Origin: Chiloscyllium plagiosum | Taxonomy: Eukaryota | Direction: 5' to 3' | Length of the DNA stretch: 62,000 nucleotides | Assembly: GCF_004010195.1 (NCBI RefSeq) | Contig: NC_057759.1 | Location: 1,743,069-1,805,068, forward strand | Part shown: positions 1 to 62,000 of the stretch, piece by piece | Layout: each line of letters opens with the position of its first letter | How positions within the stretch are numbered: the stretch's first letter is position 1 | Position numbers and translations under genes: made by a program | Notes under the pieces: generated by a model | What the model was told of the DNA's origin: nothing | Seen by the model: only the letters and a program-made list of their open reading frames with translations | Database searches by the model: none

Positions 1-939
1 TCACCTTAATTCCTTGATGATAACATGCCCAAAATGTGTATTATAGGTTTCATGCTCTATAAATAATTAGCATCAATGACTGTTTCCCCTTTGCTGATTC
101 CCAACCGGATCCAAAATAATTCGATATCTTTTTACTTCAATCACATTTCCCCGTGCTAATGTATTCATGATTTTGTTATTTTGTGAGCTAGCCCAGGTCC
201 CTTTCTTTTTTTTTTGCCTATTCTTTCTTAATACAGACTGTCCTGGGAGAGTGGTGATGTGATAGCTCTATACACTGCTACACTAACATTATTTATAATC
301 AGCCCTCGACTTCAAACCTAAAGACTTCTGGTGTGTGCGTCCATAACATTCAACACATTACCAAAACTGTCTGAAGGAATGCCTGTTAGAACTCAAAAAC
401 ATCTTTAATTAATATTACACCAATTTATGCAACATTCAACAATCTTGCAAAAACATTACACTCCCGTCTCATGGCCGCATAATCAAAATATGCCATTACA
501 GAAACTTGCACCTCTGTCTGTCTCAAGATTTGCAAAGAGGAAAGTATTGATATTCAGCAATTCGTTTATTGTTTCCTCTTAGTTCATTTCCACATCCTGG
601 TAGAAATGTGGGACATATGTTAGTGTGAGAATTCAAAACGCATTTAATGCATTGACATAAAACAAAACTTCGGTAATGCTTTTCGCCTTCATTATCAGAT
701 TAATTGATTAGAACAGTTTAAACAAAACTACTACTGAAGTTTTTATACATGTTTAGACATCATTTTTAAAGTTAATCTTCTCATGTCTCTTTTTTGGCGT
801 GCATTATGAAGTGCCACATAACCAGTGGTGTGAGAACTACAATGTTTAATGTAATCATAGCTGCATCATCGGGTTCTGTTGTTTGAAAGTACATAAAAGT
901 GTTAAACATAAAGAAGACTTTTTAAAAAAAATCATTAAC

Positions 940-1600
940 AGCACAGTCCTGGAGGTCTACAGCACAACCAAAACCTCGTTGACACATCCAGTCAAACAAA
1001 AACCTAACCAATCTATTCCCACGTTCCTTTCACTTGGCCACATAACCTTGGCATCACAAATGCAACTATAAACCATTCTTCAATGTAATAAGGGTTTCTG
1101 CCTTTCCAAACTTTACAGAGAGTCGGTTCCAGAACCCCCACCACACTCTGAGTGAAAATATTTTTTTCTGACACCCCCCTCTTCAATGCCCCTTATCTTC
1201 AATCTATGCTCTTCCTCATCATTAATCCCTCCAACAAGCGGGAAAAGCGTCTTCCTATCTACGCGATTTGCACCCCTCATCATTAATGTATCTCAATCAT
1301 CTCCCCTCTTTCTCAATACCCTCTATTATAAGGAAACAACCGCAATCTGCCCAATCTCTCGCCATCACTGAAACACCCCTCATCATTAATGTATCTCAAT
1401 CATCTCCCCTCTTTCTCAATACCCTCTATTATAAGGAAACAACCGCATCTGCCCAATCTCTCGCCATCACTGAAACTCTACAGCTCCCAAGGCAACATCC
1501 TGGTAAATCTCCCTCTGCATCCTCTACCAGTGATTTCACATCACTTCTAGCCACAATAATCTCATTATGTGGCATAACCGATGTTTTGTACAGCCACAGT
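940..1600 (-). mobile_element. CR1-type LINE 3' fragment
   Basis: Resembles the reverse complement of the CR1 ORF2 C-terminus/3'UTR seen repeatedly in the window (ggcaacatcctggtaaatctccctctgc also at ~9613; related at 31576 and 40563). Confidence 0.7.
1271..1475. repeat. Direct tandem duplication, 103/102-bp unit
   Basis: cacccctcatcattaatg...gccatcactgaaa occurs at 1271-1373 and 1374-1475, differing by a 1-bp indel (gcaatct/gcatct). Confidence 0.95.
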
Positions 1601-1846
1601 ATCGCCTCGCTGCTTTTAAGGACTTGGCCAGACAAAGGGGAGAATCCCAACACAATTTGCTTAATTTCAAACAGTGAGATTGATTTTACGAATTCAATGC
1701 TCTGAGGTACTATCCTCTGAAACCTAGTCCATATCATCCTGTGATCCTGATACAGTAAAGTATACGTGAAGGCAGCTTATTGTAGCAGTTCAGGCATTTT
1801 GATTAAACATATCATGTAGATAAAATCATTTAATTACATTCCTTCG

Positions 1847-2136
1847 ATGATTTTCCAAAGCCTGTTGTCTCTCTGAGTCCAGAGTATGGGGTGTTCTTGG
1901 AAGGAGAGGTCACATCAGTGAAGTGCAGCTGTCAGTGTCCAGTCATAAGCATATACTCTTCTACAATTCCGAATGCATTAAAACAGATGTTTCTGAAGGA
2001 CAATGTGAGATATCTTTACCATTAAAACCCTTAAAGAGAGGCAAAACCAGTTACAAGTGTGAATGTTTATTTCAATGGAAGAATAGAACATGGAGAATAT
2101 CAGGATGGACTGAAACAATTCAGATACACGTTAGAG
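1847..2136 (+). pseudogene. Ig C2-type domain pseudo-exon (LILR/FcR-like receptor)
   Basis: Frame A reads DFPKPVVSLSPEYGVFLEGEVTSVKCSCQCP. After a frameshift near 1950, frame B reads LFYNSECIKTDVSEGQCEISLPLKPLKRGKTSYKCECLFQWKNRTWRISGWTETIQIHVR. Phase-1 ends, but both splice sites are damaged (ttcg|, |atatgt). Confidence 0.7.
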
Positions 2137-2869
2137 ATATGTCATTAAACCCACTTCTAACCTGGGATTGTTGTTTGATTTAGTGTTGTCACATATACCG
2201 AAATACAGTGAAAAGTTTGGTTTTCCATCCTCTACAGGTAAACTGTACCGTACAAAGATTATCAGAGTAGCAGAACAGATTGCAGAGTATGGTGTTACAG
2301 ACACCGAAAAAGTGCAGAGAGAAATATCAGAATTGACGTTGGAGAGGGCCGATTAAAAGTTTGATATTATCAGGGGAAAAAATTGTACTTCAATCTGTTT
2401 GAACGCTTATTCAATTTTTATGTGTTGTGCCAGTCAGAAGAGACGATAACTGGGGTGGAAGTAGTCCTTGATTATATTGATTGCTTTCTCAATGCAGCAA
2501 GAAGTTTTAATGGAATCAATAGACGAAAGGCTGGCTTGTGAGATTGATTGAGCTGTGTTCACGATTCTCTGTTATCTCTTGTGCACTTGCCATTCCATGC
2601 TGCGATGCATCCAGATAGGATGCTTTCTACAGTGAAAATATAAAAAGTGGAAAAAGTCCTTTTTGGACATGCTCTTTTTCAAGAACAGAGAAGAAAGAAA
2701 ATTGCAGCAAAGGAACAGGCACTTCAGTGCTCCAAGCCGACGCTGATCCAGATCCTCTACTGCAACGTGTTGTCTGTTTTCTAAGGATCTGTACTCCTCT
2801 GTTCCCTACACATTCACGTACCTGTCTAGATACATCTTAAAAGACGCTATCGTTCCCGCCTCTAAAAGG

Positions 2870-3720
2870 GGATAAATCCACACTATCTGATCAGGTGTTC
2901 CCTAGAGGTCTGTGGAAAGCTCGAGATTTGATTGCTGGGCTGCTTGCAGAGATATTTGTATAATCGATAGTCGCAGGTGAGGTGCCGGAAGACTGGAGGT
3001 TGGCTAACGTTGTGCCACTGCTTAAGAAGCGTGGTAAGGACAAGCCAGGGATCCATAGACCAGGGAGCCTGACGCCAGTGGTGGGCAAGTTGTTGGAGGG
3101 AATCCTGAGGAATAGGATGTCCATGCATTTGGAAAGGCAAGGACTGATTAGAGATAGTCAACATGACTTTGTGTGTGCGAAATCATATCTCGCAAAATTG
3201 ATTCAGTTTTTTGAAGAAATAACGAAGAGCATTGATGAAGGTAGAGCGGTAGATGTGATCTTTATGGACTTCAGTAAGGCGTTCGACAAGGTTCCCCACG
3301 GGAGACTGGCGAGCAAGGCTAGATCTAATGGAATACAGGGAGAACTCGCCATTTGGATGCAGAGCTGGCTCAAAGGTAGAAGATAGACGGTGGTGGTGGA
3401 GGATTGTTTTTCAAACTGGAAGCCTGTGACCAGTGGAGTGCCACAAGGATCGTTGTTGGGTCCACTACGTTTCATCATTTATATAAATGTCTTGAATGTG
3501 AGCATAAGAGGTATAGTTAGTAAGTTTGCAGATGACACTAAAATTTGAGGTGTAGTGGCCAAATAAGAAGGTTACCTCAGATTATATCAGGATCTTGCTT
3601 AGATGGGCCAAAGGCCTGAGAAATGGTGGATGGAACCTAATTTAAGAAAATGTGAGGTGCTGCATTTTGGGAAAGCAAATCTTAACAGGACTTATACACT
3701 AAATGGTAAGATCCGAAAGA
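2870..3720 (+). mobile_element. CR1 LINE ORF2 (reverse transcriptase) fragment
   Basis: PEDWRLANVVPLLKK, VDVIFMDFSKAFDKVPH, SGVPQGS and KFADD motifs; contains stops. Confidence 0.95.
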
Positions 3721-3744
3721 GTCTTAGAACGAAAGCAGTCAATG

Positions 3745-4040
3745 ATTAGATTGCTTACAGTGTGGAAACTGGCCCTTCGGCCCAACAAGTCCACAGAGAT
3801 GAGCAGCCCACCCAGACCCATTCCCCGACACCTAACACTACGGGCTATTTAGCATGGCCAATTCACCTAACCTCCACATTTTTGGACTGTGGGAGGAAAC
3901 CGGAGCACCCGGAGGAAACCCACGCATACACAGGGAGAATCTGCAAACTCCACACAGTTATTTGCCTGAGGCGGGAATTGAACCCGGGTCTCTACCACTG
4001 GGAGTTTGTAGTGCTAGCCACTTTGCCACCGTGCCGCCCA
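3745..4040 (-). mobile_element. HE1-type tRNA-derived V-SINE
   Basis: Reverse complement has the tRNA-like head gggcggcacggtggc...ggttcaattcc, the central V-domain (ggtttcctccgggtgctccggtttcctcccacagtcc) and an (aatct)n tail. Confidence 0.9.
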
Positions 4041-4049
4041 AAATTATCC

Positions 4050-5330
4050 GATTCTACTCAACTTATTCTCATAGCTAGCGTTCTCCATAACAGCTAACAT
4101 CCTGGAATACCTCCTCTGCACCCTCTCCAAAGCATCCACATCCTTTTGATAATGTGGCGACCAGAACTGTATGCAGTGTTTCAAATATGGACGAACTAAT
4201 GTATTATATAGCAGTGCCATGTCTCGCCAGCTGTTGAACTCAATAGCCCATCCGATGAAGGACAGCATGCTGTATGCCTCTTGACCAGTCGTTCGAACTT
4301 TATTGCCACCTTCAGAGTAGACTGGATCTGAACACCCACATATCTCTTTACATCAAGTTTTCCTCGGGCTTTTCCATTTACTGGACAGAAAGTCTTGAAT
4401 TGGAGCTTCCAAATTGCATCACCTCGCATTTACCCGGATTGAACTCCATCTGCCAATTCACTGTCCAACTCTCCGATATATTTATAGTCGTCTGTATTCT
4501 TTCACAACTCCCTTCACTGTCTGTTACTCCATCAATCTTAGTATCATCTGCAAACGTGCCAATCAGACCACCTATACCTTTCTCCAGATCATTTGTATCA
4601 CAAACAACATTGGTCCCTGCACAGAACCACCACTAGTTGCAGTTCTTCCTTTTGAGAAACACCGTTCTACTGATACTCTCTATCTCCTGTTGCCTAGCCA
4701 GTTCGGTACCCTGGACCCCATGCAACTTCACTTTCTCCAAAACTCTATCATGAGGTCCCTTATCAACTGACTTACTGATGTCCATGTATACAACATCAAC
4801 AGTCCTTCTCTTATCAATCAACTTTGTCACTGACTCAAACAATTATATTAATTTGACAAGACATGGTCTTCCGTGCACAAAACCTTGTTTCCTGTCAATG
4901 ATGCGCTAATTTTCTTACAAATGGGAATAGATCCTATCTGTCAGTATATTCTCTCGCAGCTTCCCAACCACTGACGTCAGGCTGACTGGTCTATATAATT
5001 ACTTGGATTATCCTTGCCATCCTTCTTAAAATATGGGACATCATTATCAATTCTCCAGTCCTCCAGGACCTCACCCATGTTCAAGGATGCTGCACAGATG
5101 TCTATTAAGGCCCGATTTATTTCCTCTCTCGCTTCCCCCAGAAACCTGGGATAAATGCAATCCGGATCTGGAGACTTGTCCACCTTAATGCCTTTTAGAA
5201 TACACTACACTTCCTCTCTCCTTATGCTAACTTGACATCGAATAATCAAACATCTATCCCTAATCTCAACATCAGTCATGTCCCTCTCCTCAGTGAATAC
5301 GAACGTAAAATACTCATGAACAATCTCGTT
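4050..5330 (-). mobile_element. CR1 LINE ORF2 fragment
   Basis: LYNTLVRPYLKHCIQFWSPH, VDVVYMDISK, DKSPDPDCIYPR and EDWRI motifs on the minus strand. Confidence 0.9.
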
Positions 5331-5334
5331 AAAT

Positions 5335-7610
5335 TATCCTTGTCTTCCTGAGGCAGTAGCGACCCTGTTATGCTTTCTTGTCCTTCAAGTTTACATTGGA
5401 GGACCAGGGTAAATTGTTGATGATCATCACTCCCTTGAACTTCTCACCCTCGACCATCTCCACCTCAACCCCATTGATGCAGACAGAGGTGTACCTTCCA
5501 CTCTGCTTCATGAAGTCAATAATCAGCTCTTTGGTGTTGCTGGTAGTTTGGTAGAGATTACTGTCTTTACACAATGCTGCTAAGCACTTGATCTATTTTC
5601 TGTCTTTTGTTTCATTTTGCTTGAGATCCAAACTACAACGGTGGTGTCGTCAGCATACTTGCAAATGGATTTGGTTCAGAATTTTTTTCCACAGTCGTGA
5701 ATATGCAAGGGTATCGAAGGAGGCTGAGTACGCAGCCATGTGGGGTACCTGTGTTGAGTATTATGATGCAGAAGGTGTTGTTACATATTCTAACTGATTC
5801 CAGTCCATGGGCCATTAAGTCCAGGATCCAGTTGCAGAGCGGGGAGCTGAGAACTATGAGTTTGAGAAATGAGTTTGTTTGGAATTAAGGCGTTGAAGGT
5901 AGAGCTGCAGTCAGTAAGTAGGAGACTGAAGTGGGTATCATTTTTATCCAGATGCTCCAGGGATGAGTCTAGGTTCAGGGAGGCGATTTCTGCTGCGGAA
6001 CTGCTTTGTCACCCAGTTAATTGCTAGCAATCAAGCCAGTCTGGGAGGCTGGAGTTATTGCGATGCATGACTAACCTCTTGAAATGCGTCATAATTATGG
6101 AGCTCAGAAATATTGGGCATTAGTCATTGAGGACCGCTGCATGATTTTCCTTTGGCCGCGGGATGGTAGTGGTCCTCTTCAAGCAGCTGGAAATGACATG
6201 TCATCGGAAGGAGAGGTTAAGGATTTCGGTGCGAACTCCCTCCAGCTGGTACATTGAGGATCTGAGTGCATGGCTGGGGACTCCATTCAGGTCATTCGCC
6301 TTCTGTGGATTCACTCTCGAGTGGGCTGATCTAACATCTGCAGTGGTGTCGTGGGTCCAGGTGTATCGGGCACTGTTGCGACAGGTGACATTGTTTCACC
6401 TACCTTCTGCTCAAAGCAAGCACAGAAAGCATTTGGCACATCCAGTACAGAAGTCTGTTGTGCGCAAGTATATTCAAATTGTTACAGAGCCCATTATGGT
6501 ATGTTAGCCCTGATATAAATGGCTGGTGTCCCTGTGGCTGGTCGAGGTGCAAAGTTTGGTTTGGTTTTGCATCTTCGCATTTCTGGCCTTATGGATGTCA
6601 TACCTGTTTGTACCGCATACATTAGACTTGAATGTCTCAGACCTGGACTTCAACTGAGCGTGCATCTGTTCATTCATCCAAAGTTTCAGTTGAAGCACAT
6701 TCAGGTTAATTTCTTTGGCTCACAATCTTCTACAGGCTCACTAATGAAGGTAACAGTAACGGTGGTGGCATATTTGTGCAGGTTGGCTGCTGAGTTCTAG
6801 AATATCGACCAGTCCAACGATTCTAAGCCGTCCCCCAGAAGGCGTTCCATTGTCTCAGGCCAACACTGCACTACTCTTCCTGCTGGATCCTCACTCCTCG
6901 ATTTTTCCTTGTAATCCGGGAAGAGTTGTGATCTGATTCTCCAAAATGCAGACAGGATGGGACGTTAGGCATCTTTGATGGTTGTCCCACCATGAGCAAG
7001 GATGTTCAGCACTCCAGTGGAACAGGAGATGTTGTGATGGTAGTTGGGAGTATGTTCTTGAGATAGGCCTGCTTCAACTCACTGGCTACGATGAGCAAGG
7101 CCTGGGCTGTCTTGTCTCAAAACTGATTACAGAGTTGTGTTCTACATTAAGTGCATCGTCACTCCTGCATGGATTAGGTTGTAGACTGCTGTCAACAACC
7201 ACAAATTCAATGTTCCCGAACATACATCTCAGTACAGTCCATTACAATGTTTTGTAAAGTTGTCAGTGTTAGTTTTTCGAAAGGTCCCTGACCACATTCA
7301 CCGATTACAGGCAGTAGGCCTTTCGTAGCAACTTTCTGAGTGTTTATCGGGAAACAGCAACTTCGATATGGTGCAATAATTAATTACGCAAAGGAAGGAC
7401 ATATATGAGCCGTGGAGCAGGTATGAATTGTTTCTGCTTGCAGGAGCCATTTTGTAGAACGGACGTGTGGAGCCTGCGCACTTCCATCGATCGTGTGTCC
7501 TTTGGTGGAGGTCTCTGGTGATGTTCAGAACCAACAGTCTTTGTTCTTCCCGAGGGCTGATGGAAGGGAACTCCTGGTCTTCTCCCACCCCCAGGCACTT
7601 TTATTAGTTT
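5335..7610 (-). mobile_element. Rex1/Babar-like LINE, decayed
   Basis: LNTGTPHGCVLS (cf. NTGxPQGCVLSP), TKELIIDF and WMNEQMHAQLKSR motifs typical of Rex/Babar ORFs; 5' boundary approximate. Confidence 0.7.
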
Positions 7611-7740
7611 ACCTCTCTGAATCTCTTTCCTCCTTCCTCCCCTTCTGCCATTGGAAATGTACCTAATTTTGAGAGCTGATCATTAATGTTTGAGTCAAGG
7701 TGTTTGTGTTTCTTTTGATCTCTCCTCTGTTTTCATACAG

Positions 7741-7776
7741 AGACTTGTTTTCATTTGCAGAAGAGTGGTTACAGAG
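7741..7776 (+). other. Candidate 36-nt signal-peptide mini-exon of an LRC-like Ig receptor
   Basis: Pyrimidine tract + catacag acceptor, exactly 36 nt, gtgaca donor (weak); phase 1-1, reads xTCFHLQKSGYR; 477 bp upstream of the Ig exon. Confidence 0.35.
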
Positions 7777-8253
7777 GTGACACAGTTAGATTAAATCTGA
7801 TTCTACACAAGAAATACCAAGAGTGGAAAGCTGCAATCAATTCAGGTTTATGGTGACTCCAAATTCTCACACCTATAAACCCTTTGAAATATTGTCGTTA
7901 CATTTTTTTCAGTGGTACGATTGTATTGTAATATTACCCTGTCACAAACTGTGAAGCATTTATGATACCCAACATGGTACATTTTTGTGAATAAGCCATA
8001 TTTTTCACTCAAGGGTAACATTATATTGTGTTATGTGTTGTATTATGATAAGGAATTGTATGGTTAAAGTATTTTATGTTCCTTCTATATTGTCATATGT
8101 TGTACATTTGGTTTGAGAATTGTTGCTGCTAGGATTTCTCTCTGGACTTTGCAATTGTTTTCTTCTGCACCTTTCTCCTTTCAAGTATTTTGCTTTTTAA
8201 AAGGGATATGTAAATATTGTTGTAAATGTCTTTATTTTAAAACCTTGTGACAG

Positions 8254-8583
8254 ATCAATTGTCGATACCAACAATCAAAATGCTGTCAGATTCTTGTGCC
8301 AGTCTAAATAGAAATAATGTCGTGATTTCATGGAAAGGTGACATTTGGCCCAGAGGAGGAATATTCTTCTTGTACAACAGTTGGAGAAAAGGTTCGCGAC
8401 AGGATCGTCAGGTGACTGGTCATAAAGATACTGCAGTCTTTACTATAAATGTCCATGAGCAGTATTCTGCAGGAGACTACAGTTGTTGGTATCATACAAA
8501 TGTTAATGGACATGCCGTACTTTCCCCATCCAGCCAATCTGTTCAAGTCACAGAGAAAAGAAAGGAGGATTACACATCAAAAG
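8254..8583 (+). CDS. Ig C2-type domain exon of an LILR/GPVI/FCAR-like receptor (B-strand Cys replaced by Trp; possibly a pseudogene)
   Basis: gtgacag|...|gtaatt, phase 1-1, open frame DQLSIPTIKMLSD...NVVISWKG...FFLY...AVFTINVHEQYSAGDYSCWYH...SPSSQSVQVT; GDYSCxY F-strand motif. Confidence 0.75.
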
Positions 8584-9144
8584 GTAATTACATGTTCATG
8601 TATCTCAAAATCGCCCTTCTTTTCATAGGTGCATGCAGGCAGTGGAAACTGCTAGTTTTTTTTTATCCAATGTAACATTTACAAGAAAAAACTGCTCAGC
8701 GATTCATGGTACTTGAGGTTTAAGATGGTCACGTGCTCTCGTTTTTACTTGTTGAAATTGAATCAAAGATCTGAGCTTGGGTTATATGCCCCTTCTCCTA
8801 GCAGTCGTCTACCTGTCTGAACTGGTGGACTTCATTTTGATGTACAAACAATGCCAAATAATGCTGCCATTGTTCACTAGGATGTAACGCCTGGGTTTTG
8901 ACAGAGAGCTGCGTAAGCATTTTCAAAAAATGACCATTCGATCATTGGTGTCGCAATTTGAAACAAAGGTTCAAGAGTTTCTTTTGTGTTGGACAAAAAA
9001 AATGCAAATTTGTGAATTTATCAGAGTCGGTGGAACCTCTACATGATTATCCAACAGAGGGGCAGAAATAATTTTCAAAAACAAATCATGAACTAATCAG
9101 GAAATGCCTTCATCATGTGAGTAGAGATTGTGAAATTGAATGTT

Positions 9145-9745
9145 ATAGATTCATACGGGCTACAGTACAGAAACAAACACTTCCACCCATCGAATTTCTG
9201 CTTGGCCCGAACATGCACCTAACTATTCCAACCTCTTTTCCTAGCACTTGCCCCATAGCTTTGGCATCACAAGTACACATCTAAATTATTATTTAATGTG
9301 ATGAGGGTTTCTGCTTCTCCAATCCTTACAGACGGTGAGTCCAAATTCCCCACCAACCTCGGGGTGCTAATATTTCCCTCACACCCCCCTCGAAACATCC
9401 TCCCCTTACCTTCAATCTATTCCCTTCCTTTACTCATTGATCCCTCCTACAAGATGGGAAGGTTTCCTCCTGCCTACCCAAATAATCACCCTCATCAGTT
9501 TATACATCTCTGTCATATAACCCCCTCCCCGCCCCCTCAATGTCCTCCCCTCTAAGGAATACAACCCCAGCATGTCCAAACTCTCTCCATCACTGAAACT
9601 CTCCAGTCCCCAGGGCAACATTCTGGTAAATCTCCCTCTGCACCCTCTCCCAGTACTATCATATACCTCATTGAATGTGGATTCGAAAACTGGACGCAAC
9701 CATCCCGCTGTGTGACTCAACTAACGTTTGATACAGTTCCAAAAT
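9145..9745 (-). mobile_element. CR1 LINE 3' fragment
   Basis: RFTRMLP..LESFS...LDMLGLYSLE on the minus strand. Confidence 0.8.
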
Positions 9746-10892
9746 AACGGACTATGATCATGGTATTAATTGATAATGTTATGTAAAATATTTATTTGGC
9801 GATCCAAGTATCAAATTACGATTTAACTCTGTATGTAAGAATCTTTTTACTCGGAGAAGTAGTGTATCATTTGAGGTCTGCACTCCTGGCCTCAATGTAG
9901 TTTCAACATTCCTGTTGTGAGAAGCTCTTTAAGCACCATGGGAAATAGCTAATGAGCCTTCCTATGGAGCTTGTTGATTATGAGCTCCCTTGGTATCAAG
10001 CGATGTCCTACCTCTCGGTACTCATCACCTGGACCTTTTATAGAGCAGATTCAGGGGTCGGTGTGCAGAGCTGTCTGTCTTGCTTTGCGACTAACTAGGG
10101 ATGGTCAGGGCTCATTTTTGATGTCCTCCAATAACAATGTCCATTCCAGTCTGTTTCCTGAAACACATGTCTATCTGTAATGATGCATTACACGCTCGTC
10201 AATCAAAAAAAAATCATCCGACATTGACTGTCTCAAAGAAGCCAAATTACACAAATCCTGGCGGAACTTAGATAAATATCAGCATTTTCTTCACGTCAGT
10301 ACCGTGGTCTTTAAGCTGGATTTCGTAGTCTGAATCTCTCTCACACGTCATGCTATCATTTCCATTTCTATGCTGTCAAAATTTATAAAGTCTTTGGTGT
10401 TTTGACTGTTAATGTGACATTTGTCCCAGCTACAAAGGACATACAAAGAATCCCCATAAAAAAATGATAACACCCCCACCATCCCCAACCAATGACTACC
10501 ATCCACACACTTCTTCATCCCTTGCCACCCACGTACACACCCATGCCAACTCACCCATGCCTCCACTCCTATCAGGAACAGAGGTATTGATTTTCTTTGC
10601 ATGACAGACTCCATTGGTTCAAAGGCCTCTACTGTATTATAAGTAATCTGTGCTCTATGAGTCCCTTCTATGGAACAGTTGTGTCCAACCCTAAGCATCC
10701 TTCCCTCGATGTTTTGGAGAACAAGATTACATTCCAACACTTCCGTCTATCCCTACTTCCATAATTCGTTGACACTCATTGTAACCGATCCAATGTGGTT
10801 TGAATCGAATTGGGTGCTCCTCGATCATTTCTCTGAGCCTCTCGAGCTCACAAACAGACAGCGATCTAAACTGAGTTCTTCTCCTTGCACAG

Positions 10893-11003
10893 AACACGAT
10901 AACACTACAATGCATTTGATTCAACTCTGTCTCCATCTCTTCGTGCTCATTGTGATGGTGGTCATCATTGTCGAACATTTTACAAACGGCTTGCCACTGA
11001 CTG
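10893..11003 (+). CDS. Transmembrane exon of an LRC-type activating-receptor-like gene
   Basis: ttcttctccttgcacag|...|gtaaaa, phase 1-1, reads EHDNTTMHLIQLCLHLFVLIVMVVIIVEHFTNGLPLT; aligns by eye with the DYTxxNLIR...E TM exon of GPVI/FCAR/LILRA. Confidence 0.65.
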
Positions 11004-11249
11004 GTAAAATGAGCATTATTGCTTGGTTTTGAAACTTCGATCTTCCCTTACACTTGCTTCTGTTTTCTTCCTTCGCATGTTACCCATTACATCGGCAGAC
11101 AGTTAGCTGGGTGGCTGCTTTGCTAACACAGAATGATGCCAACAACATGGTTGAATCCCAACATTGACCGAGGTTACCATGAAGGATTCTCCTTCCCCAC
11201 CTCATCCCTCGCCTGAGGCAAAATAATCCTCAGGTGGAAGTGCAATCCA

Positions 11250-11432
11250 GGCCTCCCCTTCTCCCTCTCTCACTCTCCTTCTCCTTTCCTTTCTCTCCCT
11301 TCCCACTCACCACTTTTCTCTCTCCCTCTCTGTCCCTGCCTCCCTTTCTCTCAATCTCTCTCCTTTCCTCTCTGTGTCTCCCTTTCACTCCCTCGTTCTC
11401 CCTCCCTTTCTCTCTCCCTTTCTCCTTCTCCA
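11250..11432. repeat. CT-rich low-complexity tract
   Basis: Near-pure pyrimidine run on +. Confidence 0.9.
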
Positions 11433-11439
11433 TTGACTG

Positions 11440-11885
11440 CAGCCTCCTGATCCACCAAGTCTATGGCCTGTCCAAATATCTTTCAAATATTATACCTGCA
11501 TTTACAACTTCCTTGTCAGTTCATTTCAAATATGAGCCACACTCTGTATGAAAAGGTTGTTTTCATGTCCCTTTTAAATATTTCGGCTTTTGCCTATGAC
11601 CTATGCCCTCTCATTTTGAACTCTGCTACCCTAGGAAAAGAATCTTTGCTATTCATCTTATCTATGTCTCTCATGATTTTATAAACCTCTATAAGGCCAC
11701 CCCTCAACCTCCTACGCTTCAGGGAAAAAAGTCCTAGTCTATCAAACCTCTCCTTATAACTCACACCCTCCTGTCCCAGTAACATCCTTCCAATTTTTTT
11801 CTGCACCCTTTCCAATTTAAGAATATTCTTCCTATAGCAGGGCAACCAGAATTATATACAGTTCTCTAAAAGTGGCATTATCAAC
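11440..11885 (-). mobile_element. CR1 LINE 3' fragment
   Basis: LERVQKK..RML...SYKERFDRLGLFSL..RRLRGGLIEVYKIM. Confidence 0.9.
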
Positions 11886-12339
11886 TATATAAGATCAAAT
11901 AAGAAGCATTTGTTCATTTTGGAATTTTCGAGTGTCAGATCTGCAATTGGTGTCTGTGGAAATTTTCGGAGACTGTGTTTTTTCCTTCAATCCGTTTTCT
12001 AACTAATGTTTTTCTGTGAGATAAATCCATCCTAATCTTTGATTTCTCATTCCTTCGTCCCTGAATTCAGTGTTTGAATACATTTTTTTCAATAATTAAC
12101 TTATCAGACTATCACCACACATTTGAATATTGTTACACAATGGATTGTTGTACCCAAATATTTTATCAGGACGAATGCAATATATCCTCAAAGCAGAGGA
12201 AAACATGTTACACAATTCAGCGATATGAGAAGGTGAACAATAAGAAGGTGTAACAGAAGGAAACGGAACCCTATAGTGCCTCTCTCTGAGAAAATTATGC
12301 AGCCAAGTTAATATCAAATTACTAAGTAATGTGCACCAG

Positions 12340-12705
12340 GAGGTCCTGGGTTAGTGGTAATATCGCTAGGAATATTAATCCATAAACTCAGCTAATGCTC
12401 CGGACAAGCTGGGTTTAACTACCACCACATCAAATGGTGGAATTTGATTTCAATAAAATAAGAAAATCTGGAATTAAGAATTGGGACCATTACCTGTTGG
12501 CAGTGGGAAAAGCTACCTGATTCATCCCATTCAAGGAAGAAAATCTGTCATGCTTACTTGGTTTGGCTCACATGTGGTTCCAGACCCACGGCAAGGTTGA
12601 CTCTCAATTATCCTGTAAAATGGTTTAGCAAACTAATCAGTTCAAAGGCAACCAGGGATTGGCAATAAATGCTGGACATCCAGCATCAGCGACATCCCAT
12701 ATGAT
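12340..12705 (+). mobile_element. Second SINE-like family (3' tail shared with the LINE at 34150/39430)
   Basis: Similar copies at ~16390-16740(-), 17140-17460(+), 36520-36790(+), 41410-41730(-) and 44930-45190(-); tail ggcaataaatgctgg...acatccc. Confidence 0.6.
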
Positions 12706-13729
12706 CATTCTCTGCAGTTAAATGCATAACGACACCCAGATCCTTCTGTACTGAAGTACTCTGAAGATTCTCTCTCTTTAGAGAATGTCACCGTTTCAAT
12801 CTTCCAACCTCACACTTAACCACATCAAACTCTGTCTGCCAAATGTTGGACAATTCACCATTCACATCCTTCCTCAAGTAAGGGAATCAAACTTGTACAC
12901 TAGGGGAGCCCGAGTGCTCGCATGTCTGGTCAAGTTCAGGTTCAAGTTAAGGAAATGCCCGTACTTTGATTAATGGAATAAAATCAGCACTGGTAATGTC
13001 ACGTGGTAATGGTTAGATTGTCACTACTCAGAAATGGCCTTTTTATTTGTTAATTAAATAAGTAAATGATCCCATGCATTGCTGAAGATTGGAAGTAAAT
13101 AAGGAGTACCTTTTAGTTGGCAATACATGTCCACACCTTCCAGCTGTTATGGATGGCTCCAGTGGTCAATTATTTTCGACCAGGCTGTTATCTTCATTAA
13201 ACGTCCTACTTCCTACGTTACTCCTGACTGTCCATTCACCCTTTCCCTTGCAGGCACATTCTTTTCTCTACAGGCCTCAAGGTAAACGAAGGGATGACAC
13301 TTTAGAACTGAGATGAGGTGGAATCGCATCAGCCTGAAGGGGTGAGGATGAATCTGGGGAACTCATTGCTGCAGAGAACTGTGGAGACTAAGTCAATGAG
13401 CGTCTTGAAGACAGAGATGGAGACATTCTCGATTGATCCGGGGATTGAGATGTACGAGGAATAGGCAAGAGAAAGGTATCTCGAACTCAATCAGCTGTGA
13501 TTGAATGATAGAGCATAATCGATGCGCTGAATGTTTTAATTCTGCTACGTCCTCATGATTCCTTCCACAAAATAACTATCTCTATACTGAATTTGCTTAT
13601 TTCCGGCATGATTATTTGTCTTTCATTTCAAGCTCATCCCGTTCTTTGAACTAACCACTCTGTGTGCACAATTAGATGGACGCATAACCCGTGGTTAATT
13701 CAGAAGATACTTTCACAATATTTGCAGGA

Positions 13730-13960
13730 TGTCTACAAGCTAACATCTTAACATGCATTCCATATTTTTCTGGCAATACATTGCTCTTTTGTTAACCTTC
13801 CACAGGGGAGAAAAAGGATTCTGACAAAACACACTGTTTGCCTCTCCACAATAGGGCTATGATGTTCGATGTGGGAAACTATTCGCTTGTTGTTTCCAAT
13901 GTGTCTTCCGAAGGTGGGTTACAACGTGTACTTTCTGTGCTCCCTGCCAATTATTCCACA
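13730..13960 (+). pseudogene. Decayed V-set Ig domain exon
   Basis: Across frameshifts: LTC.../FFWQY..LLLTFHRG/..LHNRAMMFDVGNYSLVVSNVSSEG/YNVYF-C; matches the NR...GNFSLxxxNVxxxD..Y.C pattern. Confidence 0.4.
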
Positions 13961-14232
13961 TCTGTGCATTATCCAAAGCTGGTCCCTCTCTCTCCCCCGT
14001 ACACATTCATGAGCCTGCGAAGCTTCTCGTCCAATCCTAGGGTGTCACAAGGCCCATCGGCCCATTGAATCTGTACTGCCGAATGCCATTATAAAGCTGC
14101 AACATTCGCACTGCTCAGCACATTAGGAATGGACAATCAGGAATGGGCAAATGTTTTCTTTCCAAGAAAAAAGCAGTCCAACGATATCATTGGTTTTAGT
14201 TATGCAGGATTCTAGTACCAGCACGAGCGAAG

Positions 14233-16325
14233 AGAGAAAGTGAGCACTGACGGAGCTCGACATCAGAGTCGAAAAGTGTGGTGCTTAAAAAGCACAGAAG
14301 GTCAGGCAGCATCCCAGAGTCTACGTTTCGAGCATAGGTCCGTCATCAGGAATGTGTGGGTTTGTTGTTAGAGGGGAGAAGGGGACTGCAAAGTATAAAG
14401 AAGGGTGGGGGCGTGCGTAAGGTTTTTCGGGAGGTAGATGCAGGTTGGAGATGATGGTAAAAGGTTGGATTGAAGGGTGGAGCAGGTAAGTGGGAAGGAA
14501 GAAAGATGGACATGTAGCACAGTTCAAGGTGCAGAGTTAGAGGGTTGGATCTGCAATGAGGCGCTGGGAAGGGAGATTAGGAAACTAGTGACGTCGATTT
14601 TGATGCTGTGTGGTTGAAGGTTCCGAAGGCAGAAGGTGAAGTGTTCTTCCTCCAGTCGTTGGGTGGTTTGGATTTATTGGTGGAGGAGGACCAGGACTTG
14701 AATGTCCTTGGTAGCGTGGGAAAGGGAGTTTAAGTGTCCGGCCACAGGGCGGTGCAGTTGTTTGGCACATGAGTTCCAGAGATGTCCCCTGAAATATTAC
14801 ACGAGTTGGCACGCTGCACCCCCAATGTATAGGAGACCTCATCAAGTGCAAAGGATGCAGTAGATGATGTATTTGGATGTGCAGGGAACCCTCTACCATA
14901 TGCGATAAGATCCTTTGGGGGGGAATCCTGGACAAAGGTGAAGGAGGAGTTGGGATGTAGTTTATACACATCTTGCAGTCGCAGAGGAAGATGTCAATTG
15001 TTAAAGGTGTATTGTTCGGGACCTTGGACCTAACAAGGGAGTCATGGAGGAAATGCTGTCTGGGGATCAGAGGTATGAGTGGTGAAGAAAATATATCGCT
15101 GCTGATAGGATCTGATTGTAGGTGACAGAAACGTCTGGCCAATGCGATGTATCTGGAGACTAGTGGAGTGGAAGGTGAAGACCGGGGTTTACGTCCTTAT
15201 TAAGATTGGAGCAGTGGGGTTCAAGGGCGGAGGTGCGTGAAATGGTGGAAACATGCTGGAGAGCATTGTTGAAAAACGGGGAAATAGTGGTCCTTGAAAC
15301 AGGAAGCCGTCTGGGATGTCCTGGAGTGGAATTGCTCCTCATAGGAGCAGATACGGTAAAGGCGGAGGAATTGGAAGTGAGGGATTGTGTTTTGACAGGG
15401 TAGGGGATGGGAAGAGGAGTAGGCCAGGTAGCGGTGAGAGTCAGTGAGTTTGAAGCAGATGTCCATGTTGAGTCTGCTGGCAGAAATTCTGACGGAGAGG
15501 TCTAGGACGGAGAGGAATGTGTCTGGGATTGCCCAGGAGAACTTGAGCAGAGGGGTGGAAATCATTTGCAAAGTTGAAGAACTGTTCAGTCTCCTCGTGG
15601 GACCACGAGGTGGCGCCAATACAGTCATTAATGTAGCAGAGGAAAAGATGAAATGGTGCCAGTGTAACTGTGGAGATGGACTGTTCCATGTATTTAACAA
15701 AGACGCAGTCAGGACTGATTTCCATGTGGGTGCTCACGGCTAGTCCTTTAGTCTCAAGGAAATGGGAGGACTCGAAGGAGAAGTTGTTGAGAGTGAGGAC
15801 CGTTTCCACCAATCAAATGAGAGTGTCAGTGGAAGGGCACTGGTTGGGTCGGTGTGAGAGGATGGAAGGGAAAGCTTGGAGGTCTTCACCTCCACGAACG
15901 GACATGTATTGGGACTGGAAGCCATGGTGAAGATGAGTCATTGGAGGACGGGGAAAGATCGTTTGGAGGAAGTGCAGGGCGAGTGTGGTGTCCAGAATGC
16001 AGGCGGAATTTCCTTGGCAAAGGGTATCAATGTATGAGGACATACGTTCGGCGGGGTAGGAGCAGGTGGAGAGGATGGATCGACCATTGCCGTCAGGTTT
16101 GTGAATTCTGGGTAAGAGATAGAACTTAGCGGTGCTAGGTTCCCAAACTATGCGGTTGGAGGCTGTGGATGTGAGATCCCCTGAGGTGATGAGATTATGG
16201 ATGGTCTGGGAGATGATGGTTTGGTGATGGGAGGTGAGGTCATGGTGAAAGGTGCATTAGGAGGAGGTATTCGTGAGTTGGCACTAGGCATCAGCAGTGC
16301 AGAGGTCAGTGTGCCAAACTACCAC
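14233..16325 (-). mobile_element. Penelope-like element (RT plus GIY-YIG remnant, pseudo-LTR)
   Basis: VLTLNNFSFESSHFLETKGLAVST, YINDCIG and TDSHRYLAYSSSHP motifs; terminal gagaaagtgag...gcagcatcc repeat shared with other PLE ends. Confidence 0.9.
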
Positions 16326-17531
16326 TAAATTACAAGAGCCAACCAATCACTTACATTCAGCAAAACAACCAAATTTTTAAAAAATTACTTGTGGGACATG
16401 AAAATCACTGGCGGGCCAGCATTTAGTATCTATTCCTAGTTGCCTTTGAGGAGGGGTGAGGATGGATGCAAGGCCATTTCAGAGGACAGTTGAGAGTCGG
16501 AAACATTATATGTGACTCCTGAGCCACATATCGACTGAAAACAGGTAAGGACATTAGTGAATCAGATGGGTTCTTACAGCAATTGTGCGTGGTCATGCAG
16601 TCATCTTAAATGGTCTTTATTACTCCAGATTTATACGGAGTTCAAATTTTACCAGCTACCATAGTGAGATTTCCATCCACATCCTCAGACCATTAACCTG
16701 GACGTTCGAGCCCAGCAACATTAACTCTATACCATTGCGTCAATAAATGGCTACAGCCAAGTTCAATACATTCAACATAAAAGTTAAGTGCATTCTCAAA
16801 AAGAAAAATTTTGATTTCTGGGTACGAACATCACTTCTCGATGAGAAGTCGGATCGAAGGATCGTATTACAGCGGGTTGATGACTGAAACCACGATAGAT
16901 TGCAGAATGGTTAGATGTGCAGATTAGCACAGCGCCACATTTCTCCTGTTGAATTCTGTTTCTTCATAGTTATCTCCTTCATGATCAGTTCATTCTTTTC
17001 CTGTAGTTTAAGGATCTTTCTTCAGGAAGAGGAGTGAATGGTTTGATGACTAAAGCGTTGTGTGCAATGGCTGCGTCATTGAGCATGCCTGATGGGCAGC
17101 CAAAGTTGAATATTGACTCCTGGCTTATTCCCAACAGAGGTGACGTCTCACTTGGCTATTAATCCAGATAATGACCCGGGTTCAGATCCTGCCATGACAG
17201 ACAGCAGGATCTGATTTTAATTAAAATAAAGCCTGAAATTAAGAGTTTAATGACGATCATTGTAGAAAAACCTCATCTGGTTCACTAATGTCGTTCAGAG
17301 AAAGAAATTTCCCACCCATACCTGGCGTAGTCTACATGTGACTCCAGTCCCTCAGCAATGTGGCTGACCCTTAACTGCTCTCCATGTAATAAAGGATGGG
17401 CAGTAAAACCTGCCTGGTCCAGCCAGAGATGCCCACATCCCATGAATGCATGAAACGAAAATCAATTTTAAAAATATAATCAGAAATGAGAAAAGTAAGC
17501 TAGTCACGCAGCATCTATTGATCAAAAGCAA

Positions 17532-17569
17532 AGTTTACGTTTCGGGTCCAGTGACACTTCGTCAGAACT
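17532..17569 (-). ncRNA. Minimal type I hammerhead ribozyme motif in a PLE terminus
   Basis: Minus strand AGUU-CUGACGA-A-GUGUC-ACUG-GACCC-GAAAC-GUA-AACU: core boxes intact, stem I AGUU/AACU, stem II with one mismatch, palindromic ACGU stem III. Confidence 0.65.
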
Positions 17570-18584
17570 GACGATAGTGAGGTAAAGGTGTGGCATATAT
17601 GCTGGAGAAAGTATTGGGGGCGGTGGGTAGGGTGGGAAGGAGTGAATGAGAGGTAGAGTGGGGGCCCAGCAAGAGAGAAAAGCATTCGGGCAGACAAAGG
17701 AGTGGGAGAGTGAATGGCTGCTCATGGGGACTGCCAGTAGTTGCCAATAGGTTGTTTGTGGTAACAGCCCATGTGATAACAAGGCGTGGTGTGTGGGGTT
17801 AAGTTAAGGATATTGGTGTAAGGAATACTTACACTGTGTCTGCAAAAATGACAAGTCTACCAGTTGCCTGCCTTTTCAGCACTCCACTGTTCCAACACAG
17901 CCAAAAGTTCCATCTCGGGGTCGTGCTGCTGGCTCTGCACAAGCTGGAAGCTCAGCACAAGCTGAAAGAACAGCGTCTCACTTTCTGCTTGCAGACCCTG
18001 CAGCTGTCGGGATTCAACGTCAAGTTCAAAAATGTTAAGTCCTGAGCACTTCCTTCATGTGTCCTTATTCCAGTCCTCACACATCATGGTCAGAAGAATT
18101 AAGAGTTCTTAATTCGTTAACTCTGCTTTCTGTCCAAAAATGTAGCCTGACCTGTTGCGTTTCTCCACCAATTTTATTTTGGACTCCGAGCATCTTCGTC
18201 TTTTTTTTAAATTTAAAAGTAAAATCAATCCGTCTGTCTGGCTGAATAGGCAGTCATTGAGCAAAAACAAGCATGAAATTCCAAATGAGATGAGAAGCAG
18301 AGAGAAAGACAGATAATTGGAGAGAGACACATGGAGAGACAGAAAGGTGCAGATCCAGGTTAAGCGAAATGGACATGAGGAATAAAGAAATCATACTCAC
18401 TCTTCCACATCTCTTGAGGAACTTTCACAATCTCGCTATCCCACTGGTGGCACGGCCCTGTGCTGCCTGCTTCCACGTGACTGATTGTGTATGAATGTCT
18501 GTGGCTCTGTTTGTGTGCTTGTGCGTGTATGTGTCGGTGAGCCTGAGGGGAATGCAAAAGTACCGGAACTGAGATTTATCATAT

Positions 18585-18610
18585 TCTCTCTCTCTCTATT
18601 CACACACACA

Positions 18611-18647
<37 letters not shown>

Positions 18648-18660
18648 GCACACACACACT
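18585..18660. repeat. Compound (CT)n/(CA)n microsatellite
   Basis: Directly visible. Confidence 0.95.
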
Positions 18661-19699
18661 GAGCACAATATTTCTTACAGAAAACCAATGATGGAAATCA
18701 CAGCGGTTCAGACACTATCCACGGAGACAGAGCTAGCTAATGCTTTGAGTGTAGATGACACTTCATCAGAGCTGGAGATGTGTGGATGGGACAGCATTTA
18801 TGTCTTAGTTTAGAAGGGGGCTGTGGAGGCACTGGGTATAGAGCGCTGGTTGAGAAAAGATGTTTGTAGTTCAGATCAAGTGATTCAAATGTGAGAATAG
18901 CATAACAATGGTATGTCAAAGAGTGTGTTGCTGGAAAAGCACAGCAAGTCAGGCACCATCCGAGGAGCAGGAAAATCGATATTTTGAAAATAAGCTCTTC
19001 ATCAAGAATGGTATGTCTCATGCGACGGTCCTGTCCTTGGCATTTTTCTTTTCACAGAAATTATAAAAGCAGCAATTCCGGAAATATCTAAGTTTAAATG
19101 GCATTGTGGCCAATTTGATTACAACCAGCAGATGCTGCCTCAGGCAAAACGATTTCAATTTTTAAAATACAAACACTTGTACAATGGAAAGAGAGTGACT
19201 AGTTCTCCCAGCGAATCTTATCTCTGGGGTTTGGTTTGGTTTTAGCAAGCAGTGTGGACACAAAGAAGCAGGTCCATGCTGATCCCCACCACGAGCACCC
19301 GCCCCCGGCCCCGCCCCTGCCCTACCCCAACATCTCTCCTGTGAGAACCGGTGTTGAATATACATTTCGTGCCAAGGGATATATGTGACAATTGTTGCAA
19401 GTATTTGGAACATCATCATTAAGTTGGGGCAACCTTGTGTTTCATTTGATAATCTTGTAAATAAAGTCTGTTTTGTTTAAAACTTAGTGTTTTTTATCAG
19501 CTATATTCTTTCATTGAATTGATTTTTGTTCAACAATGGGTAAGAGGGGAAATCATGCTCATTAAACCATGAATCACGAGTTACAGTGTGAATGAAATGG
19601 TGGATTTTTGATAGATTTGTATTCCACTGTGACCTACCTACCTAACGTCACTTGCACTATTTCTGCAGTTAGACTCTATCTTACTGTAATATACGAGAA

Positions 19700-22600
19700 A
19701 TAACCAAAGTTTCTAAAGCTGTTTTTCCATGCCAGGAGTTAAACTAAAATATGGGAAAGCTGTCATTTACAAAAACACATATTTGTCAGATTTATTTACT
19801 GGAAATACCTGCTTTGATGAGGCTTAACGCAATCGTTGATAATCTTCAATCCCTCCCTGAGACAAAGGACATTTGGGGTCTAATCTCACACTTTCGGCAT
19901 ATGCATGCAATTCCGGTCGCCCTCCTACAGGAAGGATGTTGTGAAACTTGGAAGGGTTCCAGAAAGACTTACAAGGATGTTGCTGGTTGTCAGCATTGCT
20001 GGCAGAGGAGATATCTGGGGAGTATATTCAGATTAAAAATGCCTTTTTAAGTGTATGTCAGTGAGTACCAGAAACCGACAGACAATTTTTCTTTGGAAAC
20101 CAAGGAGTGAACCTGGTATTTGTTGACCATATTGGATGTGTCTATGTGATTCCCACAGGTAATTCCATTATGCAGCAACACAGCTGCAATGTTCGTAGAA
20201 GATTTATCAAGTTAAAAAACAAAGAGTATGAATTACCCACAGAGATACAATCCGATAAAGAATCAAATTTTGCATCAACGTTATTCAAGAAAGTGATGGA
20301 CAGATTGGAAATAAAACCATTTATACCCAATGCTTCTCATGTTGAACAGCAGGGAACATTAAGATAATGGCATCAGACTTTAAAGAAAACGTTCAGGCTT
20401 ATAACCAAGATTATCCAAGGACTGGGTTGACAGAAATCCATTTGTTCTTTTTGCATTTAGGGATATACCAAATGAATTCATGAAATTTAGTTTGTTTGAA
20501 TTAGTTTCTGGGCATGAGGTAAAAGGATCACTGAAATTAATTAAGAAGAAATCAGAGGTTAGAGATCACCCGTTCCTGCTTTGTGTCAAGTTTTAGGGAA
20601 AGATTAAATAGAGTAGGTGAGTTGATTAGACAGCATTTAAAAATATCAAAGCAAATTTTAAATTTTGCTCATGGAGATAAGGTGTTTGTGTTACAAATAG
20701 TGGTAGGTGAACGTTTAAATGGGAAGGTTTAGTGGGTTATATCAAATCAAAATGACATTGAGCGAAGTGAACTATTTCATAAGTACGCCAGATTGAAAAC
20801 AAAACTCAGAATGTGTGACGTGATATTTTGACAGAGAAGGACAGCGAAAGGGAAATGTGGTACACAGAGTAAAGACCCAAGTTCAGATGATTCTGAAATG
20901 GAAGTGCCTCAAATTATATTGGACAATGACAAAATTCTCAAAAATATGATGAACTATTGAGTCACCTTCGAGAGGAAAATGACCTGAAAGAGCTGTTGCA
21001 ATTACATGGGGAAATATGTGGGAGCAAGCTGGGAATAACCACCCCAATTCTGCATGTTGTCGATATAGAAAATAATGCTCTAATTAAGTACTACCCTTAC
21101 AAATGTAACACTCTAAAATTGTCAAAGTTTCACAAAGACGTTGAAGGCATGCTCAAAAACAATATTAGCAAAGAAAGTTGCAGCGAATGGTGCTCACCTG
21201 TCGTAATGGTGCCAAAATTACATGGTAAGCAAAGACAATGTGTGGAATAGTGCAAAGTCAGTGCAGTTAAATAATTTGATTGACCTCATATTTCAAGTTT
21301 GGAAGACTATATTGAGAAGTTGGTACAAACATTTTTTTTTCAAAATTGGACTGACTGGCAGATATCGTTTTTCGAAAAAGTGAAGGAAATTTTGGCTTTC
21401 AAGAAACCAGATGGAGCGTACCAATTTAAATTCATGCCATTGGTATGAAATATGTGCCAGCCAGCTTTCAAAGACTAACCAATAAAGTCAATTCTGGATT
21501 ACCAATTGTGTGGGGTACATCACGATCTGGAGATTTTTTGTCACACTTGGAAGGAATATTGGAAACATCTATTGAACTGTCCAATGAAATTTGAAAGAGC
21601 AGCTTGGTGATAAACCTGGATAAGATGCGTTCACAAAAGTCCACGTCATACTTCTGGGCTATTTCATTGGACATTTAAAAAAAGAGTTATTGAGAAGTTT
21701 CCCATACCATCGTCAAAATGTGATTCCCGAGATTGAGTGGGTTTTTTTTATATCATATTTGGGTACCGAATTAAGCAGAGTGAGTTCTCCATTGACTGAA
21801 TTGAAGAAATGATGGCAGTTTCAATCAACTGTGGAATGTCCGAAGGCATTTGATATCTCCAAAACCTGTGTTAAACATTCTCCAGTGTTACCTGTTGTAT
21901 ATCCTGAACATAAACTCTCAAAGTTCTTTAAATTATTTTTTGACAAAAAATCCAGACTGTTTAGCTGGAAGGTAATGTTGCAGACGTCCAATTTGAAAAT
22001 TATGCACATGGCAGGAGAAGAGAACGGAATTACTGACATTTTATCGCTACTTTGATGAAGGAAGATGGTGGAAAAAAGAATGGACTGAAATTGACTGTGG
22101 TAGTGAATACTCGCATGCTTAAAGTCAAAGAATATCTGTTGCAATTTACTAACAATATAAGAACAAAAACATTTTTGTAATCAAAATGAAGCCATTTTTA
22201 TATTTTAATGATTCATGTTTTAAGAGGGGGAGGTTTTAACAGGTGCTTTTTCCCATTATCTTTTGAAGAGAGATTTTAAGGCAGATGTGACAATCCACCT
22301 TTTCGAATCCAATAAAATAAATAAAAAAGCTTGGGAGATCTATTTGTTTTTTTCCCCCCACAGTTTTGGAACAAGAGACGCATCCTGAACTGGTGTCATC
22401 AAGCTCCTACAGAATGTTTAGTTTTAGTTTTGCAGAAGATGAGATTGGAAGCTGCAGTACATCTCTCCATGCTCGTCCCTCTTTCAGAATTTTCTCTTGG
22501 TGATCTTTTTCCTCCAGGACTCGGTAATTGCCTGTGAGACAATCTATTTCACTGAATTTGCCTTTGCTGTTACTGTTCAGTAAGTAGATAATATAATATC

Positions 22601-22821
22601 ATGTTAAGTTTTCCAGTAGAGCTAGATTCTTCTATTTTCTTATTTCTTTCGTTGTATTTTGACTATAGTGTATGAGTAAGGCATATTTTCCTACGAATCT
22701 GGTAGTTTGACTAACAGAAATGCATCCAAAGTACAACACTGAACTTCTAAATTACGAAAATGGTGAGAGTCTAGCCATTTTTCTGGATTTATTTTCAGGC
22801 GGCTTGGTCTGGTCTACAACA
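19700..22821 (+). mobile_element. Ty3/gypsy LTR retrotransposon, Gmr1-like domain order (integrase before RT), decayed
   Basis: Integrase core LPTEIQSDKESNF...QGTLR*WHQTLK at ~20230-20385, then RT (YPYK, CSEWCSPVVMVPK, PASFQRLTNKV) at ~21090-21500; PPT aagaggggggagg at ~22222; probable 3' LTR to ~22821 ending ..aaca. Confidence 0.8.
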
Positions 22822-22975
22822 CGAGGCACTGGTCCTGCTCCTTTCCGACAGTGACTTTTAACAAGAATGGCAGAACACACAAAATCACTTAGTACATCGC
22901 TACAGATCCATTGACCAGCTTGAGACGTGAAATAATATATAACATTGCCAGGATACCTTTTGGCTGGAGATATTA

Positions 22976-23877
22976 TTATGTAATGATCTGAAGAACTGAA
23001 GTAAATGAAAAACTAAACATTCTTTTCAAGTGCTTTCTGAACTTGGTCTGTGTCACTGCATAAATAAAAGTGTTTGTGCAGCAGCTCAGGAGCTGCAGCA
23101 TTGAACCCAACACCAGAACAAAGCTGGGTAGATAAATCTTCACAAGACCAAAATAGTATAATCTGTACAACATGGAATAGGCCATAAATGTTGACCATAA
23201 AAGGATGAAATTTGCAGAGAGTGCAAACATTAAAATAATAGATTTCCTTCGACTTGCCATCTCTGGATCTTTAAAACTTACACCACTGCTCTGGGCCCGG
23301 AGTCTTCTCCGTGCTCGGCTTGTTCTGATAATGTGTCTGACAGTGAAAATATTCAGCAGCAGAATCAGGATGAAAGGAATACAGGGTGTTCCAATGTGAT
23401 GAAGAAGCTCAATCAACATCCATAAATGTGAGTTCAAATTGGTGACTGATATAACACAAAATGCAACGATGTTCGACAAAGTATATTGATCTCCTAACAT
23501 AAAATACCAGAAAATGTTCTTTAGGCAACTCACAGCAATCACTATTCCCAGCACCACAGCTGAGGTTTTCTCAGTGCAATATTTATGTTTCATCTTCTGA
23601 CAACAAATTGCCACAAATCGATCAAAAGTAAAAGCCACAGTGAACCAGACAGAACAATCAATGGCTGCATAATTCAGGACTGCATGAATATTGCACACAC
23701 GAATTAAATATCTTAGATAAAAGATTTCTTCAAAGAAAGGTCGTGGAATATGTCTCAGTATTACATCCAGGATAATAACCAAAAGGTCTGCCACTGCCAT
23801 GGCCACCAAGTATCGAGAAACACATTTGGAGAGACCACATTTTCCCAGAGATAGGATCCCAATCGCTATGACATTAA
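22976..23877 (-). CDS. Class A orphan GPCR, GPR139/GPR142-like (chondrichthyan-expanded type), coding exon 2
   Basis: Acceptor cacacag| at 23878; open frame VNVIAIGILSLGKCGLSKCVSRYLVAMAVADLL...FTFDRFVAICC...LLSCCTNTFIYAVTQTKFR to TAA; covers the end of TM1 through TM7. Confidence 0.93.
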
Positions 23878-24423
23878 CTGTGTGCAGGGGATATTATCAA
23901 GGAAATTAGTCTGCAAGCAAAATCATCATATAATAGTTGTACATATACAGGTTAGTTAATGTGTTGCTGCATTCAACTGATTTTAACTGACACAATGTAT
24001 CACATTATTGATCTTGAGACATGGCTGGTCATTCATTTGAAGTCATACTTAAACGAAATTAAATATCAGTGATGAAATGCCGTGTATTAGCTTGGATAAG
24101 CGCCCATCTCCGTTAGTTGGTTGGGCTTCCAGAGATGAATCTCGTCATCCAAATAATGTTGTATACTGACATCAAAGCAAGACTGGATTAAGATAGAACA
24201 AAGGTGACATGACGCAACGCATCCTTAAGTGGTATATTCTGTTCTGTTCCTCTTGCAGAGTGGTGTTGCCACAATGGTGGCAAAATGTCTCCATCAGACA
24301 GTCAGTTGATAAACAGCTTTGGATACCCGTGATTTTTTTTTTGACGTAAGACAGAAGTATCATGCTTGCATGTGGTCAGACCAGCACATGCCAAAAAGCA
24401 ATTTCGGCTATGCTTTCAGTTAG

Positions 24424-25052
24424 GAGGCGAAAGTGAGGACTGCAGATGCTGTAGATCAGAGCTGAAAATGTGTTGCTGGAAAAGTGCAGCAGGTCGGGCA
24501 GCATCCAAGGAACAGGAGAATCGACGTTTCGGGCATAAGCCCTACTTCAGGAATGAGGAAAGTGTGTCCAGCAGGCTAAGATAAAAGGTAGGGAGGAGGG
24601 ACTTGGGGGAGGGGCGTTGGAAATGCGATAGGTGGAGGGAGGTCAAGGTGAGGGTGATAGGCCAGAGTGGGGTGGGGACGGAGAGGTCAGGAAGAAGATT
24701 GAAGGGGAGTCCAAGGACTGCATCTCCTTGGTGGAGTGGGAGGGGTGTTGGGTTGGTTGGTCCGGATGTCCCAGAGGTGTTCTCTGAAACGTTCCGCAAG
24801 TAGGCGGCCTGTCTCGCCAATATAGAGGAGGCCACATCGGGTGCAGCGGATGCAATAGATGATGTGTGTGGAGGTGCAGGTGAATTTGTGGGGGATATGG
24901 AAGGATCCCTTGGGCCCCTGGAGGGAAGTAAGGGGGGGCGGTGTGGGCGCAAGTTTTGCATTTCTTGCGGTTGCAGGGGAAGGTGCCGGGAGTGGAGGTT
25001 GGGTTGATGGGGGGTGTGGACCTGACCAGAGAGTCACGGAGGGAGTGGTCTT
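24424..25052 (-). mobile_element. 5'-truncated Penelope-like element (GIY-YIG end + pseudo-LTR) in the GPCR intron
   Basis: FTCTSTHIIYCIRCTRCGLLYIGETGRLLAERFREH; 13-bp TSD tgctttcagttag at 24411-24423 and 25053-25065. Confidence 0.93.
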
Positions 25053-25917
25053 TGCTTTCAGTTAGAAAAGCAGTTAGATGGTGGGCTTACTGGTTGCAGG
25101 AGCTTAAAGTGGAGGTCTCTGCTGCTACAACGAACAGACAGCAAGTGACAATATTAACTATTTCACGGAATTGTTTTTTTGTCCGAAGTGTGTATTTGTG
25201 GGGATATGCCACAATTGGAACAGTCGATGATTAGTGCTTAAAGAATACATTGACATGTTATTTAATTTAATAAGTTGGTGTTATGTCAATTCTTCGTTTA
25301 GATGTATTTTGACCGTGTTTTAACAATATATTGAGTTTCGATTAAAGCGAAGTGATGGACCAAACAAATCATATCTAAAAGTCAATGCCTTACACTGCCT
25401 TTTGAAAGTGTTAAAGTGAGGGCCATTGCTAACTCCATAATAAACTTTGGGTGTGGGGGAATCTGGTCTGGTCCACATTAGTGATGTAGACATTAAATGC
25501 AGGGAATTTACTGAAACACAATCTGGAAAACAGCGTGGACATCGAGAAAGGAAGGACACGGAGACTGCAAAGCAGTTAGATGGGGGTATCCGAACAAGTC
25601 CATAACCAGTTTCAAGAAGTGGAGAAACAAAGAGTATAACAGCTGTATAACGTCTATTTACAGAGCATGTGCACTTTTCACAACTTATACCAAAACAGTC
25701 AATGATTTCTGTGATATTGAATGGTTCCAAATACAGAAGAGAGAGCAAGAGAGTCAGGACCTGAGCGTTCCTTTTCTAAATTAATCAATGTATTATTGTC
25801 GTATGTACCGAGAAACAGAGAAAAGTGTTTGCTATTCTGGCGGTTCATACCATACAAGGTGCATCAGAGTAGCAGACCAATGTACGGAATGTAGTGTTAC
25901 AGAGGCAGAGAAGATGT

Positions 25918-25954
<37 letters not shown>

Positions 25955-26029
25955 TCAGAATTAACATTTTTGGACTGGGTGTCAAATAAAAAGAAAATCT
26001 GACATAATTCCTAAAAGTAAACAGGACCA

Positions 26030-28270
26030 TCCTGAGAATCTTAGGGGAAGAGGAAAGTGAGTCAATTGACTGAGAGTTGAAAAGAGCAGGCAGGGATCAG
26101 GACTAACAGCTAAAGGATTATCAGACAGACAGGGAAATATAAGGCTCAGTGAGCTAACAGGGCACATTAAAAGGCAGGGTAAATGTTGAATGGCAGACCA
26201 GCAGTAACATCAGCACAAAGAGTGTGCATGGTATGAGTTACAAACAGAAAGATTCACAAAGATAAAGACCAGGTAAGAGGTGGAAATTGTTATCAACAGG
26301 GAGCAGACGTACAGTGTGACACCAAGAGGAACATCCGAGAGAGAGACATAGAGAGACAGCATATACGATAATTGACCAAGAGTAACATCAAAAGAAAGAG
26401 CAATTGTGATGTAGTCAAAGTGAAACGTCTGCATAGAAAGTGACTGCGAAGTGAGATCAAATGAACATAAGTGGAAGTGAGTCTGCAGTGAGAGACCACC
26501 AGGAACATCAGAAGTGCAGGAAATCGGTCGGGCTCTCTCAAAACAGGGTTGCAGGGAGTCTTTGGTTAAGGAAAAGAAGTGAACATCTGAGACCTCACCC
26601 ACTTCCCCCGAAGGTGGCATCCTCAGACTAATTGTGATGGAGATGGAGAAATTGGAGAGTCCAGTTGTCCTTAAAAGAATCCGGATGAGAGGATGCATCA
26701 TCCAGGTAACAGTGGAAGATGTGTGTTTGTGGTGAATATAAGTATCCAGCCCATCTCCACTAATAGAAAAGAGAGATTAGATTCCCTACAGTGTGGAAAT
26801 AGGCCCTTCGGCCCAGTAAGTCCACACCAACACTCCGAAGAGTAACCCACCCAGACCCATTTCCCCCTGACTAATGCACCTAACACTACGGGTAATTTAG
26901 CATGGCAAATTCATCTGACGTGCACATCTTTGGAATGTGGGAGGAAACCGGAGTACCCGAAGGAAACCCATGCAGACACGGAAGAATGTGCAAACTCAAC
27001 ATGCCCGAGACTGGAATCGAACCTGGGCACTGGTTCTGTCAGGCAGCAGTGCTAACCACTGAGCCACCATGCCATGTTACAGAAATGGGGTAGGAGTTAG
27101 AGATGGCTTCGTTGATGATGGGTCCATGGTGGAAATGGAGATTCTTTTTCAATCACTGTAGAGAGATGGGAGCAGCACTGATGGAGACGTCAGCATACAA
27201 GTGAAAGAGTTGGAGGGAGGAACCAGAGTAGGACTGGGTAAGGAAGGCTCCAAATACCCCACAAAAGAACAGGCACCTCTAGGGCCCATGCAAGTTCATA
27301 GTTTTGAACTGGTGAAAGGGAGAGAAGTAAAAGGAGAAGTTGTTGAAAATGAAGACAAGCTTCGCAAGGCAAAAGTGGGTGGTGGTGTTTGTAAATGGCT
27401 CAGGCCTTCGTTACAGGGTAAAAAAAACAGATTTCCCTGAGATATTCTGATGCAGAATGGGTATGCAGAGATGTCGAGCATCCATGGCAAAGAGGAGGTC
27501 CGTGGTGTCCACACACTGAAACTGTTGTAACCGGCATAAAACTTCAGAGGAATTACGCATGTGAACGGGTAGAGAGTTGGACAAGGAGAGAGAAATGTGT
27601 GAGAATCCAGTAAAATAAGTTCTGTGGGGCAGGAAGAGGCAGAGCCGATGATTGCGTATTTGCGGGAGAAGACAGAAGCACGCTGTGTAGGTTGGGCGGA
27701 CTGAAAGCTTGCAGGCTGCACATGACGTTGGGAAGATTTCCAGATTAGATGAGATTAGTAAACGTTGTGGCCACAATAACCAGATAATAGACAGTGGGGC
27801 CATGTTCTGGTGGAGATGGAAAATTTATCAGAGATGCTGGTATTCTGCCTCCACTAAGTGAAGATCAGTATGTCAGACAACAACCGCATCTCCCCTGTCA
27901 GCAGGTTTGACTGCACAGTCAGGATTCGATTTGAAAGCACGGAGTGGAGTCAGTTCAGGGGGAGATGTCTTCAGATGAGCACAGCTGGGCGCACAGTAAT
28001 CAGGTGAACAATAGAACTTTGAGAATTGTCAGAATGCAAAAAACAGTTGACTTGTCACTAAAAGGCCAGATGGAGGGAAACAGGTGGAGTGAGTGTAATT
28101 GAAGTGCATTAAGGTGTTTGAAGGCTGGGAAAAGGGTTTTAGTCTAAAGATATGGGCACAGAGGTAAATACTAGAGAAGAAGTGTTCAAAATCTTATTAT
28201 GCAAGAACGTGGTGGGGGACGTAGAGGGGACTGAAACTCAGTATTTGCTCAGTACAAAACGTTGAGCATC
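26030..28270 (-). mobile_element. Older Penelope-like element fragment in the GPCR intron
   Basis: ASSCPTELI and LLFAMD motifs similar to the PLEs at 14-16 kb and 55-58 kb; heavily decayed; interrupted by an HE1 SINE. Confidence 0.6.
26772..27074 (-). mobile_element. HE1-type V-SINE
   Basis: Same head, V-domain and tail as the 3745 and 42847 copies. Confidence 0.9.
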
Positions 28271-28749
28271 AGAGAGAGATGTGTTTATGGGCAACGGGGC
28301 ACTGGCATCGTGCATCATGTGTTTATGGGCAACGGTGCACTGGCAGAGGAAGTAAGTGCACGCATGCTGCAATCACAACTCTTTTGGTCTGCCCCGGGGT
28401 AAAAAGAGCACAGAAGTGATTAGAGATTGGCAGCGAGTGCGAGAGCAAGTAAAAATGCTTTTAGTTAAAGAGCAGCAACAGAGGAAGTTGGCAGGGTGGA
28501 CAGGGAAATGAAAGTGAAGGACAACAGGCCTAAGTGGTGGTAAAGAAGGCAAGCTGACAACAGTGAATCATGTTTAACAGATCTATGAAGCAGTTACAAG
28601 AAAAATGTTAAATAACCTGTATTCACGTGTACACAGTGTAGACAATTGCCCCAAGAACAGGCGCATCAACAAGGATGGCACCATAAATGGCAAGGTGAGT
28701 TAATATGTTGAGCATTACTTACAAAACACATTATGAGGCACAGACTTAC

Positions 28750-28972
28750 CAGGGACACCAACAATGCCAAGCATGGGATAGTAAATATAGGCAAAAATCC
28801 GAAGTGTGGCCTCGATTCGATCTGTTGACTTGATCCAATCATTGCCACTGTTAAGAAGGTAAAGCCAGCCAGAGAAACCCCTTCCCATCACTGTATTATT
28901 CAAATCATTTTCCTTCTGATTGTCACTAACTGCAATGATATTCTGCTCCATTGTTCTCGATAATCTCTCCAT
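28750..28972 (-). CDS. GPR139/142-like GPCR, coding exon 1
   Basis: MERLSRTMEQN...IFAYIYYPMLGIVGVP-G|gtaagt is a perfect phase-1 donor that joins exon 2 in frame (374 aa; 392 aa if the ATG at 29026 is used); TATTAAA on - at ~29053-29059. Confidence 0.85.
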
Positions 28973-30279
28973 ATCTGTGGCTGTGCTGATTACAGGTTTC
29001 TGCAAGGACATTGCACCTACTGTCATTCTGTGACAAGCAATTGAATGGAATCCTTTAATAAGTAGTCAAAGCTGCCCACATCTCCCCAAAAGGCACAATT
29101 AATTTCAATTAGTCATACATTAATTCCAGTTAATGAACAAACAATTGCAGTTAACCTCTTTAAATCAAATAAGCTTTGCACCACAATATATTAGAATGTT
29201 GACATGTTTCACTGAGAGTCTTACAGCGACAAAGTATGGAGAAAATAATTCAATAAACTATGAAGTTTATTTGCATAATTATACAGACGTACTTGCATAG
29301 GATTAAAGAGTTGCACATTTTGTCTGTGTAACAAAAAATGAAGGCCAGATTTAACTCTGCAGAGATGAGCCACCTGACATCAATGATGATGAACATTAGA
29401 AAGAATATAACCATCCTGGATAAATAATTGCAAAATCATATTTTATTTATGCGATATTCTTCGAAATCTTGAATATAATCCATCACTACTGAGCCAACCC
29501 TTTATCAATGATATCTGTGCCGCTGCCCCTCGTCCATTTCATCGCCATTATCTATACCAGAACCAATCATTATCGAAGTTGTCACTCTTGAGCACCATCT
29601 TTCGCAACTACGCCAATTGTCTTCCATCACCACCTCTCTGTCATCTGAACCAGACCCACCTACAATGGAGAGGCATCTCTCACCATTACACCCACCTCAT
29701 CAATGTTGCCACAGTGTCCAAAGGTGATTCCCTTTGTCAGATTCATTAGGACGAAAGATTAAAGTTTCAGAATTTGTTATCATTCATTTAAAACAGAGAT
29801 GTGACGATTACATTATCTCAATGAGCTGTTAATCTGCGGAATTCTTCACGTTAGAGGCTGATAAAGCTTGTTCATTAACTGTGTTCAAGAAACGTACAGA
29901 TTGCTTTTTGATCAATCAGGAATTCAAGCTTCAAGACGAATATGTAGTGAAGTGGAATTGAATATCAGTAGATAAGCCATGATACCATTTAATTATGGAG
30001 CAGACTTTTTGGATTGATGCTCCTCCTTTTGCTCACATGCCTTATGGCCTTCACGAACTTAAGTTGTGCTGCCCAAAGCCTGCTGTTTAGAGTATTCTCA
30101 GTTGTGTCTGAGTGGTGTAGAAGAGCTAATGATTTCTGAGGAACAAATTGAGCAGGAACTCAAAGTGAAAGAGCCCAGAACAAGGTTAAAAATGAGACAA
30201 TGAGACAATGGGAGTGAAGAACTTACGATACAGGTATGGAAAGATCAAATGTTGCATCAAGCAGTCTTTGTTGAACACA

Positions 30280-30454
30280 TGATTTGGAGGTGCAGGTGTT
30301 GGACCAGGGTGTACAAAGTTAAAAATCACACAATATCAGGTTATAGTCCAACAGGTTTAATGGGAGCAAACACCTGATGAAGGAACAGAGCTCCGAAAGC
30401 GAGTGTTTCTATTTAAACCTGTTGGATTAGAACCTGGTGTTGTGTGATTTTTAA
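30280..30454 (+). mobile_element. PLE-derived hairpin element with hammerhead-like core
   Basis: 14-bp TSD ctttgttgaacaca (30266-30279, 30455-30468); inverted arms acaaagttaaaaatcacaca.../...tgtgtgatttttaactttgt; CAC-CUGAUGA...GAAAG-CGA-GUG at ~30371-30405. Confidence 0.8.
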
Positions 30455-30785
30455 CTTTGTTGAACACAGCTAGTCTTTATTCAGAGAGAGCGACTGTGGC
30501 GACTGTTTCCCTTCCTGACCGCCCGGTGCCACTGTGAGCTAATCTCTGTTCCTGCTAGTGTCACTCTATCCTGTCCATTCCCTTGTCAATCCGTTGTCCA
30601 ATGCCCCTAATGGCGGCGAGTATGTGAGTGTGACATCACTATTATTTTACATTTTTATCAAAACTGCGGATCGCTGAAGAAAGGGCCCTTCCACACAGAA
30701 AGCAGATGGAGCGTACGAGAAGACCAGGACTAAACATCTAAAATAACAGAGGAGCTGCGGAATAGCCGAGAAAACGCCAGACCCT

Positions 30786-30853
30786 TTCCCAGCGAGCATT
30801 GCGCTTTGCGTCAATGATCAAGGACGTGCACAGCCACCGGGAATTGTGGGAGT
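30786..30853. promoter_or_regulatory. CpG-enriched promoter-like segment with ZNF143/Staf-type motifs
   Basis: ttcccagcgagcattgcg (SBS-like), tgcgtca (CRE half-site) and, on -, actcccacaattcccgg (ACTACAnnTCCC-like), in a locally CpG-rich patch. Confidence 0.45.
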
Positions 30854-31139
30854 AATGGTCGCATGTCACTACCTGCTGCAGAACCCTGCAGTCACAGCTA
30901 AAAATTATCACAGGCGAGAGACATTAACTTTAAAAAAATACACATCACCTGTAAAATATATCGAAGTGCATTAAATGGTTGTTCAACTTTATCATCTACA
31001 GCGCTATCATTATTAGAAGACATTCAGTGACACAGAATTACTTACAATTTTCCAAACTCATTGCAGTATGACCGAGTGTATACACAGTGAGACGGTCACT
31101 TCCAGTAGTCTGCTAGGTTTTCTGTATGTCACACATTTA

Positions 31140-33590
31140 GTGCATAGAACGTTACAGCGCAGTAGAGTACCTTCGACCCTCGACTTTGTGCCAACCTCTG
31201 AAACCAATCTGAAGTGCAACTAACCTACTTTATTCCATTTCCGTCCTATTTTATTCCAATCCGTTGTCCAATGACCATGTAAATACCCTTAAAGTCGGCG
31301 AGTCTGCTATTGTTGCAGGCAGGGCATTCCACGCACCTACTACCCTCACAGTAAAGTAACTGTCGCTGACCACTCTCCTATATCTAAAACCCCTCAATTG
31401 AAATCTATGCCCCCTCATGCTAGCCAAACACAACTGCGGAAGCAGGCTTCCAATTTCCACCTCATCCTCTGATTATCTTATATGTTTCTATTAAATCACC
31501 ACTCAACCTTCGTCTCTCCTCAAAAACAGCCTCCAGTCCCTCAGCCTTTCCTCATAAGGCTTTCCTTCCATAGCAGGCAACATCCTAGAAAATCTCCTCT
31601 GAACCCTTCCCAAGCTTCCACATCGTTCTTATAATGTGGTGACCAGAACTGTACACAATACTCCAAGTGCGGCCAGATAAGAGTATTGTACAGTTGTCGC
31701 ATGGCCTCATGGTTCTGAAACACAATCCCTCTGCTAATAAAGGTTAACACACCACATGCCTTCTTAACAATCGTATCAATCTGGGTGGCAATTTTCACGG
31801 ATCTCTGTACACTAAGACCTCTCTATTCATTTACACTAACAAGAATCTACCCATTAGCCCAGTATTCTGCATTCCTGATGCTCCTTACAAGGTGAAACAC
31901 TTCACAACTTTTCTGTTTTAAACTGTATCTGCCATCTCTCAGCCCAGCTCTGCAGCTTATCTATGTTCCTCTATAACCTAAAACATCCTTCTGAACTGTG
32001 CACAACTTACCGACGTTTATGTTATGCGGAAATTTACGAACGCATCCTTTTCTGCCAAAAGCCAAGTTGTTTATACAAATGACAAACAGCAGTGGGCCCA
32101 AAACAGATCCTTGTGGTATACCACTAGCAACTGAACTCCAGGATGAACATTTTCCCATCAACCACCATCTTCAGTCTTATTACAGCTAACCAATTTCTCA
32201 TCGAAACCGCTAAGATTCCCACAATCCCATGCCTCCATATTTTCTGCAATAACCTCCTGTGGGCAACCTTACCAAACGCCTTTCTGAAATCCATGTACAC
32301 CACATCAACCGCTTTATCCTCATCCACTTGTTTGGTCACCTTCTCAAAGAACTCAATAAAGTTTGTGAGGCACGACTTATCCTTCACACAACTGCATTGA
32401 TTATCCCGAATCAACCAATTCCTTTCTAGATGATCCTTAATTGTATATTTTCGAATATTTTCTAAAACTTTACCCACAACTGAAGTAAGGCTCACTGCTC
32501 TATAATTGGCAGGGTTGTCTCTACTCCCCTTCTTCAACAAAGGAACAACATTTGCTATCCTCCAGTCTCGTGGCACTATTCCTATAGACAATGACGAAAA
32601 CAAGATCAAAGCCAAAGACTCGGCAACCTCATCCCTGGCTTCCCATGGAATCCTAAATTAAATCCCATCCGGCTCAATGGACTTATTTCCTTTTACACTT
32701 TCCAGAAATGCTAACACCTCCTGTTGTGAACCTCAATCCCATCTGGTCTACTAGCCTGTATCTCAATATTCTCATTGACAACATTCTCTTTTTCTAGTGT
32801 GAATACCGACGAAAAATATTTATTTAACGCTTCCCCTATCTGCTCTGACTCGATGAACAACTTCCCACGACTGTCCTTGATTGGTCCTAATCTTACTTTA
32901 TTCATTATTTTATTCCTAATATACTTAGAGAAAGCCTTAGTGTTTTCCATGATCCTGTCCGCCAACGAATCCGCATATGCCTTCCTGGCTCTTCTTAACT
33001 CTCTCTTTCAGCCTTTCCGAGCTAACCGGTGAATCTGAAGCTCCCGAATTTAGCCTTCACATCTTATCCTAACGTAAACTGGCTTCCTTCTCTCGACAAG
33101 TGATTCAACATCTTTCGTAAACCACGGCTCCTGCACTAAAAAAACTTCCTCCCTGCCTGTCAGGTACACAATTATCAAAGACCCGCAGTAGCTGTTCCTT
33201 GAATAAGCTCCACGTTTCAATTGGAACAGTCCCTTGAAGTTTCCTTCCCCATCCTATGCATCTAAAATCTTGCCTAATCTCATCGTAATTTCCTTTCCCT
33301 CAGCTATAACTCTTGCCTGTAGTATATACCTATCCCTTCCCTAAACCCATGTAAACACAACCGAATTGTGGTCGCTATAATCGAAGTGCTCACCTACCTC
33401 CAAATTTAACCCTGGCCGTGTTCATTACCCAATACTTATCCTATCGTGGTCTCGTCCCTTGTTGGCCTGTCTACATACTGTATGAGGAAACCCTCATGCA
33501 TACATTGCTCAAAAACTGACTGATCTAAAGTGCTTTACCTATAGTATTCCAAGTAAATATTTGGAAAGCTTAAGACCCCCACTAGTTCCT
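31140..33590 (-). mobile_element. CR1 LINE (endonuclease end, RT, 3' end)
   Basis: PRDWRIANVVPLLKKG, VDVVYMDFRKAF, SGIPQGSVLGPLLF and HLEYCVQFWSPH motifs. Confidence 0.95.
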
Positions 33591-33675
33591 CTTTCAGCTC
33601 ACTCTGCTGGGCACTGTCATAATGATACAAAACAAAAAAGAAAGAAAATCTCAATTACACGTGCATAAAAGCTTT

Positions 33676-33917
33676 GATTAGATTAGATTAGATTACAGTG
33701 TGGAAACAGGCCCTTCGGCCCAACAAGTCCACACCGACCCGCCGAAGCGAAACCCACCCATACCCCTACATTACCGGAGCACCCGGAGGAAACCCACGCA
33801 GACACGGGGAGAACGTGCAAACTCCACACAGTCAGTCGCCTGAGTCGGGAATTGAACCTGGGTCTCTAGCGCTGTGAGGCAGCAGTGCTAACCACTGTGC
33901 CCACCGTGCCGCCCACA
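33676..33917 (-). mobile_element. Young HE1-type V-SINE, present only in the left arm
   Basis: (gatta)n tail and tRNA head; the equivalent site in the right arm (~48035-48045) is empty. Confidence 0.9.
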
Positions 33918-34149
33918 AATTTTTATCACTTTTATCTGTCTTTGTCGAACACAGTGAATATCACACACGCACAGTTTGACCTTCAGACTGAGAACTAGGC
34001 ACAGCAGAAAGTGTAGGAGTCTGTCTCTGTGAATTTCTCCTGCGCGACTCACAATGACTGTCACACCTTCAGGCTCACAAATCCCCCATTCCCTCCAACC
34101 TCCGGAGCCCTTGCCAGTTAAATAGCATACTCCACCTGGAATGTTTCTC

Positions 34150-35100
34150 CCAGATCCTTAAATGTGTCCTCAGCCCAATCATCTTCAGTGCCTCATCAAT
34201 GACCTTCCATCCTTTATAGGGTCAGAAATGGGGATGTTCGGTAATATTTGCAAAATGTTCAGTAGTATTCTGACCTCCTGAGATACTGAAGCAGTTCATG
34301 TGAAAATACAACAGGATCTGCACAATATCCAGGCTTGGGCAGAGAAGCACCAAGTACCATTCACAACCGACAAATACTAGACTATGACAATGACCAATAG
34401 GTGCTGCGAGCACCACTCCAAACTTCCCGGTCCCACCCGACATTCAACGACGTTAACATCACTGAATCTCTACCATCAACATCCCAGGGGTTGCCATTAA
34501 CTTGAAACTGAATTTGACTCACGACATAAAAACAATGACCTCAAAAACAGGCCAGAGGCTAAAATACTGCGGTGGTTAATGAACATCTTGATCCCCAAAG
34601 CCTGTCCACAATCTACAAGGCACAAGTCAGAGGTGTGAGGGAATAGTCCCCACTTGATTGGATTGGTGCAGCTGCAACAACACTCAAGCAGCTTGACACC
34701 ATTCAGGCCATTAGATTAGCACAATATCGACAAACATACGCTCCCTTCAGCACTGATGCGCAGTAGCAGTATGTAGTAATTACGGGATGCACTGTAGAAA
34801 TTCACCAACGATCATCAGACAGGACCTTTCAATTTCACGACGACTTCTATCGAGAAGGGAATGGGCAAAAGATATCTGGGAACACCACCTCCTGAAAGTT
34901 CCCCTCCAAGCGTCTCACCAAATATGTCATCGTTCCTTCACTGTCACTTTGTTAAAATCCTGGAATTCCTTCACGAATTATATTGTGGTCCATCCACAGC
35001 AAGTAAATTGCAACTGTTCAAGAAGACAGATGATTGCCACCACCTCAAGGGAAACATTTTGGCCACACAGCCGTACTCACATCCGACAAAAGTGAATTAT
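34150..35100 (+). mobile_element. Old LINE (L2/CR1-like) 3' fragment; mirror copy at ~46830-47830 (-)
   Basis: Decayed RT C-terminus (tccacaatctacaaggcacaagtcag); related sequence at 39430-40300. Confidence 0.6.
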
Positions 35101-35910
35101 AAAAAAGAACTTGTGAGATGTCAGCATTAGGAATTAATTAGCGATAAAGTGAGAGAGAAAGAGCAATTGAAGATAGAGAAAAAACAATAACGTTTGGAGG
35201 GAAACTGGGTCATGTGACTGCAGAGAGAGACACAGGGAGATAGTGTGAGCATTAATGCCACTGTTTTCTTAATACAATCCTTGGACATGGTTCAGTAGAT
35301 GTGATCTGGAGAATGGTACATTCCTTCCACATCATCAGGATTCTTGTTTCTTCCATTCATGCCTGAACACTTGTAACAACCAAACATTTTAACAGTCAGG
35401 TTTCGAGAATGAATCAGAGCACACGAATGGAAAATCCTTCAGGGGTGAATGTTTGGTGGAGGAAACAACACAGGGAGGAGAACAGAGGCAGGGGAGGGGG
35501 AGACACAATGACATTCCACAGATCAGCTTCTCTGAAATTGGAATGTGCTGCCTGTTATCCCCCTGTTTATACTTCTGAGAGATGGTAGACGGACATGAAG
35601 TGCTGTCTGCAGACTGTGACTCGAGAAAGCTTGCTAGTTTGAAATCGATTGGGGTGACAGCATATCTGCTATTTCTGATCGTTGTCCTCTGATAACGAAG
35701 TGGTACATATTGTTTGCAATCTGAAAACAGATTTAATGAGACGGGATGTGAGCAATGTAGTGAAAAGCTTTATTCTCAATTCAAAAGCAATCAGTTAGGG
35801 CTCATTGGGATACACGAAACCAAGACGGGCCCAGAGTACGGAAACTGTAATTAGCTTCAGAAATGGCCTGAGGTGTTCCTTACCGTGGTGCGCATTTATT
35901 CCTTCACAAT

Positions 35911-37049
35911 TCATTGCGTGTAACGTATGCAACAATAGAAAAGAAGTAAGCAGCTCTCAGCCAACACCACTTCACCAGCATTACATCCTCCAATTCGGCA
36001 CACTGAACCGGATCTGAAAATGTGTTGCTGGAAAAGCGCAGCAGGTCAGGCAGCATCCAATGAACAGGAGAATCAACGTTTCGGGCATAAGTCCTTCTTC
36101 AGGCTTATGCCCGAAACGTCGATTCCCCTGCTCCTTGGATGCTGCCTGACCTGCTGCGCTTTTCCAGCAACACATTTTCAGCTCTGATCTCCAGCATCTG
36201 CAGTCCTCACTTTCTCCACACTGAACCGGATGTTTCGCAGCCGAAAGCTATAACTGGAAAACAAAGACAAACAGATCATTGATGTCCACACTTTGATGCT
36301 GCAACTTTCACCTAACCTCATGAGATTTATCCAAAAACTATATATACATATGCGTCCACTGTGATCAAGGATTGGCCATTTGTGGCTATCAGTTGACGTG
36401 GCATAATTTTAAAGGACTATCTTTAAAATAAACTAGCTTTTTTTAATTGCATAGGCAGGAAAAGCAGGGTTTGCTTAGTTGTGGGTAATGTTTACAATTG
36501 TTCGTCAAATGCTTAGTGACTGGATGGTGGGAATATCACTTGACTCGCCATCCAGGATCACCAAGCTCAGTTTCTGAAGAGCCACTAGTAATTCACACCG
36601 TGGCAGATGATGCAATTTGAATCATATTCAAATAGTCTAATGAAGGGAAGGAATACCTGCTTCACTAATTCCTTAGCAGATGGATTTCTGCCACGGGTAC
36701 CTAATCTGATCTGCATGTGACTCTCGTCTCAAAATAATGTGGTTCACATCTCAATGCCCTCTGGGATGACAAGAAAAGTTGTCTTTGCTCGTGACGCCTG
36801 TGTCCCATAAACGATTGTTGTACATATCAATTGATAAGTTTCGACACTTGCCAGCCTAAAACTAATAGAATGTAAGTCGGTCTTCAGGGGGAAAAATGAC
36901 CACAATCTGCCCTTCTGAAAATTTGTGAAGGCTGTTTGAGGAGAGATGAACTCACTTTGAAATGCAACAGTCGGTGTTTCTTCTTTATCGGCAGTGCCTT
37001 GTTGCACCATCACCAATAGCCCAAGAACTAAGAACAGGACGGTTCTCAT
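35911..37049 (-). pseudogene. Beta-defensin-like paralog disrupted by an insertion in exon 2
   Basis: Exon 1 37049-36956 (MRTVLFLVLGLLVMVQQGTADKEETPTVAFQ, |gtgagt). Exon 2 starts at 36253; the 203-bp insert gives ...GCETSGSVWRK*. The remainder CRIGGCNAGEVVLAESCLLLFYCCIRYTQ* ends at 35911. Confidence 0.88.
36014..36216. mobile_element. PLE pseudo-LTR-derived hairpin insertion
   Basis: 15-bp TSD cacactgaaccggat (35999-36013, 36217-36231); ~77-bp inverted arms ctgaaaatgtg...gggcataag / cttatgccc...cattttcag; CUGAAGA..GAAAC-GUU hammerhead-like core on - at ~36071-36103. Confidence 0.92.
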
Positions 37050-37789
37050 CCTCCATTGATTTCCTGTCGCACTAGTAGCTGCCTGGAGGATAAAGCTCCT
37101 TATACGATATCACAGACTGTACTGCGGTTAATAATTGCAAAAACAATAACATGGACATAATCAATTTCTCTTATGAGTCAATCAGTAACACACCGAGGCA
37201 CATGCAGACACAGTGTCACACATACTCCCATAACACACACTCAAACACACTGATATGGAAACACATACCGGCACCCACACAGATAGACACACACTGACAT
37301 ACACGCACAGACATGCAATGGCACACAACTTCACGCGCAAAGTCACACATGCACAGGAACACATGCACAATAACACAGGAATGTCACTCCACGTGATTTC
37401 TTATGATGTATATCTTTGATATTCAGCTCCCAATTCTAATCCCCTTGCAGCCACGTCTCAGTGATGACCGCCAGCTCATACCTGCTCATTCTGATCTGCA
37501 TCACAAGCTCGTTGACGTTATTCCTTAAACCGCGTACATTCACATACAAGACCTTTAGTTGATTACACAACCCTCTTCTCGTTGTCATTCTTTTGTCCAG
37601 CGTGCAAAGGTTTTGATTTCTAAACCTTTCAAGATACTCTGTCCTAATTGTGTCAGTGTTTAAATTTTAATAACCCCCACCATCGCCCCCACCCCCGATA
37701 TCTTTCCTCCTTTGTGATTCGGGTGTTCTAACTTTCCCCATAACTGAACACCCCCCCCCCCGCCACACACACACTTCCTAATTTACTTT

Positions 37790-39420
37790 AGAACACTGTC
37801 TGCAGTCCTAGCTGTGCGATTCACATGGACTCTTGTCTCAGAATGGTTCAGGTAAAGGCTATCGCAACAGACATGAGGCTGGGATCCAATGGACCACGCC
37901 ACATTAAGAGTGAACCAAAATGATTTTGTCAAAAACAAACATGATTGTGGAAGGATGCAGGCAGAGGCTTGCACCCAAGGCAGTACCTGAAACCACACAA
38001 ACACTGTGGGATTCCCAAACAGGCAAATGGAGACATCGATAAAGGCATTCACTGTCCAATAACTTAGTAAGTATTTGACCAGTCACCTTCGCTATGAAGT
38101 CTCCATTTGGTCAGTTAAAAATCCAGATTGGAGCCGGTGATTAACTATTCACGACAGAGAACCAAATAAAGTTATACATATGGCAGCTCCTACAGTGAGT
38201 ACGAGTCTTAAAACAATGATTAATCGAAGCGAATTAGCACAATGTTTTACATTATTAGACATCACCGTGGAGATTAGTCAATCCCATTCACGAAGGAGGG
38301 TCAGTATAAATTTGCATTACACTTTAAAGAACCGCAATCCCAGTGGACATCTTTATCACAGGAATTTCCCAATTCTCCATCAATATTTCACCAATGGGTT
38401 ACGGGATGGTTCTAGGCAGGCTCTTTGATACAATATATTGATGATTTGCTTTAACAAACAGGAACTGAACGGAGCATTACCTGTTCTTGAATGGGTTGTC
38501 ACAAATATTAAAGAAATTTGGCTTCAAAGTGAATCTGAAAATGGTTCAGATAATGATGGAGGAAGTCTGTTATTTAGGAATGGTGTTAATACCAGGCAAA
38601 AGAGAGATAGACAAACGACAGATTGGAACAATAATTAAGCCTACCCTTTCCCACAGATGTGAAGGTATATCGCGACAAACACAGCACCAATAATGACTGT
38701 TAAAGAAAAATCCCCCACGGGAATGGAAGCCAGAACACATGCAATGATAGTTTAGAAATAGGGCTTGGTGTACGCTCCTGCTCTCAAGCAGTCAAACCGA
38801 GCAGAACCACCTTCTTTGGAGGTGACTGCAACAGGCTCCACAATATTGGCAAGAGGTACATAGTCATTTGAGATGAGTAGTCTATGCTTCGCGCATATTC
38901 ACGCCAACAGAGCAGGGGGACACAACATGTGAAAGGCTTTTATTGGCAGTGTTCTGGGCTGTTCAATGTTTAACTTACATTGTAGGGTTTAATGCATTGA
39001 CAATTCTTAAAGAATACGCATCCACTCAGAATCTGCTGGATGAGCATATTAATGATGGCACAATGAGTCAAAATAGGATTGCCAGAATAATGATGCTGTT
39101 ACAAGGAAGGAACATAAAGGTACAAAGAGTTGAACATGTCATCATGTTAGCAGACACTTCAATTTGCCTGGGGACAAATCATGAATATCAGGTGCTAATA
39201 ACAAACGATCCCAAAGGGCCGTTTGCATTCAAGCAAAACTGAGGCAGTACTGGCAAAGAGAATACAGAAAATAAAATATCGCCCTTAATATTTTTGTTGA
39301 CAGCTCTTCATCTCTGCAGAATGGGCAACAGAAGACAGGTCGTGGAATGTATATAGAGAAGCTTAATAGAGTGGAATGTAGATCTTGGGTTATCGCAAAG
39401 TTTAGAGAGTGCAGAAAATT
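37790..39420 (+). mobile_element. Decayed retrovirus-like pol (RT, tether/connection, RNase H)
   Basis: IWSVKNPDWSR*LTIHDREPNKV (~38105-38175), FPNSPSIFHQ, LIQYIDDLL (YIDD 38434-38445), GFKVN..VQ..EEVCYLG, CERLLLAVFWAVQ, SQNRIAR..LLQ, then IFVDSSS..NG...TG.G at ~39290. Confidence 0.8.
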
Positions 39421-39429
39421 TAGATATGC

Positions 39430-40920
39430 GTTCAGCAAAAAGATTAGATATTATCATCAATGATTGTACAATGATCAGTGCCATTTACGACTCCTCAAGT
39501 ACCAAGGCAGTCCATGTTCAGGTGCAGCAAGATCTGTGTAATACCCACGCTTGAGCTGACGAGTGGCAAATAACATGCGTTACACACAAATGCCAGGTAT
39601 TGACCATCACCAATAAGATACAGTCCAACCACTGTCCTTTGACATTCAATGATATCGTAATGAATCCGCCACTATCAACATTCTTGAGCTTGCCATTGAC
39701 CAGAAAGTCACCACCTAAACACAATTGCTATAAGAGCAGGTCACAGGCAAGAAATACTGAGGTGAGTAACTCATCTGACTACTAAAGCCTGTCGATAATT
39801 ACTGAAGACGAAGTCAGGAATGTTATGGGATACTCCCTACTTGCCTGGATGAGTACAGCTCCAGCAACACTTTACGTTTGACGCCATCCAGGAACAAACA
39901 TGGCTAATTGCACATCTACAAACATCCACTCTCTCCACTCCCAAAACGAAGTTAAAACAGAATGCTATCTACAAAATGCATTGCAAAAATTCACCAGTGA
40001 TCCTCGGACAGCACCTTCCAAACCCATGGACGCTTCCATCTTAAAGGAAAAATGTAGCATACCTGGGAACACCACTTCTTGTAAGTTCCACTCTAAACCA
40101 CTCACTATTTAACTTCGAAGTATATCGTCGTTTCTTCACTGATGGTGGATAAATATAGTGAAATTCTTTACAATGACGTGATGGGTCAACCTGCAGCACA
40201 TGGGCTTCAGAGATCCAAGAAAGCATCTCACCACCTCCTTCTCAAGGGCAATTAGGGATGGGCAATAAGTGGCACCATCCAGTCGGCACCCACATCCGAG
40301 GCAATGCATTCCAATTGTTCCTGGCCACCTCCTACCCTCTGGCTGATGTAATGTTCCCTCAAATTCACTGTAAAGCTTCCGTCTACCATTTGAAAATTGT
40401 GTCCTTGTTATTGATTCTTCGCCAAACGTGAACATATGCTTCCTATCACCCCTGTCCATATTTCTCAAAATCTGTATGACATGCTCCCTCAATATTTTCT
40501 GCTCCAAATATAGCAACCAGAGCTTATCCAGCCTCTCTACAAAAATGAAATACTCCATCCCAGGCAACATCCTGGTGAATCTTTTTTGCAATCCGTCCAA
40601 TGTAATCACATCCTTCATACAGTGTGGAGACTACAACTGTACACAGTACTCCGCTGTAGCCTCACCGCAGTCCTGTACAGCTCTATCATCACCTTCCTGC
40701 TCTTTTAATCTATACACCAGGACTGATGAAGTTAAGTGTTCCATTTGCCGACTTAATTAATTAGTCTTTCCTGCTGCCTTCAAGGATCTGTGGACAACAT
40801 GCTTCTGTTAGTCTGGGATTCCTCAACTCCCGCCATTTATTGAGCACGCCTTTGTCGTTTCTCTTCTCCCAAAGTGTGTCAGCTCGCATTTACCAGAGTT
40901 AAATTCTATCTGCCACTAAT
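39430..40920. mobile_element. Adjacent LINE fragments (L2/CR1-like on + to ~40300; CR1 3' end on - at 40300-40920)
   Basis: KDVITLDGLQKRFTRMLPG on -; the + part resembles 34150-35100. Confidence 0.7.
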
Positions 40921-42249
40921 TCGTCTTTGGTTTGGTGATTTGCCTTACTAACAGGGAGAGAGGGGCGCCAGAAAATGGCAGGACTACAGCTGATGTGTTG
41001 AAGATCAAATACAGTTATTGTGGGACGGTCATGGAATGTAAAACGTATGGCCTAGGTTGATCTGTCAGCGTTCCTGGGGATGATCCTGTCGCACCTGTTG
41101 GAACGGACTCACGAGAGGGCGACAGCACACTTTTAACTGCTGAGACTGACCACGTTCTGACGTTGATTCCAGCCTCTACTTCAATGTTTTAGCTTCAATG
41201 TGGAAAAGGGGAACATTTGGAAGAGATTCTAGTCCACTCCAATCCGTCCCTATCACATGTAAGTGTGAACAGGCGCTCTGAGAGAGATAAAGTCAAATGA
41301 CCGTGCATCAACAACACAGAAATAGTGGTCCACAGCACAGAAAAATCGGCCCTTCGGCCCCTCAAACGCGTGACAGTCGAAAACAAGAGCACTTCTATTG
41401 TTTTATTCAGCCACGGGGTTTGACATCATTGGATGGGCTAGCATTTATCACCTTCTCTAATTGCCAAGATGACAGGTGAAAGTCAACCACATCACTGAAG
41501 GTTTGAAGTCACCTGAATTGAAGCTTTCGGTAAAGGGGAGCAGTGACCCAGATGGATATCTTCACGAAGCAATAACAGTTTCTAGGTCACCATTAGACTC
41601 TTCATTTAAGACATTTAAAATGAATTCCAATTCTTCCAATAGCTCAGCTCCGCATTAAACATAGTTCTTCAGAATGCCACTTATCTCTAGACGAACAATC
41701 TATGAATACTGCCAATGGGCAACCACCTCCCCAATAATGTAATCACATTCCAATACGAATTTCCAGCACTTGGCCCATTGCCTTGCATACCTCGGCATCA
41801 TAAGTGAATATCAAGTTGAGCATGATCAAATCAACCATGATCTCATTGAATTATTGAGCTATCTCGATGAGCACTCCCTCTTTAGTGAGAATGTCCTGCT
41901 TGAGGTAGAGAGACCAAACCAACGCACTGTTCTCCAGCGGGAGTCTCACTAAGGCCCCATGAAAATTCAATGAGGTTTCCGACTTCTGAACTCCTATCTT
42001 CTTGCAATGAAGGCCAACATACTATTTGCCTTCCTCATGGTATGCTGCAGGTTAGGCTGTGAATAATTGGCTGGCTCACAATAAGTACAGAAATTCACAA
42101 CAGCTTGAGAAAGATGATTAGACAGGATAGTGACTGGTTCCGCTTCAGAAATAAACATTGAAGCCATTAAAAAACTTGTAACTATTGGTAGTCAACTGCT
42201 TGTGGTGCAACCTGACGGTCGCCACACCTCACGTGAGGGGAGAGCTAGG

Positions 42250-43550
42250 GAATGTGAAACTTGCATGGTATCAATGGTTTGGAGCAAGGAAGTGATTGTT
42301 CTGTCGCCAACACTGAGATAACAATAGGTGGAAAAGCAGGTTGTGAAAGGGGTGCAAACAGCTAATAAGGAAATGTTGATAGTTTAAGTCAGTGCAGAAA
42401 TAAAAGTTGGCAAATGGTGTATGATGTGCGAAGACGTGAGGTTTTACATCTCGGAAGAGAGAACAGAAGAACAGAATATTATTTAAATGGAGAAAGCTGC
42501 ATCACAAGGGATTTGTACGAATTTCTGCACGAAACACAGAAAGATAGCATACAGGGGAAGCAGTCAATCAGGAAGGGCTAATAGAATATGATTGTTATTT
42601 AAAAGGGTTTGGAGTATAAGAGTAGTGAAGTGGGTCTGCAACTGTACAACCGTACAAGGTGTTGTACCACATCTCTGACGACTCCTCATCCTATTATTAA
42701 AGGAAGGATATTGTTTCATTGGAGGCAGTTCAGAGAAGGTTCACTGGGATGATGCTGTTATGGACGGATTCTCTTCTATGAAAACGCTAAAGCAGTTGGA
42801 ACTCTTCTCACTGGAGTTGAGAAGAATGAGAGATGATATCACATGAACGGGCAGCACGGTGGAACAGTGGTTAGCACTGCTGCTTCACAGCGCCAGAGAC
42901 CCGGGTTCAATTCCAGCCTTAGGCGACTGACTGTGTGGAGTTTGCACATTCTCCCTGTGTCGGCGTGGGTTTCCTCCGGGTGCTCCGGTTTCCTCCCACA
43001 GTCCAAAGATGTGCAGGTCAGGTGAATTGGCCATGCTAAATTGCCCATAGTAAGGGGTAAAGGTAGGGGTATGGGTGGGTTGCGCTTCGGCGGGGCGGTG
43101 TGGACTTGTTGGGCCGAAGGGCCTGTTTCCACACTAAGTAATCTAATCTAATCTAATCAATGAAACATATGGGATTCTACATGGGATTCTTAATGGGCTT
43201 AAGAGCGTAAATGCTGACTGGGTGTTCCCCTCATAGGAGAGATCATGGCCAGTATCAAAGAATAACGAAGCATCAATTTAAGATGAAGATGACAAAGAAA
43301 TTATTTTTTTCAGACTTTTGTGAATATTTGGAACGCCTTGTCACAGAGAGCTGTTGGAGACGGGAGTAGGGATGCAAAATCCATATGTATATTTAAGGTT
43401 GAAATAGATTGGTGCAGGAATCGACGGTGACAGGCAAAGGGCAATAATGTGGAGTTGAAAATTGTCAGAGCAGTCTTGATCCTACTGAATAACAGAGGAA
43501 CAGACTTGTGGTGCCAAATGGCTGACTCTTCATCCAGCCTCTTATGGTCT
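42250..43550 (+). mobile_element. CR1 LINE 3' fragment interrupted by an HE1 SINE
   Basis: ggaggcagttcagagaaggttcact (EAVQRRFT) and a CR1 3'UTR-like end. Confidence 0.75.
42847..43158 (+). mobile_element. Full-length HE1-type V-SINE
   Basis: gggcagcacggtggaacagtggttagcactgctg...ccgggttcaattcc (Pol III A/B boxes), V-domain, (aatct)4 tail. Confidence 0.95.
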
Positions 43551-44104
43551 TTATTGTGGCTGGGGAAGGAATTGAAACCTCATTGTTGACGTCACTCTGT
43601 ATTACAAGCCATCCAGCCAACTGAGCTACCCAAAGATGGAAAGTTGAAAGACTGTTCACAGATAGTTTTACATAGTACTATGGCAAGGTCAAGCCTGTTA
43701 TTATTATGTCTTTATGAGTAACCCAATAGCTGAGAATCGGCTGGAGACGAATCTCCTCAGGGATGCAAGATGACAATTAACACAAATACTTTTATTTCAG
43801 GGATGTGAGGAGAAACAATCACTTATCATTTTGCTCATGGGATTGGTCTGTTAAATATTTGCCTCTAACACGGATCTCATCGGCCACAAGACTCCATTAA
43901 GTCTCCCAGAGTTCAACAAAGGCTGCATTGTCCCACAATAAAGCCAAACAGGATCTATCATCTCGTTGTGCTTTCAAGTGTTCAACACAGAGGTTGCTAA
44001 AGGCCGAGTGCCCAAGCCTGAGTTGTCCCACACTGTAGATAGTATATTACTGCAGACAAGGCATACGTTATGCTCTGCAACATGTTCAGATATATATGCC
44101 TTTG

Positions 44105-44420
44105 ATTGTGTGAATTGGTGTGCATATGGCTGTGTGACTGTGTGTGTGTGGTTGTCGACGTGCGGACTTGTGTGTCTATGAGACCCGTGTGTTACTATGT
44201 GTGAGAGAGGGAGTGTGTATGTCTGTGTTTGGTAACTGTGCGTGTGTGTGTGTCTGTGTCTGTATGTACGTGTGAATGTGTGTGTGTGTGGGTCTGTGTC
44301 TCTGTGTACGTGTGTATGTGCATGAATGGCTGTGTTATTGTGCATGTGTTACTGTGCATGTGTAACTTTGGCGTGGTGTGTGCCATTGCATGTCTGTGTG
44401 TAAATGTCAGTGTGTTTTGA
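44105..44420. repeat. Degenerate (TG)n-rich tract
   Basis: Directly visible; the inner boundary of the inverted duplication (44330) lies inside it. Confidence 0.9.
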
Positions 44421-44561
44421 AAAATGTGGGTGCCGGTATGTGTTTCCAAATCAATGTGTTTGAGTGTGTGTTATCTGAGTATGTGTGACACTGTGTCTGC
44501 ATGAGTCTGGGTGTGTTACTGATTGTCTCATAAGAGAAATTGATTATGTCCATGTTATTGT

Positions 44562-44646
44562 TTTTGCAATTATTAACCTCAGTACAGTCTGTGATATCGT
44601 ATAAGGAGCTTTCATCCTCCAGGCAGCTACTAGTGCGACAGGAAAT
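44562..44646 (+). promoter_or_regulatory. Proximal promoter of the defensin-like gene
   Basis: TTTTGCAAT (C/EBP-like) at 44562, AACCTCA (RUNX-like; AACCGCA in the paralog) at 44575, TATAAG at 44600, CAGGAAAT (ETS-like) at 44639; retained in both arms. Confidence 0.45.
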
Positions 44647-44655
44647 CAATGGAGG

Positions 44656-44749
44656 ATGAGAACTGTCCTGTTCTTAGTTCTTGGGCTGTTGGTGATGGTG
44701 CAACCAGGCACTGCCGATAAAGAAGAAACACCGACTGTTGCATTTCAAA
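44656..44749 (+). CDS. Beta-defensin-like precursor, exon 1 (signal peptide + acidic propiece)
   Basis: ATG in aggATGa context; MRTVLFLVLGLLVMVQPGTA-DKEETPTVAFQ; perfect phase-1 donor |gtgagt at 44750. Confidence 0.88.
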
Positions 44750-45491
44750 GTGAGTTCATCTCTCCTCAAACAGCCTTCACAAATTTTCAGAAGGGCAGAT
44801 TGTGGTCATTCTTCCCCTGAAGACCGACTTACATTCTATTAGTTTTAGGCTGGCAAGTGCCGAAACTTATCAATTGATATGTACAATAATCGTTTATGGG
44901 ACACAGGCGTCACTAGCAAAGACAACTTTTCTTGTCATCCCAGAGGGCATTGAGATGTAAACCACATTATTTTGAGCCGAGAGTCACATGTAAATCAAAT
45001 TAGGTAACCACAGCAGAAATCCATCCGCTAAGGAATTAGTGAAGCAGGTATTCCTTCCCTTCATTAGACTATTTGAATATGATTCAAATTGCATCATCTG
45101 CCACGGTGTGAATTACTAGTGGCTCTTCAGAAACTGAGCTTGGTGGTCCTGGATGGCGAGTCAAGCGATATTCCCACCATCCAGTCACTAAGCATTTGAT
45201 GAACAATTGTAAACATTACCCACAACTAAGCAAACCCTGCTTTTCCCGCCTTTGCAATAACAAAAAACGCTAGCTCATTTTAAAGATAGTCCGTTAAGAT
45301 TATGCCACGTCAACTGATAGCCACAAATGGCCAATCCTTGATCACAGTGGACGCAGGTACTCACGTGAGAATGTATTGTTGTCATTTATATATATATATA
45401 TATATAGTTTTTGGATAAATGTCATGAGGTTAGGCGAAAGTTGCATCATCAAAGTGTGGACATCAATGATCTGCTTGTCTTTGTTTTCCAG

Positions 45492-45616
45492 TTATAGCTT
45501 TCGGCTGCGAAACATCCGGTTCAGTGTGCCGAATTGGAGGATGTAATGCTGGTGAGGAGGTGTTGGCTGAGAGCTGCTTACTTCTTTTTCATTGTTGCAT
45601 ACGTTACACGCAATGA
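45492..45616 (+). CDS. Beta-defensin-like precursor, exon 2 (mature six-cysteine peptide)
   Basis: Acceptor tctttgttttccag|; in frame with exon 1: IIAFGCETSGSVCRIGGCNAGEEVLAESCLLLFHCCIRYTQ*; C-x6-C-x4-C-x10-C-x5-CC; AATAAA at 45626 and 45750. Confidence 0.9.
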
Positions 45617-48129
45617 TTGTGAAAGAATAAATATGCACCGCGGCAAAGAACACCTCAGGCCATTTCTGAAGCTAATTAGTTTCCGTACTCTGGGTCCGTC
45701 CTGGTTTCGTGTATTCCCATGAGCCCTAACTGATTGCTTTTGAATTGTGAATAAAGCTTTTCACTACATTGCTCACATCCCGTCTTATTTAATCTGTTTT
45801 CAGATTGCAATCAATATGTACCACTTCGTTATCAGAGGACAACGGTCAGAAATAGCAGATATGCTGTCACCCCAATCGGTTTCCAACCATCAAGCTTCCC
45901 AGAGTCACAGTTTGCAGCCAGCACTTCATGTCCGTCTACCATCTCTCAGAAGTATAAACAGGGAGATAACAGGCAGCACCTTCCAAAAACCACGGTCACT
46001 TCCACCTGGAATGACAAAGGTACAGCTATATAAGAATTGAATAGAAATGAATTGAATTAGGTTTATTTTCACATTTACTCACGAGTTGAAAAGTTAAACA
46101 TTACATTTCTTCTTAATAAAATGTACAAAATCAAAGAGATTGGCACCAGTTTCTTGCAAAACCCCGCTCCAAGCTGCTCCCAATCCTGATTTGCAAGTAT
46201 ATTGACTGTTCCGTCACTGAAGCATGGTCAAGCTCCTGCAATTCCATCCCTGATTGTTTCTTGAGGATCCCTCTGCAAAACAGAGAAGGATTTTCCATCT
46301 TTTTAAGGACGTACGTAGGGATGGGCAACAATTGCTGGCCCACCCACGTCTTATGAAGGAAAAGCAACGAAGGCTTAGTGAAGACAGTGGAGCAGCGATT
46401 TCAGAGAAGCTGATCTGTGGAATGTCATTGTGTCTCCCCCTCCCCTGCCTCTGTTCTCCTCCCTGGGTTGTTTCCTCCACCAAACATTCACCCCTGAAAG
46501 ATTTTCCGTTCTTGTGCTCTGATTCACTCTCGAAACCTGACTGTTAAAATGTTTGGTTGTTACAAGTGTTCAGGCATGAATGGAAGAAACAAGAATCCTG
46601 ATGATGTGGAAGGAATGTACCATTCTCCAGCTTACATTTACAGAACTACGTCCAAGGATTGTATTAAGAAAACAGTGGCATTAATGCTCACACTATCTCC
46701 CTGTGTCTCTCTCTGCAGTCACATGACCCAGTTTCCCTCCAAATGTTATTGTTTTTTCTCTATCTTCACCGATTCTTTCCCTCTCACTTAATCGCTAATT
46801 AATTCCTAATGCTGACATCTCACAAGTTCTTTTTTATAATTCACTTTTGTCGGATGTGAGTACGGCTGTGTGGCCAAACTTTATCACGCATACCTGGTTG
46901 ACCTTGAGATGGTGGCAATCATCTGCCTTCTTGAACGGCTGCAATTTACTTGCTATGGATGAACAACAATGTCATTCGTGAAGAATTCCTGGATTTTAAC
47001 AAAGTGACAGTGAAGGAACGATGGCATATTTGGTGAGACGCTTGGAGGGGAACTTTCAGGAGGTGGTGTTCCCAGATATCTTTTGCCCATTCCCTTCTCG
47101 ATAGAAGTCGTCCTGAAATGGAAAGGTCCTGTCTGATGATCGTTTGTGAATTTCTGAAGTGCATCCCGTAATTACTACATACTGCTACTGCGCATCAGTG
47201 CTGAAGGGAGCGTATGTTTGTCGATATTGTGCTAATCTAATGTCCTGAATGGTGTCAAGCTGCTTGAGTATTTTTGTAGCTGCACCAATCCAATCAAATG
47301 GAGACTATTCCCTCACACTTCTGACTTGTTCCTTGTAGATTGTGGACAGGCTTTGGGGATCAAGATGTGCATTAATCGCCGCAGTATTTTAGCATCTGAA
47401 CTGTTATTATGGTCATTGCTTTTATGTCGTGAGTCAAATTCAGCTTCAAGTTAATGGCAACCCCTAGGATGTTGATGGTAGGGATTCAGTGAAGTTAACT
47501 TCGTTGAATGTCGGGTAGGACCGGGGAGGTTGGCGTGGTGCTGGCAGGTCGATTATTTCCTATTGGTCATTGTCATAGCCTAGTATTTGTCGGTTGTGAA
47601 TGGTACTTTGTACTTCTATGCCCAAGCCTGGATATTGTGCAGATCTTGTTGCATTTGCACATGATCTGCTTCAGTATCTGAGGAGGTATGAATACTGCTG
47701 AACATTTTGCAAATATCAGCGAATATCCCCACCTCTGACCCTATAATGGATGGAAGGTCATTAATGAGGCACGGAAGATGATCGGACTGAGGACACTATG
47801 AAAGATCTAGGAGAAATATTCCAGGTGGGGTATTCTATTAAACTGGCAAGGGCTCCAGAGGTTGGAAGAAATGGGGGGGTTGTGAGCCTGAAGGTGTGAC
47901 GGTCATTGTGAGTCGCGCAGGAGAAATTCACAGAGACAGACTCCTACACTTTCTGCTGTGCCGAGTTCTCAGTATGGAGGTCAAACTATGCGTGTGTGAT
48001 ATTCACTGTGTTCTACAAAGACCGATAAAAGTGATAAAAGCTTTTATGCACGCGTGATTGTGATTTTTTTCTTTTTTGTTTTGTATCATTATGACAGTGC
48101 CCAGCAGAGTGAGCTGAAAGAGGAACTAG

Positions 48130-50196
48130 TGGGGGTCTTAAGCTTTCCAAATATTTGCTGGGAATACTATAGATAAAGCACTTTAGATCAGTCAGTTTTT
48201 GTCCAATGTATGCATGAGGGTTTCCTCATACAGTATGTAGACAGGCCAACAAGGGACAAGACCACGATAGGAAAAGTATTGGGTAATGAACACGGCCAGG
48301 GTTAAATTTGGAGGTAGGTGAGCACTTTGGTTATAGCGACCATAATTCGGTTGTGTTTACATGGGTGATGGGTAGGGGTAGGTATATACTACAGGCAAGA
48401 GTTATAGCTGAGGGAAAGGAAATTATGATGCGATTAGGCAAGATTTTAGATGCATAGGATGGGGAAGGAAACTGCAAGGGACTGTTCCAATTGAAACGTG
48501 GAGCTTATTCAAGGAACAGCTACTGCGGGTCCTTGATAATTATGTACCTGACAGGCAGGGAGGAAGATTTTGAGCGCAGGTGCCGTGGTTTACAAGGCTG
48601 TTGAATCTCTTGTCAAGAGTAGGAAGGCAGTTTACGGTAGGATAAGATGTGAAGGCTCAATTAAGGAACTTCGAGGAGAAAGTGAGAACTGCAGATGCTT
48701 GGAGATCAGAGCTGAAAATGTGTTGCTGGAAAAGCGCAGCAGGTCAGGCAGCATCCAAGGAGCAGGAGAATCGACGTTTCGGGCATGATCCCTTCTTTGT
48801 CGATTCTCCTCCTCCTTGGATGCTGCCTGACCTGCTGCGCTTTTCCAGCAACACATTTTCAGCTCAATTAAGGAACTTCAAACTTACCAGTTAGCCAGGA
48901 AAGGCTGAAAGAGAGAGTTAAGAAGTGCCAGGAAGGCATGTGAGGATTCGTTGGCAGATAGGATCATAGAAAACACTAAGGCTTTCTCTAAGCGTATGAG
49001 GAATAAAATAATGAATAAAGTAAGTTTAGGGCCAATAAAGGACGGTCGTGGGAATTGTTCATCGAGTCAGAGCAGATAGGGGAAGCGCTAAATGAATTTT
49101 TTTCGTCGGGATTCACTCTAGAAAAAGAGAATGTTGTCGATGAGAATACTGAGATACAGGCTTGTAGACCAGATGGGATTGAGGTTCACAACAGGAGGTG
49201 TTAGCATTTCTGGAAAGTGTAAAAGGAAATAAGTCCATTGAGCCGGATGAGATATATCCTAGGATTCATTGGGAATCCAGGGAGAAGATTGCTGAGTCTT
49301 TGGCTTTGATCTTGTTTTCGTCATTGTCTATAGGAATAGTGCCACGAGACTGGAGGATAGCAAATGTTGTTCTTTTGTTGAAGAAGGGGAATAGACACAA
49401 CCCTGCCAATTATAGAGCGGTGAGCTTTACTTCAGTTGTGGGTAAAGTGTTCGAAAACATTCGAAAATATACAAATGAGAATCATCTAGAAAGGAATTGG
49501 TTGATTCGGGATAGTCAACAAAGTTGTGTGAAGGATAGGTCGTGCCCCACACACCTTATTGCCTTCTTTGAGAACGTGACCAAACAAGTGGATGAGGATA
49601 AAGCGGTTGATGTGGTGTACATGGATTTAAGTAAGGCGTTTGATAAGGTTCCCCACAGCAGGTTAATGCAGAAAATATGGAGGCATGGGATTGTGAGAAT
49701 TTTAGCTGTTTGGATCAGAAATTGGTTAGCTATAATAAAACTGAGGATGATGGTTGATGGAAAAATGTTCACCCTGGTGTTCAGTTGCTAGTGGTCTACC
49801 ACAAGGATCTGTTTTGGGCCCACTGCTGTTTGTCATTTGTATAAATAATATGGCTTATGGCAGAAAAAGATGCGTTCGTAAATTTCCGGATAACATTAAG
49901 GTCGGTAAGTTGTGCACAGTGCAGCAGGATGTTTTCAATTACACAGGAACATAGATAAGCTGCAGAGCTGGGCTGAGAGATGGCAGATACAGTTTAACAC
50001 AGAAAAGTGTGAAGTGATTCACCTTGGAAGGAGCAACAGGAATGCAGAGTACTGGGCTAATGGGTAGATTCTTGTTAGTGTAAATGAGTAGAGAGGTCTC
50101 GGTGTCCATGTACAGATATCCATGAAAGTTGCCACCCAGGTTGATACGATTGTTAAGAAGGCATATTATGTGTTAATTTTTATTAGCAGAGGGATT
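48130..50196 (+). mobile_element. CR1 LINE (duplicate of the 31724-33590 segment)
   Basis: PRDWRIANVV, VDVVYMDLSKAFDKVPH, GLPQGSVLGPLLF; shares private changes (IRKYT, HLERNWLIRD) with the left copy. Confidence 0.95.
48673..48861. mobile_element. PLE pseudo-LTR-derived hairpin insertion, right arm only
   Basis: 18-bp TSD gctcaattaaggaacttc (48655-48672, 48862-48879); same family as 36014-36216; empty site at ~33035-33055. Confidence 0.92.
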
Positions 50197-50199
50197 CCA

Positions 50200-52860
50200 T
50201 GGCATTTCCTGATTATGGCAGAGTGCACATGGCAGAGGTTGTGGGTTTTCTCTATTAGTAAGAAATAAAATTAAATCAGTTGTAAGAAGTGAAGTCGTGT
50301 CAGTTGATATAGAATCTGTGTAGGCAGAATTGAGGAACCGCAAAGGTTAAAAAAAGTCATAGTTGTAGTTATGTATAGCTCTCAGAATAGTAGTTAGGAG
50401 CTGAGGCTCAAGATATACCAGAAGTTAGAAGAGCCGTGTAGAAAAGGTAAAGTTACAGTGATCGTGGGGGAGTTAAATATATTGGTGTACTAGGAAAATC
50501 ACGGAGTTATTGAATTGCAAGAAAAGGAATTTGTGGAATGGCGAAGAGATTTTTTTGGAGCAGCTTGTGCTGGAGCAGGCAAGATTGAATTTAGAATTGT
50601 GCAATGATATGGCAGCTTAAGGTCAAGGAACCCTTTGGAGGCAGTGGTTACAATATGATCGAATTTGCTCTGCAATTTGAGAGATAGAGAGGATGTAATT
50701 AGAGGTAATGGTATTACAACTGACTAAAGGCAACTACAGAGGCATGAGGGAGAAGCTGTGTAGAATTGACAGGAAAAGGAACTTAGCTGTAAAGACAGTG
50801 AAACAGCAATGGCAGGATTTTCTGCGAGTAATATAGGAGATACAGCAGGGATGCATCCCTAAGGAAAGGAAACATGGCAGATGGAGGATGAGGCAATCAC
50901 GGCTGACTAAGGTAGTCAATGATAGCCTAAAACCAAAAGAGAACGCATATAATGTGGCAAAGGAGAGTGGGAAACCAGAGATTGGGAATCTTACAAAGAC
51001 CAACAGAGGGCACCAAAAAACGAAACAAAGAGGGGGACGATTAAATATGTGGGTTAAATAAAAAAGAAGGCTGTAAGTGATTCTTTAGACATATAAAGGG
51101 CAAAAGAGATGCAAATTCGACACTACGGCGCTGGAAAATGACACTGTAGAGATAGTAGTGGGAAACAAAGAAATGGTTAAGGAACTGAATAATTACTCCA
51201 CATCAGTCTTCACGGTGGAAGAGACGAGTAATACCCCCCAAAAAAACAAACGAGTGAGGGGGCAAGTTGAGTATCGTGGCCAACAACAAGGAAAGAGTGC
51301 TAGAAAATCTGAAGGATTTGCTGGTGGATAAATCTTCTGGATCAGATATGTTGCCGCCAAGAGTTCCCAGGGAGACAGCTGAAAAGCTAATGGAGGCAGT
51401 AGTGGTGATCTTTCAAGAATTGCTAGAATCAGGAAGGGTTCCAGAGGGCTGGAAAATCGCGAAAGTGACATCCCTGTTTAGGAAGTGGGTAAGGGAAAAG
51501 ACCGACCATTAAAGACCGATTAGCCTCACCTCAATTGTGGCTAATATCCTGGAATCCATTGTGAAGGATGAAATTTCTGAAAATGTGAAAGCTTAAGGTA
51601 AAATGGGGCAAAGTAAGCATGGTATCATTAAGGGGAAGTCTTGCCTGGTCTTCTAGAATTCTTTGAGGAAGTAACAAGCAGATAAGACAAAGGAAAGCCA
51701 ATGGATGTCATTTAATAGTATTCAAGAAGGCTTTGGACAAGATTTCGCACAGAAGACTACTGAGTGTCAGAGAGCCATTGGTATAAGAGGCAAGGTGCTA
51801 GCATGGCTGTAAGCTTGGCTGTCTGGATGAAAACAGAAATTGGGGCATGGATGGTGTTATTCGGAATATCAGCGGGTGAGCAGTGGTGTTGTGCAAAGTT
51901 CAATGTTCAGACTACAACTTTCCACTTCATACATTAATTATCTAGATGAAGGAACTGAAGATATTCTGGCTTCGTTTGCAAAGGATACAAAGACAGGTAA
52001 AGTGACCCGTAACATTGAGGAGGAGGAGACAAGTTTGGACAACAATTTTGACAAGTTAGCAGAGTGCGTAAAGTGGCTGATGTAGTACAAGGTGGGAAAC
52101 TGTGAAGTTGTGTACTTTGATAGGAAGAATAGATGCATGCTCTATTTTCTAAATGGCGAGATAATTCAGAAGCTTAAATTATAAAAAGATGTGGTAGTTC
52201 TCGTCCAGGATTCTCTCAACATAAACTTGCAGATTGAGTCAGTAGTTAGGAAGGCAAATGTAATGATGGCATTTAATTTGTGAGGAGTTCAACATAAAAG
52301 CAGGGATTAACTTCAGAGGCCCTATAATGCTCTGGTAGGACCGAATTTGGAGTATTGTGCGCAGTATAAGACCATATCTCACAATGGATGTACTGGCCTT
52401 GGAGTATGTACAGAGGAGAATGGTCCCAGTAATGAAGAGCTTAACGGAAAAGAATAATGTTTGAGGACTCTGAATCTATAATTGACGGAGTTTAGAAAGA
52501 TGTTGGGGAAACTAATGTACAGAATGTCTGGACAGATTGGATGCTGTGAATATGTTTCTACTGATAGCAGAGGCTAGGACTCAGGACACAGCCTTATAGT
52601 AAAGGGAACTTATTTTAGAATGGGGATATGGTGAAACTGCTTCAACCAGAGAAAGGTGAACCGATGGAATTCATTGCCACAGAAGGCTGTGGAGGCCAGG
52701 TGATTGAGTATATTTAAGACTGATAGATCTTCAATATCAAGGGAATCAAGGGGTGTAGGGAGAAAGGGGGAGAATGGGATTGAGAAATTTATCAGCCATG
52801 ATTGAAAGGTGGAGAAGACTTGATGGACCTAATTTCTGCTCCTATGTCTTAGTCTATTGG
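50200..52860 (+). mobile_element. CR1 LINE, different and more decayed subfamily
   Basis: DKSSGSDMLPPRV, IFQELLESGRVPEGWKIA, SSGVVQ and FAKDTK remnants plus a 3'UTR. Confidence 0.85.
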
Positions 52861-52864
52861 TCTT

Positions 52865-53200
52865 AACTGACAAGGTCTTTTCTTGGCGTAGGGGAGCCCA
52901 AAACTATTACGCATAAATTTAAGATGAGAGGAGAAAGATTCAAAAGGGGCCGAAGGGTAAACATTTTCACGCAAAGTTTAGTCCTTGATTGGAATGAGCT
53001 TGCAAAGGAAGTGGTGGAGACTGGTGAAATTGCAACATATAAAAGGTACCTGGACGAATATATGAATAGGAAGGGTTTAGAGCAATATGTGTTAAATGCT
53101 TGCAAATGTGACAAGATTTATTTAGACTACCTGGTCGGCATGATTAAGCTGGGTGGAATGGTCCATTTCCGTGCTCTCCATCTTTATGACTGTATGATTC
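52865..53200 (+). mobile_element. CR1 3' end
   Basis: RGERFK...FTQ..V..WNEL..EVVE.G.IATYKRYLDEYM. Confidence 0.85.
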
Positions 53201-54189
53201 CATTCCATCCATTCGCCAACAGTAATTGATTCTTTACACTCCCCCATTTTCGTCTCCCACACTGTTCTGACAGAACACTCTATATTCAGGAATATTGAGC
53301 TGTCAATTTTGCTTCTCTTTTTTCTCGAGTTCCATTATAGCAAGGGCATCATATAGCTAAATGTCTATCTGTGCCCTTAATGCATCTGCCGTGTTTGCAA
53401 TACTCGGTTAGAGACAAAATTACTGCAAATGCTAGAATTCAAAGTAGGGAGACAGAAGGCCAGAAGAATACAGCAAATCAGCACCATCAGGAAATGGAAG
53501 AGTCGATGTTTCTTGTGTAACTTTTCTTCACGATTCAAATGTTCTTCCAGCCTCCTGCCTGTCATTTTGTTTGCAATAATCATTCCATTGAAGTATAAAT
53601 CGTTCAACCCCGTCAATTTCCTTTCCTGGACGCTTGTTAATCCCGTTTCGTTTAGTTTTCTAGATCACTGAAAATATCACTATTAGGGCTGCGAAGGAAT
53701 GGGGAGCGCAAAATTCCTGACAGCTTCTCGTGGTTAATGCAGCAGAATATGACTGAAAGTGATCAGAAAGCTCGGGTAAATATCTGATTACTGCAGTCTT
53801 CACAAGTTAGAACAATAGTAGCTCTGAAGTTCCAATATAATAGCACTGCAGCTGCAGTTATTTATGCGAAGGCATGTATAAGAACATTTCATATTACTTT
53901 TAATTAGTGATTTTCTCTTGAATTATTTATTCCATCTGTCACAATGCTGTAAGTAGATATTAGTTACAATCATTCAAATAGTCATTGATGTATATTGTGA
54001 AGTGGTCATAGATTGACCTGTATACAAACAAAAACACTAATAGCATTAGAGGAAAAGATTAATTTAAAGTTATGAGAGTCTCAGGCAGTAAAAGCAGTCC
54101 CCATCACATTACAGGGGAAATTGGATGGCAGGTAGAGAAACTAGCAGATATTGGAATGTGGGTTGAATAAGCACATTGTAAGGCCGTAA

Positions 54190-54910
54190 GACCAGAGGTC
54201 CATTAGACATAGGAGTATAAATTAGATCTTTCAACCCATCGAGTCTGCTCTGCCAATCTATCATGGCTGAAAATTTCTCAACTAGGTTCACCTGCTTTCT
54301 CCCCAAACCCTTGATCCCTTTGACAAAAAAAATAACGTATCTGTTCCAGTCTTGTTTATATCCTATGGCAGTGAATTCCATAGATTCATCACTCTCTGGC
54401 TGAAGACGTTTTTCCTAAAAGGTCTTACTTTTACTCTAAGGCTGTGCCCTCGAGTCCTAGTCTTGACTACCAATGGAAATATCTTTCCAACATCCACTCT
54501 ATTCAGGCCATTTAGTATTCTGGAAGTTTCACTTTGACCGCTCCCCCCCCCCCCTCCCCCACCTGAATACTTCTAAACTCCATCCAGTATTGACCCAGAG
54601 ACCATTCCCGTGAATTTCATCTGAACATGCTCTAGAGCTAGGACATCCATCCTGTTATATGGCGTCCGAAAATGCACACAATACTCAAATGTGGTCTGAG
54701 CATAGCCTTATAGAGGCTCAAAAGTAAATCCCTACTTTTATATTTAAGTCTGTTCAAAATAAATGACGTCATTGCATTTGCCCCCGAACTACTGACACAA
54801 CTTGGAAGTTAACTTTGACAGAATCCTAAACTAGAACTCCCAAGTCTCTTTGCACTTCAGATTTCGGAATTTTCTCCCAAGTTAGAAAATAATCAATGTA
54901 TCTGTTCTTC
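54190..54910 (-). mobile_element. CR1 3' fragment
   Basis: Resembles the reverse complement of 52150-52860. Confidence 0.75.
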
Positions 54911-55155
54911 TTACATCTTAGGATAAAGGCAAAGGTATCTAATAAAGATGGTGAGAAAGAAACTGCTCTCAATTCATTAGCTGAAGAATTCCAACTTTAG
55001 CCATTCATAACCAGGTAACTTTGTTCAACCTGATGTTACAATTAGTAAAAATCAAGATTCTTTCATATTTCCTGTATTGAGCTCATTAAGGAATTTAAAA
55101 GATCTTTATGTGATAGCCAATTAGTTGGATTCTTGCCTGTTAACACTGTGCCTAG

Positions 55156-58000
55156 GAGAAATTGAGGACTGCAGATAGAGTCAGAGAGTCATAGAGAATA
55201 ACAGCATGGATACAGACCCTTCCGTCCAACCCATCCATGCCGACCAGATATCCCAACACAATCTTGTCCCACCTACCAGCACCCGCCCAATTTCCCTCAA
55301 AACCCTTCCTATTCATATACCCATCCAAGTGCCTCTTAAAAGTTGCAATTGTACCAGCCTCCACCACATCCTCTGGCAGCTCATTCCATACACGTACCAT
55401 TGCTGGAGATCAGAGCCAAAAAGTATGGTGTTGGAATAGAACAGCAGGTCAGGTAGCATTTGAGAAGCAGTGGGGTCGACATTTCAGGCATACGTCGGGA
55501 GTGTGGTGCTGGAAAAAGCACAGCAGGTCAGGCAGCATCCGAGGAACAGGACAATCCACGTTTTGGGCATAGGAATTTATCAGGAATGAAGCTTGTGGGA
55601 CGGGGAGGGGTGTGAGTGATAAATGGGAGCTTGGTGGGTTCGGGGGAAACGTAGCTGAGAATTCAATAGGTAGATGAAGGTGGGGAGAAGGTGATAGGTC
55701 AGATGGAAGGGTGGAGTAGATAAATGGTAGACAGGTCAACATGGTGGTGCTGCGTTAGAGGCTTGGGACTGGAATAAGGGAGGGGGGGGAAATGAGAAAA
55801 CTGGCGAAATCCACATTAATCCCGCGTGGTTGCAGGATCTCAAGGCGGAAGATGAGGCGTACTTGCTCCAAACGTCGGGTAGTAATGATTTGGCAATGGA
55901 GGAGACCCAAGACCTGCATGTCCTTGGCGGAGTGGGAGGGATAGTTGAAGTGTTCAGCCACGGGGAGGTGGGGTTGGTCGGTCCAGGTGTCCCAGAGCTG
56001 TTCTCTGAAACGATTGGTAAGTTGGTGTACTGTCTCCCCGATATAGAGAACAACACATCGGGTGCAATGGTTCAGTAGATGATACTGGGAGAGGTACGGG
56101 TAAATATCTGTCGAATGTTAAAGGATTTTTTGGGGCCTTGGAAGGAGGTGAGCGGGCGTCGGCATAGATTTCGAATTTCCTGCGGTGGCAGGGGAAGTTG
56201 TTGAAAGGGAGTGAGGGCTGGTGTGGGTGTGGATCTGGCAAGGAAGTTGTGGAGGGAATGGTCTCTACGTAATGCAGATAGAGGTGAGGAAGGAAATATA
56301 TCTCTGAAGGTGGTGTCCGTTTGTGGGTGGCAGATGTGGCAGATGAAAATGCGATGTTCAGAGAGGTCAGAGGGCTGGAAGGTGAGAGCCACGGTGGTTC
56401 TGGCCTTGTTACGTTGCGATGAGTGGGGTTCATGGGTAGAGGGGTGGGAATTGGGGGAAATGTATTGGAGGGCATCGTCAACCACGTGGGAAGGGAAATT
56501 ATCTTCTTGGAAGAAAGAGGCCATAATGAATTTTCTAAGGTGGAATCAGTCATCCTGAAAACCGATGCGGCAGAGGTGGCTGGAGTTTGAATAAGGGATG
56601 GAGCTTTTTACAGGGGTTAGGGTGGGAAGAGGTGTAGTCTAGGTAGCTGTGTGAGTCAGTGGGCTTGTAGTTGATGTCCGTGTCTATCAGTCACCAGAGA
56701 TGGAGATGGGGAGATCCAGGAAGGTGAGGGATGTGTCTGAGATGGTCCAAGTGAATTTGAGGTCGGGTGGAAAGGTGTTAGTGAAGTTGATGAACTATTC
56801 AACACTCTCGTGGGAGTATGAGGTGGCACCGATGCACTCAACAATGTAGCGGAGGAGCAGATGGTGTGTAGTGCCCATGTAACTGTGGAAAGTTTCTGTT
56901 TCACGTTCCAACAAAGAGGCAGGCATACTTGCTATCCATGTGGGTGCCCATGGGTACCCAGGTAGTTTGGAGGAATTGGGAAGATTGGAAGGAGAAGTTG
57001 TTAAGGGCGAAGACAAGTTCAGCCAAGCAGTTGAGGGTATCAGTGGAAGGGTATGTTTGGAATTGAGCGAGAAGAAGAAATGGAGGGCTTAGAGGCCTTC
57101 GTCGTGGTGGATAGATGCCCATGGTGAAGATGAGAAGTTGAGAGACGAGGAAACCAAAGTCTTGGAGGAGCTGAAAGGTGTGGATGGTGTCCCGAGCATA
57201 GATGGGGGGTTCCTTGACTAAGGGGGAACAGGACACGGTGTCAAAATATGCAGAGAGAAGCTCAGTGGGACAGGAGCTGGCTGAGACAAGGTGCCAATTG
57301 GCGAAGTCAGGTTTGTGAATCTTTGGAAGGATGTAGAATCGGGCAGTGCTGTGTTCCTGGACGATGAGTTTGGAGGTTATGGATGGCAGATCCCAGAGGG
57401 GATGAGTTTGTGGATGGTCTGGAGATAATGGTTTGGTGATGGGATGTGAGATCGTGGTCGAGGGGGCAAAAGCAGGAGCTGTTTGCAAATTCTTGGCTGG
57501 CTTCAACAGTGTAGAGGTCAGTGCGGATTTGATGGTGTGGTTTAGTTTGGAACGAAGGGAGTGGAGGCATGCATGTTGTGAGGGCGGGAGGTTAGAATGG
57601 GTGAGAGGTGTGGACAGGTTGAGGTGGTCGATGTCACGGTGGCACTGAGAAATCAAGAGATCCGGGTAGGGTAATGGGCCTGTACAGCATGTGCAGATGC
57701 ATGGGGTGAGGTGGAGGCAAAAGAAGGGGTCCTCGATGGGTAGGCAGGAATCTTGATTGAAAAGGTGGGCCTGGAGGCAGAGGCATGGAAGAAATGTTTA
57801 AAGTCACGACGCATGTTAAACTCATTAATCTGGGAGCATAGTGGTATGAAGGGAAAGCCTTTTCCGAAGACTAAATATTCATCCTCACTGAGGGGGTGGT
57901 CTGGGGAAGAGTAAAGACATGGCAGGGCTGGGAGCTAGGAACTAGGTTGGGCCTGAAGCTGGGTATGGGGTTCGAGATAGTCACGTGAATGGACGTGATT
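55156..58000 (-). mobile_element. Penelope-like element, large fragment, with a CR1 3' end (55178-55400) nested in its terminus
   Basis: TARFYILPKIHKPD, SSCPTELLS, LNNFSFQSSQFLQT..VPMGTHM, AEHFN.PSH and RRLEQ.RLIFRL motifs; terminus gagaaattgaggactgcagat|gctggagatcagag is split by the CR1 fragment. Confidence 0.9.
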
Positions 58001-58006
58001 ATAGGG

Positions 58007-58885
58007 TCAGAAGTGGTGTTCAGCAACACACTCTCGACTCTGATCTCCAGCGTCTGCAGTCCTCACTTTCTCTGCGTTGATTTCAGGCATACGCCCTTCA
58101 TTAGGAATGTAGAGGTGGGTGAAAGGGGGCTGAGTGATAAATAGGAGAGGTTGGGGCTGCTGCATAGGTAGCTGGAAAGGTGTTAGGTAATGCAGGTCGG
58201 GAGGGGGGGGGTTATGGATGATAGGTAAGAATGGAGGCAGGATCAGATTAATGAGAATGAAGATTGACAGGTAGTACAATTCAAGAGGGCAGTGCCAACT
58301 TGAAGGGTTGAACCTAGGATGAGGTGGCGGGAGGAGAGAGGAGGAAACTACTGAAATTGATGGTGATGCCATGTGTGTCCAAAGGTGGAAAATGAGGCAT
58401 TTTCCTCCTGTTGTCAGGTGGCTAGGATTTGGTGGTGAGGGAGGCCCAGGGATTACATGTCCTTGGCGGAGTGGGAAGGGGAGTTGAAGCAGTTATCTAT
58501 AGGACGGTGGGGTTGTTTGGTGCGGGTTTCCCAGATATGCTGTCTGAAACACTCCACAGGTTGGCATCCAGTCGCTCCAATGTAGAGAAGACCACATCGA
58601 GAGCAACTGACACAGCAGTTGAGGTGTTTGGATGTGCAGGAAAATCTCTGGTAGATCAGAAAGAATCCTTTGGGACCTTGGATGGAGGTGAGGGAGGAGG
58701 TTTAGCTGAAGGTTGTACAGCTCTTGCGGTGGCAAGAGAAGGTGGCAGGAGTGGAAGGTGGTTGGTGGGGGGCGTTATGCAATCGAGTTAGTCATAGAAG
58801 GAATAATCTCTGCAGAATGTTAAGAGGCTGGGGAGGCAAATAAATCTCTGGTGGTGGGATCTGACTGTAGATGGCAAAAATATGT
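58007..58885 (-). mobile_element. Further Penelope-like 3' fragment with an inverted pseudo-LTR piece
   Basis: Inverted terminus ...ctgcagtcctcactttctc at ~58050, followed by GIY-YIG-region similarity to 24424-25052. Confidence 0.8.
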
Positions 58886-60209
58886 GCAGTTGGCAAATAT
58901 CTGTGCAGGAATGTACTTGAATAGAGTGTCCACAGTACAAAGCCCCATGAAGGGAGACAAGAAACTCTGTGAAACATCATGAGACCATGGAACATCAGGG
59001 GTTGACCACAAACCTGTCTGTGTCTAGCTTCGCAGTCATATAATTAGCTTGACTGAAAATAGAGAAATAATTGATTAGTATGATTGGTTTGTAAATTATT
59101 AAAGGCGAAATGAAACAAACATATAAAAATGTATGCATTCTTTGTTTGGTCAAGACTGCTCTGGAATTTCAGAGGGTTTCTTCCCACTGGTGTAATTCTA
59201 ATAAACTCCTTGATGTTGGAAGTCAACGCCTGGGTATCAAATGAATCTTCTGGTAATTCTTCCCTAACAGTCAATAACTAATATTCTACATTCCATTTGC
59301 AGAGCAGTTTATTAAAACTCGAAACCTACACTTCAGTTCCCATTTTCCTGTCATATTAATTGTATAGGTCATCAACAGCACTCAAAACCGTATGCATGAG
59401 GATATTTGTCCCATCTCTTCCTAGGTGCAACCCATCAGTTTTATATGGATCCCACATTCCCCAGAAACTGAAGCAAACTTTTAGAATCTTAGCCCCACCT
59501 GGTACAGCATTTCACCAGCCAGAATATGTTCTGATCTATTCTCTCACTCCTCTCTCGCTAACACACAGCGCTGTGAATAAATCCTGAGATGACAACATTT
59601 GAGGCCCTTCATTTCAATTTCATTCCTAACTTCCGATGTTCAGCTTTTAGGTTATCATCCATTTTGTTCACCTATGTCAGTGGTATCTACTACGTCCACT
59701 GGCTGTTCAACCTCCCTCTCCAAAATGTCCTGCATCAACTCCATGTCATTCCTGATCTTTGCATCAGGGAGAGAATATACTAGCTGAGAGTCACGTCTGC
59801 ACGACAGAAGCGCCTACCTGGACACTTTACCTTTGAATTCTCTGTCAGTAAATTCCTGCTGCTCGTTTCTACACATTCTGTGCAATTGTTTTGTCGTGAA
59901 TTTGGCTGAAGCTGCTTTCCCCTGATATGCCCACCTCCCTTCATTTTCCCCTCCCCATTATTTGAAATGGTGTATGTGTTTGTGAGAAAGAGGAATGGCC
60001 GCAGCGACCACCTGATATTGCTTGCTGTGACTTTTACTTTGTTGGATAGTCACACATTCCGTTTCTGTTGTGTAACCTTCAACTGCCAAGTGATAGCTTC
60101 GCTTAACGTGCCATCCCCAGCATTCTGAGCATCTTGGATGCTCCACAATGAGTCTACCTGCAGCTCCAGCTCTGAACGCTGTTAGACAATTACTGTACCT
60201 AATCAAAAA

Positions 60210-61150
60210 GAGAGTCATAGATTCATAGAAATGTACAGAATGGAAACAAACCCTTTGAACCCACTCGTCCATGCCGACCTAGTCCTATTAACCGACACTT
60301 GGCTCATATTCCTCTAAACCTTTCCTATTCATAAACCCATCCAGATGGCTTTTAAATGCTGCATTTGTACCATCCTCCAGAACTTCCTCTGACAGCTCAT
60401 ACCATGCACACACCACCCTCTGATTGAAACTATTGCCTGTTAGGTACCTCTTTTATATTTTCCCCCTCACCCTAAAGATATGCCCTATTGTCCTCTACTT
60501 ACCCAACCCAAGGAAAAAAAAATCCTATACATCCCGCTCATTTTTTTCATAATCCTCTATACGTTGATCCCTCAGTCTCTGACATTTCAGGAGAACAGCT
60601 CCAGCCCATTCAGAGTCTCCCTATAGCTCAAATCCTCCAACCACGGCAACGTCCTTGTAAATCTTTTCTGAACCCTTTCAAGTTTCACAATATCCTACCG
60701 ATAGGAAGGAGACCAGAATTGCACACAATATTCCAAAAGTCGCCTAATCAATGTCCTGTACAGCCATAACTTGACCTCCCAACTCCTACACTCAATACTC
60801 TGACAAATAAAGGAAAGCACACTAAACGCCTTTTTTCACTACCTATTTACCTACAACTCTAATTTAAGGAACTATGAACCTGCACTCCAAGGTCTCTTTA
60901 TTCTGCAACACTGCCTAGGACCTTACCATTAAATGTATAAGTCCTGATCTGATTTGCCTTTGCAAAGTGTAGCAATGCACATTTATCAAAAAAAACTCCA
61001 TCTGCTAATCCTCGGCCCATTGGCCCATCTCACCAAGAAACCATTTTACTCTGAGGTAACCTTCTTTGCTGTCCACTAAACTTCCAGTTGTGTTGTCAAC
61101 TGCTAACTTACTAACAATACCTCCTATGTTCACATCCAAATCATTTATGT
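60210..61150 (-). mobile_element. CR1 LINE 3' fragment
   Basis: gagtcatagattcatagaa tail; minus strand LLEYCVQFWSPSYR-type sequence. Confidence 0.85.
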
Positions 61151-61189
61151 AAAGGCCGAAAAGGAGTCACTGTAATTACTCAGTAACTC

Positions 61190-61466
61190 ATTGATATTTC
61201 AGCACTTTTCAAGGTTAGCAACATCTCTCCAGCGTGAAGTGACTGATGTAGAAGTGGTGAGAGTTGCTCACCAGAACTCAGTTCTACAGAAAGAGCATCT
61301 GAATGGAATCGGGTCAGTGTGAACATAAGGATGACATGTCAGCTCCCCAAAAGACTTGTCAAACACTTCCCACATATTTGACATTGAAAACTTTGTCTCC
61401 AGGGTAAACCCAAGAGTTTCTTTGTTGGCTGGATGACTGAGTGAATTCTTTTCCACATTCAGCATG
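61190..61466 (-). pseudogene. Decayed C2H2 zinc-finger array (about 3 fingers)
   Basis: Minus strand across frameshifts: ECGKEFTQSSSQQRNSWVYPGDKVF / CQICGK / HPYVHTDPIPFRCSFCRTEFW* / LHQSLHAGEM, i.e. degenerate CxxCGKxF..HxxxHTGEKPF repeats. Confidence 0.75.
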
Positions 61467-62000
61467 TCAATACATCATTAATCGCAGTCGGTTCCTTGAC
61501 ATATTGATTGAGGAAACCATATTTCATACTGTCCAAGAAATCCTGCTCCATCACATTGAGACCAGTTTGTTTCGTTCAATCAATATGTAGATGGATATCA
61601 CCTAAAATAACTGCTGTACCTTTATTGCGTTCAACTCTAATTTCCTATTTGATACAGTCTTCATAATAATAACTACTGTATACAACTCACACTTATGTCT
61701 TTTTCCTTTTGACATTCCACAGCTTCATCCAAACAGACTCCACATCACCCAGGCTGATGTCTTGCCTTACTATTGCAATATCCTCCTTAACCAGCAATGC
61801 TACCTCAAATACGTTCCCTGTCTGTCTATCTTAACAGGTCTATGTGATCGCAATTAAAAATGTCCATTAATAACTGTTTGCACACTTACTTCATCCACCT
61901 TACTCCAAATGCTCCTGGACTGAGACCTAGAACCGTAATGGTTCATCTTTTTTTTTACATTTATTGCCCTGGTGGGCTTATGATGTAATGTGCCCCTTTT

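Follow-up and report, generated by a model that had tools for sequence, protein, structure and literature searches.

The stretch of DNA analysed here (62,000 nt in all, hereafter the window) contains two copies of a two-exon gene encoding a beta-defensin-like peptide, both of which lie inside an inverted segmental duplication with a block size of ~6 kb. The right copy is intact, with a coding length of 219 nt including the stop codon. The left copy, read from the minus strand, carries a hairpin insert in its second exon. The layout of the duplication and of the two genes is as follows, with the basis of each entry in brackets.

31724..37378, minus strand: left arm of the inverted segmental duplication (self-comparison of the window)
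44330..50196, plus strand: right arm of the inverted segmental duplication (self-comparison of the window)
44656-44749 and 45492-45616, plus strand: exons of the intact beta-defensin-like gene, 72 amino acids, cysteine spacing 6-4-10-5-0 (gene model)
37050..37140, minus strand: TATA-like box (TATAAG near 37103) and 5' leader of the left copy (alignment to the right copy)
37049, minus strand: ATG start codon of the left copy (gene model)
36956..37049, minus strand: exon 1 coding part of the left copy, a hydrophobic leader and short acidic pro-piece, ending in phase 1 (3/94 nt differ from the right copy)
36254..36955, minus strand: intron of the left copy, GT...AG intact (30/701 aligned sites differ from the right intron)
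36232..36253, minus strand: start of exon 2 of the left copy, which runs from 36253 and holds the Cys1 codon (gene model)
35911..35998, minus strand: remaining exon 2 coding part of the left copy, with the remainder of Cys2, Cys3-Cys6 and the stop codon (gene model)
35769..35910, minus strand: 3' UTR of the left copy, with AATAAA twice, at 35900 and 35774 (sequence; contig 18 of run X2 identical over 35746-35877)

The duplicated gene pair

When the insert is set aside, the two copies differ at seven of 219 coding nucleotides, a recount that agrees with the initial annotation of this DNA. The differences at codons 3, 11, 53 and 64 are synonymous and the others alter the peptide (P17Q, E54V and H65Y). 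As that annotation also stated, the six cysteine codons (37, 44, 49, 60, 66 and 67) are kept in both copies and the left copy retains its splice sites and polyA signals; its promoter likewise survives. The donor 9-mers of the two copies are the same, the AATAAA signals of the right copy are found at 45626 and 45750, and the 91 nt aligned 5' of the left ATG show just one mismatch and one gap.

The cysteine spacing of the intact copy fits the beta-defensin motif C-X4-6-C-X3-5-C-X9-10-C-X5-6-CC given in the available text of PMC3161384, and a relaxed form of this pattern produces a single unbroken match in the six frames of the window, within which no further defensin copies were found. Likeness to vertebrate beta-defensins, as far as these are described in the accessible parts of PMC3161384, PMC8231796 and PMC7203481, extends to the hydrophobic leader, the phase-1 intron and a mammal-like arrangement of two coding exons. 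In a simple hydropathy scan, the 9-residue values reach 3.3 in the first windows and are negative from window 14 onwards. The exon 1 coding part of 94 nt places a phase-1 intron directly before the cysteine exon, a family feature according to the available portion of PMC7203481.

There are also differences from vertebrate beta-defensins. The gene product is net acidic, with three lysine plus arginine residues against six aspartate plus glutamate in residues 22-72. The typical beta-defensin motif has a glycine two residues before Cys4, and this residue is absent here. Teleost genes have three exons rather than two, in the parts of these sources that were accessible; an anionic fish beta-defensin is reported in the accessible part of PMC8698591. 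Pfam returned no family match for the peptide, and searches for homologues with the 40 amino acid exon-2 peptide found none, such a short query making for a weak search. Among PDB sequences there were three weak matches, the best being alpha-defensin 4 (E 0.35), whilst the top three clusters in the ESM Atlas were beta-defensins (best 0.85, 180 shared features), a result rated as a lead only. The single-sequence structure model, built without an alignment (mean pLDDT 69, pTM 0.42), has two strands and a helix, which is not the expected beta-defensin fold of three strands with Cys1-5, 2-4 and 3-6 bonds, and Foldseek with this model gave no matches at E 0.001 and 16 weak, unrelated rows. The defensin label of the initial annotation thus stands on cysteine spacing, leader and intron phase, and did not gain confirmation from profile or fold searches. 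On these sequence features the gene is beta-defensin-like and, with fairly high probability, a true beta-defensin.

Contig sets from four of 24 runs were aligned, to the left gene only. None of the 24 is listed as an RNA data set, which carries no information on expression. In run X2 (organism A, study P2), contig 19 and the left copy disagree at 21/220 nt, whereas 14 differences and three gap letters would be expected of the right copy, and other contigs of this run carry letters present in neither copy; the defensin-like family therefore has more members, or divergent alleles, elsewhere. These further distinct contigs bear out the multi-copy family that lay behind the earlier idea of defensin birth and death at this locus.

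The arms of the duplication differ overall by 4-8%, with private insertions in each. Flank divergence is 293/4143 (7.1%) and intron divergence 30/701 (4.3%), the intron (36254-36955 versus 44750-45491) being more alike than the flanks (P 0.005). The closer intron and the near-identical 91 nt before the ATG suggest gene conversion or constraint, either of which would blur dating, since the intron differs less than the flanks. The left arm alone carries a SINE-like insert with a GATTA repeat (33679-33920), and two stretches, of 411 nt (45987-46397) and 39 nt (45355-45393), are private to the right arm. Between the arms, the 7-kb spacer holds a retroelement RNase H remnant (38877-39239; Pfam RT_RNaseH, E 7.7e-07). 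Elsewhere in the window are an old inverted repeat (52121-54913, about 66% over 747 columns), a rhodopsin-family receptor frame on the minus strand (22979-23893, Pfam 7tm_1, E 4.3e-16, with a probable first exon upstream at 28718-29065) and a plus-strand open frame (8241-8672), possibly an exon of an immune receptor, in which an immunoglobulin domain is weakly indicated (Ig_2, E 0.38).

The hairpin insert and its relatives

The insert and two further copies of its family are made up as follows.

36217..36231, no strand: target-site duplication, first copy in gene direction (exact 15-bp repeat)
36182..36216, plus strand: 35-nt Penelope 'tail', on one arm only (arm alignment)
36102..36181, plus strand: hairpin arm 1, a 5'-truncated pseudo-LTR piece that begins within hammerhead helix II (arm alignment)
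36014..36101, minus strand: hairpin arm 2, a pseudo-LTR piece in inverted orientation that lacks the tail and whose minimal-hammerhead core is damaged (arm alignment, pattern scan)
35999..36013, no strand: target-site duplication, second copy in gene direction (exact 15-bp repeat)
24411..25065, minus strand: 5'-truncated family copy with a GIY-YIG remnant, a pseudo-LTR with hammerhead-like core, and a tail (Pfam, alignment)
48655..48879, plus strand: another hairpin of this family, inserted independently into the right arm (target duplication of 18 bp, at 48655 and 48862)

The initial annotation described a 203-nt insert framed by a perfect 15-bp direct repeat, and this proved correct: extension of the repeat to 16 bp fails. 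It had also placed the insert at the Cys2 codon, and the last base of the second repeat copy does indeed begin that codon. The two arms meet at a 2-nt overlap and differ from each other at 4/78 sites (5/80 counting the junction). The predicted fold is very stable at -171.4 kcal/mol (z -19.6), none of 200 shuffled sequences being equally stable.

The target-site duplication originally described is thus borne out, and a Penelope origin, as originally proposed, is well supported by the tail, the inverted arms and the family copy at 24411-25065. This copy is 95.6% identical to the insert over 113 nt, has its own 13-bp target duplication (24411, 25053) and links the stub family to Penelope-like elements because it joins on to a GIY-YIG remnant (Pfam E 5.7e-05; 23.8 bits against a cut-off of 22.6), a domain that is not in the insert itself. 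Penelope insertions typically have a truncated copy in inverted orientation next to them, and a tail of 30-40 bp at one end, according to the available text of Craig et al. (2021, PMC8557442). The insert resembles the endonuclease-bearing elements of Penelope/Poseidon type, as described in the parts of the literature accessible here, in its truncated inverted pair and one-sided 35-nt tail, and in the GIY-YIG nuclease of the copy linked to its family, so that its layout is of a kind already published. It differs from them in that its copies are pared down to 80-115 nt, leaving a 203-nt hairpin with no coding part, and in lying in a protein-coding exon at a target that, unlike that of the anole element in the same sources, is not AT-rich.

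The second hairpin lies in the right arm of the duplication. Its empty site is found in the left arm (33037-33054), the 18-bp duplication differing from it at 4/18 positions, and its own arms differ at 1/64. With this hairpin in the right arm and its empty site in the left, each arm of the duplication has received one hit since the duplication. Decayed relatives of 2 kb lie at 14275-16311 and 55500-57523; they are 66% alike and each adjoins a pseudo-LTR match, and they are likely, judging from their sequence, to be older Penelope bodies, although none of four frames from them, examined for a Penelope-type reverse transcriptase, matched Pfam. A further hairpin at 30313-30460 is 75% self-complementary; its core, CTGATGA...GAAA, is hammerhead-like although its sequence is distinct, and it likely represents a second, older Penelope family.

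Outside the window the family is very abundant. Contigs matching the left-gene stretch number 58,635 (X2), 47,120 (X11) and 84,339 (X19), with their depth, which was not taken as copy number, concentrated on the insert. Loose contig ends fall at 36217 in 882 (X2), 1391 (X11) and 943 (X19) cases, pointing to a fixed family end, and in three runs between 185 and 228 loose ends before 36102 read CATTCCTGATGAAG, the full hammerhead core of the family.

Minimal hammerhead motifs in metazoan Penelope-like elements are described in the available text of Cervera and de la Pena (2014, PMC4209133). The family copies resemble these in having CUGANGA, one extra base, a short helix II, GAAA and a palindromic minimal helix III. 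A pattern scan found minimal cores on the minus strand at 36102, 24550 and 14349, each of them damaged. Within the insert, one arm differs from the published motifs in lacking the CUGANGA part, and the other in having a helix II mismatch, a GUU cleavage triplet and no partner for helix I, as well as being locked in the stem. An active ribozyme within the insert was considered and rejected, the core being both damaged and paired in the long stem; hammerhead activity is thus unlikely. Rfam gave no gathering-score matches in the window and no hammerhead at 24400-24650 (three chance matches), and a tRNA scan of the window was empty.

Assembly of the insert and fate of the left copy

Inverted Penelope structures hamper short-read assembly, according to the accessible portion of PMC8557442, and the initial annotation had itself raised the possibility that the insert or the whole left arm is an artefact. 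Run X2 makes this unlikely. Its contig 18 matches the left arm at 132/132 nt, where the right copy would give five differences and two gap letters, and its contig 20 spans the flank and the adjoining 24 nt of the insert, a length below the 31-nt bridging rule. Contigs 19 and 21 of the same run end at 36013. The flank letters of contig 20 are, however, right-type (11 differences and one gap, the right copy predicting ten and one), so that it could be a chimera of the assembly graph, formed where 42 nucleotides before the junction are identical. It is also the single junction seen: neither the other junction (36216/36217) nor left-type letters at 37000 and 37041 occur among the X2 rows listed, which amount to 40 of 245 letter rows, 15 of 300 joints and 32 of about 194,500 pieces, and X2 may be related to the assembly. 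Against an artefact stand the left-exact contig and the junction contig, the clean 15-bp target duplication, and arms that are 4-8% divergent with private insertions in each, and we regard such an explanation as most improbable. Runs X9 and X10 are small data sets, each with about a third of the gene's words. X9 was considered as an RNA run and rejected, its contigs being right-type, of depth below 6, and extending at one side into the intron and at the other past the TATA-like box in the upstream direction; it covers the exon-2 region and promoter side only, with no splice joint in the rows listed.

If the insert is retained in the mRNA, the reading frame of the left copy is disabled: translation reads SGSVWRK and stops at codon 47, the product originally reported. 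The claim that the gene had been killed is likely but not proven, an in-frame splice-out being possible on sequence through splice-like ends of the insert that the initial annotation did not mention. In the gene direction the tail contains, in addition to the stop codon, a donor-like AAA|GTGAGG (intron base 1 would be 36210), and arm 2 offers a branch-like CTGAC (A at 36046) and AG sites ending at 36028 and 36014. Removal of 36210-36014 as a new 197-nt intron would leave a net gain of 21 nt, in frame, and a predicted product of 79 amino acids with all six cysteines spaced 13-4-10-5-0, seven residues having been gained between Cys1 and Cys2. In favour of such an intron, the donor 9-mer shares 8/9 positions with the exon-1 donor of the gene and is not part of the long stem, TTTTCAG forms the very end of the insert, the expression signals are all kept and amino-acid change is low.

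Several observations nonetheless weigh against the left copy having been rescued in this way. A rival AG lies 14 nt upstream, with a better pyrimidine tract (12 versus 9 of 15) and 18 nt past the branch-like A, and use of either this AG or that at 36003 would shift the frame, so that two of three splice-outs modelled from the donor at 36210 are frameshifted. The branch-like site and both internal AG regions have a mean unpaired probability of 0.00. In-frame geometry is a one in three chance, and the donor and acceptor are traits of the family, the same geometry being found in the non-genic hairpin (48682-48862). The Cys1-Cys2 spacing of 13 falls outside the 4-6 of the motif in the available text of PMC3161384, and the resulting middle exon would be 43 nt only. 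A joint corresponding to this splice does not occur among the 15 of 300 contig joints listed. We therefore consider a new intron quite unlikely. Splicing of exon 1 to a separate AG at 36002 on the minus strand, inside the target-site duplication, would keep the frame and yield a product with five cysteines, Cys1 being lost.

Introners (Gozashti et al. 2025, PMC12130899; reviewed in PMC11282704), to the extent covered by the accessible text of these papers, provide a parallel, being short non-autonomous inserts with inverted repeats, a target-site duplication and GT/AG near their ends. Splice signals of this type, with a donor-like site 7 nt inside one end and YAG at the other, are present in both hairpins of the window. 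The word Penelope is absent from the main text of either paper, as far as that text was available, and a search of titles and the starts of abstracts found no paper on Penelope-derived intron gain by spliced insertion. Recent intron gain is thought rare in vertebrates, according to the available part of PMC12130899. Were splice-out to be true here, tail-first Penelope hairpins with built-in donor and acceptor would be an unrecognised source of new introns in a vertebrate lineage, and would be so family-wide, because every tail-first hairpin has the donor in its antisense tail and the acceptor at its tail-less end.

A further possibility is that transcripts of the left copy have a role of their own, as RNA or through a short peptide. 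Stop codons in a last exon allow escape from junction-dependent decay. Since the stop codon here is in the final exon, its mRNA may be spared in this way; promoter, intron and polyA signals are intact and the hairpin is very stable, and its 80 bp of double strand may serve editing or small RNAs, or a secreted one-cysteine stub may form. Hairpins of this family are common, however, with two in the window, and nothing marks the insert as selected, making such a role very unlikely. Loss of the left gene is the likely outcome.

Age of the insertion and proposed history

The initial annotation took the insertion to be recent and possibly still polymorphic, and this part of its account was not supported, given that the arm divergence of 4/78 is close to that of the duplicated block (4.3-7.1%). 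The 95% interval for arm divergence, computed for 4/80, is about 1.4-12%, indistinguishable from the intron or flank values, and at least 4/80 differences would be seen with P 0.0007 if the true divergence were 0.5%. Rates derived from the available part of PMC9826928 would, purely by way of illustration, convert 4/78 into 24 (fastest) or 160 (slowest) million years, with lower bounds of 6.6 and 44. Dating of this kind assumes that the arms were alike at birth; two template RNAs could make them differ from the start.

The coding differences are equivocal, and their low number of amino-acid changes, like the survival of the promoter, splice sites, cysteine codons and polyA signals, counts against a dead copy. 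There are three amino-acid changes in about 165 sites against four silent changes in about 51; were both copies evolving neutrally at the rate of the flanks, so few amino-acid changes would have P 0.003. If the left copy alone were neutral, 3.5-5.8 amino-acid changes would be expected against the three observed (P 0.17 at the flank rate, 0.53 at the intron rate). Even for an insertion as old as the duplication itself, the two 15-bp target-site copies would still be identical with P 0.33-0.52. As neither the perfect repeat nor the three amino-acid changes are improbable at that age, an old death is compatible with both. Three of the seven coding differences (P17Q, H65Y and one silent change) are visible among 40 of the 245 letter rows, and the outgroup contigs covering them carry the right-copy letter in all three, indicating that these changes arose on the left lineage.

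For a very recent insertion, with an empty and working left allele still segregating, one can point to the perfection of the 15-bp duplication, the low number of amino-acid changes, the second hairpin's arms, which differ at just 1/64, and the chance that the 4/78 differences in the insert came from two different templates. Close family members are also plentiful, 8,314/58,635 X2 contigs being at least 99% alike; contigs this similar are, however, also plentiful in the other two organisms (3,854/47,120 and 11,107/84,339), and family likeness is therefore no sign of youth. The number of differences between the arms, the expectation for the repeat given above and the presence of an insert-junction contig in a sample of study P2 all speak against recency. 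The contigs showed no left-type empty allele of the kind that the initial annotation proposed to look for, with the proviso that contigs cannot show absence. Two contigs of run X19 contain the empty site, and no junction contig for organisms B and C appears among 32 of about 194,500 pieces, the contigs of these organisms being mixed paralogs that are 100/1266 and 114/1417 nt off the left copy. A fresh insertion is, on balance, unlikely but deserves more weight than the other alternatives. The left copy is most likely an old dead paralog, fixed or common, rather than a fresh polymorphism.

Taken together, these results suggest the following history, which as a whole we consider reasonably probable. 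A ~6-kb block with the two-exon beta-defensin-like gene was duplicated in inverted orientation, as the two arms show, and later a Penelope-like retroelement entered exon 2 of the left copy, generating the 15-bp target-site duplication and leaving behind two short inverted pseudo-LTR ends, one with a 35-nt tail and one without. Both strands are cleaved and extended in vitro, and two reverse-transcription start sites bound the tail, in the accessible text of Frangieh et al. (2024, PMC11167929). Viewed alongside the insert junction, these properties suggest that reverse transcription was primed from both strands of a staggered cut, at the two start sites of the element, and that both copies stopped early and joined at the 2-nt overlap. 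The insert would then be kept in the mRNA, its splice-like 3' signals being paired, and translation would end at codon 47, giving a product that has a single cysteine and lacks the defensin fold and leaving the left copy as a dead paralog, most likely old and fixed or common.

That a transposon should insert into a duplicated gene for an immune peptide is an event of a familiar kind. A literature search for similar cases found no close one. Nor did a search of titles and the starts of abstracts, with most subscription papers falling outside it, find any paper on cartilaginous-fish genes of the present type, and the family is apparently little described. The locus suggests a beta-defensin-like family, multi-copy and acidic, in an animal that looks from its repeat types like a cartilaginous fish, and the insert can be read as a neat genomic footprint of two-strand Penelope priming. 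The dead paralog would itself be a clean but ordinary case of a transposon costing an immune-peptide family one of its genes.

Follow-up and report, generated by a model that had tools for sequence, protein, structure and literature searches.

The window analysed here, a stretch of 62,000 nt from the shark Chiloscyllium plagiosum (NC_057759.1, positions 1,743,069 to 1,805,068), contains a predicted two-exon gene for a small six-cysteine peptide, a broken inverted twin of that gene and a receptor gene. The features are listed below by their positions in the window.

22976-23893 and 28715-29065, reverse strand: G protein-coupled receptor (GPCR) gene in two exons, of the shark 'probable GPR139' expansion
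31724-37378 and 44330..50196, no strand assigned: arms of an inverted duplication, 91-95% identical, the second holding the focal gene
35911..36253, reverse strand: twin exon 2, with a repeat insertion after 11 codons that adds a stop; pseudogene
36013..36216, no strand assigned: palindromic interspersed repeat of 204 nt, flanked by a target-site duplication of 14 nt (36230-36217 and 36012-35999)
36956..37049, reverse strand: twin exon 1, donor intact, 97% amino-acid identity to the focal exon
44600..44605, forward strand: TATA-like box TATAAG, 56 nt 5' of the ATG
44656..44749, forward strand: focal exon 1, for a signal peptide and an acidic propiece of 11 aa; its length of 94 nt and GT donor are common to 16/16 family genes whose exon 1 was found
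44750..45491, forward strand: phase-1 intron of 742 nt, from GTGAGT to a pyrimidine tract and CAG
45492..45616, forward strand: coding part of focal exon 2, for the 40-aa mature domain and the stop
45506..45598, forward strand: six-cysteine motif, predicted to form a three-stranded sheet
45626..45631, forward strand: proximal AATAAA
45750..45755, forward strand: distal AATAAA, a signal that the inverted twin shares

Joined in phase 1, the two focal exons give an open frame of 72 aa ending in TGA. This agrees with the original prediction, since the frame, the GT donor, the AG acceptor and the stop are all intact, and the TATA-like box and two AATAAA signals that it described are in place; a third AATAAA lies farther on at 46115. 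The signal peptide was judged by eye from hydrophobicity to be about 20 aa long and cut after Ala20. The second exon carries the pattern C-x6-C-x4-C-x10-C-x5-CC (gaps 6-4-10-5). There is a single instance of it across all six frames of the window; 100 locally shuffled windows had none. Of two single-cell RNA runs, sampled at roughly 2% and 6% of the reads, X5 gave four reads, all 3' of the exons, and X6 gave none, samples too thin to bear on expression. Run X7 yielded only repeat pieces. There is strong evidence from genomic comparison that the gene model is correct, because the splice positions are conserved across family peptides that, the closest paralog aside, share no more than 24-46% identity with it.

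The prediction of a gene at this place was sound, but its description as a single gene was not. On the opposite strand of the same window, at a distance of 7 kb, there is an inverted twin disrupted by a repeat, and dozens of relatives exist genome-wide. Further copies of the palindromic repeat, or partial matches to it, are found elsewhere in the window (e.g. 48676-48865 and 24424-24551). As for the other genes, 119 of the 120 best homologues listed for the GPCR exon at 22976-23893 were named from sharks and one was without a name, which supports the cartilaginous fish of the original prediction. Part of an open frame at 8241-8675 on the forward strand resembles Ig domains (Pfam Ig_2, E 0.38), and this frame is possibly an exon or remnant of a gene for an Ig-superfamily receptor.

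Searches of the 3.56-Gb genome gave 16 matches with the exon-2 protein, 34 with exon 1 and at least 68 with a DNA query for which 40 of 114 candidates were scored. Three further queries with single proteins gave 77, 59 and 14 matches at E<=10. When four queries were pooled, at least 72 distinct exon-2 positions remained at E<=0.01, distributed over contigs C46 (12), C49 (11), C50 (9) and C27, C43 and C45 (1 each); the other 37 fall on unplaced contigs, so that haplotype duplicates may be among them, and the family counts are to be read as lower bounds. We consider it very probable that a large family of such genes exists in this shark.

The family has a rigid framework. A loosely defined six-cysteine pattern picked out 42 stretches in loci L001-L159, 41 of them with exactly the gaps 6-4-10-5, although the invariance of the six cysteines is partly built in, since the scan required them and the queries had the same spacing. 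An acceptor AG stands 14 nt 5' of the codon for the first cysteine in 37 of the 42, all with 6-4-10-5, and these give 34 distinct peptides. Wherever the first exon of these genes was found (16/16) it measures 94 nt, even where the signal peptides differ; in another subfamily it measures 91 nt and the intron is still in phase 1. Glycine two residues before Cys2 and glutamate after Cys3 are typical of beta-defensins without strictly defining them. Each of the two, with the glutamate four residues after Cys3, is found in 31/34 distinct family peptides. The focal copy lacks this hallmark glycine, which has been lost here: of the two residues named in the original prediction the glutamate is kept, but the position two before Cys2 is occupied by serine, and the glycine of GSVC sits at -3.

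Many copies are decaying. The 41 distinct exon-1 matches comprised 13 intact and 28 broken ones by criteria of our own, under which at least one copy (L097) was miscalled because its subfamily has the exon 1 of 91 nt. A TATA-like word, whose pattern was chosen after the data had been seen, stands at the same place in 11/13 intact and 6/28 broken exon-1 copies. The tree of the family peptides is weakly resolved (3/34 inner branches starred). The family evolves by birth and death. One clade consists of 13 broken copies (L041, L047, L049, L050, L051, L057, L060-L062 and L066-L069) on C16, C37, C45 and unplaced contigs, which have an exon-1 stop in common and have lost the donor and the TATA box; it is a dead gene that continued to be multiplied by segmental duplication. 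Another group (L167-L173, on the large chromosomes C7, C8, C11, C23, C32 and C38) is dispersed and near-identical with the 6-4-10-5 spacing. Its members are weak matches to a single-protein query, their first exon was not found, and the group may travel with GPCR clusters. On C46, two intact and nearly identical second exons, each with its own acceptor and stop, lie 383 nt apart (3859743 and 3860126; L123 and L161), and one of them is possibly an alternative terminal exon.

The kinship of these peptides was assessed with profiles, a language model and predicted folds. The HMM comparison with beta-defensin families came out differently for the focal peptide and for its relatives. The focal peptide matched nothing in Pfam, and three of eight relatives matched, only to the beta-defensin families PF00711 (E 0.0042) and PF13841 (E 0.0019) and all below the curated cut-offs (17.5 of 21 bits and 19 of 22.2). 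A genome scan with PF00711 brought up five more members above the cut-off, full-length and identical in spacing, where partial, chance-like matches score alike, and a scan with PF13841 gave five matches with none above its cut-off. Searched against PDB sequences, a profile of 19 family sequences hit beta-defensins in 6/6 matches, weakly (best E 0.051); an alignment of 11 sequences (A1) gave chance matches only. The ten best family-bearing matches in the ESM Atlas all belong to the beta-defensin family or clan, the top one scoring 0.85 (180/256 features) and that for a paralog 0.87, scores that the Atlas notes themselves grade as a lead.

The predicted structure points, weakly, the same way. 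The AlphaFold (AF2) model of the focal domain (pLDDT 78) has strands at residues 10-14, 21-27 and 32-37, at positions that would be compatible with disulfides C1-C5, C2-C4 and C3-C6. Against 48,161 chains its best six matches were beta-defensins (Z 3.6-3.9, rmsd 1.6-3.9 over 32-38 residues), including hBD6 (Z 3.9, rmsd 2.4 over 37) and crocodile CpoBD13 (Z 3.8, rmsd 1.9 over 34). On the other side, scores were low overall, alpha-defensins and sea-anemone peptides came within 1 Z of the best beta-defensins, and Foldseek returned no significant match (best E 0.82, an alpha-defensin). Scores as weak as these are expected for 40 residues. Taken with the gene anatomy and the spacing, the profile, language-model and fold searches agree, each weakly, with the beta-defensin-like identity proposed originally, and these three computational lines point weakly but consistently to beta-defensins.

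Neighbouring families of the same fold class (ovodefensins, alpha-defensins, the big-defensin C-domain, helianthamide and anemone beta-defensin-like peptides; Z 2.6-3.5) fit less well. Alpha-defensins are known only from mammals and start with CxC, which is not matched by the six residues between Cys1 and Cys2 of the focal peptide, and the N-terminal domain of big defensins is absent from its product. The ovodefensin spacings (OvoDA Cx5Cx3Cx11Cx3CC and OvoDB Cx3Cx3Cx11Cx4CC, as given in PMC9138766) also differ from 6-4-10-5. Spacing and gene anatomy fit beta-defensins, not alpha- or ovodefensins.

Tetrapod beta-defensins (PF00711, PF13841) likewise have a signal exon and a six-cysteine exon, and the three-stranded fold predicted here has been solved in human hBD-2 (1fd3), hBD-4 (5ki9) and hBD-6 (2lwl), chicken AvBD2 (2lg5), mallard AvBD3 (7lzl) and crocodile CpoBD13 (7t9q). 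One published motif is C-X6-C-X3-5-C-X8-10-C-X6-CC (PMC6716921); the focal gene has five residues before the CC, as do 42/66 Komodo dragon genes in the same source. The focal spacing falls inside the avian consensus Cx4-7Cx3-4Cx9-10Cx5-6CC (PMC9138766). A large birth-and-death repertoire with an anionic minority is also common to both (9/66 genes in the Komodo dragon, PMC6716921; 3/34 peptides in the shark). Unlike in tetrapods, the shark spacing is fixed in 41/42 matches, exon 1 encodes an acidic propiece of 11 aa, the loci are distributed over several contigs and not beside cathepsin B, and the focal peptide has serine for the conserved glycine and is without a Pfam score. Teleost beta-defensins resemble the shark peptides in their six cysteines, and the precursors of olive flounder have a similar size (67-77 aa with a proregion of 5-15 aa) and include a group, fBDI, with an anionic mature peptide (PMC8231796, PMC8116387). 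The flounder pro-regions are basic, whereas the focal propiece is acidic. Teleost genes are described as consisting of three exons and as being few, with three copies in zebrafish and seven in salmon (PMC8231796), while the shark genes have two coding exons, as in mammals, and dozens of copies.

These differences raise the possibility that the shark genes form a defensin-fold family of their own, which descended from an older trans-defensin or arose by convergence and is not orthologous to the beta-defensins of bony vertebrates. The linkage to cathepsin B and XKR6 that marks the tetrapod cluster does not hold for the shark family. The one cathepsin-B-like gene (PF08127) is on C9, and the 160 kb around it (10.8 kb N) have no match to the family profile above 3.6 bits; XK-related genes are on C3, C4, C12, C15, C20 and C27, with none on the main defensin contigs C45, C46, C49 and C50. 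The fixed spacing, the spread over at least six chromosome-scale contigs and the weak sequence scores point the same way, and an unrelated 418-aa repeat protein matches the same profile at E 7.5e-5, which indicates that the motif can arise elsewhere. Against this stand the signal exon, the phase-1 intron and the terminal six-cysteine exon, the glycine and glutamate in 31/34 peptides each, a spacing inside the avian consensus (PMC9138766) and the members that score above the PF00711 cut-off. We regard non-orthology as very unlikely and beta-defensin membership as the better reading.

Acidity was the most unusual property of the peptide in the original prediction, and as a property of this copy it is real. 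The focal exon-2 peptide has 4 Glu and 2 Arg (net charge -2, pI 4.9, GRAVY 0.57), and after the presumed cleavage at Ala20 the product has a net charge of -4. Among the 34 family peptides its pI is the lowest and its hydrophobicity the second-highest. As the mark of a divergent chondrichthyan lineage the acidity does not survive comparison, and an 'anionic lineage' was rejected. Net charges in the family range from -2 to +8, with 28/34 peptides positive, 3 neutral and 3 negative, and the acidic ones are scattered over the weakly resolved tree, next to sisters that are neutral or cationic. The closest intact paralog, L003, has a net charge of 0, with Gln and Val replacing two of the four focal Glu, and the twin has one of those two Glu. 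Moreover, anionic beta-defensins are known elsewhere, in the olive flounder group (PMC8231796, PMC8116387) and in the Komodo dragon (PMC6716921). The acidity is recent and copy-specific rather than a property of a lineage.

An acidic and hydrophobic peptide would be expected to be weak in electrostatic lysis, and for that reason the focal variant is probably a poor membrane-lytic peptide of this kind. It could instead be a receptor ligand or an enzyme inhibitor (a chemoattractant, a ligand of a GPR139-like receptor or an inhibitor like helianthamide) and not an antimicrobial. CCR6, CCR2 and melanocortin receptors are targets of certain beta-defensins, and among the structural neighbours of the model are helianthamide, which inhibits amylase, and hBD6, whose entry title mentions CCR2 interaction; the net charge of -2 and the extreme pI and hydrophobicity would also suit such a role. 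A ligand of a host receptor is, on the other hand, expected to be conserved, while the mature exon is hypervariable across the family and turns over fast, and a common fold shows no function. The GPCR gene 21 kb away was rejected as evidence for a ligand. Its adjacency means nothing because the GPR139-like family, one of orphan receptors, has 8211 first-look candidates genome-wide. The signalling role suggested at first is thus unsupported, and we think a ligand or inhibitor decidedly unlikely, in favour of a host-defence peptide.

The hypervariability of the mature exon was examined in six non-overlapping paralog pairs of our choice, compared at pN, pS and the intron. In three of the six, pN of exon 2 (0.34-0.41) exceeded the divergence of the intron (0.08-0.16; P<1e-6), and pN was significantly larger than pS in one (P 0.03). 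In L010 and L045 on C50, exon 1 and the intron are about 7-10% apart and exon 2 about 40%, at synonymous (0.42) and non-synonymous sites alike, which suggests that exons were swapped between these sequences or that their 5' part underwent gene conversion. Positive selection as the sole cause of the fast change of exon 2 is not supported, as pN exceeded pS significantly in 1/6 pairs only and synonymous sites of L010 and L045 are equally diverged.

For the focal copy itself, the comparison with L003 gave no signal of selection (pN 0.10, pS 0.12, intron 0.074). This similarity of pN, pS and intron divergence would be expected if the focal gene were a silent or decaying copy, an incipient pseudogene whose acidity and loss of glycine are drift. 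Its own subclade on the same contig is mostly broken: the twin has its insertion, Cys3 of L002 has become Tyr, L005 has a stop, L023 a frame break, L071 has lost the ATG, and L006 and L009 have lost cysteines. In a simple simulation of neutral evolution, the probability that the frame, the splice sites and the six cysteines survive the last 4% of divergence, since the split from L003, was 0.14-0.19, which is not small. The focal copy nevertheless retains the TATA-like box, the ATG, both splice sites, the six cysteines and two AATAAA, and the neutral survival of both it and L003 would have a probability of about 0.02-0.04 (the product of simulated values). In contigs from run X1, which are possibly not independent, exon 1 has no listed difference and most of exon 2 has one; only at 45589 do all covering contigs differ, and that change is synonymous. 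Over 14% of divergence, which is half of the intron distance of about 28% to the next clades, neutral survival fell to 0.002, and from this value of 0.2% we conclude that the focal lineage has been functional for most of its history. Present function of the focal copy is likely on the same sequence comparisons, and a silent copy seems to us unlikely.

We therefore favour, with moderate confidence, the reading that the focal gene is intact, belongs to a large unannotated family of shark beta-defensins and encodes a variant of a secreted three-disulfide host-defence peptide. A TATA promoter would drive a spliced mRNA, the signal peptide would be cut at about residue 20 and the short acidic propiece may be trimmed. 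The domain of 40 residues would then fold as a three-stranded sheet with C1-C5, C2-C4 and C3-C6 disulfides and be secreted at a surface of epithelia or of the reproductive system, where it would be one of the variants in a host-defence repertoire. The focal variant would more likely act by making hydrophobic contact with a target on the surface of a microbe or of the host.

Small split genes such as this one seem to be easily missed by annotation, as had been predicted, since no family member was found in protein databases that do include annotated shark proteins. Alignment A1 (11 sequences, lengths 17-84) gave nine candidates there with none at E<=1, and alignment A2 (19 sequences, lengths 80-2000) gave none. 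An HMM search of 1.84 billion representatives returned no family member and two matches, a low-complexity repeat protein and the unrelated 418-aa protein; the latter is unnamed, has a prokaryote-like look and combines a signal peptide with six-cysteine repeats, three in tandem. These blanks fit an annotation gap weakly, because the search depends on exact words. We found no published chondrichthyan beta-defensin in the open-access literature, and a prior report in subscription journals is possible. Section 14 of a 2019 review of cartilaginous-fish immunity names no shark defensin (PMC6795676), and PMC10707392, PMC13337447 and PMC9363672 add nothing further on chondrichthyan beta-defensins.

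A bolder proposal, which we offer tentatively and hold to be doubtful, is that sharks carry an undescribed and unannotated radiation of about 100 two-exon beta-defensin genes on several small chromosomes, off the cathepsin B block. If this were true, beta-defensins and their two-exon form would have been present in the ancestor of jawed vertebrates, and the few three-exon genes of teleosts would be derived. A large two-exon family in a shark bears on the ancestral exon state, for which teleosts with three exons and mammals with two have been compared (PMC8231796). It is our guess that the expansion serves the reproductive tract or the egg case of a fish with internal fertilisation, in parallel to the epididymal defensins of mammals and the ovodefensins of birds, and likewise a guess that the acidic, hydrophobic focal subclade is a non-lytic specialist. 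The interest of the focal copy lies chiefly in its place at the acidic, hydrophobic end of its family; comparison with its neutral sister and with cationic relatives lends itself readily to asking whether peptides that kill and peptides with other roles differ by charge. A hypervariable repertoire dozens of genes strong would close the gap in shark defensins, trace beta-defensins back to the gnathostome ancestor and provide many peptides adapted to salt and urea for tests.
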